A DNA stretch of 64,000 nucleotides from an uncultured Pseudomonadota bacterium (lineage in GTDB: Bacteria; Myxococcota_A; UBA796; JAFGLY01). The position numbers and the translations under genes were made by a program. Location of the stretch: the NCBI GenBank assembly GCA_937912125.1, contig CALDOK010000076.1, positions 1,592 through 65,591 of the forward strand, read 5' to 3'. Within the stretch, counting starts at the first letter, position 1. The number at the start of each line of letters is the position of its first letter. Shown piece by piece: positions 1-64,000 of the stretch. Below the pieces are notes generated by a model that did not search any database, was not told where the DNA came from, and saw only the letters and a program-made list of their open reading frames with translations.

Positions 1-1443
1 GGGAACCACCGGGAAGAGCTGCCCCACGGCCCAGGCGTCGGGCGCGGACTGGAAGACCGAGAAGTTGCAGTAGTAGACGTCGGCCAGGTGTTTCTCGAGG
101 CCCTCGAGCTCGTCGGGCACGTAGTCCAAGCCCCGCACCACGTTCAGGATGCGGGCCAGCGCCTGCCAGAAGATCCGCTCGGCGCGGGCGCGCTGCCGGA
201 GGTCCAGCAGCCCCAGCTCGAAGCGAGAGAGGGCTTCTTCGCGCATCTCGAGGGCATCGTGCCAGGCTTCCTGGAAGGTCTTGCGGGAGACGCCGTCCCG
301 CACCTCGGCCAGACCGTGCAGCAGATCGTTCTCCTCGTCGGCGACCACGACCTTCTGATCGGCGCCGGACAAGGGAGAGGCGACACCCAGCACGTTGAAG
401 ACCAGCAACGAGGAGTGCGCGACCAGGGCTCGACCGCTCTCACTCACGATGTCGGGGTGGGGTTGATCGTGCTCTTCGCAGGCGCTCTGCAGAGCCCCGA
501 CGATGTCGGCGGCGTACTCGCTGACGGTGTAGTTGACCGAAGACGGGAAGTTCGAGCGGGAGCCGTCGTAGTCCACGCCCAGGCCGCCACCCACGTCGAC
601 GATGGTGATGGGCGCGCCCAGCTTGCGCAGCTCGACGTACAGGCGAGCCGCCTCGCGCAGCACGGACTTGAACGCGCGGATGGCGCTGACCTGGCTGCCG
701 ATGTGGAAGTGCAGCAGCTCGAGGCAGTGGAGCTTGCCGCGGGCGCGCAACAGATCGATGCCGTCGACGATCTCCTGGGCGGACAGGCCGAACTTGGAGC
801 GGTCGCCCGTGGAGCCCTCCCAGCGCCCGGCGCCGCGGGTGCTGGGACGCATACGCACGCCGATGCTGGGCTCGATGTCCAGCCGCTCGGCCACCTCGAG
901 CACCGCGTCGAACTCCGAGAACTTCTCGACGACCACGATGGCCCGGTTGCCCAGCTTCTTGGCCAGCATCGCGGCCTCGAGGTACTCCTCGTCCTTGTAG
1001 CCGTTGCACACCACCAGGGACCCGGGCTGCTCGAGCAGGGACATCACCACCAGCAGCTCGGGCTTGCTGCCCGCCTCGAGGCCCATGCCCAAGGGCTCGG
1101 CGAAGCGCACGAGCTCTTCCACCAGGTTGCGCTGCTGGTTGACCTTGATGGGGTAGACCGGGTTGTAGCGCCCCGTGTACTCGTACTCGGTGATCGCTTC
1201 GGCGAAAGCCCCCTGCAGTGTGGCGACCCGGGACTGGAGGATGCCGGGGAAGCGCAGCAGGATGGGCAGCTGGATGCCGCGGGCCTCCAGGTCTTCGACC
1301 AGCAGCTGCAGATCGATACCTCCGGGCTTGACCCCACCGGGCGTGACCTCGATGTGGCCCAGGTCGTTCACACGGAAATAGCCCGCGCCCCAGTTCTGGA
1401 TGTTGTACAGCTCGGCGCTGTCTTTGACGGTCCATGCACGCAT
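1..1443 (-). CDS. speA: Biosynthetic arginine decarboxylase (N-terminal ~480 aa; 3' end lies outside the window)
   Basis: Reverse-strand translation from the ATG at 1443 reads MRAWTVKDSAELYNIQNWGAGYF...IKVNQQRNLVEEL...LHFHIGSQV, a clear match to PLP-dependent SpeA. The frame runs off the window start, so it is absent from the ORF track. Confidence 0.85.
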   Translation of the reverse strand, partial: MRAWTVKDSAELYNIQNWGAGYFRVNDLGHIEVTPGGVKPGGIDLQLLVEDLEARGIQLPILLRFPGILQSRVATLQGAFAEAITEYEYTGRYNPVYPIKVNQQRNLVEELVRFAEPLGMGLEAGSKPELLVVMSLLEQPGSLVVCNGYKDEEYLEAAMLAKKLGNRAIVVVEKFSEFDAVLEVAERLDIEPSIGVRMRPSTRGAGRWEGSTGDRSKFGLSAQEIVDGIDLLRARGKLHCLELLHFHIGSQVSAIRAFKSVLREAARLYVELRKLGAPITIVDVGGGLGVDYDGSRSNFPSSVNYTVSEYAADIVGALQSACEEHDQPHPDIVSESGRALVAHSSLLVFNVLGVASPLSGADQKVVVADEENDLLHGLAEVRDGVSRKTFQEAWHDALEMREEALSRFELGLLDLRQRARAERIFWQALARILNVVRGLDYVPDELEGLEKHLADVYYCNFSVFQSAPDAWAVGQLFPVVP

Positions 1444-1605
1444 GGGGATGCCTCCGTGGCGACGGTCCTGCCCAGGACACTCCGGGCCCGCCCACCTATC
1501 CCGGGCCTGGGCCTCCAGGAAAAAAGTCAGCCCCATTCGGTGGCCCAAGGCGGTGACATTCCCGCGCGCCAGCACCGACACGCTCCAGGCGATACCCCTC
1601 AGCTC

Positions 1606-2202
1606 ATGCGGCCCCTCCCCGTCACGCTCCTGATCCTCACCGCCTGCCGCGGCTGCGGCAGAGCTCCGCCTACGCCCCCTACCGTCCCCAGCGGCACCTA
1701 CGGGCACGAGACCATGGAGCTCAGCGTGGCGAGTCACGGGGATCGGCTGGTGGCCGCCTACGCCTCGCTCTTCGACGGAGGTGCCCAGGAGTGCGCTTGC
1801 CTGCTGGACATGCAGCGCCAGGAGCCCGGCCGCTGGGTGGCCCAGCACGCAGGCCAGCAGGTGGTGCTGGGCATGAACGAGCGGGAGATCTGGATCGAGC
1901 CCGCGGGGGGCCAGCCGGTGGACCTGGCCTGCTGCGGCGCTGGCTGGTCCGGAGACCGCGTCGCCCGCGACAGCCGCAGGCCTCCCCGGAAGTGCCGCAC
2001 GGTCTCCCAGGCCGCGGCGGTCTTCCTGCCGGTGCCCTATGTCGAGGAGCCCGAGGAGTCGGAGTGGACCACCCTCGAGCACGACCGGCTCGAAGGCACC
2101 CGCCTGTTCCGGGCCTTCGATGTCTGGGTGCTGGTGGAGATTGCAGACCCCGACGGCCTGGTGGGCCTGGTGCGCCACGAGGACCTGGACTGCGGGGCAT
2201 AG
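1606..2202 (+). CDS. Hypothetical lipoprotein
   Basis: Internal ATG at 1606, in frame with the 88..2202 ORF, gives MRPLPVTLLILTACRGC, a signal peptide with a lipobox. The upstream part of that ORF is antisense to speA and low-complexity. Confidence 0.5.
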   Translation: MRPLPVTLLILTACRGCGRAPPTPPTVPSGTYGHETMELSVASHGDRLVAAYASLFDGGAQECACLLDMQRQEPGRWVAQHAGQQVVLGMNEREIWIEPAGGQPVDLACCGAGWSGDRVARDSRRPPRKCRTVSQAAAVFLPVPYVEEPEESEWTTLEHDRLEGTRLFRAFDVWVLVEIADPDGLVGLVRHEDLDCGA

Positions 2203-2209
2203 CGCGCGA

Positions 2210-2554
2210 TCAGTCCTCCGACGCGGTGTCCTCCGCCATCTCATCAGCCACCGCCGGGAGGCCCTCCGGCTCCGCCAGCTGAGCCACCACCCGGTAGAGC
2301 TTGCCGCCGAGACCGATGGTGAAGGCGGAGAGATCCCGGATCTCCGTTGTGGTGCCCGGCAGGATCAGGCTCGCGGGCAGCACCGACTGATCCACGAGGA
2401 GGGGAGCCCCACAGCGGCTGGTCAGGCGGGTGCTCTGGCCCTCGAAGCTCAGGTCCACGCAGTCCGGCTGGCCCTGGAACACGAACTCCACCAGCGGGCC
2501 GGCATCTGCAGCGGGGACGAGCAAGGCGGCGATGAGGACGAGGACCAGCGACAT
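2210..2554 (-). CDS. Small secreted hypothetical protein
   Basis: Internal M (aa 18 of the 131-aa ORF) starts MSLVLVLIAALLVPAADAG, a cleavable signal peptide. No recognisable domain. Confidence 0.4.
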   Translation of the reverse strand: MSLVLVLIAALLVPAADAGPLVEFVFQGQPDCVDLSFEGQSTRLTSRCGAPLLVDQSVLPASLILPGTTTEIRDLSAFTIGLGGKLYRVVAQLAEPEGLPAVADEMAEDTASED

Positions 2555-2741
2555 GGGAGGGCTCCGCGCGGGTGGCGCCGAGGACCTATGCAAGGCGCGT
2601 TCCAACTACGAAAACCCTGGTCTACCGCCCATCGGGAGCGGCGACAGCGCTCAGGCCGCGGCGGGATCGAGACATGGAGATCGCGGGCTGGAGATCGCGG
2701 TTCAACCTGGAGGGCCTGGCCATGCGGCGCCAGCCCGGCGG

Positions 2742-4031
2742 CTACAGGCTGACCCAGCGAAAGAGGTAGACCTCTCCATAAGGCTCGTAGGGGGAATCCG
2801 AGTGCACGTCCGGCGCACCGACCACGAGATCCCAGCGCAGGGCGTCGTCGGACTCGATGGCCAGCAGCGCGGCACCGAAGCTGTCGTCCGGATGTTGCGC
2901 GCCGATCAAGTGAGCGCTGGCGTCCCCGCCCTCGAGGCCGCCCGCCTCGATGGGGCCGCTGAAGACCCACACCGACCCGTCCCCTCCAGCGGCGAGCTCC
3001 GCCACCCCGTCGCTGTCGAGATCCCCGGTGGTGAGGGCGACGGCGGGCAGGGCGATGGCCGTGGCCGCCTCATCCATGGCAGATCCACCCGCGTCCACGA
3101 GGAGGTACACCGTGGTAGCGGCGCCGTCGTTCCAGGCCACCGCGATGTCTCCACGGCCGTCGCCGTCGAGGTCGTCGCCCGCCACCATGGCCGTGGCATG
3201 GCCCATGGGCGCGGTCCAGGTGGCCTCGGCCGCCGACGCGAGATCGACGTCACCAGCCGCGAAGGAGGTCAAGCGAACCAGGGCCGACGACGCTGGATCG
3301 GCGAGGAGCAGGTCGTTCACTCCGTCGCCGTCGAGATCCGCAGCGGCGATACGCATGCCGGCGGGATCCGCGGCGCTCCAGGTGAGCCCGGGCTCCGGCG
3401 AAGGGCCGACAGGTCCAAAGGCCACCCCGCTGGCGTGGCACAGCTCGTCCACGCCGTTGCCATCCAGGTCCCCGCAGCGCACCCCTGACCACGCGTCCCG
3501 GCCCGCCACCGGCAGGACCCCGGGGTCCGTGACGCTGTGGGAGCCCAGCAGCGGACCGGGAAACAGGTAGGCGGGCTCGGAGAGGTCCGAGTCCCCGGGA
3601 GAAGTGAACGCCAGCAGGTCTGGCTCACCGTCGCCGGTGACATCCCCCGGGAGCACCACCTCGGTGCCGAGGAGGGTGTTTGCGTACCCCCCAGAATCGG
3701 ACACGTAGTCCCCCTCCGCCCGCGCGATGGTACCCCCACTCAGGCTGCCAATGAGCGAATTGATCAGATAGATCGTCGAATTTTCGGTGTCCTCCCAGTA
3801 CTCGCTCCCCCTGCTGGGCCCCCCGATCACCAGGCGCGCGCCCGGTCCGGACGTCAACGAGGCGCCGAGCCTCTGGTCGCAGGTCGCACTCCAAGTGACG
3901 CTCGGGGCGAGATCGGTGATGGGCGAGCCCGTATCTGCTGGCGGACCTGTGTCGGTGGAGGGCGGAGAGCCGCTGTCATCCTCCACCCCACAGCCGACGA
4001 GCAACACGAGCGCGTACATGCAGTCAGTCAT
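2742..4031 (-). CDS. FG-GAP / VCBS-repeat lipoprotein (integrin-alpha-like beta-propeller)
   Basis: Lipoprotein N-terminus MYALVLLVGCG. Repeated motifs GDLDGNGVDEL, ADLDGDGVNDLL, GDDLDGDGRGDIAV and GDLDSDGVAEL are typical FG-GAP repeats. Confidence 0.7.
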   Translation of the reverse strand: MTDCMYALVLLVGCGVEDDSGSPPSTDTGPPADTGSPITDLAPSVTWSATCDQRLGASLTSGPGARLVIGGPSRGSEYWEDTENSTIYLINSLIGSLSGGTIARAEGDYVSDSGGYANTLLGTEVVLPGDVTGDGEPDLLAFTSPGDSDLSEPAYLFPGPLLGSHSVTDPGVLPVAGRDAWSGVRCGDLDGNGVDELCHASGVAFGPVGPSPEPGLTWSAADPAGMRIAAADLDGDGVNDLLLADPASSALVRLTSFAAGDVDLASAAEATWTAPMGHATAMVAGDDLDGDGRGDIAVAWNDGAATTVYLLVDAGGSAMDEAATAIALPAVALTTGDLDSDGVAELAAGGDGSVWVFSGPIEAGGLEGGDASAHLIGAQHPDDSFGAALLAIESDDALRWDLVVGAPDVHSDSPYEPYGEVYLFRWVSL

Positions 4032-4077
4032 CGCTCGATGGTAGCACCATGCTCTGCTATCGCCGAGCGGTGGTTCC

Positions 4078-5919
4078 TCACCGCGCCGGATCGAAGGTCA
4101 GGCTGGGGGGCGTGCGCATGTCGATGGGCACCGACCCATCCCGTCGAGCGGCGCCGGAAGGGAACTCCCACGGCTCCAACGCCACCGTGGTGGCGCCGGT
4201 CCAGTCCGCCGTGCGCCAGGCCCCGGCCCCGGCAGAGCTGGCGAAGGGCGGGCCGAACAGGGCGGTGAGCGCCTGGCGCTGGCGGCTGACGGCCTGGGCC
4301 AGGCCCAGTGGATAGTGCTCGCGGTTGAGCACGATGACGGCCAAGCCCCGGTCCTGCAGGACCGCGAGATCAGCGGCGTCGAAGTCCAGCGCCCCCACAA
4401 GGCTGCCGTCCTCCACCGCCTGCAGCCCCCGCAGGAAGCTGTTGGCGGCCACGAACGCGTCCCAGGCCGGGGGCCGGACCCTGTCTACCCACAGCCCGTG
4501 GCCGTTCACCAGGGCCTTGCCGTGGGCCAGCTGGTACAGCAGCGGCTTCTGGCTCAGGGCCACCCGGGGGGACAGGGGCAGATCCAGCAGCACGTCGCCC
4601 GGCTCCTGAGCCAGGCTGGCGTAGAAGGCGGGGGGCCAGATCAGGGCGGTGCTGTGCGCCCGGACCCCTGGACCCTGGACCAGGAGAAGGACGGGACAGC
4701 TCGCCACCAGCAGCCCGGCCACGCCCCAGGAGGCCCAGACCCGCCCCAGCGCCGGCAGCGCCCGCGCCGCCAGCAGGCACAGGGCCAGGTTGCACACCAG
4801 CACATGGCGCGAGGGCCACCAGAAGCGCCGCAGCGGCGCCGCGACGCCATAGACGAGCTCGAAGGGAGAGAGCCCCCCGACCTGCAACGCCGGCCCCATG
4901 GCCAGCGCCAGGAACAGACCCCAGCAGCCGAGCAGGGCGAGGTCGAGCCAGGCTCGATCGCTCCGCCCCAAGACCAGCTTCACCACCTGAGCCAGCGCCA
5001 GGACCACCACGGTGGCGGGCAGCGCCTGCCCCACGAAGCGGCCCTGCCGGACCAGGAAGGGCAGCATGGGGTCCAGGCTGTCCCGCACAGCCTCGGGGTG
5101 GGGGAAGATCTCCTCGCCGGTGCCGGGCAGCTCGGCCCAGTGGCCCAGGTACCAGAGCAGCGGGCCGGCCACCAACACCAGGAAGCAGACAGCGAACGCC
5201 ACCACGGGCTTCCAGGGCAGGTCCCGCAGCCGGCCGCCGCGCCGCCACGCCCCCGCGCCCGCGCCCAGGGCCAGGATCCCGCCAGCCAGGATCGCGAAGA
5301 GCCCGTGGTACCAGTACAGCGCAGACGCCACCGCCAGCAGCGCCCCCGCCGCCAGCGCCCAGCGCAGCCGAGGCGCGCGCAGGAACCGAAGCCAGGCGCC
5401 GATGAACAGCAGCACCCAGAGCAGATCGGCCTGGCTGAAGCGGCCCGCGCCCAGCTCCCGCACCGCGTAGGGGCCAGCGCCCAGGGCCGCTCCCGCCAGC
5501 AGCGCCCCCGGCCAGGAGGCCCCCGCGCCCCGCGCCATCCAGCAGGCCGCCAGACCGTTGCCCACCAGCACCAAGACCAGGAAGACGTTGGCGCCCACAG
5601 GCCAGCCGAAGGCCAGGTGGAAGGGCAGGTAGAGCAAACCTTCGCCGCCGTTCCCAGCCAGGAAGGGGGCGTCGCCGACCGGCCAGTAGTAGCGGCTGTT
5701 GTGCAGCAGGCCCTCGAGGCCCACCACCCGCTCCGCCACCCACACCAGCAGCCACTGATTACCAGCGCAGTCGGGGTGCATCACGCCACAGAGCATGCCC
5801 TGACCGGGCGCCTGCCACACGGGGGCCGTGGCCAGCAGCGCGAGCCCGAGGCTGGTGACCATCGCGGCAAGCCACCACCAACGATCCGCAGCGGGGGTAC
5901 TCTCGAACGCCTGCGTCAT
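4078..5919 (-). CDS. Large polytopic membrane protein (~12 TM helices plus C-terminal soluble domain); family not recognised
   Basis: 613-aa ORF with many hydrophobic helices (LVLVLVGNGLAACW, WVLLFIGAWLRF, VVAFAVCFLVLVAGPLLWY and others) and a ~200-aa C-terminal non-membrane domain. Paralogous in layout to 5968..7692. Confidence 0.7.
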   Translation of the reverse strand: MTQAFESTPAADRWWWLAAMVTSLGLALLATAPVWQAPGQGMLCGVMHPDCAGNQWLLVWVAERVVGLEGLLHNSRYYWPVGDAPFLAGNGGEGLLYLPFHLAFGWPVGANVFLVLVLVGNGLAACWMARGAGASWPGALLAGAALGAGPYAVRELGAGRFSQADLLWVLLFIGAWLRFLRAPRLRWALAAGALLAVASALYWYHGLFAILAGGILALGAGAGAWRRGGRLRDLPWKPVVAFAVCFLVLVAGPLLWYLGHWAELPGTGEEIFPHPEAVRDSLDPMLPFLVRQGRFVGQALPATVVVLALAQVVKLVLGRSDRAWLDLALLGCWGLFLALAMGPALQVGGLSPFELVYGVAAPLRRFWWPSRHVLVCNLALCLLAARALPALGRVWASWGVAGLLVASCPVLLLVQGPGVRAHSTALIWPPAFYASLAQEPGDVLLDLPLSPRVALSQKPLLYQLAHGKALVNGHGLWVDRVRPPAWDAFVAANSFLRGLQAVEDGSLVGALDFDAADLAVLQDRGLAVIVLNREHYPLGLAQAVSRQRQALTALFGPPFASSAGAGAWRTADWTGATTVALEPWEFPSGAARRDGSVPIDMRTPPSLTFDPAR

Positions 5920-5967
5920 GGGCCTGCTCTATTCCATCGAGCCGGCGCACGATACCATGGCGGCCGG

Positions 5968-7692
5968 ATGTCCCCACTCCCTCCCCCCGTCCCCGCGACC
6001 CAGACCGCCCCCGCCTGGCTGCTGCCCGCGGCCTTCATCGGGCTGCTGGCCCTGGCCGCCTGGTCCTTGGTGTCCACGGGCGGTGAGCCCCTGCTGGCAT
6101 GGCGCGGAGCCGAAGTCTGGGGTCACGCCTGGACCTGGTGGTGGCACGGCGAAGCCCTCCCCGCCTGGCCCGACGGCACCAGCCTGGCCACCGGCGCCGC
6201 CTCCTGGCCTGTCATCGATCCCCTCCCCGCTTTGCTGGGCGCCGGCATCAGCCGCGCCGCTGGGCCGGTCGTCGCCTGGAACGCCATGGCCCTCGCAGGC
6301 ATCGCCGGGGCGTTCGCAGGCGGCAGGTGGCTGTCCCGACGCGTGGGCGGCAGCGGGGCCGTGGGCGGCCTGGTCCTGGCCATGGGGCCCGTGTTCACCG
6401 GCAGCCTGCTGTCGGGCTTGAGCGAAGACCTGGCCATCGGGCTGCTGGCGGTGGCGGTGGGGCTGGTGGTGAAGCCCCCCGCCCTCGGTCCCTCAGCCTC
6501 GGCCACGAGCTGGCGCTGGGCCATCGCCGCGGGCTGCTCCCTGGGGCTGCTGGCCTGGTGTGGCCCCTACCTGGCCTGGCTGGGGGCAGCGACCGCGGTG
6601 GTGGCGGGCCTGACGCACCTGATCCGGGCACCCCGCTCCTGGTCGCGCTGGCTGGTGGCCGGACTCATCGCGGCCGCCCTGGCCGTCCCACCCCTGCTGG
6701 CCCAGGGCGCCCGCGCCATCACCGGGGCAGGACACCGCAGCGGCGTCCACCTGGGCCAGGCCGAGCCCCTGTGGCAGCTCAACCCCTGGGGACAGGCCGA
6801 CCTGCTGTCCTTCCTCACCCCAGGGGCCATCGCCCTTCCGGCCGACGCCGTGATCCGACTCCACCCCACCTACCTGGGGCTGGGGGTGCTGCTGCTGGCC
6901 TCGCTGGCGGGCCGCAGCCGCTGGTGGTGGCTGCTGCTGGCTGCGCTGCTGCTGGCGCCAGGAGAGCAGCTGCACTGGCTGGGCCAGGCCCACGACCTGT
7001 CCAACCCCGCGGCCCTGGCCCTGGACTGGCTCCCGGGGGGAGCGCTGCTGAACCACCACGCCAGGCTGTTCCTGCTCGGACAGGTCGCCCTGGCGGCCCT
7101 GGCGGCCCTGGGTGCCCAGCGGCTGGCGACTCGTCCGCGCTGGCGCCCCAGGCTCGTGCTCCCCTTGGCGGCGCTGCTGGTCATGGTGGACTACGGGCTG
7201 TTGGCCCCGGTGCCATGGCCTCTGCCTGCCGCCCAGGCCCAGAGCCCAGACTTCCTCGGTGAGCTCGGGCCGCTCAACCCCGGGATGTTGCTGTGGCTGC
7301 CAACGGGGGGGCCCGGGCTCTCTCCGCAGCGGCCCCTGCTGGACCAGCGCGCCCACGGCCGGCCGCTGGCGCTGAACCCCAACCGCCCCGGAGCCCCCAC
7401 CTGGCTGCCCCGCAGCCCCCTGGGGGGCTGGCTGGCCGCGCTGGGGCGCACCCCCGGCGCACCCCCGCCCGCCGATCGAGACGTCCAGCCCCTGATCGAC
7501 CACGCGCTGCGCGTGCTGGCCGTGGCCGCCCCCCTCGACCGCGCCGTGGCCGCCCACCTGGGCCCACCCACCGTCCAGGGCCAGGACGGCGCCGCGTGGG
7601 ATCTGAACCTGCTGGCCGGTGAGCTGGCCCCCGCCACCGCCCCCCAAGCCGGTCGCTCCGGGGATATGCTGATCGAGGAGCCACAACCGTGA
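5968..7692 (+). CDS. Paralogous large polytopic membrane protein, family not recognised
   Basis: ATG at 5968, in frame with the 4315..7692 ORF, gives MSPLPPPVPATQTAPAWLLPAAFIGLLALAAW followed by >10 TM segments and a C-terminal soluble domain. The upstream 550 codons of the track ORF are antisense junk. The stop overlaps the GTG start of the next gene. Confidence 0.65.
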   Translation: MSPLPPPVPATQTAPAWLLPAAFIGLLALAAWSLVSTGGEPLLAWRGAEVWGHAWTWWWHGEALPAWPDGTSLATGAASWPVIDPLPALLGAGISRAAGPVVAWNAMALAGIAGAFAGGRWLSRRVGGSGAVGGLVLAMGPVFTGSLLSGLSEDLAIGLLAVAVGLVVKPPALGPSASATSWRWAIAAGCSLGLLAWCGPYLAWLGAATAVVAGLTHLIRAPRSWSRWLVAGLIAAALAVPPLLAQGARAITGAGHRSGVHLGQAEPLWQLNPWGQADLLSFLTPGAIALPADAVIRLHPTYLGLGVLLLASLAGRSRWWWLLLAALLLAPGEQLHWLGQAHDLSNPAALALDWLPGGALLNHHARLFLLGQVALAALAALGAQRLATRPRWRPRLVLPLAALLVMVDYGLLAPVPWPLPAAQAQSPDFLGELGPLNPGMLLWLPTGGPGLSPQRPLLDQRAHGRPLALNPNRPGAPTWLPRSPLGGWLAALGRTPGAPPPADRDVQPLIDHALRVLAVAAPLDRAVAAHLGPPTVQGQDGAAWDLNLLAGELAPATAPQAGRSGDMLIEEPQP

Positions 7693-9509
7693 TCAACGAA
7701 GCCCGCCTCACCGAGATCCTCGACCTGCTCATCGCCCGTGGCGTGATCCACCAGGGTCAGAAGCAGGACGTGCTGAACCGCGGCCGCGAGCAGGCCCGGC
7801 ACATCCTGCTGGACAAGCGCGCCGAGCTACGCCGCCTGCTGGGGCGCCAGCGGGTCAACTACCGCGTCCACGAGATCGAGCTGGTGGCCTCGTTCCGCTT
7901 CCATCGGGGCGATCGGCCCGACGAGCTGGTGGACGAAGAGGTGGTCACCCGGGTGGTGGCCGAGGCCCGTCAGATGCCCTTCGTGCACCTGGACCCCCTG
8001 GCCCTGAACTACAAGCTGGTCACAGAGACCTTCGGCGGCCCCTTCGCCGAGCGCCACATGGTCATCGCCCTCGAGGACACCCCCGAGCTGCTCACCCTGG
8101 CTATGGCCGACCCCTGGGACCAGGAGCTGCTCGACAGCATCGCGCGCTTCAAGAACAAGGCCATCAGCCCCGTAGTGGCCACCAAGTCCGAGATCCTCCA
8201 GGTCATCGTGGAGTTCCACGGTTTCCGCCGCTCCATGCGCGCGGCCGAAGAAGAGTTCCGCTCTGACCTGCCCGATCTGGGCAACCTCGAGCAGCTGTAC
8301 CGCATGAAGGGCGCAGCCGAGCTGGACGCCACCGACCAGCCCGTGGTCCAGGCCGTCTGGTACCTGCTCAACTATGCCTTCGAGAACCGCGCTTCGGACA
8401 TCCACATCGAGCCCAAGCGCGAGGAAGCCCTGGTCCGGATGCGCATCGACGGCGTGCTGCACCGCATCCACCGCCTGCCCAAGCTGGTCCACCCCGCCAT
8501 GGTCAGCCGCGTGAAGATGCTGGCCCGCATGGACATCGCCGAGCGCCGCCGACCGCAGGATGGTCGCTTCAAGACCCACCACGGCGGCGACGAGGTGGAG
8601 ATGCGGGTGAGCACCGTGCCCACCGCCTTCGGCGAGAAGGTGGTCATGCGCATCTTCGACCCGGGCATCTACGTCAAGAACGTAGACTCCATGGGCCTGT
8701 TCCAGCGCGAGCGCATGCTCCTCGAGCGCATGCTCTCCACCAAAGCCGGCATGGTGCTGGTCACCGGCCCCACCGGCAGCGGCAAGACCACCACCCTGTA
8801 CACCGCGCTCCACCACATCAACTCGCCGCGCATCAACATCTGCACCCTCGAAGACCCCATCGAGATCGTGCAAGAAGAGTTCAACCAGTTCCCCGTGCAG
8901 CCCAAGATCGGCTTCACCTTCGCCACGGCCCTGCGCACCGTGCTGCGCCAGGATCCCGACGTGGTCATGCTGGGTGAAATCCGCGATCCCGAGACCGCCG
9001 AACATGCCGTCCAGGCCGCGCTCACCGGCCACCTGGTGCTCAGCACCCTGCACACCAACGACGCCGCCTCGGCGGTCACCCGCCTGCTGGACCTCGACAT
9101 CTACCCCTTCCTGATCGCCTCGGTCCTCCAGGGCGTCATCGCCCAGCGCCTGGTGCGTCGCATCTGCCCCAACTGCGCTGTGGACGAGATCCTGAGCGAG
9201 GATCAGGTGCTCAGCCTGCGCATCGGCGGCGCCCGCGGCCGCAAGCTGGGCGTCAAGCGCGGCGCAGGCTGCATCAAGTGCCGGGGCACCGGCTACCGAG
9301 GCCGCACCGGCGTGTTCGAGGTGCTCCCCATCACCCCCCGCATCGGCAAGCTCATCGCCGATCGAGCCCCCTCGGTGGAGATCAAGAAAGAAGCGCTGAA
9401 CGACGGGATGATGACCCTGCGGGAGTACGCCATCAAGAAGATGGCCATGGGCGAGACCACCTACGAAGAGGTGCTCGCCATGACCGACGAGGTCAACGTC
9501 TACACCTAG
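7689..9509 (+). CDS. GspE/PilB-family secretion ATPase (type II/IV secretion NTPase) with N-terminal T2SSE_N-like domain
   Basis: Walker A VTGPTGSGKTTTL, Asp/His boxes and GEIRDPETAE...LVLSTLHTNDA. C-terminal tetracysteine CPNCAVDE...CIKCRGTGYRGR. GTG start overlapping the upstream stop (GTGA). Confidence 0.9.
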   Translation: MINEARLTEILDLLIARGVIHQGQKQDVLNRGREQARHILLDKRAELRRLLGRQRVNYRVHEIELVASFRFHRGDRPDELVDEEVVTRVVAEARQMPFVHLDPLALNYKLVTETFGGPFAERHMVIALEDTPELLTLAMADPWDQELLDSIARFKNKAISPVVATKSEILQVIVEFHGFRRSMRAAEEEFRSDLPDLGNLEQLYRMKGAAELDATDQPVVQAVWYLLNYAFENRASDIHIEPKREEALVRMRIDGVLHRIHRLPKLVHPAMVSRVKMLARMDIAERRRPQDGRFKTHHGGDEVEMRVSTVPTAFGEKVVMRIFDPGIYVKNVDSMGLFQRERMLLERMLSTKAGMVLVTGPTGSGKTTTLYTALHHINSPRINICTLEDPIEIVQEEFNQFPVQPKIGFTFATALRTVLRQDPDVVMLGEIRDPETAEHAVQAALTGHLVLSTLHTNDAASAVTRLLDLDIYPFLIASVLQGVIAQRLVRRICPNCAVDEILSEDQVLSLRIGGARGRKLGVKRGAGCIKCRGTGYRGRTGVFEVLPITPRIGKLIADRAPSVEIKKEALNDGMMTLREYAIKKMAMGETTYEEVLAMTDEVNVYT

Positions 9510-9587
9510 GCGTCCACACCCAGGCGTCCACACCCAGGCGTCCCCACAGGGGAGCCCACCCGCTCCCGGACGCGGGGCGCGATCCCG

Positions 9588-9881
9588 CTAGTGCTTGAAG
9601 ATGTCCCGCAAGTGCTGGAAGACGCCGCTCTGATCCTTGCCGGCGAGCAGCTCGAGCTCTCCCTGATCCAGCAGGACAGCGCCGCAGTCGGGGCAGACCT
9701 CGATCTCCACGCCACGGAAGACGACGGTGTTCATGTCGGCGCCACACTTGCCGCACTTGAGCCAGTGGAGCCGCTTGCGCGCCGCGAGCGCTTCTCTCTC
9801 CCGGGTCTCGCGGAGATCCTTGGCCAAGCGGGCTTTTTTCTCGGCTTCGAGCTTCTCGAAGTACTTGTTCTCTTCGCTCAT
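9588..9881 (-). CDS. zf-TFIIB-type zinc-ribbon domain protein (97 aa)
   Basis: Internal M of the track ORF: MSEENKYFEKLEAEKK...LKCGKCGADMNTVVFRGVEIEVCPDCGAVLLDQGELELL, a CxxC...CxxC ribbon plus the LDxGELExL tail of the PF13453-like family. Start overlaps the stop of the upstream gene. Confidence 0.7.
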   Translation of the reverse strand: MSEENKYFEKLEAEKKARLAKDLRETREREALAARKRLHWLKCGKCGADMNTVVFRGVEIEVCPDCGAVLLDQGELELLAGKDQSGVFQHLRDIFKH

Positions 9882-10444
9882 GGCAGCTCCCTGCTCCGGG
9901 GGATCGGGTCGATCCCCTCTATCCGATCCGGCTCGTCCACCGCGACGTCGCTGTCCGTGTCGTGGGAGGGCCCACCATCTCCCCATCCGTCCGACGCCGT
10001 CGAGGCGTCCACCAGCACGCCGCCACCGCCAGTGGTGGGGGAGCTGTCCAGGAAGCGCACCACCGCCAGGAAGGGCTGGAGGGCCGGGATGCTGTCGACG
10101 GGGCTCCAGCGCACCCCATCGGCCGAGACGAGATCGCTGGGCGCGGCCTTGCGCTCCATCACCAGGCGCCGCAGGCGATCCAGGTCCCGCACCCTGAAGT
10201 CCTGCCCCCCCCGCCGCAGCCTCAAGGGACGCCCGGCCAGGCCTTCGTCGGTGGCCTCGCCCAGATCCTGCAGGGGCGGCACGCTGGACATGCTGGAGCC
10301 CAGCGCGATCGAGCGCAGCACCCGGGCCGCGAGAGCGTCGCACTGCAAGCAGCGCGTCCGATCCTCGAGGCCGATCTCCAGCCGGGCGAGCTGTTCCTCG
10401 CTCAGCTCCAGCTCTGCGCCGCAGGCGCTGCATACCAGGACCAC
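9878..10444 (-). CDS. Zinc-ribbon (MJ0042-like) plus GYF-like (DUF4339-like) domain protein, cytoplasmic
   Basis: N-terminus MVLVCSACGAELEL...CLQC. Central DFRVRDLDRLRRLVMERKAAPSDLVSADGVRWSPVDSIPALQPF resembles the GYF-like domain. No TM segment. Confidence 0.6.
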   Translation of the reverse strand: MVLVCSACGAELELSEEQLARLEIGLEDRTRCLQCDALAARVLRSIALGSSMSSVPPLQDLGEATDEGLAGRPLRLRRGGQDFRVRDLDRLRRLVMERKAAPSDLVSADGVRWSPVDSIPALQPFLAVVRFLDSSPTTGGGGVLVDASTASDGWGDGGPSHDTDSDVAVDEPDRIEGIDPIPRSRELP

Positions 10445-10446
10445 GG

Positions 10447-12027
10447 TCAGCCCCCCGTGAGCTCCTGGAGCTTCTGCTTCACCTCGGCGTCGCCGGGGTA
10501 TGCGGCCTCGTACTGGCGGAGGTAGTCCATCGCGCCAGCCTCATCTCCGAGCTGGTCCGCGATCAGGCCCAGGAACTTCTTGGCGCGCGCGTTGCCGCCC
10601 ACGAGGGACTGGAAAACACCCTGGGCGCGCTCGGCATCCCCAGAGCCGCCTCTGCGGAACAGCGACTCGGCCAGACCCCAGCGGTACGTGGCGTTGCCCG
10701 GCTCCATCCTGCTCGCCTGGTCGTAGGCCGTCACGGCCGTGGCCCAGTTGCGCTGCTGGGCGGCCGAGCGGCCGATCCCGGCGTGGTCGGCGGCGGTGGT
10801 CTTGGCCACGTCGTTGCTGCCCTGGGAGCCGCTGGGCTGGAAGGTGGGAGCCACCGGACGGGTGGACGCGTCGGAGCAGGAGCTGGCAGGCAGCTCGCCC
10901 TTGGCGCACATCTCGGCGCGCTTGGCCGGGTCGATGGTGATGATGGGGCCCTGGATCTCTTCCTGCTGCCCGTCGGTGGGGGGCGCCACCCCCGCCGCCC
11001 GCATCTCGTCCTCGAGCTGCTGGATCAGCTTGCTCTGGAACTCCTTGGGGTCGGTGGCGGGCGGCTGCTGCGCGGTGGGGCCGGGCTCCACAGGCTGCAC
11101 AGGCTGAGGCGGCACGCGCAGGAAGAAGAACCACACCACCGCCGCCACGGCCATGACCGCTGCGGCGATGAGCCACATGTTGCGGCGGTTCTTGTCGCTG
11201 GCTGCGGCCTTGCCGTTCTTGCGATGGGTGCCGGTGGTGGGCCCGCCGTCGCGCCGCTTGGCGCGCATACGGTCGCGCTGGCGTTCCTTGAGGCTCTCGA
11301 AGGGATCCACGAAGCGGTTGTTGTCGCTGGCGGGGCCACCGGCCCGCGGGCGGGAGGGCTTGCCAGGAAGCGGGCGCGTGGAAGGCGGGGCGCCCTCGGT
11401 CTTGGCACCCGGTCGCTGGAACACCCCGGTGGAGATGTTCGAGCGCAGGCTGCCCATGCCCACCACCATGGTGGGGCCATCATCCTCGAAGGGCTCGCCC
11501 GTGTCGGCTTCTTCGTCGACGCCGCCAGCGAGCTGGTCCTCGAGCTCCTCGTAGACCTGGACGAAGTAGGCGTCGAGATCGGGAATGTCACCGATGCGGA
11601 CCCAGCTGGCGCCGTCGTGGGAGATGACGTCGTCCTCGGTGACCCGGCGATCCTGGATGTACTTGCGCAGGGTGCCGATGTCCGAGAAGTCGTAGACCAA
11701 GCCGATCTTGACCTTGACCTTCCAGGTGGAGATGCCCACCTTGCGGAAGTCGATCTGGTCGGCACGGGGGCCGGACCCCACCAAGCCCGCTGGGCTGTTG
11801 GGGTCTTGGGCCAGGGGGTTGGCCGAGCGTGCCACGGGCTGCTCGTCGGAGGACGGCTCCTCGGAATCGAGCTCGGGATCCGGCTCGGCGGGCTGCTCGT
11901 CCTGCGCCTTGTTGTACACCACGAAGACGTGCTGGCACTTGGGGCAGGTGATGCGCGCACCGCGGCCCTTGATCTTGCTGTCATCGAGCTTGTACCGCGC
12001 TGAGCAGCGCTCGCAGGTGACGATCAT
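10447..12027 (-). CDS. ZnR-GYF-TM-TPR protein (GltJ/AgmX-like architecture)
   Basis: MIVTCERCSARYKLDD...ITCPKCQHVF (MJ0042-type zinc ribbon). GYF-like IDFRKVGISTWKVKVKIGLVYDFSDIGTLRKYIQDRRVTEDDVISHDGASWVRIGDIPDLDAYF. Single TM MWLIAAAVMAVAAVVWFFFL. C-terminal TPR-like repeats (AYDQASRMEPGNATYRWGLAESLFRRGG...). Confidence 0.7.
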   Translation of the reverse strand: MIVTCERCSARYKLDDSKIKGRGARITCPKCQHVFVVYNKAQDEQPAEPDPELDSEEPSSDEQPVARSANPLAQDPNSPAGLVGSGPRADQIDFRKVGISTWKVKVKIGLVYDFSDIGTLRKYIQDRRVTEDDVISHDGASWVRIGDIPDLDAYFVQVYEELEDQLAGGVDEEADTGEPFEDDGPTMVVGMGSLRSNISTGVFQRPGAKTEGAPPSTRPLPGKPSRPRAGGPASDNNRFVDPFESLKERQRDRMRAKRRDGGPTTGTHRKNGKAAASDKNRRNMWLIAAAVMAVAAVVWFFFLRVPPQPVQPVEPGPTAQQPPATDPKEFQSKLIQQLEDEMRAAGVAPPTDGQQEEIQGPIITIDPAKRAEMCAKGELPASSCSDASTRPVAPTFQPSGSQGSNDVAKTTAADHAGIGRSAAQQRNWATAVTAYDQASRMEPGNATYRWGLAESLFRRGGSGDAERAQGVFQSLVGGNARAKKFLGLIADQLGDEAGAMDYLRQYEAAYPGDAEVKQKLQELTGG

Positions 12028-12162
12028 TACTGGGACCTTCCCGAGTGGACCTCGAACAGCGAAGCTACCACGCCGCGGGAGCGGTCCGCAACGCGATCAC
12101 GCGCTGGCGAACCTCCGAGCCTTGGCGCGATGGAGCGGTTCCGAGCGCTAGAGGCTGAGCAT

Positions 12163-14457
12163 TCAGTCGACCAACACCTCGAGGCGCGCTTCTCTTACAC
12201 GCAGCTTCTTGGTGCCAAAGCGCTGGAAGAAGACCACCACCTTCAGCGAGGGGCCGCGCCCCTCGAGGGACCGCACCTCGCCGTCGCCGAACACGGGGTG
12301 GCGCACGCCGACCCCAGGACGGAAGACATCCGGAGACTCGGGGACCAGGGTGAGCCCGCCAGGCCGAGGCGCAGGCGCGGACTGTTGGTCGCGGGAGCGC
12401 ACCTGGGCCAGCAGCGCATCCAGCTTGCGGGTGGACGATGCTGGCACCGGCGGTGGGGCGGGACGAGCCCTGTGGAGGGGCTGGCCGCCCAAGGGCTGCA
12501 CAAGGTGGCGAGGCAGCTCGAGCAAGAAGGGAGACGGCCGCGCTTGCACGACTCGGCCCCCTCCGGACCAGCCCATGCCGTCGCGCACCCAGCGGCGGGC
12601 GGGCCGGCACAGGTAGAGGCGCTCCCGGGCACGGGTGAACGCCACATAGGCCAGGCGGCGTTCTTCTTCGATGTCCTCGAGGCGCTCTTCGGAGCGAGCG
12701 TGGGGAAAGACCTTCTCGACCAGACCCACCACGAAGACCAGAGGAAACTCGAGGCCCTTGGCCAGGTGGACGGTCATCAGGGTGACCTGGCCGTCGTGGT
12801 CGGGGAGGTCCTGATCGGCCGAGGCCAGGGTGGCCTGATCCAGGAAGTTGCGGAGCCGCTCGTCGTCGGGGGTGTCGGCAGGCAGGGCCTCGTCGGCGGT
12901 GCGAGCGGCGCGGGACAGGGCCTCGATGTTCTCGAGGCGGCCCTGGGCTTCGAGGGTGTCCTCAGCGCGCAAGGCTTCGACATAGCCGGTGAGCTCGGCC
13001 ACCCGCAGGATGAGCTGCGACGTAGGCAGGTCCCGGGCTTCTTCGACCAGGCGGCCGTACAGATCGAGGAAGCCACGGAAGGCCTTGGCGCTGCGGCCCT
13101 TGCCGGCGCTGGCGGCGCGCTTGGCGGACTCGAGCAGCGGCACACCGAGCTCTTCGGCCTGGGTCCGCAGCTGGGCGATGCTGGTGGCGCCGATGCCACG
13201 GGGAGGCACGTTGACGATGCGCAGGAAGGCCATGGTGTCGGAGGGGTTCACCATCAGCCGGAGCCAAGCGACCATGTCGCGCACCTCGCGCCGCTCGTAG
13301 AAGCGCCGACCGCCCACCACCACGTGGGGGACCCGAGCGTTGCCCAGGGCCTGCTCGAGGGGCCGGCTGGAGGCGTGGGTGCGGTAGAAGATGGCGATGT
13401 CGCCCGGGCGGCGCCCCGCCCGCACCTGACGACCGATCTCGTCGATCACCTTCTGAGCCTCGTCTTCCTCGTCGGAGCCCACCAGCGCGAAGACGGGGTC
13501 GCCCGCGGGCGCCTCGGTCCACAGGGTCTTCTCCTTGCGCTGGGAGTTGTGGCGCACCAAGGCGCCTGCCAGCTCGAGGATGTTGCCCGTGGAGCGATAG
13601 TTGCGCTCGAGGCGGATGGTCTTGACCTGGGGGAAGTCACGCTCGAAGTCGAGGATGTTGCGGATGTCGGCGCCGCGGAAGGCGTAGATGGACTGATCGT
13701 CGTCGCCCACCACGGCCAGGTTGTGGGGCTCCCGCCCGGCCAGGGCCTTGATGAGCCGGTACTGGGCGTGGTTGGTGTCCTGGTATTCGTCCACCAGCAG
13801 GTAGCGGAAGCGGTCGCGGTAGCGCTCGCGCACCTCGGTGTCCTGCTCGAGCAGCTGGACCATGCGGCCGACCAGGTCGTTGAAGTCGAAGGCGTTGGCG
13901 GCAACCAGAGCGCGCTGGTAGCGAGCGTAGACCTCGTCCACGCGCATGGCCATGGCGCCGGGGTCGCCCAGCAGGCCGGCGGCCACGTCTTCGGGCTCGA
14001 GCATACGGTTCTTGGCCTGATCGATGCGCGACAGGAAGGCCTTGGGCGGGAAGCGCTTGTGGTCGATCTGCAGCTCGCGCAGGATGTCGCGCACCAGGCG
14101 CTGCTGATCGTCGCTGTCGTAGATGACGAAGCTCGAGGTGTAGCCGAGCTTGGGGGCCTCGCGGCGCAGGAAGCGGGCGCAGGCGGAGTGGAAGGTGGAC
14201 ACCACGATGCGATCGGCGGCGTCGCCCACCAGCTCGGCCACGCGCTCCCGCATCTCCTGCGCCGCCTTGTTGGTGAAGGTGACCGCCAGGATGTTCCAGG
14301 GGGCGATTCCCGAATGGACCAGGTGCGCAACGCGACGGGTGAGCACGCGGGTCTTGCCCGAGCCGGCGCCAGCGAGCACGAGCAGCGGCCCCTCCAGGTG
14401 GGTGACGGCTTCGAGCTGCTCGGGGTTGAGCTGCTGGAGGTGGGAGAGCTCGCTCAC
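12163..14457 (-). CDS. uvrD: ATP-dependent DNA helicase UvrD/PcrA family
   Basis: LNPEQLEAVTHLEGPLLVLAGAGSGKTRVLTRR, TFTNKAAQEMRERV, LLVDEYQDTNHAQY, VGDDDQSIYAFRGA: all SF1 helicase motifs present. Confidence 0.9.
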   Translation of the reverse strand: MSELSHLQQLNPEQLEAVTHLEGPLLVLAGAGSGKTRVLTRRVAHLVHSGIAPWNILAVTFTNKAAQEMRERVAELVGDAADRIVVSTFHSACARFLRREAPKLGYTSSFVIYDSDDQQRLVRDILRELQIDHKRFPPKAFLSRIDQAKNRMLEPEDVAAGLLGDPGAMAMRVDEVYARYQRALVAANAFDFNDLVGRMVQLLEQDTEVRERYRDRFRYLLVDEYQDTNHAQYRLIKALAGREPHNLAVVGDDDQSIYAFRGADIRNILDFERDFPQVKTIRLERNYRSTGNILELAGALVRHNSQRKEKTLWTEAPAGDPVFALVGSDEEDEAQKVIDEIGRQVRAGRRPGDIAIFYRTHASSRPLEQALGNARVPHVVVGGRRFYERREVRDMVAWLRLMVNPSDTMAFLRIVNVPPRGIGATSIAQLRTQAEELGVPLLESAKRAASAGKGRSAKAFRGFLDLYGRLVEEARDLPTSQLILRVAELTGYVEALRAEDTLEAQGRLENIEALSRAARTADEALPADTPDDERLRNFLDQATLASADQDLPDHDGQVTLMTVHLAKGLEFPLVFVVGLVEKVFPHARSEERLEDIEEERRLAYVAFTRARERLYLCRPARRWVRDGMGWSGGGRVVQARPSPFLLELPRHLVQPLGGQPLHRARPAPPPVPASSTRKLDALLAQVRSRDQQSAPAPRPGGLTLVPESPDVFRPGVGVRHPVFGDGEVRSLEGRGPSLKVVVFFQRFGTKKLRVREARLEVLVD

Positions 14458-15890
14458 GACTGGCCCCCGTCACCGGGATCGGAGCCCGAGGAGCCAGCGG
14501 CCTTGGCCTCGAGGGCGCGGGCCTGGAACTGCTCGCGCAGGGTACGGCCGCCGTCGGTGAAGGTGACCTGGCGGGCGCGACCGATGGCGAGGGCGTCAGG
14601 GGGCACGTAGGCGGTGATGGTGCTGCCCGCCCCGAGCAAGGCCCCATCGCCCACGGTGACCGGCGCCACCAGGGAGGTGTTGGAGCCGATCAGGACGTCG
14701 CTGCCGATGATGGTGCGGTGCTTGCCGTAGCCGTCGTAGTTGCAGGTGATGGTGCCCGCGCCCACGTTGGTGCCCGCGCCGATGGTGGCGTCGCCGATGT
14801 AGGACAGGTGCGACGCCTTGACCCCTTCGGCCAGGGTGGACTTCTTGATCTCCACGAAGTTGCCGACCTTGCACCCACGCCCGATCTCGGCGCCTGGCCG
14901 CAGGTGGCTGAACGGCCCCACCTGGGCCCCCGGGCCCACCTGGGCGCCCTCGAGCACCGAGTGGGGCTTGACCACGGCCCCGGCAGCCACCACGGTGTCG
15001 CGCAGGACCGAGTAGGCCCCGATGCTGGCGCCCACGCCGATGCAGGTGTCGCCCACCAGGATCACCCCAGGCTCGAGCACGGCGTCCTGGCCGATGCACA
15101 CCCCGACCTCGACCCGGATGGTGCCCGGCCGATGCAGGGTGACCCCCGCTTCACTGTGCTCCTCGAGGATGCGGTCCTGCAGGACGTCTTCGAAGCGGGC
15201 CAGGGCCGTACGATCGTTGATGCCCGCCAGGCTGGCGGCGTCGTCGAGGCAGGTGGCGTTCAGGCGCCCCGCAGCCGCGGCCAACGCCACGGCGTCGGTG
15301 ATGTAGTACTCGCCCTTGGGGGGATGGGGCTCGAGGGAGGGCAGCACCACGTCGCGCAGCCAGGCCGCCTCGAAGGCGTAGATGCCGGCGTTGACCTCGG
15401 TGATGGCCAGCTGTTCCGGGGTGGCCTCGGAGGCCTCCACGATGCCCACCACACGGCCTTCCTGGCGCACGATGCGCCCGTAGGCGGCGGGCCGGACCAC
15501 CACCGTCGACAGCACGGTGCACAGGGCGTCGCCGTGGCCCTCGAGCAGGGCCTCGAGCATGGCGGGGCGGATCAGGGGGGCGTCGCCGGGCAACACGATG
15601 ACCGTGCCGCTCGCGGGCAGCAGATCGAGGGCGGCCCGGACCGCATCGCCGGTGCCGCGGGGCTGGTGCTGGCGGGCGCAGGGCACCCCGGGGAGCGCGG
15701 CGCGCACTCGATCTTCCTGGTGGTGGACCACGGCTGCCACGTCGCAGCCCGCAGCCTGAGCCGCAGCGGCGACCCACCCGACCATGGGCCGCCCGCACAG
15801 GGGGTGAAGCACCTTGGCAGTGGAGGAGCGCATGCGGGTGCCGAGCCCTGCGGCGAGGATGACGGCGAGGGGCTTGGGGCAGGGTGCCAT
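14454..15890 (-). CDS. glmU: Bifunctional UDP-N-acetylglucosamine pyrophosphorylase / glucosamine-1-phosphate N-acetyltransferase
   Basis: N-terminal LAVILAAGLGTRMRS nucleotidyltransferase domain plus C-terminal left-handed beta-helix hexapeptide repeats (IGAGTNVGAGTITCNYDG...). Overlaps the uvrD start by 4 nt. Confidence 0.92.
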   Translation of the reverse strand: MAPCPKPLAVILAAGLGTRMRSSTAKVLHPLCGRPMVGWVAAAAQAAGCDVAAVVHHQEDRVRAALPGVPCARQHQPRGTGDAVRAALDLLPASGTVIVLPGDAPLIRPAMLEALLEGHGDALCTVLSTVVVRPAAYGRIVRQEGRVVGIVEASEATPEQLAITEVNAGIYAFEAAWLRDVVLPSLEPHPPKGEYYITDAVALAAAAGRLNATCLDDAASLAGINDRTALARFEDVLQDRILEEHSEAGVTLHRPGTIRVEVGVCIGQDAVLEPGVILVGDTCIGVGASIGAYSVLRDTVVAAGAVVKPHSVLEGAQVGPGAQVGPFSHLRPGAEIGRGCKVGNFVEIKKSTLAEGVKASHLSYIGDATIGAGTNVGAGTITCNYDGYGKHRTIIGSDVLIGSNTSLVAPVTVGDGALLGAGSTITAYVPPDALAIGRARQVTFTDGGRTLREQFQARALEAKAAGSSGSDPGDGGQS

Positions 15891-16020
15891 GGTTCACCTG
15901 GAGGCGGGCCGAGGAGGCACCTCCTCTATCCCGGGGGGCCGTCGGCCGCAGGACAGCGGGTGACCGCTCGCAGCGGGGTGTGGCAGCGCGGTGCAGCGTT
16001 CCGCCGGGCTCGGTCCGCTG

Positions 16021-16242
16021 CAGGAACGACGCCGGTGGAGGTCGCCAGGGTCGGTGCGGGACGGCGGTCTGCGGCGGCCGGGGCCGTCCGCAGGAACGAC
16101 GCCGGTGGAGGTCGCCAGGGTCGGTGCGGGACGGCGGTCTGCGGCGGCCGGGGCCGTCCGCAGGAACGACGCCGGTGGAGGTCGCCAGGGTCGGTGCGGG
16201 ACGGCGTTCTGCGGCGGCCGGGGCCGTCCGCAGGAACGACGG
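16021..16242. repeat. 70-bp direct tandem repeat, 3.2 copies (caggaacgacgccggtggaggtcgccagggtcggtgcgggacggcggtctgcggcggccggggccgtccg)
   Basis: Copies at 16021-16090, 16091-16160 and 16161-16230 (1 mismatch, g to t), with a 12-nt partial fourth copy. Intergenic between glmU and the downstream lipoprotein gene. Track ORFs 15884..16339 and 15991..16293 only translate the repeat. Confidence 0.85.
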
Positions 16243-16243
16243 G

Positions 16244-16271
16244 GGCAAAGGCCGCTTCGTCGGCCTTTGCC
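16244..16271 (-). terminator. Perfect 11-bp stem / 6-nt loop hairpin (GGCAAAGGCCG-cttcgt-CGGCCTTTGCC) immediately 3' of the lipoprotein gene stop; possible intrinsic terminator
   Basis: Inverted repeat read directly from the sequence. It abuts the TAA (rc of 16272-16274) of the minus-strand gene. No U-run follows, so the call is weak. Confidence 0.35.
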
Positions 16272-17120
16272 TTACTCGATCACGACGGTGTAGTCGCCTC
16301 CAGCCCCACTCCACCCCGCCACCACCACCACATAGGTGATGCCCGGCTGAAGGGTCCGCATGAAGCGCTCGGGCTGGGTGTTGCCGTCTTGGATGGACTG
16401 AGCCTCGGTGGTGCCGTTGACCATCAAGTGCAGGTCGTAGTCGGCCCCCGGGGCGGTCCAGGTGAGGCTGAAGGAGGCATCTTGGGTGCTGGCCACCCGC
16501 AGCTCGATGAAGTCCAGATCGCCGATGTAGGCGTAGCCATCGTTGGCCGCGCGGTAGATGTCACCCTCGAGCACGGCGGGGAGCGAGATGACCCCCAGGC
16601 TCTGGGTGTCGGTGTCGGTGTCGCCGTTCTCGGTGATGATGTAGGACGCGCCGGCCAGGGTGAGGCTGTCGGTGAGGCTGCTGGAGCGGTGGCCCGCCGC
16701 ATCGACCAGGTACATCACGCCGTTGATGGTCTGGCCCGCCGAGAGCCAGGAGGAGTCGACGTGAAAGCGGGAGGCGCCGGTGGCGGAGTACTCGTCGAGG
16801 TCGTCTGGAATGGCGATGGTGTAGGGCTGGCCCCCGAGGGTCAGCGAGGCCTGGCCGCCCGCGAGGTCGCCGTCGAGGTCGAAGGACTCGTAGATGACCT
16901 GGATGGTGCTGTCGCTGGACCGCTCGGCCAGCTGCAAGGAGCTGAGCTCGGGAGAGGACTCACCGGGAGGGTCGCTGTCGCGTGGGTCATCGTCAGGCTC
17001 GCTGTCATGGTCTGGACCCGGGCCGTGCTTCTCGCCCGTGTCGGAGCCCAACAGCTCGAGGCCAATGGAGCCGCAGCCCGTGAGCAGCAGGCTGAGCAGA
17101 ACGAACAGATGCGCAGGCAT
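16272..17120 (-). CDS. Lipoprotein with acidic linker and C-terminal pre-peptidase C-terminal (PPC)-like beta-sandwich domain
   Basis: Internal M (aa 41 of the track ORF) gives MPAHLFVLLSLLLTGCGS (lipobox), preceded by AGGAGCTCCC as RBS. Asp/Pro-rich linker, then the tail ...ITYVVVVAGWSGAGGDYTVVIE. Confidence 0.6.
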   Translation of the reverse strand: MPAHLFVLLSLLLTGCGSIGLELLGSDTGEKHGPGPDHDSEPDDDPRDSDPPGESSPELSSLQLAERSSDSTIQVIYESFDLDGDLAGGQASLTLGGQPYTIAIPDDLDEYSATGASRFHVDSSWLSAGQTINGVMYLVDAAGHRSSSLTDSLTLAGASYIITENGDTDTDTQSLGVISLPAVLEGDIYRAANDGYAYIGDLDFIELRVASTQDASFSLTWTAPGADYDLHLMVNGTTEAQSIQDGNTQPERFMRTLQPGITYVVVVAGWSGAGGDYTVVIE

Positions 17121-17373
17121 GGGAGCTCCTCGCAGTGGGCAGAAGCCGCGGCATGATACCGGCCAGCGGGCGAATCCGCCACCACTTTCACACGATGATC
17201 GCCCGATCCCCTGCCTTTGCTGCAGCGTACCGAGAGCCACTGCGCACGATCAGGCTCCGGATCACCTGACCTCGTCTGGACACCTCCTTCCCGGGGGCCG
17301 AGTTATGGAATTGCGGTTTTCCGACATCCAGCCCCCCCCGGGGCTCACCACTCCCTTGCACCCGAGGTGACCA

Positions 17374-18573
17374 GTGTCCCAGCAGATCGCCATGGAGCTC
17401 ACCGATCGCTACAGCGCCCGCAACTACAACCCCCTGCCTGTTGTGCTCTCCAAGGGCTACGGCGTGTGGGTCGAGGACGCCGACGGCAAGAAGTACATGG
17501 ACATGTTGGCCTGCTACTCGGCGGTCAACCAGGGCCACTGCCACCCCGCCATCAAGGCCGCCATGCTCGAGCAGCTCGATCTGCTCACCCTCACCAGCCG
17601 GGCCTTCCACAACGACAAGATGGGCTTCTTCGTCCAGAAGCTCTGCGAGCTGTCGGGCTTCGACAAGGCCCTGCCCATGAACACCGGCGCCGAAGCGGTC
17701 GAGACGGGCATCAAGGCCGTGCGCAAGTGGGGGTACAAGGTCAAAGGCGTGCCCGCCGACAAGGCCGAGATCATCGTCTGTGCCGACAACTTCCACGGCC
17801 GCACCACCACCATCGTGGGCTTCTCCACCGAGCCCTCCTACCGCGACGGCTTCGGCCCCTTCGCGCCCGGGTTCAAGGTGATCCCCTACGGCGACATCGA
17901 CGCACTCGCGGCCGCGTTCAACGAGAACACCGTCGCCTTCCTGGTCGAACCCATCCAGGGCGAGGCCGGCATCATCGTTCCGCCCACCGGCTTCCTGAAG
18001 CAGGCCCGGGCCCTGTGCGACAAGTGGAACGCCCTGCTGTTCCTCGACGAGATCCAGAGCGGCCTGGGCCGCACCGGCAAGATGTTCTGCTTCGAGCACG
18101 AGGGCATCCGCCCCGACTGCCTGACCGTGGGCAAGGCCCTGAGCGGCGGCTTCTACCCGGTGTCCGCCTTCCTGGCGTCCAGCGAGGTCATGGCCGTCTT
18201 CGAGCCCGGCCAGCACGGCTCCACCTTCGGCGGCAACCCCCTGGGCTCCGCCGTGGCCTGCGCCGCCCTCGATGTCCTGGTCGACGAAGACCTGGTGGCC
18301 AAGGCCGAGACCCTGGGCGCGTACCTGATGGAGCAGCTGCGAGCGATCCCCAGCCCTCACATCGACTTCGTGCGCGGCAAGGGCCTGTTCATCGGCGTGG
18401 TCATCAAGGACAGCTCCGGCCCGGCGCGGCCCTTCTGCGAGCGCCTGATGGAGCTGGGCGTGCTGGCCAAAGAGACCCACAATCAGGTCATCCGGCTCGC
18501 GCCCCCGCTGGTCATCACCAAGGAAGAGATCGACTGGGCCCTCGAGCGCATCCGGCAGGTCCTGGTGGACTGA
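17374..18573 (+). CDS. rocD: Ornithine aminotransferase (ornithine--oxo-acid transaminase, PLP-dependent class III)
   Basis: MSQQIAMELTDRYSARNYNPLPVVLSKGYGVWVEDADGKKYMDMLACYSAVNQGHCHP...FLDEIQSGLGRTGK. Confidence 0.9.
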   Translation: MSQQIAMELTDRYSARNYNPLPVVLSKGYGVWVEDADGKKYMDMLACYSAVNQGHCHPAIKAAMLEQLDLLTLTSRAFHNDKMGFFVQKLCELSGFDKALPMNTGAEAVETGIKAVRKWGYKVKGVPADKAEIIVCADNFHGRTTTIVGFSTEPSYRDGFGPFAPGFKVIPYGDIDALAAAFNENTVAFLVEPIQGEAGIIVPPTGFLKQARALCDKWNALLFLDEIQSGLGRTGKMFCFEHEGIRPDCLTVGKALSGGFYPVSAFLASSEVMAVFEPGQHGSTFGGNPLGSAVACAALDVLVDEDLVAKAETLGAYLMEQLRAIPSPHIDFVRGKGLFIGVVIKDSSGPARPFCERLMELGVLAKETHNQVIRLAPPLVITKEEIDWALERIRQVLVD

Positions 18574-18590
18574 GCTAAGTTCGGAGCCCC

Positions 18591-19361
18591 ATGGCTCCCC
18601 CCCTCGCCCCCTCCGCCCTCCGCATCGTCCACACAGGCTGCGCCGGGCTGCGCCTCGAGCTCGGCACTGGCACGGTCGTCGCCATCGATCCGGCCACCGA
18701 CCCCGGCCCAGTGGACGCCGTCGTGATCACCTGGAACGAGCGCGAGCGCCTGCAAGGCGCCCTCGAGGCAGTGCGCGGGGGTCGCCGACCCCGGATCGCC
18801 GCCCGGCCGGAGATCCTGACCTGGCTGGCCCGCGAGGGAGCCCTCGAGGCCCTCGACCTCGCCACCCCACTGGGGGGCCTCGCGCTCGAAGCCCAGGCCT
18901 ACCAGCCCGTGCCCTACGCCACGCCGGCCGAGGGCCTGCGCAAGCTCCGCAGCGGGCTGCTCTCCCCAGCTCGGGCCGCCCAGCGCCTGGCCACCCGGGC
19001 CCGGCTGCCCCGCTGTCCACCTGTGGTGCTGCGGCTGGTCCTGCCCGACGGGCGCACCCTGGTCCACCTCAACTGCGCCTTGCACCGTGACACCCCCGAC
19101 CCCTGGCTCGCGGACCTCGCCGCACGCTGGGGGGGGGCCGACTGGCTGCTCACCAGCTGGGACTTCGACGAGGACCGAGCCTTCGAGCAGCGCGTGCCGG
19201 CCATGGACGCCCGCTGCGTCGTGATCACCGATCTGGTCAACGAGGTCCGAGACCAGCTGGACCTGCCCAGGGTGATTCGCACCCCCGTGGCCGACCGCCT
19301 CGTCGCAGCCGGCCAGCCGGTGCTGATCCTGGCAGCGCGCACCTCCCTGCGCTTCGCCTAG
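18591..19361 (+). CDS. Hypothetical protein, possible degenerate MBL-fold
   Basis: 18 nt downstream of rocD, same strand. IVHTGCAGLRLELGTGTVVAIDP...VDAVVITWNERE resembles a metallo-beta-lactamase fold without the HxHxDH motif. Confidence 0.45.
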   Translation: MAPPLAPSALRIVHTGCAGLRLELGTGTVVAIDPATDPGPVDAVVITWNERERLQGALEAVRGGRRPRIAARPEILTWLAREGALEALDLATPLGGLALEAQAYQPVPYATPAEGLRKLRSGLLSPARAAQRLATRARLPRCPPVVLRLVLPDGRTLVHLNCALHRDTPDPWLADLAARWGGADWLLTSWDFDEDRAFEQRVPAMDARCVVITDLVNEVRDQLDLPRVIRTPVADRLVAAGQPVLILAARTSLRFA

Positions 19362-19539
19362 GCGTCGAGAGCCCTCCCTCCGCCTGGGCCTTCGGGCCAT
19401 CGCACGCGCCGCGGCGTCGCGAGAAGGGGAGCGCCCGAGCAACAGGTCGCTGACGGCGCCTCGACCTCCCACACTCGTCCGTCGATCGCAGGTCCTGGTA
19501 TGTTCCAGCTGCCGATCGAGGCGGGACCCAGGAGCGGAC

Positions 19540-21303
19540 ATGGTGAGCACCAAAGCCCAGCAGCAGTGGGATATCCCCATCCACAGGCTCTCTCACTGGG
19601 CCGAACACACACCCGACGCACCTGCGCTGCACGAGCGCGACGACAGCGGCTGGCGGCCCACCAGCTGGGCCCAGTATGCCGAGCACGCCCGCGCCGTGGG
19701 CGCCGCCCTGGTGGCCTGGGGGCTGGAGCCCGGCCGCTGCGCCGTGATCCTGAGTGGGAACCGCGCCGAGTGGCTCTACCTGCAGTGGGGCATCATGATG
19801 GCCGGCGGTGTGGTGGCCCCCAGCTACACCTCCAACATCGCCGAGCAGGTCGCCTACCTGGTAGGACACTGCCAAGCTCCCATCGTCTTCGCCGACAGCC
19901 CCGCACAGCTGGCCAAGCTGGCTGAAGTCCGAGAACAGCTGCCCGAGCTCCGGCAGGTGGTGGCCCTGGACGACCCGGGCGACACCGAGGGCGCGATGTC
20001 CTGGGGATCTTTCCTGGCCCTGGCTGGACCACAACACCGGGCCGAGCTCGACGCCCGCATCGCCGCCATCAAGCCCCACGACGACGCCTTCATCATCTAC
20101 ACCTCGGGCACCACGGGCACCCCCAAGGCCGTGGTGATCTCCCACCACAACATGGCGGTGCAGGGCCGCGCGGTGGTGGCCCACTACCCCACTCATCGCA
20201 CCCGCAGCATCTGCTACCTGCCCCTGTGCCACATCGCGGAGCAAGGCGCGACCAACCTCACCCAGCTCGACACCGGGGGCGAGGTGTTCCTCTGTCCCGA
20301 GATGGCGCTGATGCCCAAGTACCTGCCCGAGGTGCGCCCCAACGTGCTCTTCGGTGTGCCACGGGTCTGGGAAAAGGTCCAGGCCGTGCTCGAGGGCAAG
20401 TTCGAGCAGGCCCCCCCGCTGAAGCGCAAGCTCATCTACTGGGCGCTTGGGGTGGAGCGCCGCGCCTTCGAGGCCGAGCTGGGCACCGGCCAGCCCCAGG
20501 GCGGCCCCTCGCGCTGGATCGCGCGCAAGCTGGTGGTCGACAAGGTCCGGGCGCAGCTGGGCCTGGACGGTGTGCTCCACACCCTCACCGGCGCAGCGCC
20601 CAGCAACCCGGACACCCTGCGCTTCTTCACCGGCTTGGGCTTCCATGTACACGAGGTGTACGGCCTATCGGAGACCACCGGCATCCTCACGGCCACCAAG
20701 CCGGGCGAGCGAGCCATGGGCACGGTGGGCAAGCCCCTGCAGGGCGTGGAGATCGCCATCGCCGGGGACGGCGAGATCCTGGCCCGCGGGGCCTGCCTCA
20801 GCCGCGGCTACCTGCACGACCCCGACGCCACGGCCGAGCTGATCCACAGCGACTGGCTTCACACCGGCGACACCGGCGCCTGGGACGAGCGGGGAAACCT
20901 CAGGATCGTCGGACGCATCAAGGACATCATCGTCACCGCGGGGGCCAAGAACGTCGCACCCCTGCCTATCGAGGCCAAGCTCAAGGCCATCCAGGGCATC
21001 AGCCAGGCCGTCGTGGTGGGCGATCGGCGTCCTTACCTGGTCGCCCTGCTCACCCTCGATCCAGAGCACGCGGGGGCCTCGGTCGACGACGGTGCTTTCC
21101 GCGATCGAGTCCAAGCCAGCGTCGAGGCCATGAACGCCGACCTCGCCAGCTACGAGTCCATCAAGCGCTTCGAGCTGCTCGGTCGAGAGTTCAGCATCGA
21201 GGGCGGCGAGCTCACCCCCACCATGAAGATCAAGCGGCAGGTGGTCTACGAGAAGTACGCCGATGTCGTCGAGTCCATCTACGACAGGCCCCGGGACGCC
21301 TGA
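19540..21303 (+). CDS. Long-chain fatty-acid--CoA ligase (AMP-binding enzyme family)
   Basis: IYTSGTTGTPKAVVISHHNM (AMP-binding motif I), TGDTGAWDERGNLRIVGRIKDII (motif II/III region), and the C-terminal MKIKRQVV lysine motif. Confidence 0.88.
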   Translation: MVSTKAQQQWDIPIHRLSHWAEHTPDAPALHERDDSGWRPTSWAQYAEHARAVGAALVAWGLEPGRCAVILSGNRAEWLYLQWGIMMAGGVVAPSYTSNIAEQVAYLVGHCQAPIVFADSPAQLAKLAEVREQLPELRQVVALDDPGDTEGAMSWGSFLALAGPQHRAELDARIAAIKPHDDAFIIYTSGTTGTPKAVVISHHNMAVQGRAVVAHYPTHRTRSICYLPLCHIAEQGATNLTQLDTGGEVFLCPEMALMPKYLPEVRPNVLFGVPRVWEKVQAVLEGKFEQAPPLKRKLIYWALGVERRAFEAELGTGQPQGGPSRWIARKLVVDKVRAQLGLDGVLHTLTGAAPSNPDTLRFFTGLGFHVHEVYGLSETTGILTATKPGERAMGTVGKPLQGVEIAIAGDGEILARGACLSRGYLHDPDATAELIHSDWLHTGDTGAWDERGNLRIVGRIKDIIVTAGAKNVAPLPIEAKLKAIQGISQAVVVGDRRPYLVALLTLDPEHAGASVDDGAFRDRVQASVEAMNADLASYESIKRFELLGREFSIEGGELTPTMKIKRQVVYEKYADVVESIYDRPRDA

Positions 21304-22350
21304 CTACAGGCCCACGTAGATCTTGGTGATCAGCTGGTCTTCCGGGGTGGTGGCCGGGTCGGAGACGTAGGCCTCCCACACCACACCGCTGCCCTCGCGC
21401 TTGTTCAGCGTGAGCCAGGCGTCGATGGCCGCGTAGGTGACAGGGAGGCTGGCGTAGGACCCGGTGTGGGTGACCTTCAGGACCTCGCCGCCCGGGCTCG
21501 TGCCGAACTGGACGGGTCCATCGATGGCGTCCTTGGGGGCGGGGCCGCTGATGGGCACACCCGCCCGGAACAGCCAGCTGTCGGCGTCGCGGGACAGGGT
21601 CACCGCGATGGGGGCGCCGGAGGGCTGCAGCTCGGCGCCCTGCATGAAGGCCTGGATCTGCCCGTAGGCGGCTCCGAGGGCCTGGGCCATGGCCTGATCG
21701 CTGTTGGCGCTGCGGGACTCCGTGGCCACGATGGTCTTGGCCTCCACCGTGGTCTGCTCGAGCTCGAGAGCGCCGATGTCTGCGACGGGCAGGCCCTCGG
21801 CCAGGGCCTTCAGCTGGGCCAGCCCCTTCTCGTAGTCAGGGCCGATCAAGCCATCGAGCAGCAGCCCGAAGATGCGGGCCACGGGGTTCATGCCGTGCTC
21901 GCTGACCAGGTTCCAGGTGGCGGTCACCCCGCCATCGGTGGGCGTGAGGGTCCAGGTGGCCATGGCCTTGCCCTGCTGCCCGAAGTCGATGGCGTGGGCC
22001 AGGGAGCTGCAGGGCTGGGCCACGGTGATCTCCATGTTGCCCGAGCCCACATTGGGGTCTTCGCTGGCCCAGATCATGCGGGAGCCGACGCCCACGCTGG
22101 GCCCTTCGTAGCTGTAGGTGGTGGCCGGATCGATGCCTGCCCAGGGGGAGAAGTCGTTCCACCACCCGTAGCCATCCAGCAGGACGTAGACGTTGCATGC
22201 CGGCGACCGGATGTCGGCGCTGCGCTCCACGGTGGTGGTGGCGGGGAGCAGGAAGGCGCCCCCGATGACGAGCACGATGACGACCAGCAGGGCGATGCCC
22301 AGACGCTTGAGGTAGGCCACGGGATTCTCCAGGTTCCAGGGTAATCCCAT
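21304..22350 (-). CDS. Membrane-anchored hypothetical protein (possible SRPBCC/GyrI-like ligand-binding fold)
   Basis: Internal M (aa 91 of the track ORF) gives MGLPWNLENPVAYLKRLGIALLVVIVLVIGGAFLLP (signal anchor). The fold assignment for the rest is weak. Stop abuts the stop of the convergent acyl-CoA ligase. Confidence 0.45.
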   Translation of the reverse strand: MGLPWNLENPVAYLKRLGIALLVVIVLVIGGAFLLPATTTVERSADIRSPACNVYVLLDGYGWWNDFSPWAGIDPATTYSYEGPSVGVGSRMIWASEDPNVGSGNMEITVAQPCSSLAHAIDFGQQGKAMATWTLTPTDGGVTATWNLVSEHGMNPVARIFGLLLDGLIGPDYEKGLAQLKALAEGLPVADIGALELEQTTVEAKTIVATESRSANSDQAMAQALGAAYGQIQAFMQGAELQPSGAPIAVTLSRDADSWLFRAGVPISGPAPKDAIDGPVQFGTSPGGEVLKVTHTGSYASLPVTYAAIDAWLTLNKREGSGVVWEAYVSDPATTPEDQLITKIYVGL

Positions 22351-22489
22351 CCTTTCACACCCACCCGCGCAGGCCAAGTGCGCGGCAGCTGTTCTGTCAT
22401 GCCCGTGACAGGGCCGACGACCGACGCCGAACTCATTAGAGGGCCGCTCCGGCGGAGCCCCCCTCCGCACGCACCCGTCTGGAGGAGCG

Positions 22490-24016
22490 ATGATCACCCT
22501 GCGTGAGAACGAGTATCGCCTGCTGCAGGCCCTGGCCCAGGCCCCCGGCCCGGTCCAGGTGGCCCAGCTCGCGGCAGCGCTCGGGCTCGACCAGAGCCTG
22601 GTGCTGGCCGCCGCCGCCACCCTCGAGGAGCGCGACCTGCTGGTCCGCGACGAGCAGAGCTACACCGAGTACCGCATCGACGCCATGGGCCAGGGCTTCG
22701 CCGACCATGGACTGCCAGAGCGCCAGGTCGTGCAGGGCTTGCGTGCCGCGGGCGGCTCCTCGACCATCCCCGAGTTGCCCCAACACTGCGGCCTGAACCC
22801 GGGCGAGATCGGGCAGTGCCTGCGCTTCCTGGTGGCCAAGGGCTGGGCGCTGCGCCAGGGCAAGGACCTCACCCTCACCCCGGCGGGTCAGGCCCTGTCG
22901 GACGAGCCCGGCCCCGACGAGGCGCTGCTCGCCGCGCTGGCTCAGCGGGAGCAGGCCACCGACGCCGAGCTCCGTGCTGCCGGCGTGGACCTCGACGCCG
23001 CCGAAGCGCTGCTCCAGGGGCGCAAGGGTGCCTACAGGTCCAAGGCCCGCAGCCTGCGCTTCCTCGAGGCCACGGCCGCCGGTCGCCAGGCCGCCCCCAC
23101 AGCCCAGCTCCGCCGGCAGGTCAACATGCTCACCGGCGAGATGTTGGCCGACGGCTCCTGGCGCGACGTGGACTTCCGCCCCTACGACATGAGCGCAGGC
23201 ACCGAGCCCGCCTTCCCGGGCAAGATCCACCCCTTCCGCCGCGTGCTCGAGCAGACCCGCCGGGTGTTCCTGGAGATGGGCTTCGAGGAGATCGTCAGCC
23301 CCTTCGTCGAGTCGGGCTTCTGGGACTTCGACGCCCTGTTCCAGCCCCAGGATCACCCCGCCCGCGAGATGCAGGACACCTTCTACGTCTCCCGGCCCGC
23401 CAGCTGCGAGCTGCCGCCCACTGAGCTGGTCGAGGCCGTGCGCAACACCCACCAGGACGGCGGCGACACCGGCGGCCTGGGCTGGGGCTACACCTGGGAC
23501 GAGTCTCTGGCCCGCAAGCCGGTGCTGCGCACCCACACCACCGCCGCCACCGTGCGGGCCCTGGCCGAGAACCCCAACCCACCCCGCAAGGTCTTCTGCG
23601 TGGGCAAGGTCTTCCGCCGCGAGACCGTGGACTACAAGCACCTGCCGGTCTTCTACCAGGTCGATGGCATCATCATCGACAAGCACGCCAGCTTCGCGTC
23701 ACTGCTGGGCACCCTCGAGGCCTTCTACCGCAAGATGGGCTTCGACAAGTTCGAGTTCCGGCCCGCGTTCTTCCCCTACACCGAGCCCTCGGTGGAGATC
23801 TTCGTCTGGTTCGAGTCCAAGCAGGACTGGGTCGAGATGGGCGGCGCCGGCGTGTTCCGCCCGGAGGTCACCAAGCCCCTGGGCTGTGACGTGCCCGTGC
23901 TGGCGTGGGGTCTGGGCCTCGAGCGCCTGGCCATGTTCCGCCACCAGCTCACCGACATCCGTCAGATCTACGTCGCCGACCTGCAGTGGCTGAAGGAGGC
24001 CGAGCTATGCCGGTAA
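22490..24016 (+). CDS. pheS: Phenylalanine--tRNA ligase alpha subunit, archaeal/eukaryotic type
   Basis: 508 aa with long N-terminal winged-helix-like region, then FRRVLEQTRRVFLEMGFEE...FQPQDHPAREMQDTFY...FRPAFFPYTEPSVEIFVW...GAGVFRPEV, the class II motifs of the long-form PheS. Confidence 0.85.
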   Translation: MITLRENEYRLLQALAQAPGPVQVAQLAAALGLDQSLVLAAAATLEERDLLVRDEQSYTEYRIDAMGQGFADHGLPERQVVQGLRAAGGSSTIPELPQHCGLNPGEIGQCLRFLVAKGWALRQGKDLTLTPAGQALSDEPGPDEALLAALAQREQATDAELRAAGVDLDAAEALLQGRKGAYRSKARSLRFLEATAAGRQAAPTAQLRRQVNMLTGEMLADGSWRDVDFRPYDMSAGTEPAFPGKIHPFRRVLEQTRRVFLEMGFEEIVSPFVESGFWDFDALFQPQDHPAREMQDTFYVSRPASCELPPTELVEAVRNTHQDGGDTGGLGWGYTWDESLARKPVLRTHTTAATVRALAENPNPPRKVFCVGKVFRRETVDYKHLPVFYQVDGIIIDKHASFASLLGTLEAFYRKMGFDKFEFRPAFFPYTEPSVEIFVWFESKQDWVEMGGAGVFRPEVTKPLGCDVPVLAWGLGLERLAMFRHQLTDIRQIYVADLQWLKEAELCR

Positions 24017-25848
24017 TCGGAATCCCCGTCAAGCTCCTCACCGAGCGCCTCGAGGGCGATCTCACCCCCGACGAGCTGGTCCAGCACCTGCAGCACATCG
24101 GCTGCGACGTCGAGGGCTTCGCCACCCTGCGCCGCATCAAGTGTACCCGCTGCGGGAACATCGTAGAGATCACCGCCACCATGGACCCCCCAGTGCTCTG
24201 CAAGCGCTGCGGTATCGACTACGTCCAGCACCCCGAGCTGCGGGTGGACCTTGGCGAGAACCACGTGATCCGCATGGAGCTGCTGGCGGTCCGCCCCGAC
24301 ATGTTCGACCCGGGCGGCCTGGCCCGCACCCTGCGGGGCTACCTGGAGCAGACCACCGGCAGCCCCGAGTACGACCTGGGCGCGCCCCTGGCCCATGTGT
24401 GGGTCGACCCGGCCATGGCCACCACGGCCTGCCCCCGGCCCGCCATCGCATGCGCCGTGGCCACCAACGTGGTGCTCGACGACGACTTCATCAAGGAGTT
24501 GATGAACCTGCAGGAGAACCTGCACTGGGCCCTGGGCCGCGACCGCAAGCACGCCAGCATCGGTGTCTACGATCTCGCTGCCACCAACGGCAAGGCCTTC
24601 CGCTATCGACCCGTCGGTCGGGACGAGCTGCGCTTCGTGCCCCTGGGCTACGACCCCCAGGACCCGGCCGCGGCCATCACCCCCCAGCAGGTGCTCGAGG
24701 AGCACCCCAAGGGCGTGGAGTTCGCCCGGCTGCTGGCAGGCTTCGAGGCCTACCCCCTGCTCGAAGACAGCGACGGCGTCGTGCTGTCCATGCCCCCCAT
24801 CATCAACTCCGAGCAGACCCGGGTCACCGACGCCACCACCAGCTTCTTCATCGACGTCACCGGCACCAACCGCCGCATCGTCTCCCGCTGCCTCAACGTG
24901 CTGGTCACCTCGCTCATGGAGCTGCAGCCCGGCATCAACCTGCACCAGGTGGGCATCCAGTACGGCGACGAGGTCCTGCACACCCCGGACTTCGCGCCCC
25001 AGGTCATGGAGCTGTCCGTCCCGGCCACCGCCGGCTGGACCGGCATCCCCATGGACGCCGTCGAGCTGGTGGAGCTGCTCAACCGCATGGGCCACGACGT
25101 GGAGATCCTCGATCCCGACACCGTCCGGGTCTCCGCTCCGGCTTACCGCAACGACCTGATGAACCCCGTCGATCTCATGGAAGACGCGGCCATCGCGTTT
25201 GGCTACCACAACATCGTGCCCACCCTGGTGCCCACCATGACCGTGGGCGGCGAGCGCCCCATCGAGGGCGTCTCTGGCACCGTGCGCTCCTGCATCACCG
25301 GCCTGGGCTGGGCCGAGGTGATGACCCTGGTGCTCACCAGCGAGGCCAAGTGCTTCGAGGCCCTGCGCCGGCCGCCGCACCAGGCCTACGTGTCTCTGGC
25401 CCACCCCATCAGCCGCGACCAGACCATGCTGCGCACCAGCCTGGCGCCGGGCCTGCTCGAGACGCTGACGGTCAACGGCCACAACAAGTACCCCCAGCGG
25501 GTCTTCGAGGTCGGCGAGACCACCGAGCTCACCGACACCCAGACCGGAGCCTCCGAGCGTCGGGCCGTGGGTGGCGTGGTCATCGGCGAGCGCATCGGTG
25601 CCACCGAGGTGCGCGCCGTGGCCGAGGCCACCCTGCGCGAGCTGGGCTGGGGCATCCGCACCCAAGGCGCCGAGCTTCCCAGCTACCTGCCCGGCCGCGG
25701 GGCCATCATCTTCGCGGTCAAGGACGGCCTGGAGATCCAGGTGGGTGAGCTGGGCGAGCTGCACCCCGCCGTGCTCGAGGCCTTCGAGCTCAAGCACCCC
25801 GCCGCCATGTTCGAGATCGACCTGACCACGCTCACAGGGCTGCGCTGA
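24007..25848 (+). CDS. pheT: Phenylalanine--tRNA ligase beta subunit, archaeal/eukaryotic type
   Basis: Internal M (aa 35 of the track ORF) gives MPVIGIPVKLLTERLEGDLTPDELVQHLQHIGCDVEGF (B1 domain), overlapping the pheS stop by 10 nt. Contains an inserted CTRCGN...CKRCG zinc ribbon. ~613 aa, as in archaeal PheT. Confidence 0.8.
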   Translation: MPVIGIPVKLLTERLEGDLTPDELVQHLQHIGCDVEGFATLRRIKCTRCGNIVEITATMDPPVLCKRCGIDYVQHPELRVDLGENHVIRMELLAVRPDMFDPGGLARTLRGYLEQTTGSPEYDLGAPLAHVWVDPAMATTACPRPAIACAVATNVVLDDDFIKELMNLQENLHWALGRDRKHASIGVYDLAATNGKAFRYRPVGRDELRFVPLGYDPQDPAAAITPQQVLEEHPKGVEFARLLAGFEAYPLLEDSDGVVLSMPPIINSEQTRVTDATTSFFIDVTGTNRRIVSRCLNVLVTSLMELQPGINLHQVGIQYGDEVLHTPDFAPQVMELSVPATAGWTGIPMDAVELVELLNRMGHDVEILDPDTVRVSAPAYRNDLMNPVDLMEDAAIAFGYHNIVPTLVPTMTVGGERPIEGVSGTVRSCITGLGWAEVMTLVLTSEAKCFEALRRPPHQAYVSLAHPISRDQTMLRTSLAPGLLETLTVNGHNKYPQRVFEVGETTELTDTQTGASERRAVGGVVIGERIGATEVRAVAEATLRELGWGIRTQGAELPSYLPGRGAIIFAVKDGLEIQVGELGELHPAVLEAFELKHPAAMFEIDLTTLTGLR

Positions 25849-25959
25849 CCCTCGCGCACCGCTGTGGCTGGTGGTCGATGAACGCCCTGCCGCGGCGCGG
25901 AAGGGAGCATGCTGGCTCGTTCTGCTGCTACGATGTCGCTGCCCCCAGCCGAGGCCGCC

Positions 25960-28902
25960 ATGCGCAGCACGTTCCTCCTCTTCATCCTGCTGCTCTCCGC
26001 CTGTCGCAGCGACCCAGACAAGTCTGACACCGGCGCCCTCGACGATGCCTGCGACTGGTACGCCGACGGCGACGGCGACGGCTACGGCGACCCCGAGGTC
26101 ATGGCCAAGGGCCCGTGCGTCGACACCCAGGACGGCTGGGCTGGCAACGCCGAGGACTGCGACGACGACGACGCGGCCATCCATCCCGCCGCCACCGAGG
26201 CCTGCAACGGCTACGACGACGACTGCGACGGCAGCGTGGATGAAGGGCTGCTCACCACCTGGTACGCCGATCTCGACGGGGACGGACACGGCGATCCCGA
26301 CAGCGCGGTCGAGGCCTGCGAGCAGCCACCGGACCATGTCGAGAGCAGCGACGACTGCGACGATGGCGACCCGGACATCCATCCAGGCGCCCCGGAGCGC
26401 TGCGACGGCGTGGATGAGGACTGCGACGGCCTGGTGGACGAAGACCTGCAGACCCGCTGGTACCTGGACAGCGACGGGGATGGCTACGGCGACGCCGAGA
26501 TCGCCATCGACTCCTGCGACCCGGGCGAAGGCTGGGTGGTCGACGCCACGGACTGCGACGACGGCGCCGAGAGCATCCATCCCGAAGCGGACGAGATCTG
26601 CAACGACCTCGACGACGACTGCGACGGCCTGGTGGACGAGGATCTCGAGTCCACCTGGTACGCCGACGACGACGGCGACGGCTACGGCGACCCGGAAACC
26701 GCGGTGGCGGACTGCGCCCCCGGCGCTGGCTGGGTGCAGCCCGCTGCCGGCGAGGACTGCGACGACGCCAACTCGGCCATCAACCCCGCCGCCACCGAAG
26801 CCTGCAACGGCTACGACGACGACTGCGACGGCCTGGTTGACGATCAGGACCCGGGTGTGGCCGACAGCGCCACCTGGTACCTCGATGCCGACGGCGACGG
26901 CTACGGTGACGATGCCGCCAGCCAGCAGGCCTGCGAGCAGCCATCGGGCACCAGCGCCCTGAGCGGCGACTGCGACGACGACGACCCCGCCTACAACCCT
27001 GGCGCCACCGAGGCCGACTGCACGGATCCCAGCGACTACAACTGCGACGGATCGGTGGGCTGGGCCGACGACGATGGAGACGGCTGGGCGGCCTGCGAAG
27101 ACTGCGACGACCGCGACGCGGCGGTCAACCCGGCGGGCGTAGAGCTGTGCAACGGCGTGGACGACGACTGCGACGGATCGGTGGACGAGGACGACGCCAC
27201 CGATGCCGCCACCTGGTACGCCGACGCCGACGGTGACGGCTATGGCGACGCCGACAGCACCACCCTGGCCTGCGCAGCCCCGTCGGGCACCGTGGCCGAC
27301 GCCACCGACTGCGACGACGGCGACGCCGGCGTCAACCCCGCGGCGGCCGAGGCCTGCAACGGCGTCGACGACGACTGCGACGGATCGGTGGACGAGGGCG
27401 TGCTCTCCATCTGGTATGCGGACAGCGACGCCGACGGATACGGCGACGCTGGCGACAGCACCGAGGCCTGCTCTCAGCCCTCGGGCTCCGTCGCCGACGA
27501 CAGCGACTGCGACGATGACGACGGGACGATCAACCCCGCCGCCACCGAGACCTGCGACGGCGCCGACAACGACTGCGACGGTACCGTGGACGAGGCGGAC
27601 GCCAGCGACGCCGCCACCTGGTACCAGGATCACGACGCCGACGGCTTCGGCGATGCCAGCGCCGGCACCATCGCCTGCGACCAACCCTCCGGCGCCGTGG
27701 CGGATGACACGGACTGCGACGACGGCGAAGGCCAGGTCAACCCGGCCGCGGACGAGCTGTGCAACGGCATCGACGACGACTGCGACGGCACCATCGACAC
27801 GGGCGCGGTGGACGAGGCCTCGTGGTACGCCGACACAGACGCCGATGGCTACGGTGACCCCGGCAGCAGCACAGCTGCCTGCACCCAGCCCTCGGGCTCC
27901 GTCGCCGACGACAGCGACTGCGACGACACGGACGCGTCCATCAACCCCGCCGCCACCGAGACCTGCGACGGCGCCGACAACGACTGCGACGGCCACACCG
28001 ACGAGGACGACGCCGCGGACGCGACAGCCTGGTACGCGGACGCCGACAGCGACGGCTTCGGCGACGCCGGCGACAGCGTGACCGCCTGCGCCGCTCCCTC
28101 CAGCTATGTGGGAGACAGCACGGACTGCGACGACGCCGACGGGTCCATCAATCCCGCCGCCACCGAGACCTGCGACGGCGTGGACCAGGACTGCAGCGGC
28201 GCGCTGTCGTGGCTCGAGCAGGACGCTGACGGTGACGGGTACCTGGCCTGCGAGCTGTCCCTGTGGCTGCGCAGCGACGGCTCGATCAACAACGACCCCG
28301 CGACCAGCGGCACCTACGGCTCCAGCGAGGCCGCCGCGCTGCTGGCGGTCGAGGGCATGGACTTCGACACGGCCGACACCGCCGCCACCACGCTCACCGC
28401 CGCCCTGCTGGACAAGTACGGCCTGCTGGTGCTGCACGGCACCGCGGCCTACGGCACGCTGGACGCCAGCGAGAGCGCCGCCCTCGAGGACTGGGTGCGC
28501 GACGGCGGCAGCCTGCTCTACCTGGCCTACCACCCCAGCTCCTACACCTGCGCCATGGTCAACAGCCTGCCTTCCGCCTTCGGGCTCGGCTGCAGCGACT
28601 ACGCGAGCTACTGGAGCGGCTCGGCCACCAGCATCGTCTCCCACGCCGTCACAGCCGACATCTCCACCATCGAGGGCATGGGCGGCGAGCACTGGACCGT
28701 GGCCAGCCCCGCCCAGACCGTCGTGGACCAGGCCGGCTGGCCGGTCGTGGTCGTGCTCGAGCTCGAGGATGGCCGCGTGGTGGGCCTGGCGGACGAGTGG
28801 CCCCTGTACGACAGCGGCACGGGCAGCGCCGACATCAGCCAGGGCGACAACTGGATCCTGCTGGAGAACACCTGGGCCTGGTTGGCTGACTTCGCCCTGT
28901 GA
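25960..28902 (+). CDS. Giant lipoprotein with ~14 tandem Cys-rich Asp-rich repeats (MopE-like metal-binding motif) and a C-terminal alpha/beta domain
   Basis: Internal M gives MRSTFLLFILLLSACRSD (lipobox). Repeat unit WYADxDGDGYGDxxxxxxACxxPxGxVxDxxDCDDxDxxxNPxAxExCNGxDDDCDGxVDE, about 14 copies. The C-terminal ~230 aa are non-repetitive. Confidence 0.8.
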   Translation: MRSTFLLFILLLSACRSDPDKSDTGALDDACDWYADGDGDGYGDPEVMAKGPCVDTQDGWAGNAEDCDDDDAAIHPAATEACNGYDDDCDGSVDEGLLTTWYADLDGDGHGDPDSAVEACEQPPDHVESSDDCDDGDPDIHPGAPERCDGVDEDCDGLVDEDLQTRWYLDSDGDGYGDAEIAIDSCDPGEGWVVDATDCDDGAESIHPEADEICNDLDDDCDGLVDEDLESTWYADDDGDGYGDPETAVADCAPGAGWVQPAAGEDCDDANSAINPAATEACNGYDDDCDGLVDDQDPGVADSATWYLDADGDGYGDDAASQQACEQPSGTSALSGDCDDDDPAYNPGATEADCTDPSDYNCDGSVGWADDDGDGWAACEDCDDRDAAVNPAGVELCNGVDDDCDGSVDEDDATDAATWYADADGDGYGDADSTTLACAAPSGTVADATDCDDGDAGVNPAAAEACNGVDDDCDGSVDEGVLSIWYADSDADGYGDAGDSTEACSQPSGSVADDSDCDDDDGTINPAATETCDGADNDCDGTVDEADASDAATWYQDHDADGFGDASAGTIACDQPSGAVADDTDCDDGEGQVNPAADELCNGIDDDCDGTIDTGAVDEASWYADTDADGYGDPGSSTAACTQPSGSVADDSDCDDTDASINPAATETCDGADNDCDGHTDEDDAADATAWYADADSDGFGDAGDSVTACAAPSSYVGDSTDCDDADGSINPAATETCDGVDQDCSGALSWLEQDADGDGYLACELSLWLRSDGSINNDPATSGTYGSSEAAALLAVEGMDFDTADTAATTLTAALLDKYGLLVLHGTAAYGTLDASESAALEDWVRDGGSLLYLAYHPSSYTCAMVNSLPSAFGLGCSDYASYWSGSATSIVSHAVTADISTIEGMGGEHWTVASPAQTVVDQAGWPVVVVLELEDGRVVGLADEWPLYDSGTGSADISQGDNWILLENTWAWLADFAL

Positions 28903-28941
28903 GGCCGCGTCCGGGCCCACCCGGGCCGAAGACCCTGATCC

Positions 28942-30210
28942 TCAGCCCGCCAGCAGCTCCCGATACTCCTGGATGGCCGCCTCCTGGGCCTCGAGTCGAA
29001 CCCGGTCCAGCTCCCCTTGGTGGCTGCGCGCGAGCTTGACCAGGCGGGGGTCCAGCGCTCCCTGCTGGGCCATGTCCCCCAGGATGTCCAGGGCTCTCTC
29101 CGTACCCATGCCATCGCGGTAGGGACGATCCTCGGTCAGGGCCACGAACACGTCGGCCACGGCCATGATGCGGGACCCCATGCTGATGTCCCTGCCGCCG
29201 ATGTGGAAGGGATACCCCCTGCCATCGAGCCGCTCGTGGTGGTAGGCCGCCCACTCGGCGATCACCTCGAAGTCCCGGATGGGCCGCAGTGCCCGCCAGG
29301 TGGAGTAGGTGTGGCTGCGTATGAGGTTGAACTCGGCCTCGCTCAGCTTGGCGGGCTTCTCGAGCACCTCGGCGGGCACCGCCAGCTTGCCCAGATCGTG
29401 CAGCAGGCCCGCGGCCCGCATCAGCGCCTGCTCGCGGGGGCTGAAGCCTGCGTGGCGCGCCAGGAACTCCGCGGTGGCCGCCACCCCCGCCGAGTGGGAG
29501 GCGGTGAAGCGCGACCTGAAGTCGATGAGCCGCGCGAAGAACGCCGCCAGCTCGAACACCCCCTGCATGTCGAGCTCGACGGCCTCGTCACCCAGCCGAC
29601 GACGGATCTCGCCGCCCAGGGTCGGGGAGACCAGGTCGAGCCACAGGGATTCCTGACGCGCCAAGGCTTCGAAGGTTTCCACCAGCCCAGGGTGGAACAG
29701 TCGCCCCGCCTCCCCCCGGATCCGCGCGGCGATCCCGGCGACCTGCCCCAGGACCTCCGCGCCCCGGTCCACCAGCACAGCGATGCGGTCGGCCAGGTGC
29801 AGGATGTGCGCCTCGATGGGCTCGTCACCCGGCGCCGAGCGGTGCCCCCACACCGCATGGTGGCCGCCTACGATGGGGGCCAGGTCACTCAGCAGCGAGA
29901 AGGTTCCGAGCAGGCGAGCACCCATCCGCGCGTGGTCCTGGAGCCCCTCCGCCTCGAACTCCAGCACCCCCAGGCGCTCGCTGACGGTCATACCGCCCAG
30001 ATCGTGCAGAGCCCCCGCCACGATGCAAGTGCGCTGACGCTCCCGCCCGAGCCCGTGGGCTTCGGCGATGCGAGCGGCCAGGTAGGCCACCTGCTTGTGG
30101 TGGTTGCTCAGCGCAGGGCTGACCATGTCCACCGTGTCGGAGATGCACATGATGAGATCGAAGGTCGAGATTCGGTAAGAGCGCAGCATCGTCCAACAGT
30201 CCTCCCACAA
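28942..30210 (-). CDS. Tandem HD / HD-GYP domain protein (putative c-di-GMP phosphodiesterase or sensor)
   Basis: Two HD modules: ...HHKQVAYLAARIAEAHGL...GALHDLG... and ...HSAGVAATAEFLARHAGF...LLHDLGKLAVP...HHERLDGRGYP (HD-GYP signature). True start may be an internal M (aa 8, 21 or 29). Confidence 0.85.
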   Translation of the reverse strand: MWEDCWTMLRSYRISTFDLIMCISDTVDMVSPALSNHHKQVAYLAARIAEAHGLGRERQRTCIVAGALHDLGGMTVSERLGVLEFEAEGLQDHARMGARLLGTFSLLSDLAPIVGGHHAVWGHRSAPGDEPIEAHILHLADRIAVLVDRGAEVLGQVAGIAARIRGEAGRLFHPGLVETFEALARQESLWLDLVSPTLGGEIRRRLGDEAVELDMQGVFELAAFFARLIDFRSRFTASHSAGVAATAEFLARHAGFSPREQALMRAAGLLHDLGKLAVPAEVLEKPAKLSEAEFNLIRSHTYSTWRALRPIRDFEVIAEWAAYHHERLDGRGYPFHIGGRDISMGSRIMAVADVFVALTEDRPYRDGMGTERALDILGDMAQQGALDPRLVKLARSHQGELDRVRLEAQEAAIQEYRELLAG

Positions 30211-30255
30211 AGCGGCACACGGTGCCTATCCCACAAGGCACACCCGCGGCCTCGC

Positions 30256-31054
30256 TCACGGGGTCGTCTGGACCCTTTTGGGTACCTTTCGGGTATTCCA
30301 CGGTACCCCTTCTGAGCTCGACAGGTGGACGCGGGTTCGCCACTGGGCGGTGATCTCCAGGCTGTCTCCGTCCACCCGTGCCGCGTCCATGTCGGTCATC
30401 ACGTGGGCCTGGGTCCACTGTCCGCGGAGGTGGGGTCGTCGTTCATGGCCCGCAGCACGGGCAACAAGCCGAGAACAGGGTGGCCCCATTGACCCACACC
30501 AGGCGCAGATCCGCCACCGCGGAGTCGGTCGGCGCCAAGCCAGCAGCCCGCCCAGGCCCAGCTGTCGGGCCAAGGGGCCCGACCGGCGGCTATCGAGCCC
30601 TGTGGGACGGTCCACCCCGGCCCAGCAGCAGCGCCAGCGCCACGGGCCTGTCGGGATCGTCGGAATCGACGACCACATAGTCCTCGTGGTCGCCAGGCCC
30701 GGAAGGCCTGAAGAACGCAGAGAAGTGGGTGCAGGCCTGCGGCGGGACCAGCACGGACTCGGGGAGCCCGAAGCTGAACGACCCTGCATTCTCTTCCAGC
30801 TCGATGTTCTGGATGTGCAGGTCGGCGTCACCGAGGTTGCAGATCTCGAGATCCTTGCTCACCTCGCTCGGAGGCGTCAGGTCCACCAAGCCGAAGTCCA
30901 GCTCGCCCGGCTATAGGGTGATGTCAGGCACCCTCCCGTTATCGATGTCGCCGTCGATGTGATGCTCGGAGGGGCTCGCTGGAGGCGGTCCACACGCCAC
31001 GCTCCAGCACAGCAGCGCAGGGGTCACATAGCTGCGACAGGGTCGGCGCTTCAT
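30256..31054 (-). pseudogene. Disrupted lipoprotein gene (choice-of-anchor-D / DUF1573-like beta-sandwich fragment) with in-frame stop and frameshift
   Basis: Minus-strand translation from the ATG at 31054 gives MKRRPCRSYVTPALLCWSVACGPP...DITL then TAG, then PGELDFGLVDLTPPSEVSKDLEICNLGDADLHIQNIELEENAGSFSFGLPESV... The frame is then lost near 30600, and only a second frame continues to 30256. Local GC about 58-60% versus ~70% elsewhere. Confidence 0.4.
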
Positions 31055-31316
31055 GGCAGCTCCAGGGTTGAGACAGATCTGTGCGACGGAGTCGTCGGAA
31101 CGATCACCTGCGCGCGGTCGGTCGGGCAGGACTCCCTCGGCCTCGACACCGCCGGCTGCCCGCCCTCCCGAGCTTGGTTCCCAGCCCGCCCGGTGGAATA
31201 GCCCACGGCAGCGCCGCGTACATGGGGCGCCTACGGCGCCATTCGTTGCGCCGCTGGCGGAGGCGGCTACGTTCCCCTCCGATCCTCACCCCGTTCTCGA
31301 CCGCAGGAGAGCAACC

Positions 31317-32684
31317 ATGGGCCTCTGGGACACCCTCAAGACTCACGCCGGCGCACAGTTCCTCGATGTCATCCAGTGGCTGGACGACAGCCGCGACACC
31401 CTGGTCTACCGCTACCCCATCATGAACCAGGCCATCCAGGACGGCGGCAAGCTGGTCGTGCGCGAGGGCCAGGCGGCCATCTTCGTCGCCGAAGGCCGCT
31501 TCTCCGAGTGCTTCGGCCCGGGTTCCTACGAGCTGTCCACCCGCACCAAGGCCATCTGGGGCTTCTTCGAGACCATCAAGTACGCCCTGAACTACCCGTA
31601 CAAGGGCGACATCTACTTCGTGAACACCCGCCAGTTCCCGGACCAGAAGTGGGGCACCCCCCAGCCCCTGCCGGTGCGCGACCCCGAGTTCGGCTCCATC
31701 CAGATCCGGGCCTTCGGCATCTACCAGTACCGCATCACCGATCCGGTCAAGTTCCTGCGCGAGGTGGTGGGCACCGACGGCCTGTTCACCACCGATGAGA
31801 TCAACGGGCAGCTCAAGCGCAAGGTGCTGTCGGTCTTCGCCGCCCTGCTGCGCGACGCCAAGATCCCCTTCGACATGCTGGTGGGCGCTGGCCTCGAGCT
31901 GGCCGAGGCCCTGAAGGAAAAGATCACGCCCATCTTCGAGGAGTCCTACGGCATCGCCGTCACCGACTTCACCGTCGATGGCGTCACCCTGCCCCCCAAG
32001 GTCCAGGAGTACTACGAGAAGCGTCAGGGCATGGGCATCCTGGGCGATCTGAACGCCTACACCCGCCTGCAGCAGGCCGACGCCATCGGCGACGCCGCCC
32101 GCAACACGGGCATCGGCGGGGCCGGCGTGGGCATGGGCGTGGGCTGGGCCATGGGCCAGCAGATCGGCGGCGCCATGTCGGGTCCTCAGCAAGGTGGCGG
32201 CCAGTTCAACCCCCACCAGGGCCTTCAGGGCGGCGGCGCTCCCCCTCCTCCCCCTCCAGGGCTGGCCAAGCTGCACTACAACGGCGACGCCGGCAGCGGC
32301 GAGTACACCGCTCAGGAGATCGCCCAGATCGTGGCCAACAACCGCACGGGCACCCACCACGTGTGGGCCCAGGGCTGGCCGGGCTGGAAGCCGTGGTCCG
32401 AGGTCCCTGAGATCGTCCGGGCCGTGCCGCCCGCCCCTCCCCCTCCTCCGCCCTCGGCCAGCCAGCCCTTCCACTACCTGGGCGCGGGCGAACAGGCTGA
32501 GCAGCTGCCAGCCGCCGAGATCGCCAAGCGCGTGCTGGCCGACCCCACCGGTCGTCACCTGGTGTGGCGCCTCGAGCTGGGTGGCTGGAAGCCCGCCACC
32601 GAGGTCGGCGAGATCGCCGCGCAGCTCAACGCCGGCGGCCCGCCGCCCCCTCCGGGCTCGATGCCGCCTCCCCCGCCGGCCTAG
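31317..32684 (+). CDS. SPFH/band-7 domain protein with two C-terminal GYF-like (DUF4339-like) domains
   Basis: Internal M with RBS AGGAGAGCAACC gives MGLWDTLKTHAGAQFLDVIQWLDD...YELSTRTKAIWGFFETIKYALN... (SPFH/COG4260-like). C-terminus has Gly/Pro-rich linkers and two copies of ...HVWAQGWPGWKPWSEVPEI / ...LVWRLELGGWKPATEVGEI. Confidence 0.8.
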   Translation: MGLWDTLKTHAGAQFLDVIQWLDDSRDTLVYRYPIMNQAIQDGGKLVVREGQAAIFVAEGRFSECFGPGSYELSTRTKAIWGFFETIKYALNYPYKGDIYFVNTRQFPDQKWGTPQPLPVRDPEFGSIQIRAFGIYQYRITDPVKFLREVVGTDGLFTTDEINGQLKRKVLSVFAALLRDAKIPFDMLVGAGLELAEALKEKITPIFEESYGIAVTDFTVDGVTLPPKVQEYYEKRQGMGILGDLNAYTRLQQADAIGDAARNTGIGGAGVGMGVGWAMGQQIGGAMSGPQQGGGQFNPHQGLQGGGAPPPPPPGLAKLHYNGDAGSGEYTAQEIAQIVANNRTGTHHVWAQGWPGWKPWSEVPEIVRAVPPAPPPPPPSASQPFHYLGAGEQAEQLPAAEIAKRVLADPTGRHLVWRLELGGWKPATEVGEIAAQLNAGGPPPPPGSMPPPPPA

Positions 32685-32873
32685 CAGCCCCGATCTCCGC
32701 ACGCCCACGCCCGCCCCGAGCGCGGCGTGGGTGTCGTGCATCGGGCCTCACGCAGCGCGCGCCCCGGGGAGACAACGCGACATCTCCGGGCTTATTTCCT
32801 GGCTTTTCACCATCTTTCAGAGCCTGGCACACGCCTTGCAAAAGCGACAGGCGACCCCAACCGGAGAGCCACC

Positions 32874-33317
32874 ATGTCCCGCATCGCCTTCCTCGCCGTC
32901 AGCACCCTCGCCCTGACCCTCACCATCGCCGGCTGCGAGCTGGGCGGCGAGGGTCCCAGCTCGGGCGCCTTCACCATCATCACCGGCGACTGCGAGGGCG
33001 ACGGCTACGGCAAGGACATGGACACCGGCTCGCCCGACCCCACGGCCGTCTGGGCCGAGGCCGACGGCCGCGACGCCGTCCTGCACCTGGACAACCTGCT
33101 GGCCAACTGCTGCCCCAGCGCCGACGCCACCGTCACCATCGACGGCACGGACATCCTGGTGGAGTTCGAAGACGTGACCACCGAGGACCCCTGCGACTGC
33201 ATGTGCGTGACGGACTTCCTGATCACCATCGAAGATCTCGACCCGGGCGCCTACACCATCGAGGTGGACTACGACGGCAGCATCATCGGCGACGCCGAGG
33301 TGGAGATCGAGGCATAG
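32874..33317 (+). CDS. Small hypothetical lipoprotein
   Basis: Internal M gives MSRIAFLAVSTLALTLTIAGC (lipobox). Acidic Cys-containing body (CEGDGYG, CDCMC). Confidence 0.55.
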   Translation: MSRIAFLAVSTLALTLTIAGCELGGEGPSSGAFTIITGDCEGDGYGKDMDTGSPDPTAVWAEADGRDAVLHLDNLLANCCPSADATVTIDGTDILVEFEDVTTEDPCDCMCVTDFLITIEDLDPGAYTIEVDYDGSIIGDAEVEIEA

Positions 33318-33463
33318 CCTCGGCTCGAGGGCTGCCTGACCGTTTCTTTTCTTTTCCGCCTCCACGCGGGAAGCCCGCCTTGACCCTGGCATGGCGGAAA
33401 GACAGGCAGCCACGGCCAAGTCGCCGGGTCAAGCGCCACTGTTCAGGAACCGATGGGCCCGAT

Positions 33464-34633
33464 GTGACCCGGGTCCCGACCCGAGCATCCCGAGCCATCC
33501 GTTGCCGCCTCCTGGGCAGCGCCGGTTTCTGCCCAGGGGGCGCCTTGACCAAACCTCCACCCCTCTTGGACACGCCCTTCCCCCAGTCCCCTGAGGACAC
33601 CCAGCGGGAAACTGCCCTGCGCGACCTCATCAAGCTGGGCGCCGTGGCCTCCTACCTGGGCAGGGGCGAGCACCCACGGCGCGTCCTGGGCTTGGCGCTG
33701 GGCATGGTGCTGGATCTGACGGGGGGCACCACCGTGGCGTTGCTGGTGGATGACCGGGTGCTGGAGGCGCTGGCCAGCCCCCTCGAGCGCAGCCTGGGCC
33801 AGATGGACTTCGGGGAGCGCAGCCGCCTGGTGGCCCGCGGCCCCGTGGCCGATCGGATCCGTGACTGGGAGGGCTCGAGCGCGCCGGTGCTGTCACTCGA
33901 GGGCGCCGACCTCGTGATCCCGGGCTCCGGCGGCGGGCTCGAGGTGCAGGAGCCCGACTGCGGCGCGCTGGGGGAACCCGGGCGCGTGGTCCTGCTGCAC
34001 ACCCTCACCGATCTGTGTACCGGCTTGGCCATGCTGGCGGCCAAGCAGGTGGAGTCCGAGCAGCGAGCGCGCGCCCTGGTGGAGACCCGCGCACGCTTCC
34101 GGGAGCAAAACCTGCTGCTGCGTGAGCTGGCCGTGGTGGACGAGCTGACGGGCCTGTACAACCGCCGCTTCTTCGACGGGCGCCTGCAGTATGAGCTCGA
34201 CCGCCTGGGGCGCTACGGCTCTCCCCTGTCCCTGTTGGTGATGGACATCGATCACTTCAAGGCGGTCAACGATCAGCACGGCCACCCGGTGGGCGACGAG
34301 GTGCTGCGGCAGCTGGCCAGCCGCTGCAAGGCCATGATCCGCCGCGTGGATCTGCTGGCCAGGATCGGCGGCGAGGAGTTCGCGCTGCTGATGCCATGCA
34401 CTGGCGGCGAGGGTGCCATGGCGGTGGCGGGCCGCTTGCTGGCCACCGTCGCCAGCCCGCCCTTCGCCCTGGGCGAACTGGCCCTTCCGCTGACCATCTC
34501 CATCGGCCTGGCGACCGTCGCCGGGGGCTGGCAGGGTGACGCCGCTCAGATCTTCCGCGCCGCGGACCAGGCGTTGTACCGCGCCAAGCTCGACGGGCGA
34601 AATCGCGTCGTGGTAGCTATGAAGACAGCATGA
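33464..34633 (+). CDS. Diguanylate cyclase (GGDEF) with N-terminal GAF-like sensory domain
   Basis: C-terminal VDELTGLYNRRFFDGRL...LLVMDIDHFKAVNDQHGHPVGDEVL...RIGGEEFALLMP. Start uncertain (GTG 33464 or TTG 33566), with no in-frame ATG before the domain. Confidence 0.75.
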   Translation: MTRVPTRASRAIRCRLLGSAGFCPGGALTKPPPLLDTPFPQSPEDTQRETALRDLIKLGAVASYLGRGEHPRRVLGLALGMVLDLTGGTTVALLVDDRVLEALASPLERSLGQMDFGERSRLVARGPVADRIRDWEGSSAPVLSLEGADLVIPGSGGGLEVQEPDCGALGEPGRVVLLHTLTDLCTGLAMLAAKQVESEQRARALVETRARFREQNLLLRELAVVDELTGLYNRRFFDGRLQYELDRLGRYGSPLSLLVMDIDHFKAVNDQHGHPVGDEVLRQLASRCKAMIRRVDLLARIGGEEFALLMPCTGGEGAMAVAGRLLATVASPPFALGELALPLTISIGLATVAGGWQGDAAQIFRAADQALYRAKLDGRNRVVVAMKTA

Positions 34634-35490
34634 GCACCTCCGACGGATTCAGCGACAAGGTCATCGGCGCCCGCCTGGCGCGGGCGGATGATCTGGGCGT
34701 GTTCCCTCCAGCTGCGGTCCGCATCCTGAGGGTGGTGGACGATCCGCGCACCAACCTCGTGGACCTCGAGAAGGCCGTCTCCATGGACCCGGTGCTCACA
34801 GCCCAGGTCCTCAAGGTCGCCAACTCGGCCTACTTCGGGCTGGCCCGCACTGTGGGCAGCCTGCGCCAGGCGCTGTTCGTGCTGGGCTTCCGCACCGTGC
34901 GCTCGATGGCCCTGTCCCTGGCGGCGATGACCATGGGCGCCACCGAGGGCCCCTGGCGGCGCAGGGTCTGGCGCCGCAGCATCCGCACCTGCCACGCCAT
35001 GCGCCACCTGGGCACCCACGTGGACTGGGACGACTACGCCGAGCCCTTCGCTGTAGGCCTGCTCCACAAGATCGGCATGCTGCTGCTGCTGGTGCTCGAG
35101 GAGAAGACCTACGTCGACATGCTCGAGCGGATGCGCTGGGGCTCCCCCGAGCTGCTCGAGAAAGAGGCCCACTTCTTCGGCTTCGACCACATCCTGCTCG
35201 GCGCGGCCTGCCTCGAGCGCTGGAACCTGCCCGAGGAAGTCTGCCTGGCGGTCCGCCATCAAGAAAACCCCGACGCCCTGGCCGGCCAGGATGACCCCCA
35301 GCTGCTCGCCAGGATGCTGTGGATCGCTACGCGCATGGAGCGTCGCCTTTCCACCCAGGAAGGCGCCGACACCATCGCGGTGGCCCTGGCCGCCACCCCC
35401 GTGGCCCAGCAGATGGGCCTGAGCGTCGCCGTGTTGACCAACATCGCCGTGGCGGTCCGTCGCGAAGACGACGACATGTTCTCGCTGTAG
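34630..35490 (+). CDS. HDOD domain signalling protein
   Basis: FPPAAVRILRVVDDPRTNLVDLEKAVSMDPVLTAQVLKVANSAYFGL...LLHKIGMLLL. ATGA overlap with the GGDEF gene stop. Confidence 0.8.
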   Translation: MSTSDGFSDKVIGARLARADDLGVFPPAAVRILRVVDDPRTNLVDLEKAVSMDPVLTAQVLKVANSAYFGLARTVGSLRQALFVLGFRTVRSMALSLAAMTMGATEGPWRRRVWRRSIRTCHAMRHLGTHVDWDDYAEPFAVGLLHKIGMLLLLVLEEKTYVDMLERMRWGSPELLEKEAHFFGFDHILLGAACLERWNLPEEVCLAVRHQENPDALAGQDDPQLLARMLWIATRMERRLSTQEGADTIAVALAATPVAQQMGLSVAVLTNIAVAVRREDDDMFSL

Positions 35491-35588
35491 GGACGGCCAG
35501 AGGCCAGGGGTAGGGCTCCCACTCGTGGGCGCTGACCCAAGAAACTCGAAGTATGCTTCCTCATGCAAACGACCTGAGAGGAGGACGC

Positions 35589-36878
<1,290 letters not shown>

Positions 36879-36881
36879 TTC

Positions 36882-37271
36882 ATGGCCGCCCCCACCCTGC
36901 GCTTCATCAGCCTCTTCGTGCCCGAGCTCGAGGCCACCGCCGCCCGCTACACCGCCTTCCTGGGCGTTTCGCCGGTGCTGGACGACCCCGACGTACCCCG
37001 GGACCACCCCTACGCTGCAGGCCCGCCCCTGGTCTTCCCCCTGGGCCAGGTCAAGCTGGCGCTGTACCCCTGCGACGACCGCATCACCCACCCGGGCGAC
37101 GTGGCCCTGGGCCTGCACGCCGACGATCTCCCCGCCGTCATGGGCGCCGCCGAGGGGGCTGGTGCCAAGCTCTTTCCCCGCCGACCACCCATCGGCGACG
37201 GCCGCGAGCTGGGGGTCTTCGTGCTCCCCGACAAGCACTACTTCGAGGTGCTGGGTCCGAAGAGCGGCTAG
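36882..37271 (+). CDS. VOC (glyoxalase/bleomycin-resistance/dioxygenase) family protein
   Basis: 129 aa starting 4 nt after the radical SAM stop. LRFISLFVPELEATAARYTAFLGV...YFEVL pattern of the betaalphabetabetabeta VOC fold. Confidence 0.6.
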   Translation: MAAPTLRFISLFVPELEATAARYTAFLGVSPVLDDPDVPRDHPYAAGPPLVFPLGQVKLALYPCDDRITHPGDVALGLHADDLPAVMGAAEGAGAKLFPRRPPIGDGRELGVFVLPDKHYFEVLGPKSG

Positions 37272-38296
37272 CCGAACACCCCGTGCAGCGGCCGCCCGCA
37301 GCGGGCGCAGGCCGCGCCGTTCATCCTCCGCTCCCCCAGCTGGTAGCCCGCCCGCTCGATCAGCCGCTCCCCGCAGCCCGCACAGAAGGTGCTGGAGGCC
37401 TCGGGGTCGTAGACATTGCCCAGGTAGACGTGGTGCAGGCCGTGCTGCTGGGCGATGGTCCGGGCACGCTGCTGGGTGGCGTGGGGGGTGCGGGGTCTGT
37501 CGAGGAGCTTGTGGGCGGGGTGGAAGGCGCTGAAGTGTACGGGGACCTCAGGGCCCAGCTCCCCGGCAACGAAGGCGCACAGCGCCTCCAGCTCCGTGTC
37601 GCTGTCGTTCTCGCCCGGGATCAGCAGCGTGGTGAGCTCCAGCAGGATCGGCGTCTCCCGAGCCAGGTAGCGCAGGGTGTCCAGCACCGGGTCCAGCCGG
37701 GCTCCGCAGAGCCGCCGGTAGAACGAGTCTGAGAAGGACTTCAGATCGATGTTGGCTGCATCCATCACCCCGAAGAACGCCTCGCGGGGGCCCGGGCTGA
37801 CGTAGCCGGCGCTCACAGCCACCGCGCGAACCCCAGCCTCGCGACAAGCCAGAGCGGTGTCGATGGCGTACTCGGCGAAGATCAGCGGCTCGTTGTAGGT
37901 GAACGCCACCGACTCACAGCGCTCCCCGCCCGCCAGCCGAGCGATCTGCTCTGGGCTGGCGTGGGCCTGGGCCCGGTCGGCGCTGCGGGCCCTGGACAGA
38001 TCCCAGTTCTGGCAGAAGCGGCAGCCCAGGTTGCAGCCCGCGGTGCCGAACGAGAGCACGCGGCTGCCCGGCAGGAAGTGGTACAGTGGCTTCTTCTCGA
38101 TGGGATCCACCGCGAAGCCGCTCGAGCGGCCATAGGTGTCCAGCACCAGGCCGTCCTCGTCCGCCAGCCGCACGTAGCAGTAGCCTCGCTGGCCCGACTC
38201 GAGCTCGCAGGCCCGCGGGCACAGCTCACAACGAAAGCGGGACAGGGCGCCCGGTACGCGGCTCCACCAGCGCGCGGGATGGGGAGAGGAACCCAT
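37268..38296 (-). CDS. Radical SAM enzyme of the PFL-activase-like / AmmeMemoRadiSam family
   Basis: CELCPRACEL...GYCYVR N-terminal region. TAGCNLGCRFCQNW (CxxxCxxC). ...HVYLGNVYD...TFCAGCGERLIERAGY and C-terminal CARCGRPLHGVFG, typical of the TIGR04337-like family. Confidence 0.75.
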   Translation of the reverse strand: MGSSPHPARWWSRVPGALSRFRCELCPRACELESGQRGYCYVRLADEDGLVLDTYGRSSGFAVDPIEKKPLYHFLPGSRVLSFGTAGCNLGCRFCQNWDLSRARSADRAQAHASPEQIARLAGGERCESVAFTYNEPLIFAEYAIDTALACREAGVRAVAVSAGYVSPGPREAFFGVMDAANIDLKSFSDSFYRRLCGARLDPVLDTLRYLARETPILLELTTLLIPGENDSDTELEALCAFVAGELGPEVPVHFSAFHPAHKLLDRPRTPHATQQRARTIAQQHGLHHVYLGNVYDPEASSTFCAGCGERLIERAGYQLGERRMNGAACARCGRPLHGVFG

Positions 38297-38375
38297 GGCT
38301 CACCTCAGGGGTCGATGGTGCTCAGCGTAGCGCATCACACCGACCCCCACCGGGTCGGCTCCCGGTCCCCGACCC

Positions 38376-40115
38376 GTGATACGGAACCGCGACCCTTCCC
38401 TCTCCCCCGAGGCGCCCTTGCCCCCCATCCTCCTCCTCGCCCTCCTGCTCCCTGCCCAGGCCGCCGAGCCCTCTTCCCTCGAGGCCGCCCTCGACGCCGA
38501 GCTGGGCCGCGCCATGGCTGTCTTCGAGCAGCGCGGCGAGCCGCCATACTACGTGGCCGTGGCCGTGGAGGAGCGGGAGACCACCCGCATCGCCGCCACC
38601 GCGGGCACCATCCTGGACAGCGACAGCCAGCGCATCGCTCACCTGGACGTGGAGCTGCGCGTGGGCAGCCCCGAGCTGGACTCTACCCACCCGCTGCGGG
38701 GCATGAGCTCCCTGCGGGACGACGCCCGCCGCTCCCTCAACCTGCCCCTGGACCAGGACCAAGACTACGCCCTGCGCCACGCGGTGTGGAAGGAGCTCGA
38801 CGCCCGCTGGCGCGACGCCGTGGAACGGATCGTGGTGGTGCAGAGCAACCAGACGGTCAAGGTCGAGGAGGAGATCGTGGCCCCCGACTTCGAGCTTCGG
38901 GAGCCCACGGTCGACCGCCAGGAGGTGATCTTCGAGGGCGTCGACCTGGCCGCCTGGGAGCAGACCCTCGCGCGCGTCTCCGGCCGGCTGGATGCCAGCC
39001 CCCTGGTTCACCGCAGCCGCGCGGTGCTGCAGGTCGAGAACCTCCGCGAGACCTTCGTGGACACCGAAGGCTCCCGCATCGTCCACGGCGGCGCCTGGGT
39101 GCGCGTGGGCGTGTCCGTGGGGGCCACGGCCACCGACGGCGACGAGCTGAGCATCGACCGCATCCTCTCCTACCGCAGCGTCGACAAGCTCCCTGCCGAG
39201 GACGAGCTGCTGGCCCTGGCCGACCAGGCCAGGGATCTCCTGGTGGCGCAGCTCGAGGCCCCCCGCGGTGAGCCCTACAGCGGCCCGGTGCTGCTGGACG
39301 GCCGCGCCGCCGCCGTGTTCTTCCACGAGGTGCTCGGCCACCGGGTCGAGGGCCACCGCATGAAGCTCGACCACGAGGGCAAGACCTTCCTCGAGTACGT
39401 AGGCCGCCCCATCCTGCCCGAGTTCATCGACATCTACGACGACCCCACCCTGCCCGTCCTGGCCGGCGAACAGCTCAACGGCTTCTACGCCTACGACGAC
39501 GAGGGCGTGCCCGCCCAGCGCGCTGTGATCGTCGAGGACGGCGTCTTCCAGGGCTTCCTGATGGGCCGCTCCCCCCTGCCCGAGTTCCCCCACACCAACG
39601 GCCACGGCCGGCGCAGCAGCGGCAAGGCCCCCACCTCCCGCATGGGCAACACCATCGTCGAGGCCAGCCAGACCGTACCCAAGGACAAGCTGCGCACCAT
39701 GCTACTGGCCGAGGTCCGCGACCAGGGTCTCGAGTACGGCCTGTACATCGAGGAGATCGCCGGTGGCTTCACCATGACCGGCCGGGTGCTACCCAACGCC
39801 TTCAACGTCCGAGCCATCACCAGCTGGAAGGTCTACGCTGACGGCCGCCCCGACGAGCTCATCCGCGGAGTGGACCTGGTGGGCACCCCCCTGGTGGCCT
39901 TCGGCAACATCGTGGCCGCGGGCGACGATCAGGGCGTGTTCAACGGCACCTGCGGCGCCAGCTCCGGCTGGGTGCCCGTCTCGGCCGTCAGCCCCACCCT
40001 GCTGCTGCGGGAGGTGGAGCTGCAGCTCAAGGAGAAGGGCGAGGACCGGCCACCCCTGCTGCCCAAGCCCGAGGGTCCGCCCATGGGCGGCCAGGCCGCC
40101 GGAGGTGTGCGATGA
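38376..40115 (+). CDS. TldD-family metallopeptidase, secreted (signal peptide)
   Basis: N-terminal PILLLALLLPAQAAEP signal. HEVLGHRVEGH zinc-binding motif. Typical TldD length. Confidence 0.85.
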   Translation: MIRNRDPSLSPEAPLPPILLLALLLPAQAAEPSSLEAALDAELGRAMAVFEQRGEPPYYVAVAVEERETTRIAATAGTILDSDSQRIAHLDVELRVGSPELDSTHPLRGMSSLRDDARRSLNLPLDQDQDYALRHAVWKELDARWRDAVERIVVVQSNQTVKVEEEIVAPDFELREPTVDRQEVIFEGVDLAAWEQTLARVSGRLDASPLVHRSRAVLQVENLRETFVDTEGSRIVHGGAWVRVGVSVGATATDGDELSIDRILSYRSVDKLPAEDELLALADQARDLLVAQLEAPRGEPYSGPVLLDGRAAAVFFHEVLGHRVEGHRMKLDHEGKTFLEYVGRPILPEFIDIYDDPTLPVLAGEQLNGFYAYDDEGVPAQRAVIVEDGVFQGFLMGRSPLPEFPHTNGHGRRSSGKAPTSRMGNTIVEASQTVPKDKLRTMLLAEVRDQGLEYGLYIEEIAGGFTMTGRVLPNAFNVRAITSWKVYADGRPDELIRGVDLVGTPLVAFGNIVAAGDDQGVFNGTCGASSGWVPVSAVSPTLLLREVELQLKEKGEDRPPLLPKPEGPPMGGQAAGGVR

Positions 40116-41878
40116 CCCCCGCCCTGTCCCTGCTGGTCCTGCTCGCTGGCGCCGCCGTGGCCACCGAGCCCCCCCTCGAGGCCGAGCAGGTCCGCTCTGT
40201 CCTGGCCCAGGAGATCGAACGCCACCAGCAGCAGCTCACGCTGCCCGACGCGCCTCCCCTCTACAACCTGCGCTACCACCTCTACGACCTGCACCAGGCC
40301 CAGGCCCAGGCCAGCTTCGGCAGCCTGGTGGCCAGCGAGGCCTCGCCCTTCCTGGCCCTTGGGGTCGAGGTGCGCGTGGGCTCCCCCGCCTTCGACAACA
40401 CCGGCTACGGCGGCTGGGAGTCGGGCTTCGGCCGCCTGGCCCTGCCCGAACGGCTCACCGAGCGCGCCCTGCGCCAGGGGTGCTGGCAGCTCACCGATGG
40501 CACCTACAAGGACGCGGTGGAGCAGTACTCCCGCAAGTCCTCGGCCTTCACGCCGCCCCCGGACTACCCGGGGGACTACCAGACCGTGACCACCGAGCCC
40601 CTGGTGAGGCTGTCCATGAGCGGCACCTATCATCACATGGAGCCGGCCCCCGAGGGTTGGGCCGAGCAGCTGGCCCGAGCCACCTCGGCCGGCTTCCCCA
40701 CCGACGGCAGCCTCGAGCTGGGCTCGGTCATCGTGGCCATCGAGCGCGGCTCCCACACCATCGTGGACAGCGAGGGCACCGACCTGCAGCTGGCCCACAC
40801 CGAGGTGGTCCTGCGCGCCATGGCCCACGCCCGCGCCGACGACGGCGCGCTGTTGTCCGACCACCGCTCCTGGATCTTGTTGGGCGCGGGGCTCCCGTCT
40901 GAGGACGAGCTGGCAGCCAGCGCCGCGGAGCTCGCCGACGATCTGATCTCCTGGACCCAGGCCCCCACCCTCGACGAGGAGTATGTGGGCCCGGTGATCT
41001 TCGAGGATCAAGCGGCGGTGGACCTGTTCCGCACCCTGCTGGTCAGCCAGCTCGAGGGCACCCCGCCCCCCATCCCCTTCGAGGCCCGCTTCGGAGCCAT
41101 GGGCGAGGGCTTCTCCTTCGCCGACGACAGCGCCGGGGGCGGCGCCCGCCTCAACCGCCGCGTGCTGCCGGCCGGGTGGTCTGCCCAGGACTCACCCATG
41201 GCGCTCCCCCAGCCCCCCCCCGCGGTGTTCATGCCCATCGACATGGAGGGCACCAGCAGCCCCTCCCCCGTGCGGCTGGTCCAGGACGGCATCGTCCGCA
41301 CCCTGCTCATGTCCCGCACCCCCCGCAAGGACATCCCCAGCGGCACCAACGGCCACGCCCGGGGCAGCCTGGGCAGCCGCCCCGCGGGTCGAGTGGCCCA
41401 GCTCGAGGTCACCCCAGGCAAGCGGGTCAGCGAGCGCAAGCTGCGCAAGCAGGCCCTCGAGCTGGCCGCCGCCTACGGGCACGACCATGTGATCCTGGTG
41501 CGCCGCTTCCAGGACGACACCGTTCGCGCCCAGGACCGCGCCGACGGCGGTGGCTTCTCCTTCATGGGCGACGAAGGCTCCCGCCTGCCGGTACCCCTGG
41601 CCCTGTACCGGGTCTACGCCGACGGCCGCGAGGAGCCCCTGCGCGGCGCCGCCTTCACCAAGGTGGACCGCTGGGTGCTGCGGGACATCGTGGCCGCGGG
41701 CGAGCAGGTCGAGGGCCGCTACCTGGCCCCCTTCGAGCCCGGGGGCATGAGCTACTCGCCCATCGTGGGCATGCCCACCACCCTCTCCGTGCCCAGCGTG
41801 CTGGTCGAGGAGCTGGAGCTGGTACCCGTGAGCGCCGACCCCCGCAGCAAGCCCGCGGTGCCGGCGCCCACGCAGTAG
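40112..41878 (+). CDS. PmbA/TldE-family partner protein, secreted, lacking the HExxxH motif
   Basis: ATGA overlap with the upstream TldD. Signal MTPALSLLVLLAGAAVATEP. TldD/PmbA-like C-terminal region (GMSYSPIVGMPTTLSVPSVLVEELELVP). Confidence 0.75.
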   Translation: MTPALSLLVLLAGAAVATEPPLEAEQVRSVLAQEIERHQQQLTLPDAPPLYNLRYHLYDLHQAQAQASFGSLVASEASPFLALGVEVRVGSPAFDNTGYGGWESGFGRLALPERLTERALRQGCWQLTDGTYKDAVEQYSRKSSAFTPPPDYPGDYQTVTTEPLVRLSMSGTYHHMEPAPEGWAEQLARATSAGFPTDGSLELGSVIVAIERGSHTIVDSEGTDLQLAHTEVVLRAMAHARADDGALLSDHRSWILLGAGLPSEDELAASAAELADDLISWTQAPTLDEEYVGPVIFEDQAAVDLFRTLLVSQLEGTPPPIPFEARFGAMGEGFSFADDSAGGGARLNRRVLPAGWSAQDSPMALPQPPPAVFMPIDMEGTSSPSPVRLVQDGIVRTLLMSRTPRKDIPSGTNGHARGSLGSRPAGRVAQLEVTPGKRVSERKLRKQALELAAAYGHDHVILVRRFQDDTVRAQDRADGGGFSFMGDEGSRLPVPLALYRVYADGREEPLRGAAFTKVDRWVLRDIVAAGEQVEGRYLAPFEPGGMSYSPIVGMPTTLSVPSVLVEELELVPVSADPRSKPAVPAPTQ

Positions 41879-41880
41879 CC

Positions 41881-42390
41881 CTACAGGCTCACCACTCCCG
41901 TCGCCGCCAGTGCCGTCAGGCCGCCAGCAGCCAACACCAGCACGTCCTCGACCAGGCTGACCACAGGGTTGCCCAGGCCGCCGGTGGAGCCGGTGGAGCC
42001 TACCCGCACGGTGGCCTTGGTGGCGTGGGTCAGCCCCGCCACGGCTCCGCCCGCCGCCATGCCGGCCACGGTGGCCAGCAGGGGATCGGCGCCCACGATC
42101 AAGGTGGTGCCCACCAGCGCGCCGGCCAGGGGTCGCACCACCGTCCCGATGACATCTACCGCGTGGTCGATAACGGGAATCTTGTCCGCCAGGATCTCCA
42201 CCAACACGGCCACCGCCAGGCAGAGGGTCGCGGTGGGGGCTCCCAGCCAGCCCATGGTGTCACCCAGATCGATCACGCCGGCCCAGCCCAGCACGGAGAC
42301 CGTGAACAAGGGAACGAAGGCGCGGAGGCCAGCGGAGGCTGCGAGGGCCAGGCCGAGGCCGAGGGGAAGGATGAGCTCGAGACCGGACAT
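41881..42390 (-). CDS. DUF4126-like integral membrane protein
   Basis: Internal M (aa 126 of the track ORF) gives MSGLELILPLGLGLALAASAGLRAFVPLFTVSVLGWAGVIDLGD...; 169 aa, four hydrophobic helices. Confidence 0.55.
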   Translation of the reverse strand: MSGLELILPLGLGLALAASAGLRAFVPLFTVSVLGWAGVIDLGDTMGWLGAPTATLCLAVAVLVEILADKIPVIDHAVDVIGTVVRPLAGALVGTTLIVGADPLLATVAGMAAGGAVAGLTHATKATVRVGSTGSTGGLGNPVVSLVEDVLVLAAGGLTALAATGVVSL

Positions 42391-42534
42391 GAAGGCTCCC
42401 TTGAGAAGCGGTGCGAGCACCGGAGTCACGTGGGATACGATCCATCGGCCCGTTCTCATGCATGCGGACGCCCCAGCGGGGTAAGCGAACTCACGCTCGG
42501 GTGATATCGTCCCGAGGTCTCGCGGAGGTACAGC

Positions 42535-43554
42535 ATGCCGCGCATGGATCCCACCAAGTTCAGCGCCCACGAGCGCCAGGCCCGGCTCATCGTCTACGAC
42601 AACCCCCAGTACGACGAGCACGACCCAGGCTGGGGCCACCCCGAGTGCCCCGAGCGCCTGCCCTCCATTCGCCGCGCCCTGGCCTCGCACAACTGGCCCG
42701 TCCGCCCTGGCCGCGCCGCCACCATGGAAGAGCTGGCGCGGGTACACACCGAGGCCTACATCCATCGGGTCATGGCCGTCGCGGGCCAGACCACCCGCCT
42801 GGACCCAGACACGGGCGTCTCCCCCGGCTCGGTGGACGCGGCGCTGCTGGCCGCGGGCTCATCGGCCGAGGCGGCCGAGGTCACCCTGGCGGGCCGCAAC
42901 TGCTTCGTCACCTGCCGGCCTCCCGGCCACCACGCCACCTCCAACCGCGCCATGGGCTTCTGCCTGTTCAACAACGCCGCGGTGGCCGCCGCCCACATGG
43001 TGCACCTGGGCTACCGGGTCGCGGTGCTGGATCCCGACGCCCACCACGGCAACGGCACCCAGGACATCTTCTACGGCAGCTCCGATGTGCTCTACGTCTC
43101 CTGGCACCGCTCCCCCTTCTTCCCGGGCAGCGGCGAAGCCGACGAGTACGGCGCGGGCACGGGCGCCGGCTTCACCATGAACATCCCGCTGCCCATGGGG
43201 GCGGACGACGGGCTGTACCTCATGGCCCTGCAGAGCCTGGTCTTACCAGCCCTGCAGCGCTTCCAGCCCGACGCGGTGATCTTCTCCGCGGGCTTCGACC
43301 AGATGGAGGGCGATCTGCTGGGAGGCATGGACCTCACCCGCGAGGGCCTGGCCGCGCTGTACCACGCGGTGGCCTGCCGCTGGCGCTGCATGGCGGTGCT
43401 CGAGGGGGGCTACAACACCCGCCGCCTGGGTGGCGACGTCGAGGTCGCCGCGCGCATGCTGGCAGGCGAGCCCGGTCCCGACGTGGTCCTGCGGGTGCGC
43501 CCCGACTGGCAGGAGATCTTCAGCGCCTGGCAGCACCCGCTGCTGGACACCTAG
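42535..43554 (+). CDS. Histone deacetylase-family amidohydrolase (AcuC / acetylpolyamine amidohydrolase-like)
   Basis: GFCLFNNAAVAAAHM...VLDPDAHHGNGTQDIFY...SAGFDQMEGDLLGGM: Zn-binding Asp/His residues of the arginase/deacetylase fold. Confidence 0.88.
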   Translation: MPRMDPTKFSAHERQARLIVYDNPQYDEHDPGWGHPECPERLPSIRRALASHNWPVRPGRAATMEELARVHTEAYIHRVMAVAGQTTRLDPDTGVSPGSVDAALLAAGSSAEAAEVTLAGRNCFVTCRPPGHHATSNRAMGFCLFNNAAVAAAHMVHLGYRVAVLDPDAHHGNGTQDIFYGSSDVLYVSWHRSPFFPGSGEADEYGAGTGAGFTMNIPLPMGADDGLYLMALQSLVLPALQRFQPDAVIFSAGFDQMEGDLLGGMDLTREGLAALYHAVACRWRCMAVLEGGYNTRRLGGDVEVAARMLAGEPGPDVVLRVRPDWQEIFSAWQHPLLDT

Positions 43555-43561
43555 ACCCAGC

Positions 43562-44044
43562 GTGCGTGGGGTCTTCCCGCTGCTGGCCGCCTGCGCGCTG
43601 GCCTGCACCAAGAGCCCACCCCTGAGCTGGGCCAGCCCCGCCGGCGGCGAGCGCCCCGACGTACCCTGCGCTCCTGCCGATGCAGCGCTGGCGACGCGGT
43701 TTGCCACCGGCATGGCGCTGGACCCACAGGCCGCTGGCGCGCTCTTCCCGGAGCTGGGGCTTCAGCAGGGCTGGGTGGCCCGCTGCGAGCTGCGAAGCCA
43801 CCATGTCGAGCGCTGCGGAGACGAGGTGCTGCTGCTGGACCCCGAGCTTCGCTTCTGGAACCGCCGGGGAGAGCTCCTGGACGTGGCCCTGGTCACTGAG
43901 GCCCTGGTCCACCCCCGCATGATCATGGCGGTCCGGCGGGCCGACGACGACGCCCTGCCCCCGCCGGGCGCCTGGCTGGCTCCCCAGCGCACCGTCCTTC
44001 GGCGGGTGGGCCCGGTGCTCGTGGGCCGCGTGGGGCCAGACTGA
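43562..44044 (+). CDS. Hypothetical lipoprotein
   Basis: GTG at 43562, in frame with the track ORF, gives VRGVFPLLAACALACTKS (lipobox). No domain recognised. Confidence 0.4.
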   Translation: MRGVFPLLAACALACTKSPPLSWASPAGGERPDVPCAPADAALATRFATGMALDPQAAGALFPELGLQQGWVARCELRSHHVERCGDEVLLLDPELRFWNRRGELLDVALVTEALVHPRMIMAVRRADDDALPPPGAWLAPQRTVLRRVGPVLVGRVGPD

Positions 44045-44092
44045 GCACCGACCCGGGGATCGCTATCTGAGACGAACCCACCAACGCCGTGG

Positions 44093-46669
44093 CTATCGCG
44101 GCAGGCAGGGCTCGCCGGGCGCCTCGTCCGGAGCTTCATGGACGGGCTCCTCCTCGTCGTCCACGTAGCCCAGCGCCCTGAGAGCCTCGACGCTCTCGGG
44201 ATCGAAGCCGCCCAGCTCTCGGCCGTCGGCCGGAGGCTCGGGGGCCACGCCGTAGCTCAGGCTCACGCGGGTACCCGAGCCCTTGGTGTTCAGCAGACGC
44301 TGGGTGCGACCGTTGGTCACGGGCGCTTCGTCCTGGGGGTCCCAGCGATCGCTGCTGCACTCCTTGCCGCGCCGGGCCTCGAGCGTGAGCCCCACCAGGG
44401 CCTCGGCCACCGAAACGCTGGGTGCCACGAAGACCTCGCGGGTGCCGGGCATGCCCCCCGCCCAGGTGGCGGTGACGGTGGCGCCATCGACGCTCACGGT
44501 GGCCGCGGACTTCTCGGTGGGGTCCGCCCCGACCCAGGCCGCCTTCACGCCGCCGGGCACGGTCAAGGTGACCTCCAAGGGCTTGCTGCCGGAGCCACGC
44601 TCGGGCCGCAAGCGGAAGCCCAGGTCCACACCGCGGTCCAAAGAGCTCCCCATGGCGACACGGCGCCCGGCCAAGACGCCGTCTTCGGATCGCCGGGCGA
44701 GGTCTTCCTGCTCGCCGGGATCGGCGCCGAGGTCGTAGAGCTCCTCCTTGCCTGCGCTGGTGCTGTACTTGAGATCGCCCTCGAGCACGCCCCACTGCTC
44801 GTCTCCGTACAGGGGCCGGCCGAAGCCGTGCAGGCGATCGTCGAAGGCGCGGACCGCCTCGGCGTCTCCCCGGGCCAGGGGCAGCAGAGACAGGCCCGTG
44901 ATGCCAGCGTCACCTGGGATCCCCAGCTGCTCGAGCAGGGTGGGAGTCACGTCCATCAGGCTGACAGTCTGCTCCACTCGGCCCGCCGCCAAGCCTGGTG
45001 CCCGGATGACCAGGGGCACCGCCAGCAGCTCCTCGTAGACCGAGTGGCCGTGCTCGAAGCCCTTGTGGTCCCAGAACTCCTCGCCGTGGTCGGAGAACAC
45101 CACCGCCACGTCCCGGGGGCCCAGCTCCTCCAGCACCCGCGCGATCTGATCGTCCACGTAGCGGATGGCTCCATCGTAGCGGTCGATGACGTACTGACGC
45201 GCCCGCTCCTTGTCCTTGCCCTTGGCAGCGCCGAGCACGTCGTTGCGCAGGAAGGAACCGCTCAGCCCTTCCGGCGGCGAGCCGGCCCAGAGCTTCTTGT
45301 AGCGACGGGGCTCGGTGTAGGGCAGGTGAGTGTCCATCAGGTGGAGCATGACCATGGCGGGCTGGTCGGGGTGCTCGTCCAGCCAGGCCTCGAGCCGCTC
45401 GACCTGATCGGTGGCCCGAGGCCAGTTCTCCACGAAGTGGTGGCTCCAGCCGTCGGCCATCTCGAAGTTCGCGCTCAGATAGACGTTGCCCACGAACGCC
45501 GCGCTGACCCAGCCGGCGTCGCCCAGGCGCTCGGGCAGCGAAGCGCGGCCACCCCAGAACTCGGGCTGAGCGCCAAGCAGCAAGGCGCGAGCCGAGGGCA
45601 GGGTCCACGGCGCCGTGGAGCGAGCCGCGTCGAAGACCACGGCATCCTGCGACCACTCCGTGAGCCGCGGCATGGTGTCCCGGGAGTAGTCGTACAGCTC
45701 GAGGTGGTCTCGGCGCAGCGTGTCGACGAAGACCAGCACCACCCGCGGCGGGTCCACCTGGGGGGTGTACAGGGTGGGCTCGCCCACGAAGACGTAGTCG
45801 TATGTGGACGTGACGCCGGGCTCGGAGATCAGGCTCAGCTCCACCTGCTGGCCGGCCCAAGGCGCCAGATCGGCCCGGACGGTGTCGAACACGCCGGGCT
45901 CGAGCTCGAAACGGTCCACCAGCTGCGGCTCGCCGCCACCGGCGGTCACCTGCACCACGAGCCGGGCACCGTCGCTGGGGGCCAGGTCTGCCACCTCGGG
46001 CAGCAGCATCCCCAGCTCCATGGACAGCTTGCCTTCCGCGGGCACCGTGACCGACCAGGACGCCGAGCCGGGCGCTGGGAGCAGCACGCCGTGGCGCTCG
46101 ACATGTCCCTGCCAGGCCGAGCGGAGCAGAAAGTCCTCTTCGCCTTCGCGCTCGGCCCAGGCCCGGTTCAGGTCTCGCTCCCTGTCGCTGGCCCGGGGGT
46201 AGATCAGCTCGAAGTCACCTGCGACGGGGGGCCCATCAGCCTCGAGGTGCACCTGCAGGGTGCGCGCCGCGAACGACCAGGTGGCGTCCTGGGGGTCTTG
46301 CCGCGATCCACGCCGAAACTTGTACTCGTCCTGCTCGCCGCCCAGGTGCAGGCTCATGCCGTCTGGGGGGTGGATGAAGAACAGGGAGCGAAGCCGGATG
46401 GGCAGCTCGGCCTCGAAGCTGTGGACGCCGTCGGTGGTGCGCCGCAGCATGAACGGCCCACGCACCGGGATTCGATCGGGCACGGGGACCCCGTCTCGGC
46501 TGTCGCTGGGCAGCTGGACAGTGGTCAGCAGCTCGGGGTGACGCGCCAGCAGCACCGGAGCCGGGCCCATGGGGGCATCGATGGGCGCCTGAACGAGGTC
46601 GGATGCACACCCGACCGCCAGGAGCCCCACGGTGAGGGGCAGGAGGCGCGACATGACAACCCGGGACAC
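44093..46669 (-). CDS. Sulfatase-like hydrolase/transferase (alkaline-phosphatase superfamily) lipoprotein with large N-terminal extension
   Basis: MSRLLPLTVGLLAVGCAS lipobox. Central VVLVFVDTLRRDHL...STAPWTLPSARALLLG...HLMDTHLPY...DHGEEFWDHKGFEHGHSVYEE matches the sulfatase/AP-superfamily core but with T-L-P-S-A-R in place of C-x-P-x-R. Confidence 0.7.
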   Translation of the reverse strand: MSRVVMSRLLPLTVGLLAVGCASDLVQAPIDAPMGPAPVLLARHPELLTTVQLPSDSRDGVPVPDRIPVRGPFMLRRTTDGVHSFEAELPIRLRSLFFIHPPDGMSLHLGGEQDEYKFRRGSRQDPQDATWSFAARTLQVHLEADGPPVAGDFELIYPRASDRERDLNRAWAEREGEEDFLLRSAWQGHVERHGVLLPAPGSASWSVTVPAEGKLSMELGMLLPEVADLAPSDGARLVVQVTAGGGEPQLVDRFELEPGVFDTVRADLAPWAGQQVELSLISEPGVTSTYDYVFVGEPTLYTPQVDPPRVVLVFVDTLRRDHLELYDYSRDTMPRLTEWSQDAVVFDAARSTAPWTLPSARALLLGAQPEFWGGRASLPERLGDAGWVSAAFVGNVYLSANFEMADGWSHHFVENWPRATDQVERLEAWLDEHPDQPAMVMLHLMDTHLPYTEPRRYKKLWAGSPPEGLSGSFLRNDVLGAAKGKDKERARQYVIDRYDGAIRYVDDQIARVLEELGPRDVAVVFSDHGEEFWDHKGFEHGHSVYEELLAVPLVIRAPGLAAGRVEQTVSLMDVTPTLLEQLGIPGDAGITGLSLLPLARGDAEAVRAFDDRLHGFGRPLYGDEQWGVLEGDLKYSTSAGKEELYDLGADPGEQEDLARRSEDGVLAGRRVAMGSSLDRGVDLGFRLRPERGSGSKPLEVTLTVPGGVKAAWVGADPTEKSAATVSVDGATVTATWAGGMPGTREVFVAPSVSVAEALVGLTLEARRGKECSSDRWDPQDEAPVTNGRTQRLLNTKGSGTRVSLSYGVAPEPPADGRELGGFDPESVEALRALGYVDDEEEPVHEAPDEAPGEPCLPR

Positions 46670-46683
46670 GGGACAGGGGAGGA

Positions 46684-48033
46684 TCAGTCCTCGCGGCGAC
46701 GGGTCAGGGCCAGCCCGAGGCTGGCGAAGAGGCCCATCAGGCCCAGCCCCACCGGCGCAACCGGCACCGCGCTGCAGCCACGGGCCTTGTGGTCGGCGGT
46801 GTCGATCTCGAGCTCGGCCGCGGACATGCCGCCGGGACCGCCCACGTTGAGCAGGACGCGGTATGCGCCCTCCTCGGGCAGCTCGATCTTGGGGGACCAG
46901 GCGGAGATCTCGTCGATCAGCTCAGTGCCCGAGTAGACCTGCCACAGGACGGTGTCGAGGCAGCCGTAGGTGGACGTGTCGGCGCGGTTGATCAGCTGGT
47001 ACTGCAGGCCCTCGACGTGCTCGTAGGTGAACAGGCCGCCATAGACGTCCCCGGTGGTGGGGTCGACACCCGGGCTGGGGAGCTCACAGGCCACGATGTA
47101 GGCTCGCTGGTTGTAGCCGAAGGACCAGTCGCCACAGCTCTCGTTGGTGCCGTTGATGATGACCACCACGGTGTACTGCCCCTGCTCGGTGTAGGTGTGG
47201 CAGGGGTTCATCTCCTCGGAGGTCTGGCCGTCGCCGAAGTCCCACTCGACGCTGGTGACGTTGGCGTTCTCGCTGGCGAACAGCTCGAAGCAGATCTCCA
47301 GGGGCACACCGCCGAAGCGGTCGTCGTCTGTGCGGAAGGTGGCGTAGGGGCCGTACAGGGCGTTGATGGCCGCGATGTCGTCGCTGTTGATGTCGGCCGT
47401 CTCGAGGTCGCAGGCGGAGGTCTGCCAGTACATGGTGGCGTAGCGCAGGGTCTCGTCCGCGCAGACATCGTCTTCTTCGCAGCTGTGCCCCAGGCCCCAC
47501 TGGTGCCCGATCTCGTGGGTGCAGACGTGCTCGATGCCCGTGGCCTCGCCGGTGCAGGTCTCTTCGAGCTCTTCGGTCAAGCCCCAGCTGATGTCATCGT
47601 TGAAGGTGATGTCCACGTCGCTGAAGCGGTACAGGTAGATGCCGTCCTGCTCGCGCAGGTACTCGGCGCTGACCCGAGGAAGGGCCGCGGCCAGCACCCC
47701 GGCGCCCAGGGTGCCGGTGGGATCGTCGAAGTAGAACTTGTTGATGCCGTCGTTGGTGTAGCCCTCGTTGCCGGGGTCGATGCCCATGTACTGATCGCTG
47801 ATCTCGGCGCACTCGGCGGCGTACCAGTTGGAGTAGGACTCGGCGATCATCGACGCCTGGTAGTCGGAGGTCGAGGCGTAGCCCCACTGGGTGCAGTTCT
47901 CGAGAGAGTCCTCCTCGTAGTCGGTCATGTACCACTGGAGGGGGAAGTCTTCGGCCGACCAGGCGTAGCCCAGCAGCTCGTAGGCCTGCGCCTGGGGGGC
48001 GAGGAGCGCGGCGATGAGCAGGGCGGCGGTCAT
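46684..48033 (-). CDS. Secreted zinc metalloprotease (metzincin, HExxHxxGxxH) with PKD domain and MYXO-CTERM sorting tail
   Basis: Signal MTAALLIAALLAPQAQA. HEIGHQWGLGH motif. PKD-like WDFGDGQTSEEMNPCHTYTEQGQYTVVVIING. C-terminal GCSAVPVAPVGLGLMGLFASLGLALTRRRED (Cys plus TM plus RRR, i.e. MYXO-CTERM). Confidence 0.8.
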   Translation of the reverse strand: MTAALLIAALLAPQAQAYELLGYAWSAEDFPLQWYMTDYEEDSLENCTQWGYASTSDYQASMIAESYSNWYAAECAEISDQYMGIDPGNEGYTNDGINKFYFDDPTGTLGAGVLAAALPRVSAEYLREQDGIYLYRFSDVDITFNDDISWGLTEELEETCTGEATGIEHVCTHEIGHQWGLGHSCEEDDVCADETLRYATMYWQTSACDLETADINSDDIAAINALYGPYATFRTDDDRFGGVPLEICFELFASENANVTSVEWDFGDGQTSEEMNPCHTYTEQGQYTVVVIINGTNESCGDWSFGYNQRAYIVACELPSPGVDPTTGDVYGGLFTYEHVEGLQYQLINRADTSTYGCLDTVLWQVYSGTELIDEISAWSPKIELPEEGAYRVLLNVGGPGGMSAAELEIDTADHKARGCSAVPVAPVGLGLMGLFASLGLALTRRRED

Positions 48034-48680
48034 CGGACCACCTCCGCACCCGGATGCATCTCGAGGAGACGCTCGGGAGACTTACCAGGGATGGGCTGGC
48101 CATCCCAGCCCGCGGCCATCCTGGCCTTGACCAGCTCGACCATGTCGTTCAGGTAGACGCGCTTGCCGACGGGGGGATGAGGGATGAAGCGATGGTCGTA
48201 GGGCTTCTCGGGGGAGGAGGGCTTGAACTGCACCAGCATCTCGCGCCCGTTGTCGGGGTCGATGCGGACAGTGAGCTTGCCCTGCTCGAGGCCCGTGGGG
48301 ACCAGCAGGCCGGAGTCGAGCCGCTCCGCGAAGACCAGGACGTCTTCGCCGGTGTCGAAGCGCGGCGAGTACCAGGAGAGGGTGCCCTGGTCGCCGAGGA
48401 AGCCGCCCATGACGTCCAACTGCAGCGCGTCGGTGTCGGCGGGGCCCTTGACCACGGCCGTGACCTCCAGCTGGACGCGGGTCCAGTGGTAGCCGCGCTC
48501 GTCGGTCTCGACGTAGGTCTCGCCCACCGTGGCCCGCACGATGTAGTCCGACGCATCGGTGAGCTGCGCGAGGCTCAAAGGAGCCGATGTGGCCAAGGCC
48601 GTGGGCGCCAAGGCGAGGCCGGCCACGGCCGCCAGGGCAGGAAGGATTCCTCGATGATCGAGTCCGAGCATGATTCTCAC
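48030..48680 (-). CDS. Secreted hypothetical protein
   Basis: Signal peptide ILPALAAVAGLALAPTALA. Its stop overlaps the start of the downstream protease gene (ATGA). Confidence 0.5.
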   Translation of the reverse strand: MRIMLGLDHRGILPALAAVAGLALAPTALATSAPLSLAQLTDASDYIVRATVGETYVETDERGYHWTRVQLEVTAVVKGPADTDALQLDVMGGFLGDQGTLSWYSPRFDTGEDVLVFAERLDSGLLVPTGLEQGKLTVRIDPDNGREMLVQFKPSSPEKPYDHRFIPHPPVGKRVYLNDMVELVKARMAAGWDGQPIPGKSPERLLEMHPGAEVVR

Positions 48681-49042
48681 CTGGAAGCTGGACGCGAGAG
48701 CCGAGTGAGGCGCACGGGTCCCAGTGGAGGACGATGACCAACGGCTAACCTACGAGTGGCTCGGACGAGTGTCAAGGTTCCTGCGCTCTGCCATTGCGGA
48801 GCGCCACCCCGCGCGACTCCGGGCAGGGCCGGGTCCAACAGCCTGCCCACGGGCCCACCGCCCTCATCGCGCTCGAGACCGCTACACTACGCACTACCAG
48901 GCGCGCACGCACCGCCTCTGAGGTTGACTTTCGACCCCATCTCGCCTATGCGTGTCCTGTTCCGGTACCGGCGATAAGTGCGTCTCCTTCTCTCGAAGAG
49001 AACACCGCCGACCCTGCTTCACTTCCCGCTCCAAGGTCCGCG

Positions 49043-51781
49043 ATGATGCGCTCCATCGGATTCATGTCCAGGCTCCTGCTGTTGCTCACGGTGCTGGCAT
49101 TCCTGCTCCCGCCTGCTGCCTTGGCCGGCATCACCACCGGCGCCATCAAAGGCACCGCGGTCGACGAAGGCGGTCTGCCCATCCCGGGCGTGCTGCTCAC
49201 CGTCAGCTCGGAGGCCCTGATCGGCGGCGCTCAGCAGCGCTACACCGACGACAGCGGTCGCTTTGCGTTCTTCGAGCTGCCACCTGGGCTCTACGAGCTC
49301 ACGGCCGAAAAAGCCGGGTTCGCCAAGATCATCAAGCCCAACCTGCAGGCCAACATCGGTCGCACGATGCAGCTCACCATCGAGATGCCGCTGGCGCAGG
49401 CCGGTGAGGAGTTCATCGTCGAGGAGAGCCGCCCCACGATCGACACGGAGCAGACATCCAAGGGCGAGGTGCTCTCCCGAGAGTTCCTGCAGCGCATGCC
49501 CACGGGCCGCTCCTACCAGAGCGCCGTGCAGGCAGCCCCGGGCGTCTCGGGCGGCTCCAACCCCAACGTGGGTGGCGCTGGCTCGGACGAGAACACCTAC
49601 ATGCTCGACGGCGTCAACATCACCGACCCCGTCACCGGCACGTTCTCGGCGAACTTCAACTTCGACGCCATCGAGCAGCTCGAGGTCCTCACCAACGCCC
49701 TCGATCCCGAGTACGGCGAAGGCCTGGGCGGCGTCATCAACATCGTCACCCAGTCCGGCTCGAACCGGCTCGAGTTCGACACCCGGGTGTGGGTCGAGAA
49801 CGCCAACTGGTCCCCCAAGATGGACGCACGCTACGCCGCGGACGGCACGGAGATCGCGCCCACCGGCTTCGACTCCCAGCAGGAGTGGTTCCAGATCACC
49901 GCCAAGATCAGCGGCCCCATCGTCCGCGACAAGGCCTGGTTCATCCTCTCCTACGAGTGGGATCGGTCCCTCAACGCCAACGTGGGCATCGACCTGCCCC
50001 GCGACTATGACGCGCACTACATTCTGGGCAAGATCACCGTCCAGCCCAACGCCGCTCACCGCTTCACCTTCCTGGGCCACACGGACCCGACCACGGTCGA
50101 CAACATCAGCCAGAGCGACCGCTACGTGAAGCCCGAGGCACAGGGCCGCCAGACCCAGGGCGGCTACATCGGCTCCCTGCAGTGGGACTGGTTCATCTCC
50201 CCAGAGACCTTCCTCGAGACCAAGCTCACCGCCCAGAAGTCCTTCCTCGAGGTCTACGGCGTGCCCTGCACCCACGACAAGAACTTGGGCTACCACCCCT
50301 GCGAGCCGGACGAGCTCGAGAACTCCCTGGACTTCAGCACCCCCGGACGCATCGGCAGCTACAACGCCTTCGACAGCGGTAACTTCCCATACTACCAGTT
50401 CGACGACCGCTTTCGCTACAATCTGACCAGCAAGTTCTCGCTGCTGCAGATCGAGGCCGCCGGCCTGCACGACATCAAGACCGGCATCCAGCTGGACCGC
50501 ACCCTCTGGAATTGGATCGTCGGCTACACCGGCAACATGTACTTCGTGGACCTCAACGAGGTCAGCTACGCCCCCAGCACCTACAAGAACTTCTACTGGT
50601 GGGAGATCTCGGGCCCCTTCGATACCCGGACCACGAGCGACCACCTCGGCTGGTTCCTGCAGGACGCCTGGAAGCCCATCGACAACCTGACCTTCCGCTA
50701 CGGCGTGCGCTACGACCGCACCGTGCAGCGCAACGACCAGGGCGACGGCGTCGTCGATGCCGGCCTGTGGGGCCCGCGCATCTTCACCGCCTGGGACCCC
50801 TGGGGCGATGGCAAGACCGTCATCCGCGGTGGCTACGGCCGCGTCAACGACACCGGTCGCATGTCGGTGTCCTCCTTCACGTCGCAAGCCCAGACCTTTG
50901 GCTCGAAGGCCTACTGGGGTGAGTACCAGTCCAGCTACAGCAACTACAGCTCCGACCAGGTCGTCTACGATGACGGCGTCGTGCGCGACTACGTCTGGGA
51001 CAACACCACCGCCCCCCACGCCGACGAGTTCATCATCGGCCTTCAGCGCGAGATCGTCCAGGACATGGCCATCGGCGCCAGCTTTCTGGCACGCTACAGC
51101 CGCAACGTCTACGACTACGACGAGGTCAACCTGATCTGGGACGAAGACGGCTACGCCATCATCGGCACCGACGACGGCCAGTACCGCGGCATCAACCGGC
51201 TGCGCACCGCCGACATCTCCCGCCGCGACTACTACGAGTCCGACGTCCAGTTCAAGAAGAACTACGCCGACCGCTGGCAGCTGCTCGCCACCTACTCCTA
51301 CATCGTCTCCCGGGGCACCCTGCAATCGGCGGTGTCCGGCTCGCTGACCAACCCCGAGCAGCTGGACTACCGCTACGGCAACCTGTGGACCGACATGCGG
51401 CATCAGGTCAAGGCCTTCGGCTCGTACGATCTGCCCTGGGATCCTTGGACCACCAAGCTGGGCATGGGCATCCAGTACTACTCGGGCAACCCCTACTCCC
51501 GGTACTACTACTCCGAGGCCGCTGGCGGCTACGGCCTGCTCAAGGACAACCAGGGCTACTACACCCGCACCGAGGGCTACTGGACCTGGGACGTTCAGGT
51601 CAGCCAGGCCATCCCGGTCCGCAAGGGCGAGCTCGAGGCCACCGTGTTGCTCTCCAACATCACCAACAACCAGCAAGCCAACAGCCGCAACGCCGCCTAC
51701 GTCTACGCCCAGAACCGCTGGGTGATCGCCTCGCGCCAGAGCCCGCTCAGCCTAAGCATGGGCCTCCGGTACCACTTCTAA
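49043..51781 (+). CDS. Oar-like TonB-dependent outer-membrane receptor/transporter (carboxypeptidase-regulatory-like domain plus plug plus barrel)
   Basis: Internal MM gives MMRSIGFMSRLLLLLTVLAFLLPPAALA (signal). GAIKGTAVDEGGLPIPGVLLTVSSEALIGGAQQRYTDDSGRFAFFELPPGLYEL (CarbopepD_reg). ...TDPVTGTFSANFNFDAIEQLEVL (plug). C-terminal ...GLRYHF aromatic terminus. Confidence 0.8.
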   Translation: MMRSIGFMSRLLLLLTVLAFLLPPAALAGITTGAIKGTAVDEGGLPIPGVLLTVSSEALIGGAQQRYTDDSGRFAFFELPPGLYELTAEKAGFAKIIKPNLQANIGRTMQLTIEMPLAQAGEEFIVEESRPTIDTEQTSKGEVLSREFLQRMPTGRSYQSAVQAAPGVSGGSNPNVGGAGSDENTYMLDGVNITDPVTGTFSANFNFDAIEQLEVLTNALDPEYGEGLGGVINIVTQSGSNRLEFDTRVWVENANWSPKMDARYAADGTEIAPTGFDSQQEWFQITAKISGPIVRDKAWFILSYEWDRSLNANVGIDLPRDYDAHYILGKITVQPNAAHRFTFLGHTDPTTVDNISQSDRYVKPEAQGRQTQGGYIGSLQWDWFISPETFLETKLTAQKSFLEVYGVPCTHDKNLGYHPCEPDELENSLDFSTPGRIGSYNAFDSGNFPYYQFDDRFRYNLTSKFSLLQIEAAGLHDIKTGIQLDRTLWNWIVGYTGNMYFVDLNEVSYAPSTYKNFYWWEISGPFDTRTTSDHLGWFLQDAWKPIDNLTFRYGVRYDRTVQRNDQGDGVVDAGLWGPRIFTAWDPWGDGKTVIRGGYGRVNDTGRMSVSSFTSQAQTFGSKAYWGEYQSSYSNYSSDQVVYDDGVVRDYVWDNTTAPHADEFIIGLQREIVQDMAIGASFLARYSRNVYDYDEVNLIWDEDGYAIIGTDDGQYRGINRLRTADISRRDYYESDVQFKKNYADRWQLLATYSYIVSRGTLQSAVSGSLTNPEQLDYRYGNLWTDMRHQVKAFGSYDLPWDPWTTKLGMGIQYYSGNPYSRYYYSEAAGGYGLLKDNQGYYTRTEGYWTWDVQVSQAIPVRKGELEATVLLSNITNNQQANSRNAAYVYAQNRWVIASRQSPLSLSMGLRYHF

Positions 51782-52695
51782 TGGGAACCACGATGCGTAC
51801 TCTCCCGATCCTGCTCATCGTCCTCGGCGCCACCTCCTGCGGCTACGAAGAGGACCTCCCCGAGATCGACTTCTCCGGGCGTGTCATCGTCCCCAAAGAA
51901 GCCGCCACCAAGATCGTCGAGATCGACGGTGTCGAGACCGAACTCACGGACATCCGCTTCCTGGGCCCCGTGTTCCTGGGGGCCTACCCCTCGGTCACCA
52001 ACACGGGCTTCCCCTACCCTCACCCAGAAATGGGTCCGGTCATCGATCCGGCCTACCCGGGCAACACCTACCCCTATGGTGGCACCAGCATCGGCCGCTT
52101 CGACTTCGCCTGCTTCGAAGCCGTGGCCTGCAAGGTCACCACGGGTCGCTTCGAGAGCTTCGACAAGATCATCGAGTACTTCTCGTGGTCCGACGAGCCG
52201 GTGGTGGACCCCTTCGGCAATCTGGTCGAGTCTCCGGACTACTACCAGCAGTACTGCTTGGACTACTACTACAACACCGAGCTCACCGAGTTCGGCTTCC
52301 TGGCCATCGCCGAAGACGAAGACGGCGATCTGGTCCCCGACCTCGACTTCGAGCAGATCACCGCCGGCCACGAGCTCGCGGCCGAATACGAGGGCGACTT
52401 CGTGGCCGAGTTCACCATGCGCCACACGGTGTGGACCGAAGGCATGTCCATCTGGGGCTTCCTGGACAACCCCTCCCAGGACTTCACCTTCTCCACCTGC
52501 AACGACGACGTTCTCGGCAACGCCCGCAACGACTACAACCTCTACTTCAGCGCCGGTGGTCACCACCACGACATCCTGAACTACCCCAGCCTCTACATCA
52601 ACGAAGGCGACTGGGTGGTGCGCGATGCGCACGTGATGACCTCCAAGGACGACGAGCCCCTGCTGGTGCTCGACTGTCCCGCGTCCGGTTGCTGA
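51781..52695 (+). CDS. Hypothetical lipoprotein (possibly starts at 51793)
   Basis: TAATG overlap with the receptor stop. MGTTMRTLPILLIVLGATSCG lipobox. Cys-rich, no domain recognised. Confidence 0.55.
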   Translation: MGTTMRTLPILLIVLGATSCGYEEDLPEIDFSGRVIVPKEAATKIVEIDGVETELTDIRFLGPVFLGAYPSVTNTGFPYPHPEMGPVIDPAYPGNTYPYGGTSIGRFDFACFEAVACKVTTGRFESFDKIIEYFSWSDEPVVDPFGNLVESPDYYQQYCLDYYYNTELTEFGFLAIAEDEDGDLVPDLDFEQITAGHELAAEYEGDFVAEFTMRHTVWTEGMSIWGFLDNPSQDFTFSTCNDDVLGNARNDYNLYFSAGGHHHDILNYPSLYINEGDWVVRDAHVMTSKDDEPLLVLDCPASGC

Positions 52696-52700
52696 GGGGA

Positions 52701-53546
52701 ATGACCATGCGAAGCTCCATCATCATCCTGTCTCTGACCCTGGTCTCCGCCTGCGACCGCACCGGCGCCTACCTGGTGCCCCAGCAGACCGAAGGGGTGG
52801 ACCCCGTGCTCGAGCTCGGCGAGCTCCTCGTGCTCACCGACGCCGAGTGGGACGACGCCTCGAGCCGGCACCAGTACATCACCTATGCCAACATCGGTGC
52901 CCCGGAACCCGGCGCGCAGTCCGGAGCCACGTACACCTTCCTGGGTACCGGCGACAAGGTCTGCATCGTGGTCGATCCCGAGTCCGTGTTCTGGAACACT
53001 TCGGTGGCCACCAACAACCCCTCCGAGACCTACTCCTACTCCGACAACTACCTCGACGACGGCGACCTGGACCTCAAGGCCGGCTTCTCCGCCACCTACA
53101 CGGGCTCGCCAGGCATCGAGCTGGGCGACTTCTACGGGCAGTACACCGACAGCCTCGGCAACACCGTCGAGATCGCCTACAACCTGTGCGAGAACGTCGA
53201 CTACTACGGCGACACCCCCGCCTACGCGGGCAAAGCAAACGCCGAGTACTGCGAGATCGACACCGAGGGCCGCGAGGGCATCGAGTACACCGTGCTGCTC
53301 AAGACCTTCTCCCTGCCCATCGATGACAGCATCCTGTCTTTCGCTACCGCCGTGTACGACGGCGGCTGCCGCAACATCGACGAGTGCACCCTGCGCTACG
53401 AGTCCCGCGACGTGTGGGTCGAAGGCGAAGAGGTCATGTCCTCGGTGCGCGAGGGCTTCGATGAGCTCGAGCAGGCCTACTGCGACAACGACATGTACAA
53501 CTACTGCATGGCCAACCCGGACATGTGCGGCAGCCCGCCCGACTAG
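52701..53546 (+). CDS. Hypothetical lipoprotein
   Basis: MTMRSSIIILSLTLVSACD lipobox after RBS-like GAGGGGA. Same strand, 5 nt after the previous gene. Confidence 0.55.
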   Translation: MTMRSSIIILSLTLVSACDRTGAYLVPQQTEGVDPVLELGELLVLTDAEWDDASSRHQYITYANIGAPEPGAQSGATYTFLGTGDKVCIVVDPESVFWNTSVATNNPSETYSYSDNYLDDGDLDLKAGFSATYTGSPGIELGDFYGQYTDSLGNTVEIAYNLCENVDYYGDTPAYAGKANAEYCEIDTEGREGIEYTVLLKTFSLPIDDSILSFATAVYDGGCRNIDECTLRYESRDVWVEGEEVMSSVREGFDELEQAYCDNDMYNYCMANPDMCGSPPD

Positions 53547-53595
53547 CCTGTCCGGAGCCGTCCCAACAGCCGCCCTTCGGGGCGGCTGTGGTGCT

Positions 53596-55269
53596 TCAGG
53601 GCTTCACCAACGACGCAGAGGCTACCGGCGCCACCACCACGCCGCGCTCCGGCAGGATGCGAACCAGCCACGCCTGCCCGTCTCCGTCCAGCCGCACGCC
53701 GTCGTAGGGCCCCAAGCGACCGAGCTCGATGGGCTGCTCCCATGTAGAGCAGTGGGCCCAGCTGACACCGGCACCGTCCACACCCACCAGGATGTAGGGC
53801 TGGTAGCCACGCGGTGCCACCTGGCTGACCCTGCTACCGCCGGGGATGCCGGCACCGGGCACGGTGGCGATGACGCGACCGTTGATGCTCAGCCAGATCC
53901 CTGGCAGCCCCTGAGCCCGGTCTTCGGCCTCACCAAGCCACGCGAAGACGGCCGTGCCCCCTGCCTGGTCATCACTCTCGGGGAGCACCCCGAAGCGCAC
54001 TCCGAGCACAGGAGGGGGGGTCATGGCAGCCAGGCGATCGGAAACGAAACCCATGATCTTGCCAGAGACCAACGCTCCGGAAGCCGAACCGCCCTGGGCA
54101 GCGCGGGGCTGGGCCAGCAGCTGGACCTCACCAGCACGCACAGCCTGGGGCAACAGGCGGTGGCCCACAGCGGGCAGCTCCTGCTCTGGCGCGGCGTCCA
54201 TGGTGTAGAGGTCGAGCTTGCCGTCATGGTGCAGCAGCAGGCGCAGGCGGCCCGCGCCGTCCACCCAGCTGTCCGCCGCCGGCGGCGCATCCAGCGCGAC
54301 CACCTTGCGGAAGCGGGGCTGGCCGCGGGGATCGATGCTGACAACCCGGACCTCGCCCCCGGCGCCCGCGGGAGCTGGAATCCAGACCGGCACATGCAGG
54401 CCGCCCTCGGCGTCTCCTCCCGCGCGGGCCAGCAGCTGCCAGCTCGGGTAGGGAAGGCTGACCTCCCGGGGCTCATGGCGTAGCTTTCGCTCCTCGAGCC
54501 GTGCGTAGGCGATGTTGCGCTCCCCGCTGCGCCAGTACACGTAGCGATCCGCGCCATCGACGCTGCGCCCCATGGACAGGAGCGGATCCACGCGGCCCTC
54601 GAGGGCCGTCAGGCGCCACTCGGTTCCCCTGTCGCCCGGGCGACCATCGGGCGCCGTGTGCAGGTAGAGATCGTAGCCGGCCTGACCCTGGTGGACCCAG
54701 GGGACCTGCCACCCGAGGGTCGAGGACCCCGCCTCGGTGACGTCGGCGGCGACGGGCTTGGGCTGCTCGACGAGCACAGTGCTGGGCCCCAGCACGAGCG
54801 CCTCGTCGCCGACCTGCACGACGACCTTCAGCTCGTAGCGCCCGGGGGCCAGGGTGGAGCTGACCGGGATCTCCAGGCTGACCTGGCGGGAGCCGCGGGG
54901 GGGCAGCTGCCAGCGCAGCAGCTCCTCTTCGTCCGGTGGCGTGTTGTAGCGGGTCTGCTTCTTGCCACTGGACGAGACCAGCTCGAACGTGACCAGGTGG
55001 GGCAAAAGATCGAGCCTGGGGAACTCGACGACGGCCTCGTGCGGGTTGGTGACGCGCAGGGTGACCACCAGCGAACGGCCCGCCAGGTACGAGGGCCGCA
55101 GGTCGGCGACAAGCTCGACACCCGCCGCCGTGCGGGCGACGACCGCTGACTGCGCTTCGGCGACGGCGAGGCCGGTGGGCTCGGCTTGCTGCGCAGAGGC
55201 CAACGGAACCAGGAGGGCAAGTCCGGCCAGGGCGGTGAAGACGACGACGCGTGGAGCAGCTCGAAGCAT
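53596..55269 (-). CDS. Secreted hypothetical protein (beta-rich)
   Basis: Signal MLRAAPRVVVFTALAGLALLVPLASAQQ. No recognised domain. Confidence 0.5.
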   Translation of the reverse strand: MLRAAPRVVVFTALAGLALLVPLASAQQAEPTGLAVAEAQSAVVARTAAGVELVADLRPSYLAGRSLVVTLRVTNPHEAVVEFPRLDLLPHLVTFELVSSSGKKQTRYNTPPDEEELLRWQLPPRGSRQVSLEIPVSSTLAPGRYELKVVVQVGDEALVLGPSTVLVEQPKPVAADVTEAGSSTLGWQVPWVHQGQAGYDLYLHTAPDGRPGDRGTEWRLTALEGRVDPLLSMGRSVDGADRYVYWRSGERNIAYARLEERKLRHEPREVSLPYPSWQLLARAGGDAEGGLHVPVWIPAPAGAGGEVRVVSIDPRGQPRFRKVVALDAPPAADSWVDGAGRLRLLLHHDGKLDLYTMDAAPEQELPAVGHRLLPQAVRAGEVQLLAQPRAAQGGSASGALVSGKIMGFVSDRLAAMTPPPVLGVRFGVLPESDDQAGGTAVFAWLGEAEDRAQGLPGIWLSINGRVIATVPGAGIPGGSRVSQVAPRGYQPYILVGVDGAGVSWAHCSTWEQPIELGRLGPYDGVRLDGDGQAWLVRILPERGVVVAPVASASLVKP

Positions 55270-55317
55270 GGGGGTCCCGGGGGCCGATGAAGACCAGCAC
55301 TTACCCTGCCAAGCAGC

Positions 55318-56616
55318 CTACGGGCCACGCGGGGCCGGACCCAGACCCTCGAGGAGCACCGCGCTGTCCTGGATGCCCTCCTCGAGCTGCCGTAGGTAGA
55401 GCTCCTCGAGCAGGACCCCCATGTCGGGCCCCGGAGCCATTCCCAGCGCCTTCAGATCGCGACCGCTCACCAGAGGCCCCGGCGGCTCCAGGCCCACCCC
55501 CAGCTCCTCGGCGCGCCTGGCAGGGCCGGCGCAGTCCCGCCCCAGGGCCTGGGCCAGCGCCAGCCACAGCCGCAGCCCGCCCATGCGCCGGGCCTCCCGC
55601 GCGAGGGTTCGCAGCGCGCCATCGGGGATGGGAGCCGTCAACGCCGGCGCGCGAGCCAGGGCGCCCTGCACAGCCCCACGCAGGGAGAAGCCCGCGGCGC
55701 TGTGGACATCCAGACGGTCGAACACGGACTCCAGCTGCCCGGGGTCCACAGGATGAAGCAGGGCGCAGAGCATCAGCGCCTCGGCGCGTCCCGGCTGCCC
55801 CGCCAGGACCCCGTCCCGTGCGGCGACCGCCTGGTCCACGGCCCGATACACAGGCTCCCAGTCTAGCTGCGCGAGCGCCGGATGCAGCCGCCTCCACAAG
55901 CTGGCCTCCACCCCCACCCGCAGGCCCCAGGAGGGAGCGGACGGCAGCATGAGCAGCTTGCGCAGCTCACCGTGGATGCGCTCGGCAGGCAGCTCGTGGA
56001 CCGGCACGGAGCCACACAGCTCCCGCAGGGCGGGATCCACATCGAAGCGAAAACGAGCCGCGAACTGAGGCACGCGCAGCGCTCGCAGTGGGTCCTCCGT
56101 GAAGGTGGCGGGGTCCACCGCACGAAGCAAGCGCCGCTTCAGGTCCGCCTCGCCGTGGAAGGGATCCACCAGCTCGTCGCTCAGGGGGTCGAAGGCGATG
56201 GCGTTCACCGTCAGGTCTCGTCGCCGGGCGGCCTCCACGAGCCCTAGCCAGGGATCGCCTTGGGCACGGATGCCACGGTGGCCGGGGCGCACCCGGCTGT
56301 CCCTGCGCGGCAGGCTCACGTCGATGTCAGCGCCGCCCAGGGACAGCTTGAACACCGAGAACGCCCTCCCGACGAGGTTCACGGGGCCGAGCCGCACCAG
56401 GATGCGCTCGAGAGCATCCAGCGGCAGCCCGTGGACCTCCACATCGAGATCCACAGGCCCGTGTCCGACCCCCGACGCTCCCCCACTTCCCACCAGCCCG
56501 TGGTGAGCCAGCAGCATGTCCCGCACAGCACCTCCAACCAGCAGGGCGCGACCGCCCGCGGCGCGACAGCGGTGTGCCAGAGGCAAGATCGGGGCGAAGG
56601 TGGATGGAAGGGACAT
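55318..56616 (-). CDS. CCA-adding enzyme / poly(A) polymerase family nucleotidyltransferase
   Basis: Internal M (aa 121) gives MSLPSTFAPILPLAHRCRAAGGRALLVGGAVRDMLL...DLDVEVHG...RRDLTVNAIAFD, the class II tRNA nucleotidyltransferase head motifs. Confidence 0.75.
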   Translation of the reverse strand: MSLPSTFAPILPLAHRCRAAGGRALLVGGAVRDMLLAHHGLVGSGGASGVGHGPVDLDVEVHGLPLDALERILVRLGPVNLVGRAFSVFKLSLGGADIDVSLPRRDSRVRPGHRGIRAQGDPWLGLVEAARRRDLTVNAIAFDPLSDELVDPFHGEADLKRRLLRAVDPATFTEDPLRALRVPQFAARFRFDVDPALRELCGSVPVHELPAERIHGELRKLLMLPSAPSWGLRVGVEASLWRRLHPALAQLDWEPVYRAVDQAVAARDGVLAGQPGRAEALMLCALLHPVDPGQLESVFDRLDVHSAAGFSLRGAVQGALARAPALTAPIPDGALRTLAREARRMGGLRLWLALAQALGRDCAGPARRAEELGVGLEPPGPLVSGRDLKALGMAPGPDMGVLLEELYLRQLEEGIQDSAVLLEGLGPAPRGP

Positions 56617-56719
56617 GGCCAGCGTGTTGCTCCGGACGTGGTGGACGGGTACAGTCGGGCGAAGTCCGGCGGACCGCCGCCGCTCCCGTCCAGAGAGTAT
56701 AGGCGCAGGAGGTACCTCG

Positions 56720-57259
56720 ATGCTGGCCGCCATTCCGCTGTTGTTGGCCCTTACGACGGGCGTGGTCCGAGCACAAGAGCCCATCACGGTGGGAGCGCCC
56801 GCCCGGGCCTTCTCCCTGCAAGCCATGAACGAGGACGCCGCGGTAGCCCTCGTTCGGCAGCGCACGGTCACCCTCGGCGAGCTGGTCGGCATCCAGCCTG
56901 CCCACCCCGCCACGGGGGTGGTGCTGTACTTCTTCGACCGCCCCGGCGGCGGCGAAGGCCTGCGCCCCATCAACAACCTGGCTCGCCGCTACCGCAGTGA
57001 GGGCATCCGCTTCATCGCCATCTCCATCGATGCCGAGCCCGAGGTGGCCGACTGGGTCACCAGCCTGCGCCTCGACTTTCCCGTGCTTCGCGACAACCAC
57101 CACATCGTCGCCGACCGCTACGGTGTGCGGGAGACCCCCATGGTGGTGCTGGTGGACTCCAACGGCATCGTCTTCTCAGCCGGCGCGCCCGCGATGATGG
57201 AGCTCGAGGCCACCCTGGACGCCGAGGTCCGAGCGCTGGTGTCCCCCACCGGCGAGTAG
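56720..57259 (+). CDS. Secreted redoxin/TlpA-like thioredoxin-fold protein lacking CxxC
   Basis: RBS AGGAGGT. MLAAIPLLLALTTGVVRAQEP signal. ...VVLYFFDRPGGGEGLRPINNLARRYRSEGIRFIAISID...HIVADRYGV...VVLVDSNGIV (AhpC/TSA-redoxin layout, no catalytic Cys pair). Confidence 0.6.
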   Translation: MLAAIPLLLALTTGVVRAQEPITVGAPARAFSLQAMNEDAAVALVRQRTVTLGELVGIQPAHPATGVVLYFFDRPGGGEGLRPINNLARRYRSEGIRFIAISIDAEPEVADWVTSLRLDFPVLRDNHHIVADRYGVRETPMVVLVDSNGIVFSAGAPAMMELEATLDAEVRALVSPTGE

Positions 57260-57305
57260 CCGCGCTGGGCAGCCCAGCGACGAAACCCCGACTGCCCCAG
57301 GCCTG

Positions 57306-58832
<1,527 letters not shown>

Positions 58833-58932
58833 GGGGCCTATCCGCTCCAGGTGGGGGTACAGGAAGCTACAACCTTACGCGGCGGTCAGGGGTAGCGCAA
58901 CAGCAGGACAACAGGAAAGGCGACCATGCTGA

Positions 58933-60189
<1,257 letters not shown>

Positions 60190-60274
60190 GCGGCTCCGCT
60201 TCCCCGGTGTTACCCTCGTGGTCCCTCGCCACCGCCGGGCATCCCGCCCAGGGCGGGGCGATCACGGAGACAAG

Positions 60275-61285
60275 ATGGGCTCGGACTATCGCATCAACTG
60301 CTGCCCCGATGGACTCGTCACCGACCGCCGGCGGCGCACCAAGGTCCTGGACTGCACCATCCGCGACGGCGGGATCTGCAACGCCTGGCAGTTCGACCAC
60401 GACCTCGTCACCATGGTCTTCGACGCCCTGGTCGAGGCGAACATCGACTACATGGAGGTGGGCTACCGCACCACCCCCGGGGTCTTCGCCGGCGCAGGGC
60501 CCTGGCGCTTCTGCACTGAAGAAGACCTGCGCCGCGCCGTGAAGCCCGGCCGCATCAAGCTGACCACCATGGTCGACATCGGCCGCGTCACCGCTGCCGA
60601 CATCCCCGCCAAGCGTGACACGGTGGTGGATGTGGTCCGGGTGGCCTGCTACGCCCATCAGCTCGACGAGGCCTTCCGGATCGTCGATCACTGCCTCGAG
60701 GCCGGGTACGAGACCTTCATCAACCTCATGGCGGTCTCGGCCGTGGAGATCAAGGAGCTGGACCAGGCTCTGATGCGCGTGGCCCACAGCGGCGCCCATG
60801 TCCTGGCTCTGGTGGACAGCTACGGCGCGCTGTTCCCGTACCACGTTCGCTACATGCTCCGGAAGTACATGAACTACCTGGGCGAAGGCAAGAAGATCGG
60901 CGCCCACTTCCACAACAACCAGCAGCAGGCCTTCGCCAACTCCATCGCCGCCATCGACGAGGGTGCCGACATCGTCGATGCCACCATCCACGGCATCGGC
61001 CGCGGCGCCGGCAACTGCCCTCTCGAGCTGCTGCTGTTCTACCTGGACAACCCCAGCTACGACGTCAAGCCGGTGCTCGACCTGGTCGACGAGTTCGCTA
61101 CCCTGCGCGACTCCCTGCGCTGGGGCTACCACCTGCCCTACGCCATCACCGGGTACTACAACGAGCATCCCCGCGAGGGCATCGAGCTGATGGGCCGGCC
61201 CGACCGCTACAAGTGCCGCACCTTCTACCAGGCTCGCACCGGCAAGTTCGCCGAACGCAAGGATCTGCCGCCTCCACGCAAGTAG
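60275..61285 (+). CDS. HMGL-like (pyruvate carboxyltransferase/DRE-TIM) aldolase family protein
   Basis: Internal M20 gives MGSDYRINCC. VLDCTIRDGGICNAWQFD...HFHNNQQQAFANSIAAIDEGADIVDATIHGIGRGAGNCPLE, the TIM-barrel metallo-lyase pattern as in 4-hydroxy-2-oxovalerate aldolase or citramalate synthase. Confidence 0.7.
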   Translation: MGSDYRINCCPDGLVTDRRRRTKVLDCTIRDGGICNAWQFDHDLVTMVFDALVEANIDYMEVGYRTTPGVFAGAGPWRFCTEEDLRRAVKPGRIKLTTMVDIGRVTAADIPAKRDTVVDVVRVACYAHQLDEAFRIVDHCLEAGYETFINLMAVSAVEIKELDQALMRVAHSGAHVLALVDSYGALFPYHVRYMLRKYMNYLGEGKKIGAHFHNNQQQAFANSIAAIDEGADIVDATIHGIGRGAGNCPLELLLFYLDNPSYDVKPVLDLVDEFATLRDSLRWGYHLPYAITGYYNEHPREGIELMGRPDRYKCRTFYQARTGKFAERKDLPPPRK

Positions 61286-61327
61286 CGGCTTGCCTTGGCC
61301 CCGTGCCAGCGGTATTCCGCCGGCGCC

Positions 61328-62254
61328 ATGAGCCCCTTCGTCTTCGACACCGGCATCCCCTTCCTTCAGGCAGGGGAGATCTACGCCTTCAGCTGTGCCT
61401 TGCTGTGGGCGGTCGCGGTGATCCTGTTCCGCAAGACCGGCGAGACCATCGAGCCGGTGGCCCTGAACCTGTTCAAGGCGGTCGTTGGGCTGCTGCTGTT
61501 CGCGGTGACCATGCCCATCTTCGGGGTGCCGTTCTTCCCCGAAGGGGCCCCACTGGCGGACTGGCTGGTGCTGCTGGGCAGCGGCGCTCTGGGCATCGCG
61601 GTGGCCGACAGCGTCTTCTTCGCCAGCCTCAACCGGCTCGGCGCCGGCCGCTCGGCCATCGTGGACTGCATGTACAGCCCCTTCGTGGTGCTCTGCTCGG
61701 CCCTGTACCTGGGTGAGCCCCGCGGTCCCTGGCTACTGCCCGCCATGGCGCTGATGGTGGTCGCCATCCTGGTGGGCACCTGGAGCCCCGAGGAGCGCGC
61801 GGACGACCCCGCCGCCCGTCGCGCCATCCGCGAAGGCGTGGTGCTGGGGATCGTGGCCATGCTGACCATGGCCGCGGGCATCGTCTGGGCCAAGCCCGTG
61901 CTCGACCGCAGCCAGCCCATGTGGGCCACCACCGTGCGCCTGGCCGGCGGCGCGATCTTCCTGGCCGCCCAGGGCGCCATGCCCCGCTGGCGACGCGGGG
62001 TGATCAAGGTCTTCAGCCCCGGCCCCCACTGGAAGGTGGCGATCCCCGCCGCCACGATCGGCACCTACTTCGCCTTGTTCCTGTGGATTCTGGGCATGAC
62101 CTACACCCAGACCAACACCGCCTCGGTGCTCAACCAGAGCTCCACGGTCTTCATCCTGATCCTGGCCACCATCTTCCTGAAGGAGCCCCTCACCTGGAAG
62201 CGCGGGGTGGCCATCGTCATGGGCATGGCCGCCGCGGTGATGGTGGCCCTCTAG
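61328..62254 (+). CDS. EamA/DMT-superfamily transporter
   Basis: Ten hydrophobic helices in two repeated halves (...ALLWAVAVILFRKTGE... / ...ALFLWILGMTYTQTNTASVLNQSSTVFILILATIFLKE...). Start taken at M12 of the track ORF. Confidence 0.7.
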   Translation: MSPFVFDTGIPFLQAGEIYAFSCALLWAVAVILFRKTGETIEPVALNLFKAVVGLLLFAVTMPIFGVPFFPEGAPLADWLVLLGSGALGIAVADSVFFASLNRLGAGRSAIVDCMYSPFVVLCSALYLGEPRGPWLLPAMALMVVAILVGTWSPEERADDPAARRAIREGVVLGIVAMLTMAAGIVWAKPVLDRSQPMWATTVRLAGGAIFLAAQGAMPRWRRGVIKVFSPGPHWKVAIPAATIGTYFALFLWILGMTYTQTNTASVLNQSSTVFILILATIFLKEPLTWKRGVAIVMGMAAAVMVAL

Positions 62255-63240
62255 TTGCAGACGTCCGAGGTGGCGCGCAGCAAGCGGTAGATGCCGTCGT
62301 CACCCATGCCGGCGTAGATCATCAGCCAGCCGTCCCCCCAGGGCACAACCGCGGGATCGCGGGTGCTCCAGGCGTCATGGCCAGACTCGGACAGGGGGAT
62401 GGCGACGGTGCGGTCGGCGCTGTTGTGGTCGATGAAGCCGACCCGCCAGGGGCCGGGGTCGGTGAGGGAGGTGTCGTAGCCGCCGTACCACAGCAGGTTC
62501 TGGCGGCCGTGGTACAGGTACACGGGCTGGGCCACCGCGGCGTTGTCGAAGCCATCGGGACCACGCTCCATGATGTCGCGCTCCTTCTCCCATGTCTCTC
62601 CGTCGTCCACGCTCGTCGCCGCGCCGATGGCGTAGGTCGCGCCGTCGAAGCCGGTGTAGAACAGCGCCAGCCCCCCCTCGAGCCGCTCCGGGTTCGGGTA
62701 GAGCGCCGAGTAGCTGTCGAAGTCGGAGTTCCCGCCGGTGAGCATGATCTGCCCCCTGGACTCGTAAGCCACGCCGTCGCTGCTCTCCGAGTAGTAGAGA
62801 TCGCCCGAGCCATGCCAGAGCCGGAAGCGACCCTCGTCGTAGAGCAAGCCCGGGTACCCCGACCCGCCCGGGGTCAGCCCCGTGGCGGCCACCGGAGCGG
62901 TCCACTGCTCACCATCGCTGCTGGTGCTCACCCATAGGTCGCGATCCAGCGCACGCTGGCGAGCGAAGACCAAGTGCAAGCCCCCCGGGACCGCCACCAG
63001 ACTCGGAGCGAGGTCGCCCTCACCGTACATCAGGGGCTCGGCATCCTCGAACAGCGCGCCCTGCCTGTTCCAGCGCCAGCCGTCGGAGGGGTGGCCCTCC
63101 CAGGTCGGCTCCGGATCGGCGTCGGCCGGAGCGCATTCGCGAACAAGCTTGGTTTCGCCTGTCTCCCCTGGGGTGTCGCCCGGACCTGTGTCGTCCTTGG
63201 GAGCGCAGGCACAGAGAGCCAAGAGTACCAGCGAGCGCAT
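62251..63240 (-). CDS. Lipoprotein with BNR/GH43-like beta-propeller features
   Basis: MRSLVLLALCACAPKDD lipobox. Repeated SxDGxxW motifs (STSSDGEQWTAP, SESSDGVAYE, TSVDDGETWEKE) typical of BNR/sialidase-like propellers. Confidence 0.55.
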   Translation of the reverse strand: MRSLVLLALCACAPKDDTGPGDTPGETGETKLVRECAPADADPEPTWEGHPSDGWRWNRQGALFEDAEPLMYGEGDLAPSLVAVPGGLHLVFARQRALDRDLWVSTSSDGEQWTAPVAATGLTPGGSGYPGLLYDEGRFRLWHGSGDLYYSESSDGVAYESRGQIMLTGGNSDFDSYSALYPNPERLEGGLALFYTGFDGATYAIGAATSVDDGETWEKERDIMERGPDGFDNAAVAQPVYLYHGRQNLLWYGGYDTSLTDPGPWRVGFIDHNSADRTVAIPLSESGHDAWSTRDPAVVPWGDGWLMIYAGMGDDGIYRLLRATSDVCN

Positions 63241-63294
63241 GGGAACTCCTCGTTATGGGAGAATGCGCGAACCCAGTATCATTCGGAGCCTCCC

Positions 63295-64000
63295 CTGCAG
63301 AAACAGCTCGACAGGCAGCTCGGCCTAGCCTCGGTCTTCGCCATCGCCGTGGGCGCGATGTTGGGGTCCGGCATCTTCGTTCTCCCGGGGATGGCGGGCG
63401 CCATCGCGGGACCCATGGTCGGCCTGTCCTACCTACTGGCGGGTCTGCTGGTCTTCCCCGCCCTGCTCTCCAAGGCCGAGCTGGCCACAGCGATGCCTGT
63501 ATCCGGTGGGTCCTACGTCTACGTCGACCGCAGCATGGGACCGCTGATGGGCACCATCACTGGTCTGGGCACGTGGTTCTCACTGGCGGCCAAGACGGCC
63601 TTCGCCTTGGCGGGCCTGGGCGCGTACCTGGCGATCTTCAGCGCCATGAACCCCCAACACTTCGCCTTGGGGGTGCTCGCGCTGATTCTGGTGCTCAACA
63701 TTCTGGGTGCAGGCAAGGCCATGGGTCTGCAGATCGCTGTGGTCGGGCTGTCCTTGCTCGCGCTCGCAGCCTTCGTCATTGGAGGTGGATTCGCGGTGGA
63801 CCGCTCGCTGCTCACCCCCATGTTCCCCCAAGGCAGCATCGGCGTGTTCGAGGGCGCCGCGTTCGTCTTCGTCTCCTACGCCGGGGTGACCAAGGTCTGT
63901 TCGGTGGCCGAAGAGGTGCGCAACCCCAGCAGGAACATCCCCTATGGCATGATCGCAGCCCAGATCACGGTGATGCTCCTGTACGGACTGGTGGCCACGG
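63295..64000 (+). CDS. Amino-acid permease (APC superfamily), 5' part; continues beyond the window
   Basis: Frame reads ...LQKQLDRQLGLASVFAIAVGAMLGSGIFVLPGMAGAIAGPMVGLSYLLAGLLVFPALLSKAELATAMPVSGGSYVYV..., a classic APC N-terminus. No in-frame ATG upstream of the first conserved block. CTG at 63295 preceded by GGAG (63284-87) is the best candidate start. Confidence 0.7.
   Translation, partial: MQKQLDRQLGLASVFAIAVGAMLGSGIFVLPGMAGAIAGPMVGLSYLLAGLLVFPALLSKAELATAMPVSGGSYVYVDRSMGPLMGTITGLGTWFSLAAKTAFALAGLGAYLAIFSAMNPQHFALGVLALILVLNILGAGKAMGLQIAVVGLSLLALAAFVIGGGFAVDRSLLTPMFPQGSIGVFEGAAFVFVSYAGVTKVCSVAEEVRNPSRNIPYGMIAAQITVMLLYGLVAT

Follow-up and report, generated by a model that had tools for sequence, protein, structure and literature searches.

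Phenylalanyl-tRNA synthetase (PheRS) provides one of the clearest splits between bacterial and archaeal forms among the aminoacyl-tRNA synthetases (aaRS), and its genes pheS and pheT serve as markers in bacterial phylogenomics. The spirochaete PheRS is the textbook case of interdomain replacement. Spirochaeta, Borrelia and Treponema carry an archaeal-type pheS–pheT pair acquired by interdomain transfer of both subunits together (Andam & Gogarten 2011, PMC3191353); the pair groups with that of the Thermococcales and its beta subunit is 514–573 aa in length (PMC3191353). In the archaeal and eukaryotic enzymes (PheRS-A) the alpha subunit is defined by three N-terminal DNA-binding-fold domains (PMC3275996).

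The pair described here lies in a 64,000-nucleotide stretch of bacterial DNA, the whole of which was analysed and is termed the window. It is a member of an apparently undescribed bacterial clade with archaeal-type PheRS, the second of its kind, which is independent of the spirochaete one and much larger. A preliminary description made from the sequence had assigned both subunits to the archaeal/eukaryotic type, and this is upheld by curated HMM cut-offs, domain content, predicted structure and a distance tree. Neither subunit is placed in the bacterial PheST clade or has domain boundaries of the bacterial type. The features of the locus are as follows.

22351–22489, + strand: intergenic region between the divergent SRPBCC/GyrI-like gene and pheS (gene calls on identical contigs, and sequence)
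22490–24016, + strand: pheS, archaeal/eukaryotic-type PheRS alpha, 508 aa (matches to NF003210 and PF01409)
22490–23071, + strand: N-terminal extension of alpha, three winged-helix-like units of DNA/RNA-binding fold (Pfam and AF2 model)
23183–23998, + strand: class II catalytic core of alpha, residues 232–503 (PF01409)
24007–25848, + strand: pheT, archaeal/eukaryotic-type PheRS beta, 613 aa (match to TIGR00471 pheT_arch)
24007–24016, + strand: overlap of alpha stop and beta start, ATGCCGGTAA, 10 nt (sequence)
24130–24252, + strand: putative zinc ribbon inserted in B1, beta residues ~42–82 (gap in the alignment with archaeal PheT)
24142–24153, + strand: first ribbon knuckle, C46-T-R-C49 (sequence)
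24199–24210, + strand: second ribbon knuckle, C65-K-R-C68 (sequence)
24760–24861, + strand: editing-site segment of the B3/4 domain, with L252, S261, N267, D283 and T285 (alignment)
25009–25824, + strand: B5 domain (residues 335–400) and catalytic-like module (residues 406–606) of beta (PF03484, PF17759)

Organization of the operon and the alpha subunit

The alpha reading frame starts with ATG, preceded by a Shine–Dalgarno sequence (GGAGGAG, 22481–22487), and inspection of the frame revealed no in-frame start further upstream. The region 22351–22489 separates pheS from a divergent SRPBCC/GyrI-like gene (21304–22350, minus strand), and presumably contains the promoter and 5′ UTR of pheS; scans revealed neither a sigma-70 consensus nor a terminator, a leader or an Rfam element. 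The beta frame is already open from a GTG at 23905, and its start is placed at ATG 24007 because MPV[IV]G begins 119 of 120 homologues. The beta Shine–Dalgarno sequence (AAGGAGG, 23993–23999) is located inside alpha, while the TAA stop of alpha (24014–24016) falls within beta. The 10-nt overlap noted previously is thus real, and 43 of 65 related loci share it, with an overlap of 13 nt in a further 14. Pairing of the two genes together with their overlap is kept across ~60 loci. Translational coupling of pheS and pheT is reasonably suggested by this arrangement. Both subunits would be made from one message, and their stoichiometric coupling may be inferred because the beta start lies inside the alpha stop region.

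The alpha subunit scores 529 bits against NF003210 (cut-off 350) over residues 2–506, and matches PF01409 (1.2e-89) over residues 232–503. Its best match in the PDB is human FARSA (3l4g), and it aligns along its full length with the human alpha chain 3l4g_C over 518 columns. The AF2 model has a pLDDT of 86.5 overall, and within residues 1–215 contains three helix/strand units (pLDDT 91–97); the winged-helix-like units comprise residues ~1–63, 65–129 and 142–194. Residues 4–62 match the winged-helix families MarR_2 (33.8 bits, cut-off 27), HTH_IclR and HTH_24, in agreement with the long alpha and N-terminal winged-helix region of the preliminary description. Both the length of alpha and its three-domain extension fit PheRS-A (~480–520 aa). 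In the catalytic core, motif 2 is F375-R-R-E378 and motif 3 is G474-L-G-L-E-R479. H289-P-A-R292, R376 and E378 are invariant in 120 alpha homologues, in which motif 3 is nearly invariant (at least 90%). The catalytic domain is 44% identical to that of human alpha; identity to the E. coli subunits, calculated across the shared core alone, amounts to 29% (PheS) and 24% (PheT).

The beta subunit and its putative zinc-ribbon insertion

The beta subunit scores 432 bits against TIGR00471 pheT_arch (cut-off 283) and 119 bits against TIGR00472 pheT_bact (cut-off 403). Its AF2 model (pLDDT 95.4) has Pyrococcus and human PheRS as its closest structures, with a TM-score of 0.94 to P. horikoshii 2cxi (normalised to target length) and 0.79/0.82 to human FARSB 3l4g_B, so that the values span 0.79–0.94 for solved structures. 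Like PheRS-A (FARSA/FARSB 3L4G; P. horikoshii 2CXI) the window enzyme combines a long alpha, bearing three DNA-binding-fold domains and a class II core, with a beta built of B1, B3/4, B5 (PF03484, 5.2e-16) and a catalytic-like module (PF17759, 1.2e-39), lacking B2 and B8. There is no match to PF01588 (B2, OB-fold) or PF03147 (B8/FDX-ACB) in a Pfam scan that detects both in E. coli PheT, and no B8/FDX-ACB anticodon-binding domain follows the catalytic-like module in that scan. The pair differs from PheRS-A in being encoded by a bacterium, in two overlapping genes of one operon, in having an identity of only 25–41% to archaeal and eukaryotic beta subunits, and in a ~41-residue Cys4 ribbon located at the B1 hairpin tip.

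In the B3/4 domain L252, S261, N267, D283 and T285 align with L202, S211, N217, D234 and T236 of the P. horikoshii enzyme, of which L202, S211, D234 and T236 are reported as editing residues in a study of its editing domain. L252, N267, D283 and T285 are invariant in the family alignment, with S261 kept as the consensus residue. An editing role has been stated for Asn217 (PMC3275996). N267, equivalent to N217 in P. horikoshii and N238 in human, is the Asn of archaeal/eukaryotic editing sites, where bacterial enzymes have His, and the adjoining residues are kept as in PheRS-A.

Comparison with E. coli PheST (pheS/pheT, b1714/b1713) reveals homologous catalytic, B1, B3/4, B5 and catalytic-like modules, with the same reaction and (alpha-beta)2 logic. 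However, E. coli alpha has 327 aa and no winged-helix domains whereas the window alpha has both the 508-aa length and the domains, and E. coli beta ends with an FDX-ACB anticodon-binding domain that the window beta lacks. The E. coli context rplT-pheM-pheST-ihfA with its leader peptide is not present at the window locus. Assignment to the bacterial type of PheST (a coiled-coil alpha of ~330–350 aa, and a beta of ~790 aa with B2 and B8) was rejected, as the lengths of 508 and 613 aa and the domains differ.

The insertion noted earlier as a CTRCGN...CKRCG zinc ribbon near the N-terminus of beta is genuine, and is probably a ribbon of this kind. It has the pattern C46xxC49-x15-C65xxC68, and CxxC-x15-CxxC is found in 119 of 119 full-length homologues, down to 51% identity, and in 29 of 31 full-length ribbon-clade representatives in the tree (the window not counted); the cysteines are present in 75 of 76 GTDB loci with a complete N-terminus. 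Because of this conservation it is no chance pattern. The insertion amounts to ~41–45 residues when compared with each of the archaeal PheT N-termini sampled, and alignment against archaeal PheT, one of the checks that had been proposed, found the ribbon in none of ~100 archaeal N-termini. It is also absent from both eukaryotic beta sequences examined. Judged from these sequences, the ribbon is a hallmark of the whole bacterial clade and no peculiarity of this gene. In one archaeal protein (P0282) the site of the ribbon is occupied by an insert of another kind, with several ribbons.

In the AF2 model the ribbon segment has a pLDDT of 90–96. Long strands (residues 34–46 and 79–91) flank the part containing both CxxC knuckles, and there are strands on either side of each knuckle. 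Like generic Cys4 ribbons (Zn_ribbon_8, Ribosomal_S27e, RPAB4 and HypA-type) it has two CxxC knuckles ~15 residues apart, predicted to sit on short beta-hairpins, and its weak profile matches are without exception to zinc-ribbon families. Unlike them it is not free-standing, but lies inside a domain of an aaRS as an insertion, and no match reaches the gathering score of any Pfam zinc-ribbon family (the best has E 0.0025 and 18 bits, where the cut-off is 34 bits), so that it belongs to no curated ribbon family. The dN/dS in the ribbon is 0.20–0.37. Two lineages (L053 and P0271) have kept the insertion and lost the cysteines; zinc binding is therefore not indispensable, and the case for any zinc-specific function is weakened.

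The ribbon occupies the insertion point of the E. coli B2/tRNA_bind domain. The structural feature that sets the clade apart lies precisely where bacterial enzymes have a domain for binding tRNA. The flanking B1 segments are GLEVDGVEPV and IEISVTPNRAD in E. coli, and GCDVEGFATL and VIRMELLAVRPD in the window. The E. coli insert is a ~100-residue OB-fold (Pfam 45–145) in place of the zinc ribbon. The most likely role of the ribbon is that of a small module beside the editing domain, either structural or in contact with RNA.

The bacterial clade and its host lineage

A search of GTDB identified the archaeal-type form in at least 200 species representatives. The 80 listed are all MAGs and carry many phylum labels, including Myxococcota, Eremiobacterota, Phycisphaerae/Planctomycetota, Eisenbacteria, Nitrospinia, Wallbacteria and others. 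The archaeal layout therefore does occur in bacteria as had been stated, but its restriction to ‘a few bacterial groups’ does not hold.

The trees are neighbour-joining trees of 395 columns, in which many archaeal sequences are partial, the root is either the midpoint or a eukaryote in place of a bacterial outgroup, and the sampling is without authentic Borrelia or Treponema sequences. The ribbon clade is monophyletic in 200 of 200 bootstraps, and support falls to 57% once the most divergent representatives are added; identity within the clade goes down to 37–50%. Phylogeny, another check that had been proposed, places the clade among euryarchaeal-like sequences. It nests among ribbon-less proteins labelled Thermoplasmatota, Methanobacterium and ‘Euryarchaeota’, and its sister is a ‘Euryarchaeota’ MAG (77% bootstrap). 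These trees do no more than suggest which lineage was the donor and which way the transfer went, given the neighbour-joining method, the partial archaeal sequences and the rooting without a bacterial outgroup. A PheRS of the spirochaete, Thermococcales-derived type was rejected, since none of 200 bootstraps united the ribbon clade with the Thermococci sequence.

Among the matches listed, the named relatives closest to the window are MAGs of Myxococcales, Polyangia and Myxococcota, which share a subclade with it (100% bootstrap), and the genes around the pair are of the kind usual in high-GC diderm genomes like those of myxobacteria. The earlier attribution to a myxobacterial genome is a reasonable reading of this indirect evidence. 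The window has a uniform GC content (~70%) over its 64 kb and a similarly uniform GC3, and the values for pheS and pheT (0.91–0.93; 0.93 for alpha) are like those of neighbouring genes. The near neighbours encode an acyl-CoA ligase, the SRPBCC/GyrI-like protein, an aminotransferase and a MopE-repeat protein, and other bacterial neighbours in the window include a TonB-dependent-receptor-like protein, a PilB-like ATPase and a bacterial Tgt. Upstream synteny is common to the window and three loci of 77–90% identity (L001, L002 and L012), and the dN/dS of the pair against four relatives is 0.25–0.48. Identical pheT contigs occur in aquatic-labelled and other ENA metagenome samples, with the same gene order on contigs assembled independently from several of them. 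No tRNA-Phe gene was found on looking for one to test co-adaptation.

Origin and role of the pair

The pair is probably a working archaeal/eukaryotic-type PheRS that stems from an old archaea-to-bacteria transfer. It most probably serves as the housekeeping enzyme. Conserved motifs, purifying selection and the conserved operon suggest that the pheS and pheT products form an (alpha-beta)2 PheRS. The class II core of alpha would activate phenylalanine and charge tRNA-Phe, and the three winged-helix-like domains would take over the tRNA recognition performed by B8 in bacterial enzymes. The catalytic-like module of beta is likely to function in tetramer assembly, and its intact B3/4 site is predicted to hydrolyse mischarged Tyr-tRNA-Phe. 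An archaeal pheST operon of euryarchaeal-like affinity would have been transferred anciently into Bacteria, in an event distinct from that between Thermococcales and spirochaetes. During or after the transfer the Cys4 ribbon would have been inserted at the B1 hairpin tip, the point at which bacterial enzymes have the B2 OB-fold, and the ribbon-bearing operon would now be found in MAGs of many phylum labels, including the Myxococcota-like lineage of the window.

Alternatively the pair might be an auxiliary PheRS, inhibitor-resistant or stress-specific, acting beside a housekeeping bacterial pheST elsewhere in the genome. Duplicate aaRS genes serve self-resistance in natural-product producers, and the pair sits outside the classical infC-rpmI-rplT-pheST-ihfA context. 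No second, bacterial-type pheST was found in the 64-kb window or the ~0.9 Mb of related-locus flanks to which the search extended. However, the near neighbours form no biosynthetic cluster, the presence of the operon in so many species and phylum labels is unlike a niche resistance gene, the codon composition is native and the spirochaete precedent is one of replacement, not addition; an auxiliary role thus seems unlikely. That the archaeal affinity is an artefact, due to wrong assembly or binning of an archaeal fragment with bacterial DNA, is hardly credible. Nothing beyond the affinity itself speaks for it, whereas the genes are embedded in DNA of uniform composition with bacterial genes on both sides, in an arrangement assembled independently in several samples and present in at least 80 other bacterial loci.

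The depth of the clade, seen in its low internal identity, the many phylum labels of its MAGs and the rooting of the tree would also accommodate an ancient vertical bacterial lineage, or bacteria as donors to some archaea, without archaea-to-bacteria transfer. Yet the distribution is patchy within phyla and the 80 listed loci are all uncultured, while to our knowledge cultured Myxococcota carry bacterial-type PheRS. The nesting of the clade among ribbon-less archaeal-labelled sequences, with the ribbon as a derived insertion, also argues for transfer, and we regard its absence as very unlikely. The ribbon could be a redox- or zinc-sensing switch that tunes editing or activity in oxidative stress, rather than a passive element. 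Cys4 zinc sites are prone to oxidation, and the ribbon lies in B1, directly N-terminal to the B3/4 editing domain. Alteration of the PheRS editing domain by oxidation, leading to hyperaccuracy, is described in one report (PMC8599791). Against such a switch, the cysteine-less variants L053 and P0271 persist. Zinc ribbons of translation proteins are moreover mostly structural, and a sensing role is very unlikely indeed.

A broader proposal is that a single ancient archaeal operon replaced the essential bacterial PheRS in the ancestors of parts of Myxococcota and of the other lineages named above, which now bear many phylum labels, with the ribbon as an adaptive, convergent stand-in for B2; this is tentative, and we consider it somewhat unlikely. 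If true, the archaeal enzyme would depend on the ribbon to work with bacterial tRNA-Phe or for efficient editing, and the ribbon would be a molecular signature of how interdomain aaRS transfer succeeds. The ribbon offers a testable handle on the adaptation of a transferred synthetase to a foreign tRNA and editing context. In ribbon-clade lineages the pheS and pheT markers would be absent or misleading, and antibacterial inhibitors aimed at bacterial PheRS would probably miss these organisms.

The window pair resembles that of the spirochaetes as an archaeal pair in a bacterium with the long-alpha/short-beta layout. It differs in that beta in the present clade is ~600–620 aa in length with a ribbon, and is distributed over many more lineages. 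A ribbon-type PheRS is carried by one Spirochaetia MAG (L038).

Gene layout and enzyme type

The operon encodes a phenylalanyl-tRNA synthetase (PheRS) of archaeal/eukaryotic type in a bacterium, with a putative zinc-ribbon insertion in the beta subunit that is clade-wide. It is formed by two genes.

22490-24016, + strand, pheS (alpha): ATG start, 508 aa, preceded by GGAGGAG
24007-25848, + strand, pheT (beta): ATG start, 613 aa, with AAGGAGG 7 nt before the start

Inspection of the sequence reveals no in-frame start ahead of the alpha ATG at 22490. The beta frame is open already from GTG 23905. Since 119 of 120 beta homologues begin MPV[IV]G, the start is placed at ATG 24007, giving 613 aa. The alpha stop codon (TAA, 24014-24016) lies inside beta, and the genes therefore overlap by 10 nt. 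Alpha is directly upstream of beta in nearly all related loci, and among 65 related pairs the overlap is 10 nt in 43 and 13 nt in 14. The GC3 values (0.93 for alpha, 0.91 for beta) match those of neighbouring genes. The coordinates, lengths, overlap and cysteine motifs reported in the preliminary description are all correct.

Alpha matches the NCBIfam model of the long archaeal-type subunit (NF003210) over residues 2-506 with 529 bits (cut-off 350). Beta scores 432 bits against TIGR00471, pheT_arch (cut-off 283), but merely 119 bits against the bacterial model TIGR00472 (cut-off 403). In Pfam, alpha comprises a winged-helix match at residues 4-62 (MarR_2, 33.8 bits, over the cut-off) and the class II core at residues 232-503, while beta contains B5, the catalytic-like module and, as weak matches, B1 and B3/4. 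Neither tRNA_bind (B2) nor FDX-ACB (B8) is found in the window beta by the Pfam scan that detects both in Escherichia coli PheT. The closest solved relatives are eukaryotic and archaeal enzymes (8s8b, human 3l4g and Pyrococcus horikoshii 2cxi), and alignment with bacterial PheRS structures is confined to the common core. The predicted structure of beta (pLDDT 95.4) superimposes on human beta with TM 0.79/0.82; for the N-terminal fragment from Pyrococcus the TM is 0.94 (normalised to target length) and the rmsd 2.2. The alpha model (pLDDT 86.5) has three confident helix/strand units within residues 1-215, corresponding to the trio of DNA-binding-fold domains by which archaeal/eukaryotic alpha subunits are defined (PMC3275996). 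The archaeal/eukaryotic layout first proposed from the sequence is thus borne out by family cut-offs, Pfam content, the best structures and the predicted models; the alternative, that the domain boundaries are those of a bacterial enzyme, is at odds with the absence of B2 and B8 and with the core-only alignment.

The functional residues are conserved. In alpha, H289-P-A-R292 and R376 and E378 of motif 2 (F375-R-R-E378) are invariant among 120 homologues; the motif 3 stretch G474-L-G-L-E-R479 comes close to invariance. In beta, L252, S261, N267, D283 and T285 align with P. horikoshii L202, S211, N217, D234 and T236. In the P. horikoshii enzyme, L202, S211, D234 and T236 belong to the editing site. 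Asn217 of P. horikoshii has a role in editing (PMC3275996). As these functional residues are conserved and the pair has dN/dS values of 0.25-0.48 against four relatives, the enzyme looks complete and under constraint. Searches of the window and of the related loci retrieved with it, using E. coli proteins, for bacterial-type pheS/pheT, rplT and ihfA matched only the archaeal-type genes. The window contains no tRNA genes, and there is no tRNA-Phe among the 16 tRNAs of the related loci.

The putative zinc-ribbon insertion in B1

The preliminary description had drawn attention to an inserted zinc ribbon near the N-terminus of beta, and the insertion is real. Compared with PheT N-termini from Thermococci, Aenigmarchaeota, Diapherotrites, Nano- and Pacearchaeota, Thermoplasmata, Thor- and Heimdallarchaeia, Bathyarchaeia, Thermoprotei and Methanobacterium, the window beta has ~41-45 additional residues (about 42-82), located between 'GCDVEGFATL' and 'VIRMELLAVRPD'. 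The conserved RPD motif is found at position 96-98, against ~48-55 in archaea. The insert contains two cysteine pairs, C46xxC49 and C65xxC68, a motif kept in 119/119 full-length homologues at identities down to 51% and in 75/76 of the GTDB loci whose N-terminus is complete. Among representatives of 50%-identity clusters, all full-length members of the top block but one have the motif; beneath it there is an abrupt change to proteins of 530-575 aa whose alignment starts at query residue ~85 and which do not have the insert. In the predicted model the insert is well defined (pLDDT 90-96), with short strands on both sides of each CxxC knuckle and long strands (34-46 and 79-91) on either side. Profile matches of the insert are to generic zinc-ribbon families alone, every one below threshold. 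Its dN/dS is 0.20-0.37.

The putative metal ligands are not universal. The Planctomycetales locus L053 (6001-7845) and the cluster representative P0271, both belonging to the ribbon clade, retain an insert of ~40 residues in which three or all four cysteines are gone. Judged from these sequences the insertion can be maintained after loss of the zinc ligands, and its fold or bulk may be more important than the metal.

N-terminal alignment shows that in E. coli PheT the B2 OB-fold (Pfam tRNA_bind, residues 45-145) enters B1 at the same point, flanked by 'GLEVDGVEPV' and 'IEISVTPNRAD'. A third, multi-ribbon insert, of ~105 residues with several CxxC pairs (CPNC...CPKC...CPNC...CPNC), is present in the archaeal PheT P0282 (L087:10001-12076, 691 aa); it occupies the same B1 site as the window ribbon, and the two sequences are unrelated. 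An aEF1A-type elongation factor is encoded nearby on the P0282 contig. As E. coli B2, the window ribbon and the P0282 insert share this position, the tip of the B1 hairpin appears to be a recurrent insertion site, seemingly a hot spot. From its position, the ribbon might act as a miniature B2.

Distribution and origin of the ribbon clade

With each GTDB species represented by a single genome, a scan found relatives encoded in at least 200 genomes. The best 80 of these are all MAGs. Among these 80 the closest relative has 90% identity and an unreliable label, followed at 62-66% by Myxococcales, Polyangia, Myxococcota and 'Deltaproteobacteria' MAGs, and at 44-57% by Eremiobacterota (Vulcanimicrobiota, Xenobia), many Phycisphaerae/Planctomycetota, Eisenbacteria, Nitrospinia, Actinomycetota-labelled MAGs and one Spirochaetia MAG. 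Wallbacteria are likewise represented. A divergent ribbon-bearing member of 574 aa is bacterial, as it is flanked by BamA, TamB and NusB genes. Several MAGs with close relatives of the high-GC, Myxococcota-like operon (among loci L001-L080; binchicken TPA assemblies) are titled 'uncultured Enterobacterales' or 'Burkholderiales'; these titles look like placeholders or errors, unfit for taxonomy.

A neighbour-joining tree (395 columns, 200 bootstraps) recovers the ribbon clade as a monophyletic group with 100% support. A 'Euryarchaeota' MAG is sister to the clade (77%), outside these comes a Methanobacterium-like pair (58%), and the clade never groups with Thermococci in the 200 bootstraps. On adding 150 further representatives it is still one group within sequences that lack the ribbon, including one with a Thermoplasmatota label, and support is down to 57%. 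Within the clade phylum labels are not cleanly tracked, Myxococcota and Xenobia each occurring at two places, which may reflect later transfers between bacteria or poor bin labels. The window groups with Myxococcota-labelled loci at 100%, in keeping with the earlier assignment to a myxobacterial genome, which we would soften to a host that is probably Myxococcota-related.

A literature search of partial coverage for ribbon-bearing or non-spirochaete archaeal-type bacterial PheRS returned the spirochaete case and general reviews only. Since the spirochaete enzyme is attributed to a Thermococcales-like donor and has a beta of 514-573 aa (PMC3191353), the sequences argue that the ribbon clade is a separate acquisition. 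Most likely the pair is a functional housekeeping enzyme derived from an old archaeal transfer independent of the spirochaete one; early in the history of the bacterial clade, the ribbon would have been gained at the point of B1 where bacterial enzymes carry B2. Both proteins already carry automatic PheRS-subunit annotation in public records. What is new here is that the clade is recognised, along with how widely it is spread and the insertion that marks it.

Genomic surroundings

The GC content of the window is uniform at ~70%, and bacterial functions flank the pair on both sides. They include UvrD, a PilB-type ATPase, a GlmU-like protein, a class III aminotransferase, an acyl-CoA ligase, an SRPBCC/GyrI-like protein and a TonB-dependent-receptor-like outer-membrane protein, together with the following.

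25909-28902, + strand, MopE-repeat protein, 997 aa: at least 10 'putative metal-binding motif' repeats (PF11617, 326 bits) and a C-terminal DUF4350
28942-30210, - strand, HD-GYP, in a cyclic-di-GMP signalling cluster (28942-35490)
32564-34633, GGDEF protein, same cluster
34630-35490, HDOD protein, same cluster
55318-56976, CCA-adding/PcnB-like nucleotidyltransferase, a bacterial-type tRNA enzyme
58975-60189, Tgt: 479 bits with the bacterial queuine model, 140 with archaeal TgtA

Archaeal contamination is rejected by the composition and by the bacterial genes on both flanks. Upstream genes of the closest loci are syntenic with the window, and the same arrangement has been independently assembled from several metagenome samples. 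A look-up of the exact sequences found the beta on ENA metagenome contigs and no record of the alpha. The archaeal-type PheRS shares its contig with bacterial-type tRNA enzymes (55318-60189). A role as the resistance gene of a biosynthetic cluster is also rejected: no such cluster is found around the pair, and the adjacent genes are unrelated and of housekeeping type. Around the operon, Rfam returned nothing at E<=1 (leader, riboswitch or T-box), and consensus scans gave no promoter or terminator.

Some further features of the window were observed. pheT is followed by the MopE-repeat gene with no predicted terminator between them, and the region of the latter has a strong AT skew (0.32). An ORF at 4078-5919 (- strand, 613 aa) has good coding statistics and no Pfam family; the adjoining stretch at 6.1-7.3 kb, of unrecognised family, has 73-75% GC and an unusual AT skew. 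An SPFH/GYF-domain protein lies inside the signalling cluster. The region 35553-41878 is a possible peptide-maturation locus; it encodes a radical SAM/SPASM enzyme with similarity to peptide maturases of the nif11 class and the GDL-motif type (~250-260 bits, under the cut-offs), a 130-aa ORF without a family, two TldD/PmbA-like proteins and an AmmeMemoRadiSam radical SAM enzyme (514 bits).

Follow-up and report, generated by a model that had tools for sequence, protein, structure and literature searches.

The question raised by this locus is what its radical-SAM enzyme acts on. In the window, by which we mean the whole 64-kb stretch of DNA analysed, a radical-SAM/SPASM enzyme gene lies among genes for GGDEF, HDOD and VOC-fold proteins and a convergent gene of the AmmeMemoRadiSam family, and a sequence-only reading took all five as one candidate peptide- or cofactor-modification locus with no obvious gene for the substrate. 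As that reading had it, a short-ORF scan found no plausible small precursor ORF in the gaps between the genes, and no small ORF with the family leader or motif described below was found anywhere in the 64-kb window. The substrate is nevertheless probably present, judging from the separate partner genes beside tail-less relatives, as the enzyme's own C-terminal tail. The interpretation that we favour, with guarded confidence, is that the gene encodes a radical-SAM/SPASM maturase of the RiPP type with its own substrate attached in cis, and that its family modifies a Tyr motif in acidic lipoprotein precursors.

From N- to C-terminus, the protein consists of the maturase, an internal lipoprotein-type signal and an acidic tail with a Tyr motif (Table 1). 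It has 429 aa from ATG 35589 and 441 aa if the upstream ATG 35553 is used; the former, which has a GGAGGA Shine-Dalgarno about 6 nt upstream and is the start in the public gene calls (429 aa), is most likely the true one, so that the gap to the HDOD gene is 98 nt. The gene placements read earlier were right, with the starts of this gene and of the GGDEF gene (publicly 33545, 362 aa) now corrected. Residue numbers from C30 to I441 follow the 441-aa numbering, from ATG 35553. The fusion protein is identical in four independent metagenome assemblies, including the copy number of its (GACAGC)9 repeat, and more than 60 homologues have the same architecture. Upstream of the signal segment, neither an internal start codon nor a Shine-Dalgarno is conserved, which argues for a single polypeptide.

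Table 1. Features of the fusion gene and its VOC-fold companion (441-aa residue numbering unless stated)
Feature	Position in window	Strand	Basis or remark
Fusion-protein gene (radical-SAM/SPASM maturase)	35589..36878	+	ORF; public gene calls; Pfam Radical_SAM and SPASM
CX3CX2C motif, C30/C34/C37, radical-SAM [4Fe-4S] ligands	35640..35663	+	CDLRCRHC; nearly invariant in alignment
SPASM domain	36321..36611	+	Pfam SPASM 35.8 bits against cutoff 21.5
Internal signal-peptide-like segment L372-C392 (LRSSVVAAALGVMVGAAIPGC)	36666..36728	+	Sequence; predicted helix 372-386
Acidic tail G393-I441, 49 aa: GDKDDTAPPADTYEADA(DS)9DAYDIEIQRVIEEI	36729..36875	+	Sequence; candidate fused substrate and future mature lipopeptide
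(GACAGC)9 hexanucleotide repeat encoding (DS)9, flexible acidic linker	36780..36833	+	Sequence
D-A-Y-D-I-E motif, Tyr430 (Tyr418 in 429-aa numbering), candidate modification site	36834..36851	+	Recurs in closest homologues
VOC-fold protein, 129 aa	36882..37271	+	AlphaFold model; begins 3 nt past the radical-SAM stop

The catalytic part is a well-defined radical-SAM/SPASM enzyme (Radical_SAM Pfam score 88 bits; AlphaFold core pLDDT >90), as had been read from the sequence. Seven SPASM cysteines (C257, C275, C324, C327, C333, C337 and C353) are invariant in an alignment of 37 sequences and are predicted to bind two auxiliary Fe-S clusters. The best NCBIfam matches are RiPP maturases, every one scoring far under its cutoff, and the nearest families and structures (TIGR04103, TIGR03913, PqqE, SkfB, SuiB, anSME and ChlB) are peptide or protein maturases; the closest solved structures, those of PqqE, SkfB, SuiB and anSME, share 15-24% identity. 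These matches support a peptide- or protein-modifying enzyme rather than a housekeeping one. We found no curated family or paper describing the enzyme family, which is an undescribed, myxobacterial one.

The hydrophobic segment and acidic (DS)9 end noticed earlier are borne out. The segment contains one basic residue, the hydrophobic helix and a lipobox-like I-P-G-C, and the tail that follows Cys392 is predicted to be disordered (AlphaFold pLDDT <50), with no sign of docking on the enzyme in the model. Among 72 homologues with tails longer than 45 aa, 68 share this layout: basic residues lead into a hydrophobic stretch, and then come a Cys after a small residue (64 of the 68 have A, G or S there), an acidic linker and Tyr motifs. 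The lipobox of the fused clade is degenerate at -3 and -2 (e.g., T-Q-A-C or I-P-G-C). The homologous tails are rich in Asp (23%) and Thr (13.5%), and 229 of their 328 Tyr residues (70%) have a Pro at +3 or +4, as do 140 of 186 in the separate partners described below. From sequence comparison, the family motif reads as Y-[G/M/A/D]-[I/V/M/A]-P in the majority of members, typically Y-G-[IM]-P in the tails, and as D-A-Y-D-[IVL] in the window subclade. The window tail is minimal, having two Tyr, neither followed by such a Pro, and its AYDIE fits the subclade consensus only. The closest homologues (L001, L003, L009, L081, P0001-P0006, P0004/8/11/12/19) contain between one and six copies of D-[AG]-Y-D-[IVLT], and D-A-Y-D-I-E is the subclade counterpart of Y-x-x-P.

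What points to the tail as substrate is its relation to a separate protein. Of 57 tail-less relatives, at least 42 have a partner gene next to the enzyme gene, mostly within 600 bp of it (about 4.7 kb away in L037); 15 of the 57 lack one by the detectors used, some loci having short flanks. The partner starts with a conserved leader helix of about 20 aa (M-S-E-x-E-I-R-x-x-L-x-x-V-C-x-x-L-D), presumably cytoplasmic, followed by a lipoprotein signal peptide with a canonical L-x-[GAS]-C lipobox, whose Cys is placed equivalently to the fused one, an acidic linker and 1-13 Y-x-x-P-type repeats. A leader HMM matches solely ORFs adjoining tail-less enzymes, with zero matches in the fused-clade loci and in the window: leader and fusion are mutually exclusive, and the neighbour-joining tree requires at least two switches between the fused and unfused states. 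The window tail is the fused version of the lipoprotein that, with its leader, is encoded as a separate gene beside tail-less relatives. NF033662 'acidic double-disulfide repeats' occur in some of the partners (236 bits) and imply an oxidising, exported location. Since the canonical lipobox would cut the leader from the repeats after export, contact between enzyme and partner would have to be transient and pre-export, as expected of a substrate. No recurring protease, RRE protein or transporter lies beside the enzyme in 80 related loci, which fits export by the general Sec/Lol machinery. In one locus (L053), an enzyme of the same family lies 3' of an ABC transporter gene and of genes for two small precursors, which share a leader, have LYG[IV] cores and lack a signal peptide; this is a classical RiPP cluster, giving the family an independent RiPP context.

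We propose that in the window clade the leader helix was swapped for covalent attachment, with signal, lipobox Cys, linker and motif trailing the SPASM domain in-frame. The Fe-S enzyme would fold in the cytoplasm, and the tail, last out of the ribosome, would undergo 5'-deoxyadenosyl-radical chemistry at its Tyr, the likeliest outcome being a side-chain cross-link across the Y-x-x unit. The internal signal segment would then insert N-in/C-out and the acidic tail be translocated, after which Lgt and LspA, acting at Cys392, would release the modified acidic tail, some 49 aa long, as a lipid-anchored peptide. In the window subclade, the VOC-fold protein may act on or bind the product or an intermediate. 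We know of no precedent in which LspA processes a signal that lies more than 360 residues into the protein. Two further points count against a fused substrate: a single-turnover, self-modifying radical-SAM enzyme would be expensive to make, and gene fusion indicates functional coupling without proving an enzyme-substrate relation.

The nearest known systems are the RiPP radical-SAM/SPASM cross-linking maturases. Triceptide (3-residue cyclophane) synthases, WgkB, StrB/SuiB and PqqE resemble the window enzyme in fold and in the full set of SPASM cysteines, and substrates of such maturases combine a leader with repeated 3-4-residue aromatic-centred motifs, comparable to Y-G-[IVM] and LYG[IV] here, including the classical leader/core precursor pair of L053. 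Radical-SAM cyclophane synthases are described in one source as making C-C, C-N and C-O cross-links (PMC11499958). Unlike these maturases, the window enzyme stays below every curated cutoff and has neither a fused RRE domain nor a recurring RRE-like neighbour; most substrates of its family are 100-530-aa lipoprotein precursors rather than small secreted peptides, and its own putative substrate is fused to it behind an internal signal peptide. The order of events proposed here, modification and then export, has parallels. In anSME/sulfatases and QhpD/QhpC, cytoplasmic modification comes first and Sec-type periplasmic export follows, and the fold is related (anSMEcpe is among the matches), but their targets are C/S-x-P-x-R motifs or Cys-Asp/Glu thioethers instead of Tyr-x-x-Pro, the partner here is a lipoprotein, and we know of no anSME or QhpD fused to its own substrate. 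TIGR04133/TIGR04134, which we take to be an uncharacterised 'rSAM/lipoprotein system' of Bacteroidota, likewise pairs a SPASM enzyme genetically with a predicted lipoprotein. The rSAM_w_lipo model scores 128-183 bits against a cutoff of 425 (NCBIfam), ranking fifth or sixth for the window enzyme and third for tail-less relatives; the phylum differs, and the likeness lies in enzyme score and pairing. No fusion is known to us in that system. For fusion itself, borosins (OphMA-type) are a model, being RiPP enzymes that act autocatalytically on their own fused core peptide. As proposed for the window protein, the substrate is C-terminal in the same polypeptide and no leader is needed, but the borosin enzyme is a SAM-dependent N-methyltransferase, no signal peptide separates it from the core, and the products are fungal or bacterial cytoplasmic ones released by a protease. 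Bradyrhizobium FbcH (cytochrome b-c1) is a polyprotein split at an internal signal peptide, which directs what follows it across the membrane and is then cut, so that one ORF gives two products, as we suggest here. However, in FbcH the cut is made by signal peptidase I and the parts joined are two respiratory subunits, whereas the junction here is lipobox-like (signal peptidase II) and would join an enzyme to its putative product.

A different, rather doubtful explanation is that the tail serves as a membrane anchor only, with an uncleaved transmembrane helix and a periplasmic, cation-binding or sensing acidic appendage, while the enzyme acts on a different substrate whose gene lies elsewhere; where enzyme and partner are unfused, the N-terminal helix of the partner would just recruit the enzyme to the membrane. 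Fusion and fission do indicate association and not catalysis on the partner, and the positive-inside pattern, basic before the helix and acidic after it, suits a stable N-in/C-out anchor, as does the undocked tail in the AlphaFold model; the D/T/S-rich tail also resembles generic myxobacterial linkers. On the other hand, the small residue and Cys kept in 64 of 68 tails and the canonical lipoboxes of the partners point to cleavage, and a tail that is cut off could not serve as a lasting tether. What is conserved throughout the exported parts, besides acidity and, in some partners, the Cys-rich repeats, is the short Tyr motif, which is also the core of the signal-less RiPP-like precursors in L053, and no alternative conserved substrate gene lies near any of the 80 loci.

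It is less likely still that the tail is a small-molecule precursor of the PQQ or mycofactocin type, in which the Tyr motif would be cross-linked or decarboxylated and excised to give a small redox cofactor or signal, with the VOC-fold protein as one tailoring step and no lipoprotein as product. PqqE is the closest match in both solved structure and sequence (E=2.5e-21; Foldseek rank 1), the mycofactocin maturase MftC also matches, the invariant residue is Tyr, as in PqqA and MftA, and the window subclade has a dedicated VOC-fold partner. Yet the PqqE and MftC models score 110 and 130 bits, far under their family cutoffs of 381 and 265 (NCBIfam), and neither PqqB/C/D/F- or MftB/D/E-like genes nor a conserved protease were found nearby in the 80 loci. 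Moreover, the partners, which can have as many as 13 repeats along with disulfide-rich modules and lipoboxes, look structural and exported, not sacrificial, and the VOC gene is limited to about six known sequences.

The five-gene proposal, in which GGDEF, HDOD, SPASM enzyme, VOC and AmmeMemoRadiSam form one c-di-GMP-controlled modification locus with a precursor elsewhere or in a tiny ORF, is largely refuted by the comparative data, and we consider it very improbable. Most of its parts are as they were read: GGDEF (Pfam 150 bits) and HDOD (165 bits) genes overlap by ATGA on the + strand (34630-34633), and the AmmeMemoRadiSam gene (TIGR04337, 514 bits against a cutoff of 220) converges on the VOC gene with a 4-nt overlap and has no AMMECR1 or Memo gene within ±10 kb. 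The supposed GAF domain was not found in the N-terminal 195 aa of the GGDEF protein, even at E<=10. Same-strand spacing is tight (the ATGA overlap, then the 98-nt and 3-nt gaps), no terminator-like site was found between the + strand genes, and the order is the same in four assemblies of one organism. However, none of the 80 related loci has a GGDEF, HDOD, AmmeMemoRadiSam or TldD gene next to the enzyme, the AmmeMemoRadiSam proteins are a separate family of wide distribution, and the window holds no small ORF with leader or motif. The proposal had tied itself in advance to conserved gene order, and only the VOC gene shows it; the c-di-GMP pair and the convergent gene are outside any conserved unit. 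Finally, that the enzyme is a housekeeping anSME serving the PF00884/SGSH_C 'sulfatase' protein encoded 7 kb downstream (44093-46669, minus strand) is effectively refuted: anSME structures are among the Foldseek matches (E ~1e-13), but identity is just 15-17%, no anSME model is among the best 25 of 59 NCBIfam matches, this sole nearby PF00884 protein reads VDTLRRDH, with Thr where the nucleophile should be, and lacks a C/S-x-P-x-R motif, just one of the 80 loci has a sulfatase-family gene accompanying the enzyme, and we know of no anSME with a signal-plus-tail extension.

The pairing with the VOC gene, in contrast, is real in the closest subclade. The gene lies directly 3' of the enzyme in 3/3 contexts (the window, L001 and L081), and L001 and L081, the two closest relatives, retain the pair alone, with entirely different flanks. 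Its Pfam match is below threshold (Glyoxalase_4, 17.5 against a gathering score of 27), but its AlphaFold model (pLDDT 80) matches only VOC-superfamily structures of the glyoxalase/bleomycin-resistance/dioxygenase fold (TM ~0.65-0.72). Only six homologues were found among 5.8 billion proteins, and H42, H70, H119 and E122 are invariant. The protein is a clade-restricted companion of the fusion enzyme with a possible tailoring or binding role.

The radical-SAM/SPASM enzyme of this locus belongs to a Myxococcota family that is genetically locked to proteins carrying a Tyr motif, and in the clade of the window's enzyme this partner and an export signal are fused in frame to the enzyme itself. The gene order described by the sequence-only reading stands, with corrected starts for the radical-SAM/SPASM gene (most likely 35589) and the GGDEF gene (33545 in public gene calls). 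The GAF domain it had placed in the GGDEF protein does not: Pfam gave none even at E<=10, and no Pfam domain matched the N-terminal 195 aa. The radical-SAM protein has 429 aa and is identical in the public gene calls of four independent aquatic metagenome assemblies; residue numbers below follow the 441-aa form that begins at an upstream ATG (35553). The AmmeMemoRadiSam and 129-aa genes overlap by 4 nt, and no AMMECR1 or Memo Pfam match was found within +-10 kb of the former. A promoter and terminator scan found no sigma-70-like sites and no terminators on the + strand, and is uninformative at the GC content of about 70% in this region.

Features of the locus and its surroundings in the window, and of related loci in other genomes
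Feature	Position	Strand	Remarks
997-aa lipoprotein gene	25909-28902	+	about a dozen MopE-type Cys/Asp-rich "Cu-binding" repeats (PF11617); C-terminal DUF4350-like region
HD-GYP gene	28942-30210	-	tandem HD
147-aa lipoprotein gene	32874-33317	+	acidic, Cys-rich (CDCMC, NCC); just 5' of GGDEF gene
GGDEF gene	33545-34633	+	cyclase with GGEEF and RxxD I-site; start from public gene call
HDOD gene	34630-35490	+	ATGA overlap with GGDEF gene
Radical-SAM/SPASM gene	downstream of HDOD gene	+	most likely start ATG 35589, GGAGGA about 6 nt 5'
Hexanucleotide repeat	36780-36833	+	perfect (GACAGC)9, encodes (DS)9
129-aa gene	begins 3 nt past radical-SAM stop	+	VOC fold
AmmeMemoRadiSam gene	37268-38296	-	TIGR04337, 513.8 bits versus cutoff 220; convergent
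TldD/PmbA-like gene 1	38418-40115	+	PF19289
TldD/PmbA-like gene 2	40112-41878	+	PF19289; tandem, overlaps gene 1
PF00884 "sulfatase"-family gene	44093-46669	-	858-aa lipoprotein, VDTLRRDH
RiPP-like cluster, Nannocystaceae MAG	L053:1-4440		enzyme-family member in classical layout
Fused ABC transporter gene	L053:3-2651		
Small precursor genes	L053:2815-3009 and 3058-3261		common leader M..RIKREKEAILAFKTNLKAG
Enzyme gene	L053:3340-4440		
Fused enzyme with Cys-module tail	L008:10001-11446		
Tandem leader-lipoprotein arrays	L072:3666-8267, L037:6400-10146, L024:11091-12020		two to four genes by tail-less enzymes
ThiF/JAB/Peptidase_M48/UBC-like set	L081:4489-8080	-	adjoins radical-SAM-VOC pair

Among GTDB species representatives, 277 relatives of the SPASM enzyme were detected, and the best 80 loci, nearly all from Myxococcota/Polyangia-type MAGs, were retained. 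When the window's neighbour proteins were compared with these 80 loci by tblastn and blastp, the GGDEF, HDOD, AmmeMemoRadiSam and both TldD/PmbA-like genes were not found beside the enzyme, and neither were the SPFH gene and the small lipoprotein gene of the window. The VOC gene was the sole neighbour to recur, and it did so in L001 alone, the locus of the closest relative of the window enzyme (68% identity). A conserved five-gene operon is therefore rejected, and the five-gene modification locus suggested earlier dissolves; the c-di-GMP genes and the second radical-SAM enzyme are bystanders. All-against-all clustering of the neighbours in the 80 loci showed instead that a Tyr-motif lipoprotein recurs, and revealed no recurring protease, transporter or RRE protein beside the enzyme.

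The enzyme core, modelled by AlphaFold with pLDDT above 90, has CDLRCRHC (CX3CX2C) at residues 30-37 and matches both the radical SAM superfamily (PF04055, 88 bits versus a cutoff of 29.5) and SPASM (PF13186, 35.8 bits versus 21.5). Its SPASM cysteines (C257, C275, C324, C327, C333, C337, and C353) form the seven-Cys motif predicted to bind two auxiliary [4Fe-4S] clusters, and all seven are invariant among 37 sequences. The best NCBIfam matches were RiPP maturases, all far under their own cutoffs. The window enzyme scored 261.5 bits versus 725 for TIGR04103 (nif11-class peptide radical SAM maturase 3), for which tail-less relatives reached 280-311 bits, and 251 versus 591.75 for TIGR03913 (GDL-motif-peptide-associated radical SAM/SPASM maturase). 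Scores were 130 versus 265 bits for mycofactocin MftC, 109.8 versus 381 for PqqE (TIGR02109), and 128.5 versus 425 for TIGR04133 "rSAM_w_lipo" (158-183 bits for tail-less relatives). No Nif11-type precursor accompanies the window enzyme, and no NCBIfam peptide model matched the partner proteins at E<=0.1. The closest solved structures were PqqE (nearest), SkfB, SuiB, anSME, and ChlB, at identities of 15-24%. No model of NCBIfam (release 20) was matched at its cutoff by the enzyme, and the scores and the distance of the solved structures together indicate that it lies outside every curated family.

The sequence-only reading proposed a peptide- or cofactor-modification locus, and the enzyme shows no close sequence membership in the housekeeping anSME group. 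Identity to anSMEcpe is 15-17%, and no anSME model was among the best 25 NCBIfam matches listed. An anSME was thus rejected: the PF00884 protein, the sole one near the enzyme, lacks C/S-x-P-x-R, and its nucleophile position is occupied by Thr. Rather than a formylglycine sulfatase, that protein is probably a phosphoryl- or other transferase/hydrolase.

After the last SPASM Cys the window protein continues as ...SLRSSVVAAALGVMVGAAIPGC and then GDKDDTAPPADTYEADA(DS)9DAYDIEIQRVIEEI. Tails longer than 45 aa were present in 72 of the best 120 homologues, and 68 of the 72 had a hydrophobic stretch followed by Cys. The residue preceding this Cys was A, G or S in 64 of the 68, the signature of lipobox position -1, and positions -3 and -2 are degenerate in the fused clade. 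Against a lipoprotein signal defined by a basic n-region, an h-region of 10-20 aa and the lipobox [LVI][ASTVI][GAS]C, the window segment offers R373, 16 hydrophobic residues and then I-P-G-C. It lacks the N-terminal placement of such a signal, as does the rest of the fused clade, since it begins near residue 372 of the 441. Beyond the Cys, the tails are rich in Asp (23%) and Thr (13.5%), and 229 of 328 tail Tyr residues have Pro at +3 or +4, with the consensus [DE]-Y-G-[IM]-P-D. The window subclade has D-[AG]-Y-D-[IVLT] in one to six copies per protein, the window tail itself having the single motif DAYDIE, without Pro. The repeat encoding (DS)9 is slippage-prone in principle, and its copy number is the same in the four independent assemblies. 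In more distant fused forms (P0062, P0079-P0093, L025, and L050) the hydrophobic-Cys junction is the same, and the repeats that follow it are of a different type, Cys-rich Y-G-x-P-P. In another fused subclade (L008, P0033, and P0038) a small module with Cys residues closes the tails, …VTVY[AM]FCMEAGK…CGGPDCFRVKL…, with no Y-x-x-P repeats.

Ahead of the hydrophobic segment, the fused homologues share neither an in-frame start nor a Shine-Dalgarno sequence, and L010 and L011 are without any candidate codon; a nested gene for the tail was rejected on these grounds, and the tail is therefore synthesised as part of the enzyme. An AlphaFold2 model of the full fusion showed no docking of the tail, which is disordered there, so that the model is uninformative on this point.

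Tail-less enzymes of 350-395 aa make up 57 of the 80 loci, and at least 42 of these 57 have a partner gene next to the enzyme, detected by motif density in 32 loci and by a leader HMM in 10 more. The partner lies within 600 bp in 41 loci and about 4.7 kb away in L037, and either stands 5' on the same strand or points away from or towards the enzyme gene; none was detected in the other 15 tail-less loci, some of which have short flanks. The partners consist of a conserved N-terminal helix, M-S-E-x-E-[IM]-R-x-x-L-x-x-V-C-x-x-L-D; basic residues, a hydrophobic stretch and a mostly canonical lipobox L-x-[GAS]-C (L-A-G-C, L-G-G-C, or L-V-S-C); an acidic region; and Tyr motifs in 2-13 copies, for instance PPYMAPD or KYG[IV]PxE. 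Here the lipoprotein signal is N-terminal, behind a leader of 20-30 aa. Pro occurs at +3 or +4 of 140 of the 186 partner Tyr residues. In some partners NF033662 "acidic double-disulfide repeats" (236 bits) alternate with the Tyr motif, and this implies export to an oxidising compartment. Tandem arrays of leader-lipoprotein genes accompany several tail-less enzymes, and several MAGs (JBNLED, JAFGQN, JBDRKM, and CAYVQL among them) have two or three fused paralogues, or fused plus unfused systems.

The leader HMM (alignment A2) matched solely ORFs beside tail-less enzymes, at E values of 1e-20 to 1e-7, and gave zero matches in the fused-clade loci L001-L020 and L066, in L025 and L050, or in the 64-kb window. 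Leader and fusion are therefore mutually exclusive, and the docking leader is lost exactly upon fusion. On a rough NJ tree, the fused and unfused states must have interchanged at least twice. Single-linkage clustering merged all enzymes at 58% identity and so was uninformative on motif flavour; by eye, the C-terminal signatures of the enzymes appear to correlate with partner type. A 28-sequence leader alignment found nothing at E<=0.001 among 5.8 billion proteins, the model being too short for a database of that size; Pfam had nothing for the partners, and no NCBIfam (release 20) model matched the leader or the non-Cys partners.

One family member, from a Nannocystaceae MAG (L053), lies in a classical RiPP layout with a fused ABC transporter and two small precursors. 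The precursor cores are (P)LYG[IV] repeats without a signal peptide. This gives an independent hint of the target motif: these small precursors, the lipoprotein partners and the fused tails all have a Tyr with a small residue next to it and an aliphatic one after that. In the window, no plausible small precursor ORF was found by a scan of the intergenic gaps or by leader-HMM and motif scans of all six frames of the 64 kb, which agrees with the sequence-only reading that the gaps hold none.

We classify the window system as a RiPP-type radical-SAM/SPASM maturase whose putative substrate class is new, as is the architecture that fuses enzyme, signal and substrate. It is tempting to go further and to propose a new class of ribosomal product, a lipopeptide or lipoprotein modified by radical-SAM chemistry; in this reading, which we regard as possible rather than probable, the maturase would serve as the leader of its own Tyr tail, the internal lipoprotein signal would direct export, and Lgt/LspA would cut and lipidate. 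In our main reading, which we hold to be somewhat more likely than not, the Tyr motif would be the substrate site, and the tail Tyr would be modified in the cytoplasm, ahead of export. The anSME-sulfatase and QhpD-QhpC pairs are established examples of such modify-then-export logic. The internal signal would subsequently export the tail, and Lgt/LspA cleavage at Cys392 would leave an acidic peptide of about 49 aa that is both lipidated and modified. On the bolder reading, one ORF would give two products: the spent enzyme, bound to the membrane, and a cross-linked acidic peptide anchored by lipid to the cell envelope. We are not aware of any earlier case in which LspA processes an internal signal. 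Our leading guess for the chemistry is that the enzyme may cross-link the Tyr side chain, by analogy with PqqE, WGK-type links and the aromatic-X-X motifs of radical-SAM cyclophane synthases (PMC11499958).

The main rival is that the tail is a plain membrane anchor and the substrate is unrelated, which we consider unlikely. The hydrophobic segment before the Cys would suit an anchor, but the canonical lipobox of the unfused partners would sever leader from repeats, which argues against a mere tether; contact with the enzyme would therefore be transient and precede export. A cofactor route like that of PQQ or mycofactocin could also be envisaged, but the expected accessory genes are lacking, and no pqq genes occur among the neighbours in the window or the 80 loci.

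Returning to the maturase and its fused Tyr tail, the VOC gene is the one neighbour that may have a part in the system. The 129-aa protein scored 17.5 in Pfam versus a gathering threshold of 27. Its AlphaFold model (pLDDT 80) has the paired beta-alpha-beta-beta-beta fold of the VOC superfamily, and the best 50 Foldseek PDB matches listed were all VOC-type except one bleomycin N-acetyltransferase (E 1e-7 to 1e-5, TM 0.6-0.72). The VOC assignment made earlier from sequence holds because this model matches VOC-superfamily structures. The family is small, with six members among 5.8 billion proteins, and H42, H70, H119, and E122 are invariant. The gene lies directly 3' of the window-type radical-SAM subclade in all three available contexts (the window, L001, and L081), whose flanks are otherwise entirely unlike. 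The pairing noted by the sequence-only reading is therefore real but confined to one clade, and in the window's subclade the VOC-fold protein may function in product tailoring or binding. In L081 the pair adjoins a set that resembles a prokaryotic ubiquitin-like conjugation-type cassette and is absent from the window.

A full-text literature search found no description of this enzyme family. Radical-SAM/SPASM maturases are a main source of new peptide chemistry and are usually discovered through a small adjoining precursor gene. The closest conceptual precedents are borosins, which are self-modifying enzyme fusions, polyproteins split at internal signal peptides, and an uncharacterised Bacteroidota radical-SAM/lipoprotein pair (TIGR04133/4). 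Within the family, one enzyme type is paired with putative substrates of three formats: a classical small precursor, a lipoprotein with its own leader, and a substrate joined to the enzyme after an export signal. If the proposed reading is true, the modification would be a new Tyr-directed one, the enzyme would be the first radical-SAM (RiPP) enzyme bearing its own substrate, and the internal lipobox would be the first to act as a release site. RiPP-like substrates would then include lipoproteins, not only secreted peptides, and genome mining that requires a separate precursor ORF would miss such systems. It would also define a widespread envelope modification of Myxococcota, because the separate Y-x-x-P lipoproteins would bear the same mark. 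A testable handle on myxobacterial envelope biology would follow, because many genomes encode two or three paralogues, with partners carrying as many as 13 repeats.

Several other genes of the window deserve mention. No Pfam or NCBIfam model matched the 147-aa lipoprotein, which the related loci do not conserve, and the 997-aa lipoprotein is unrelated to the Y-x-x-P partners. The two TldD/PmbA-like proteins, which are divergent from the AmmeMemoRadiSam gene and not conserved beside the SPASM enzyme elsewhere, have N-terminal signal peptides and are therefore exported. Finally, the HD-GYP, GGDEF, and HDOD genes place three c-di-GMP-related genes within about 6.5 kb.
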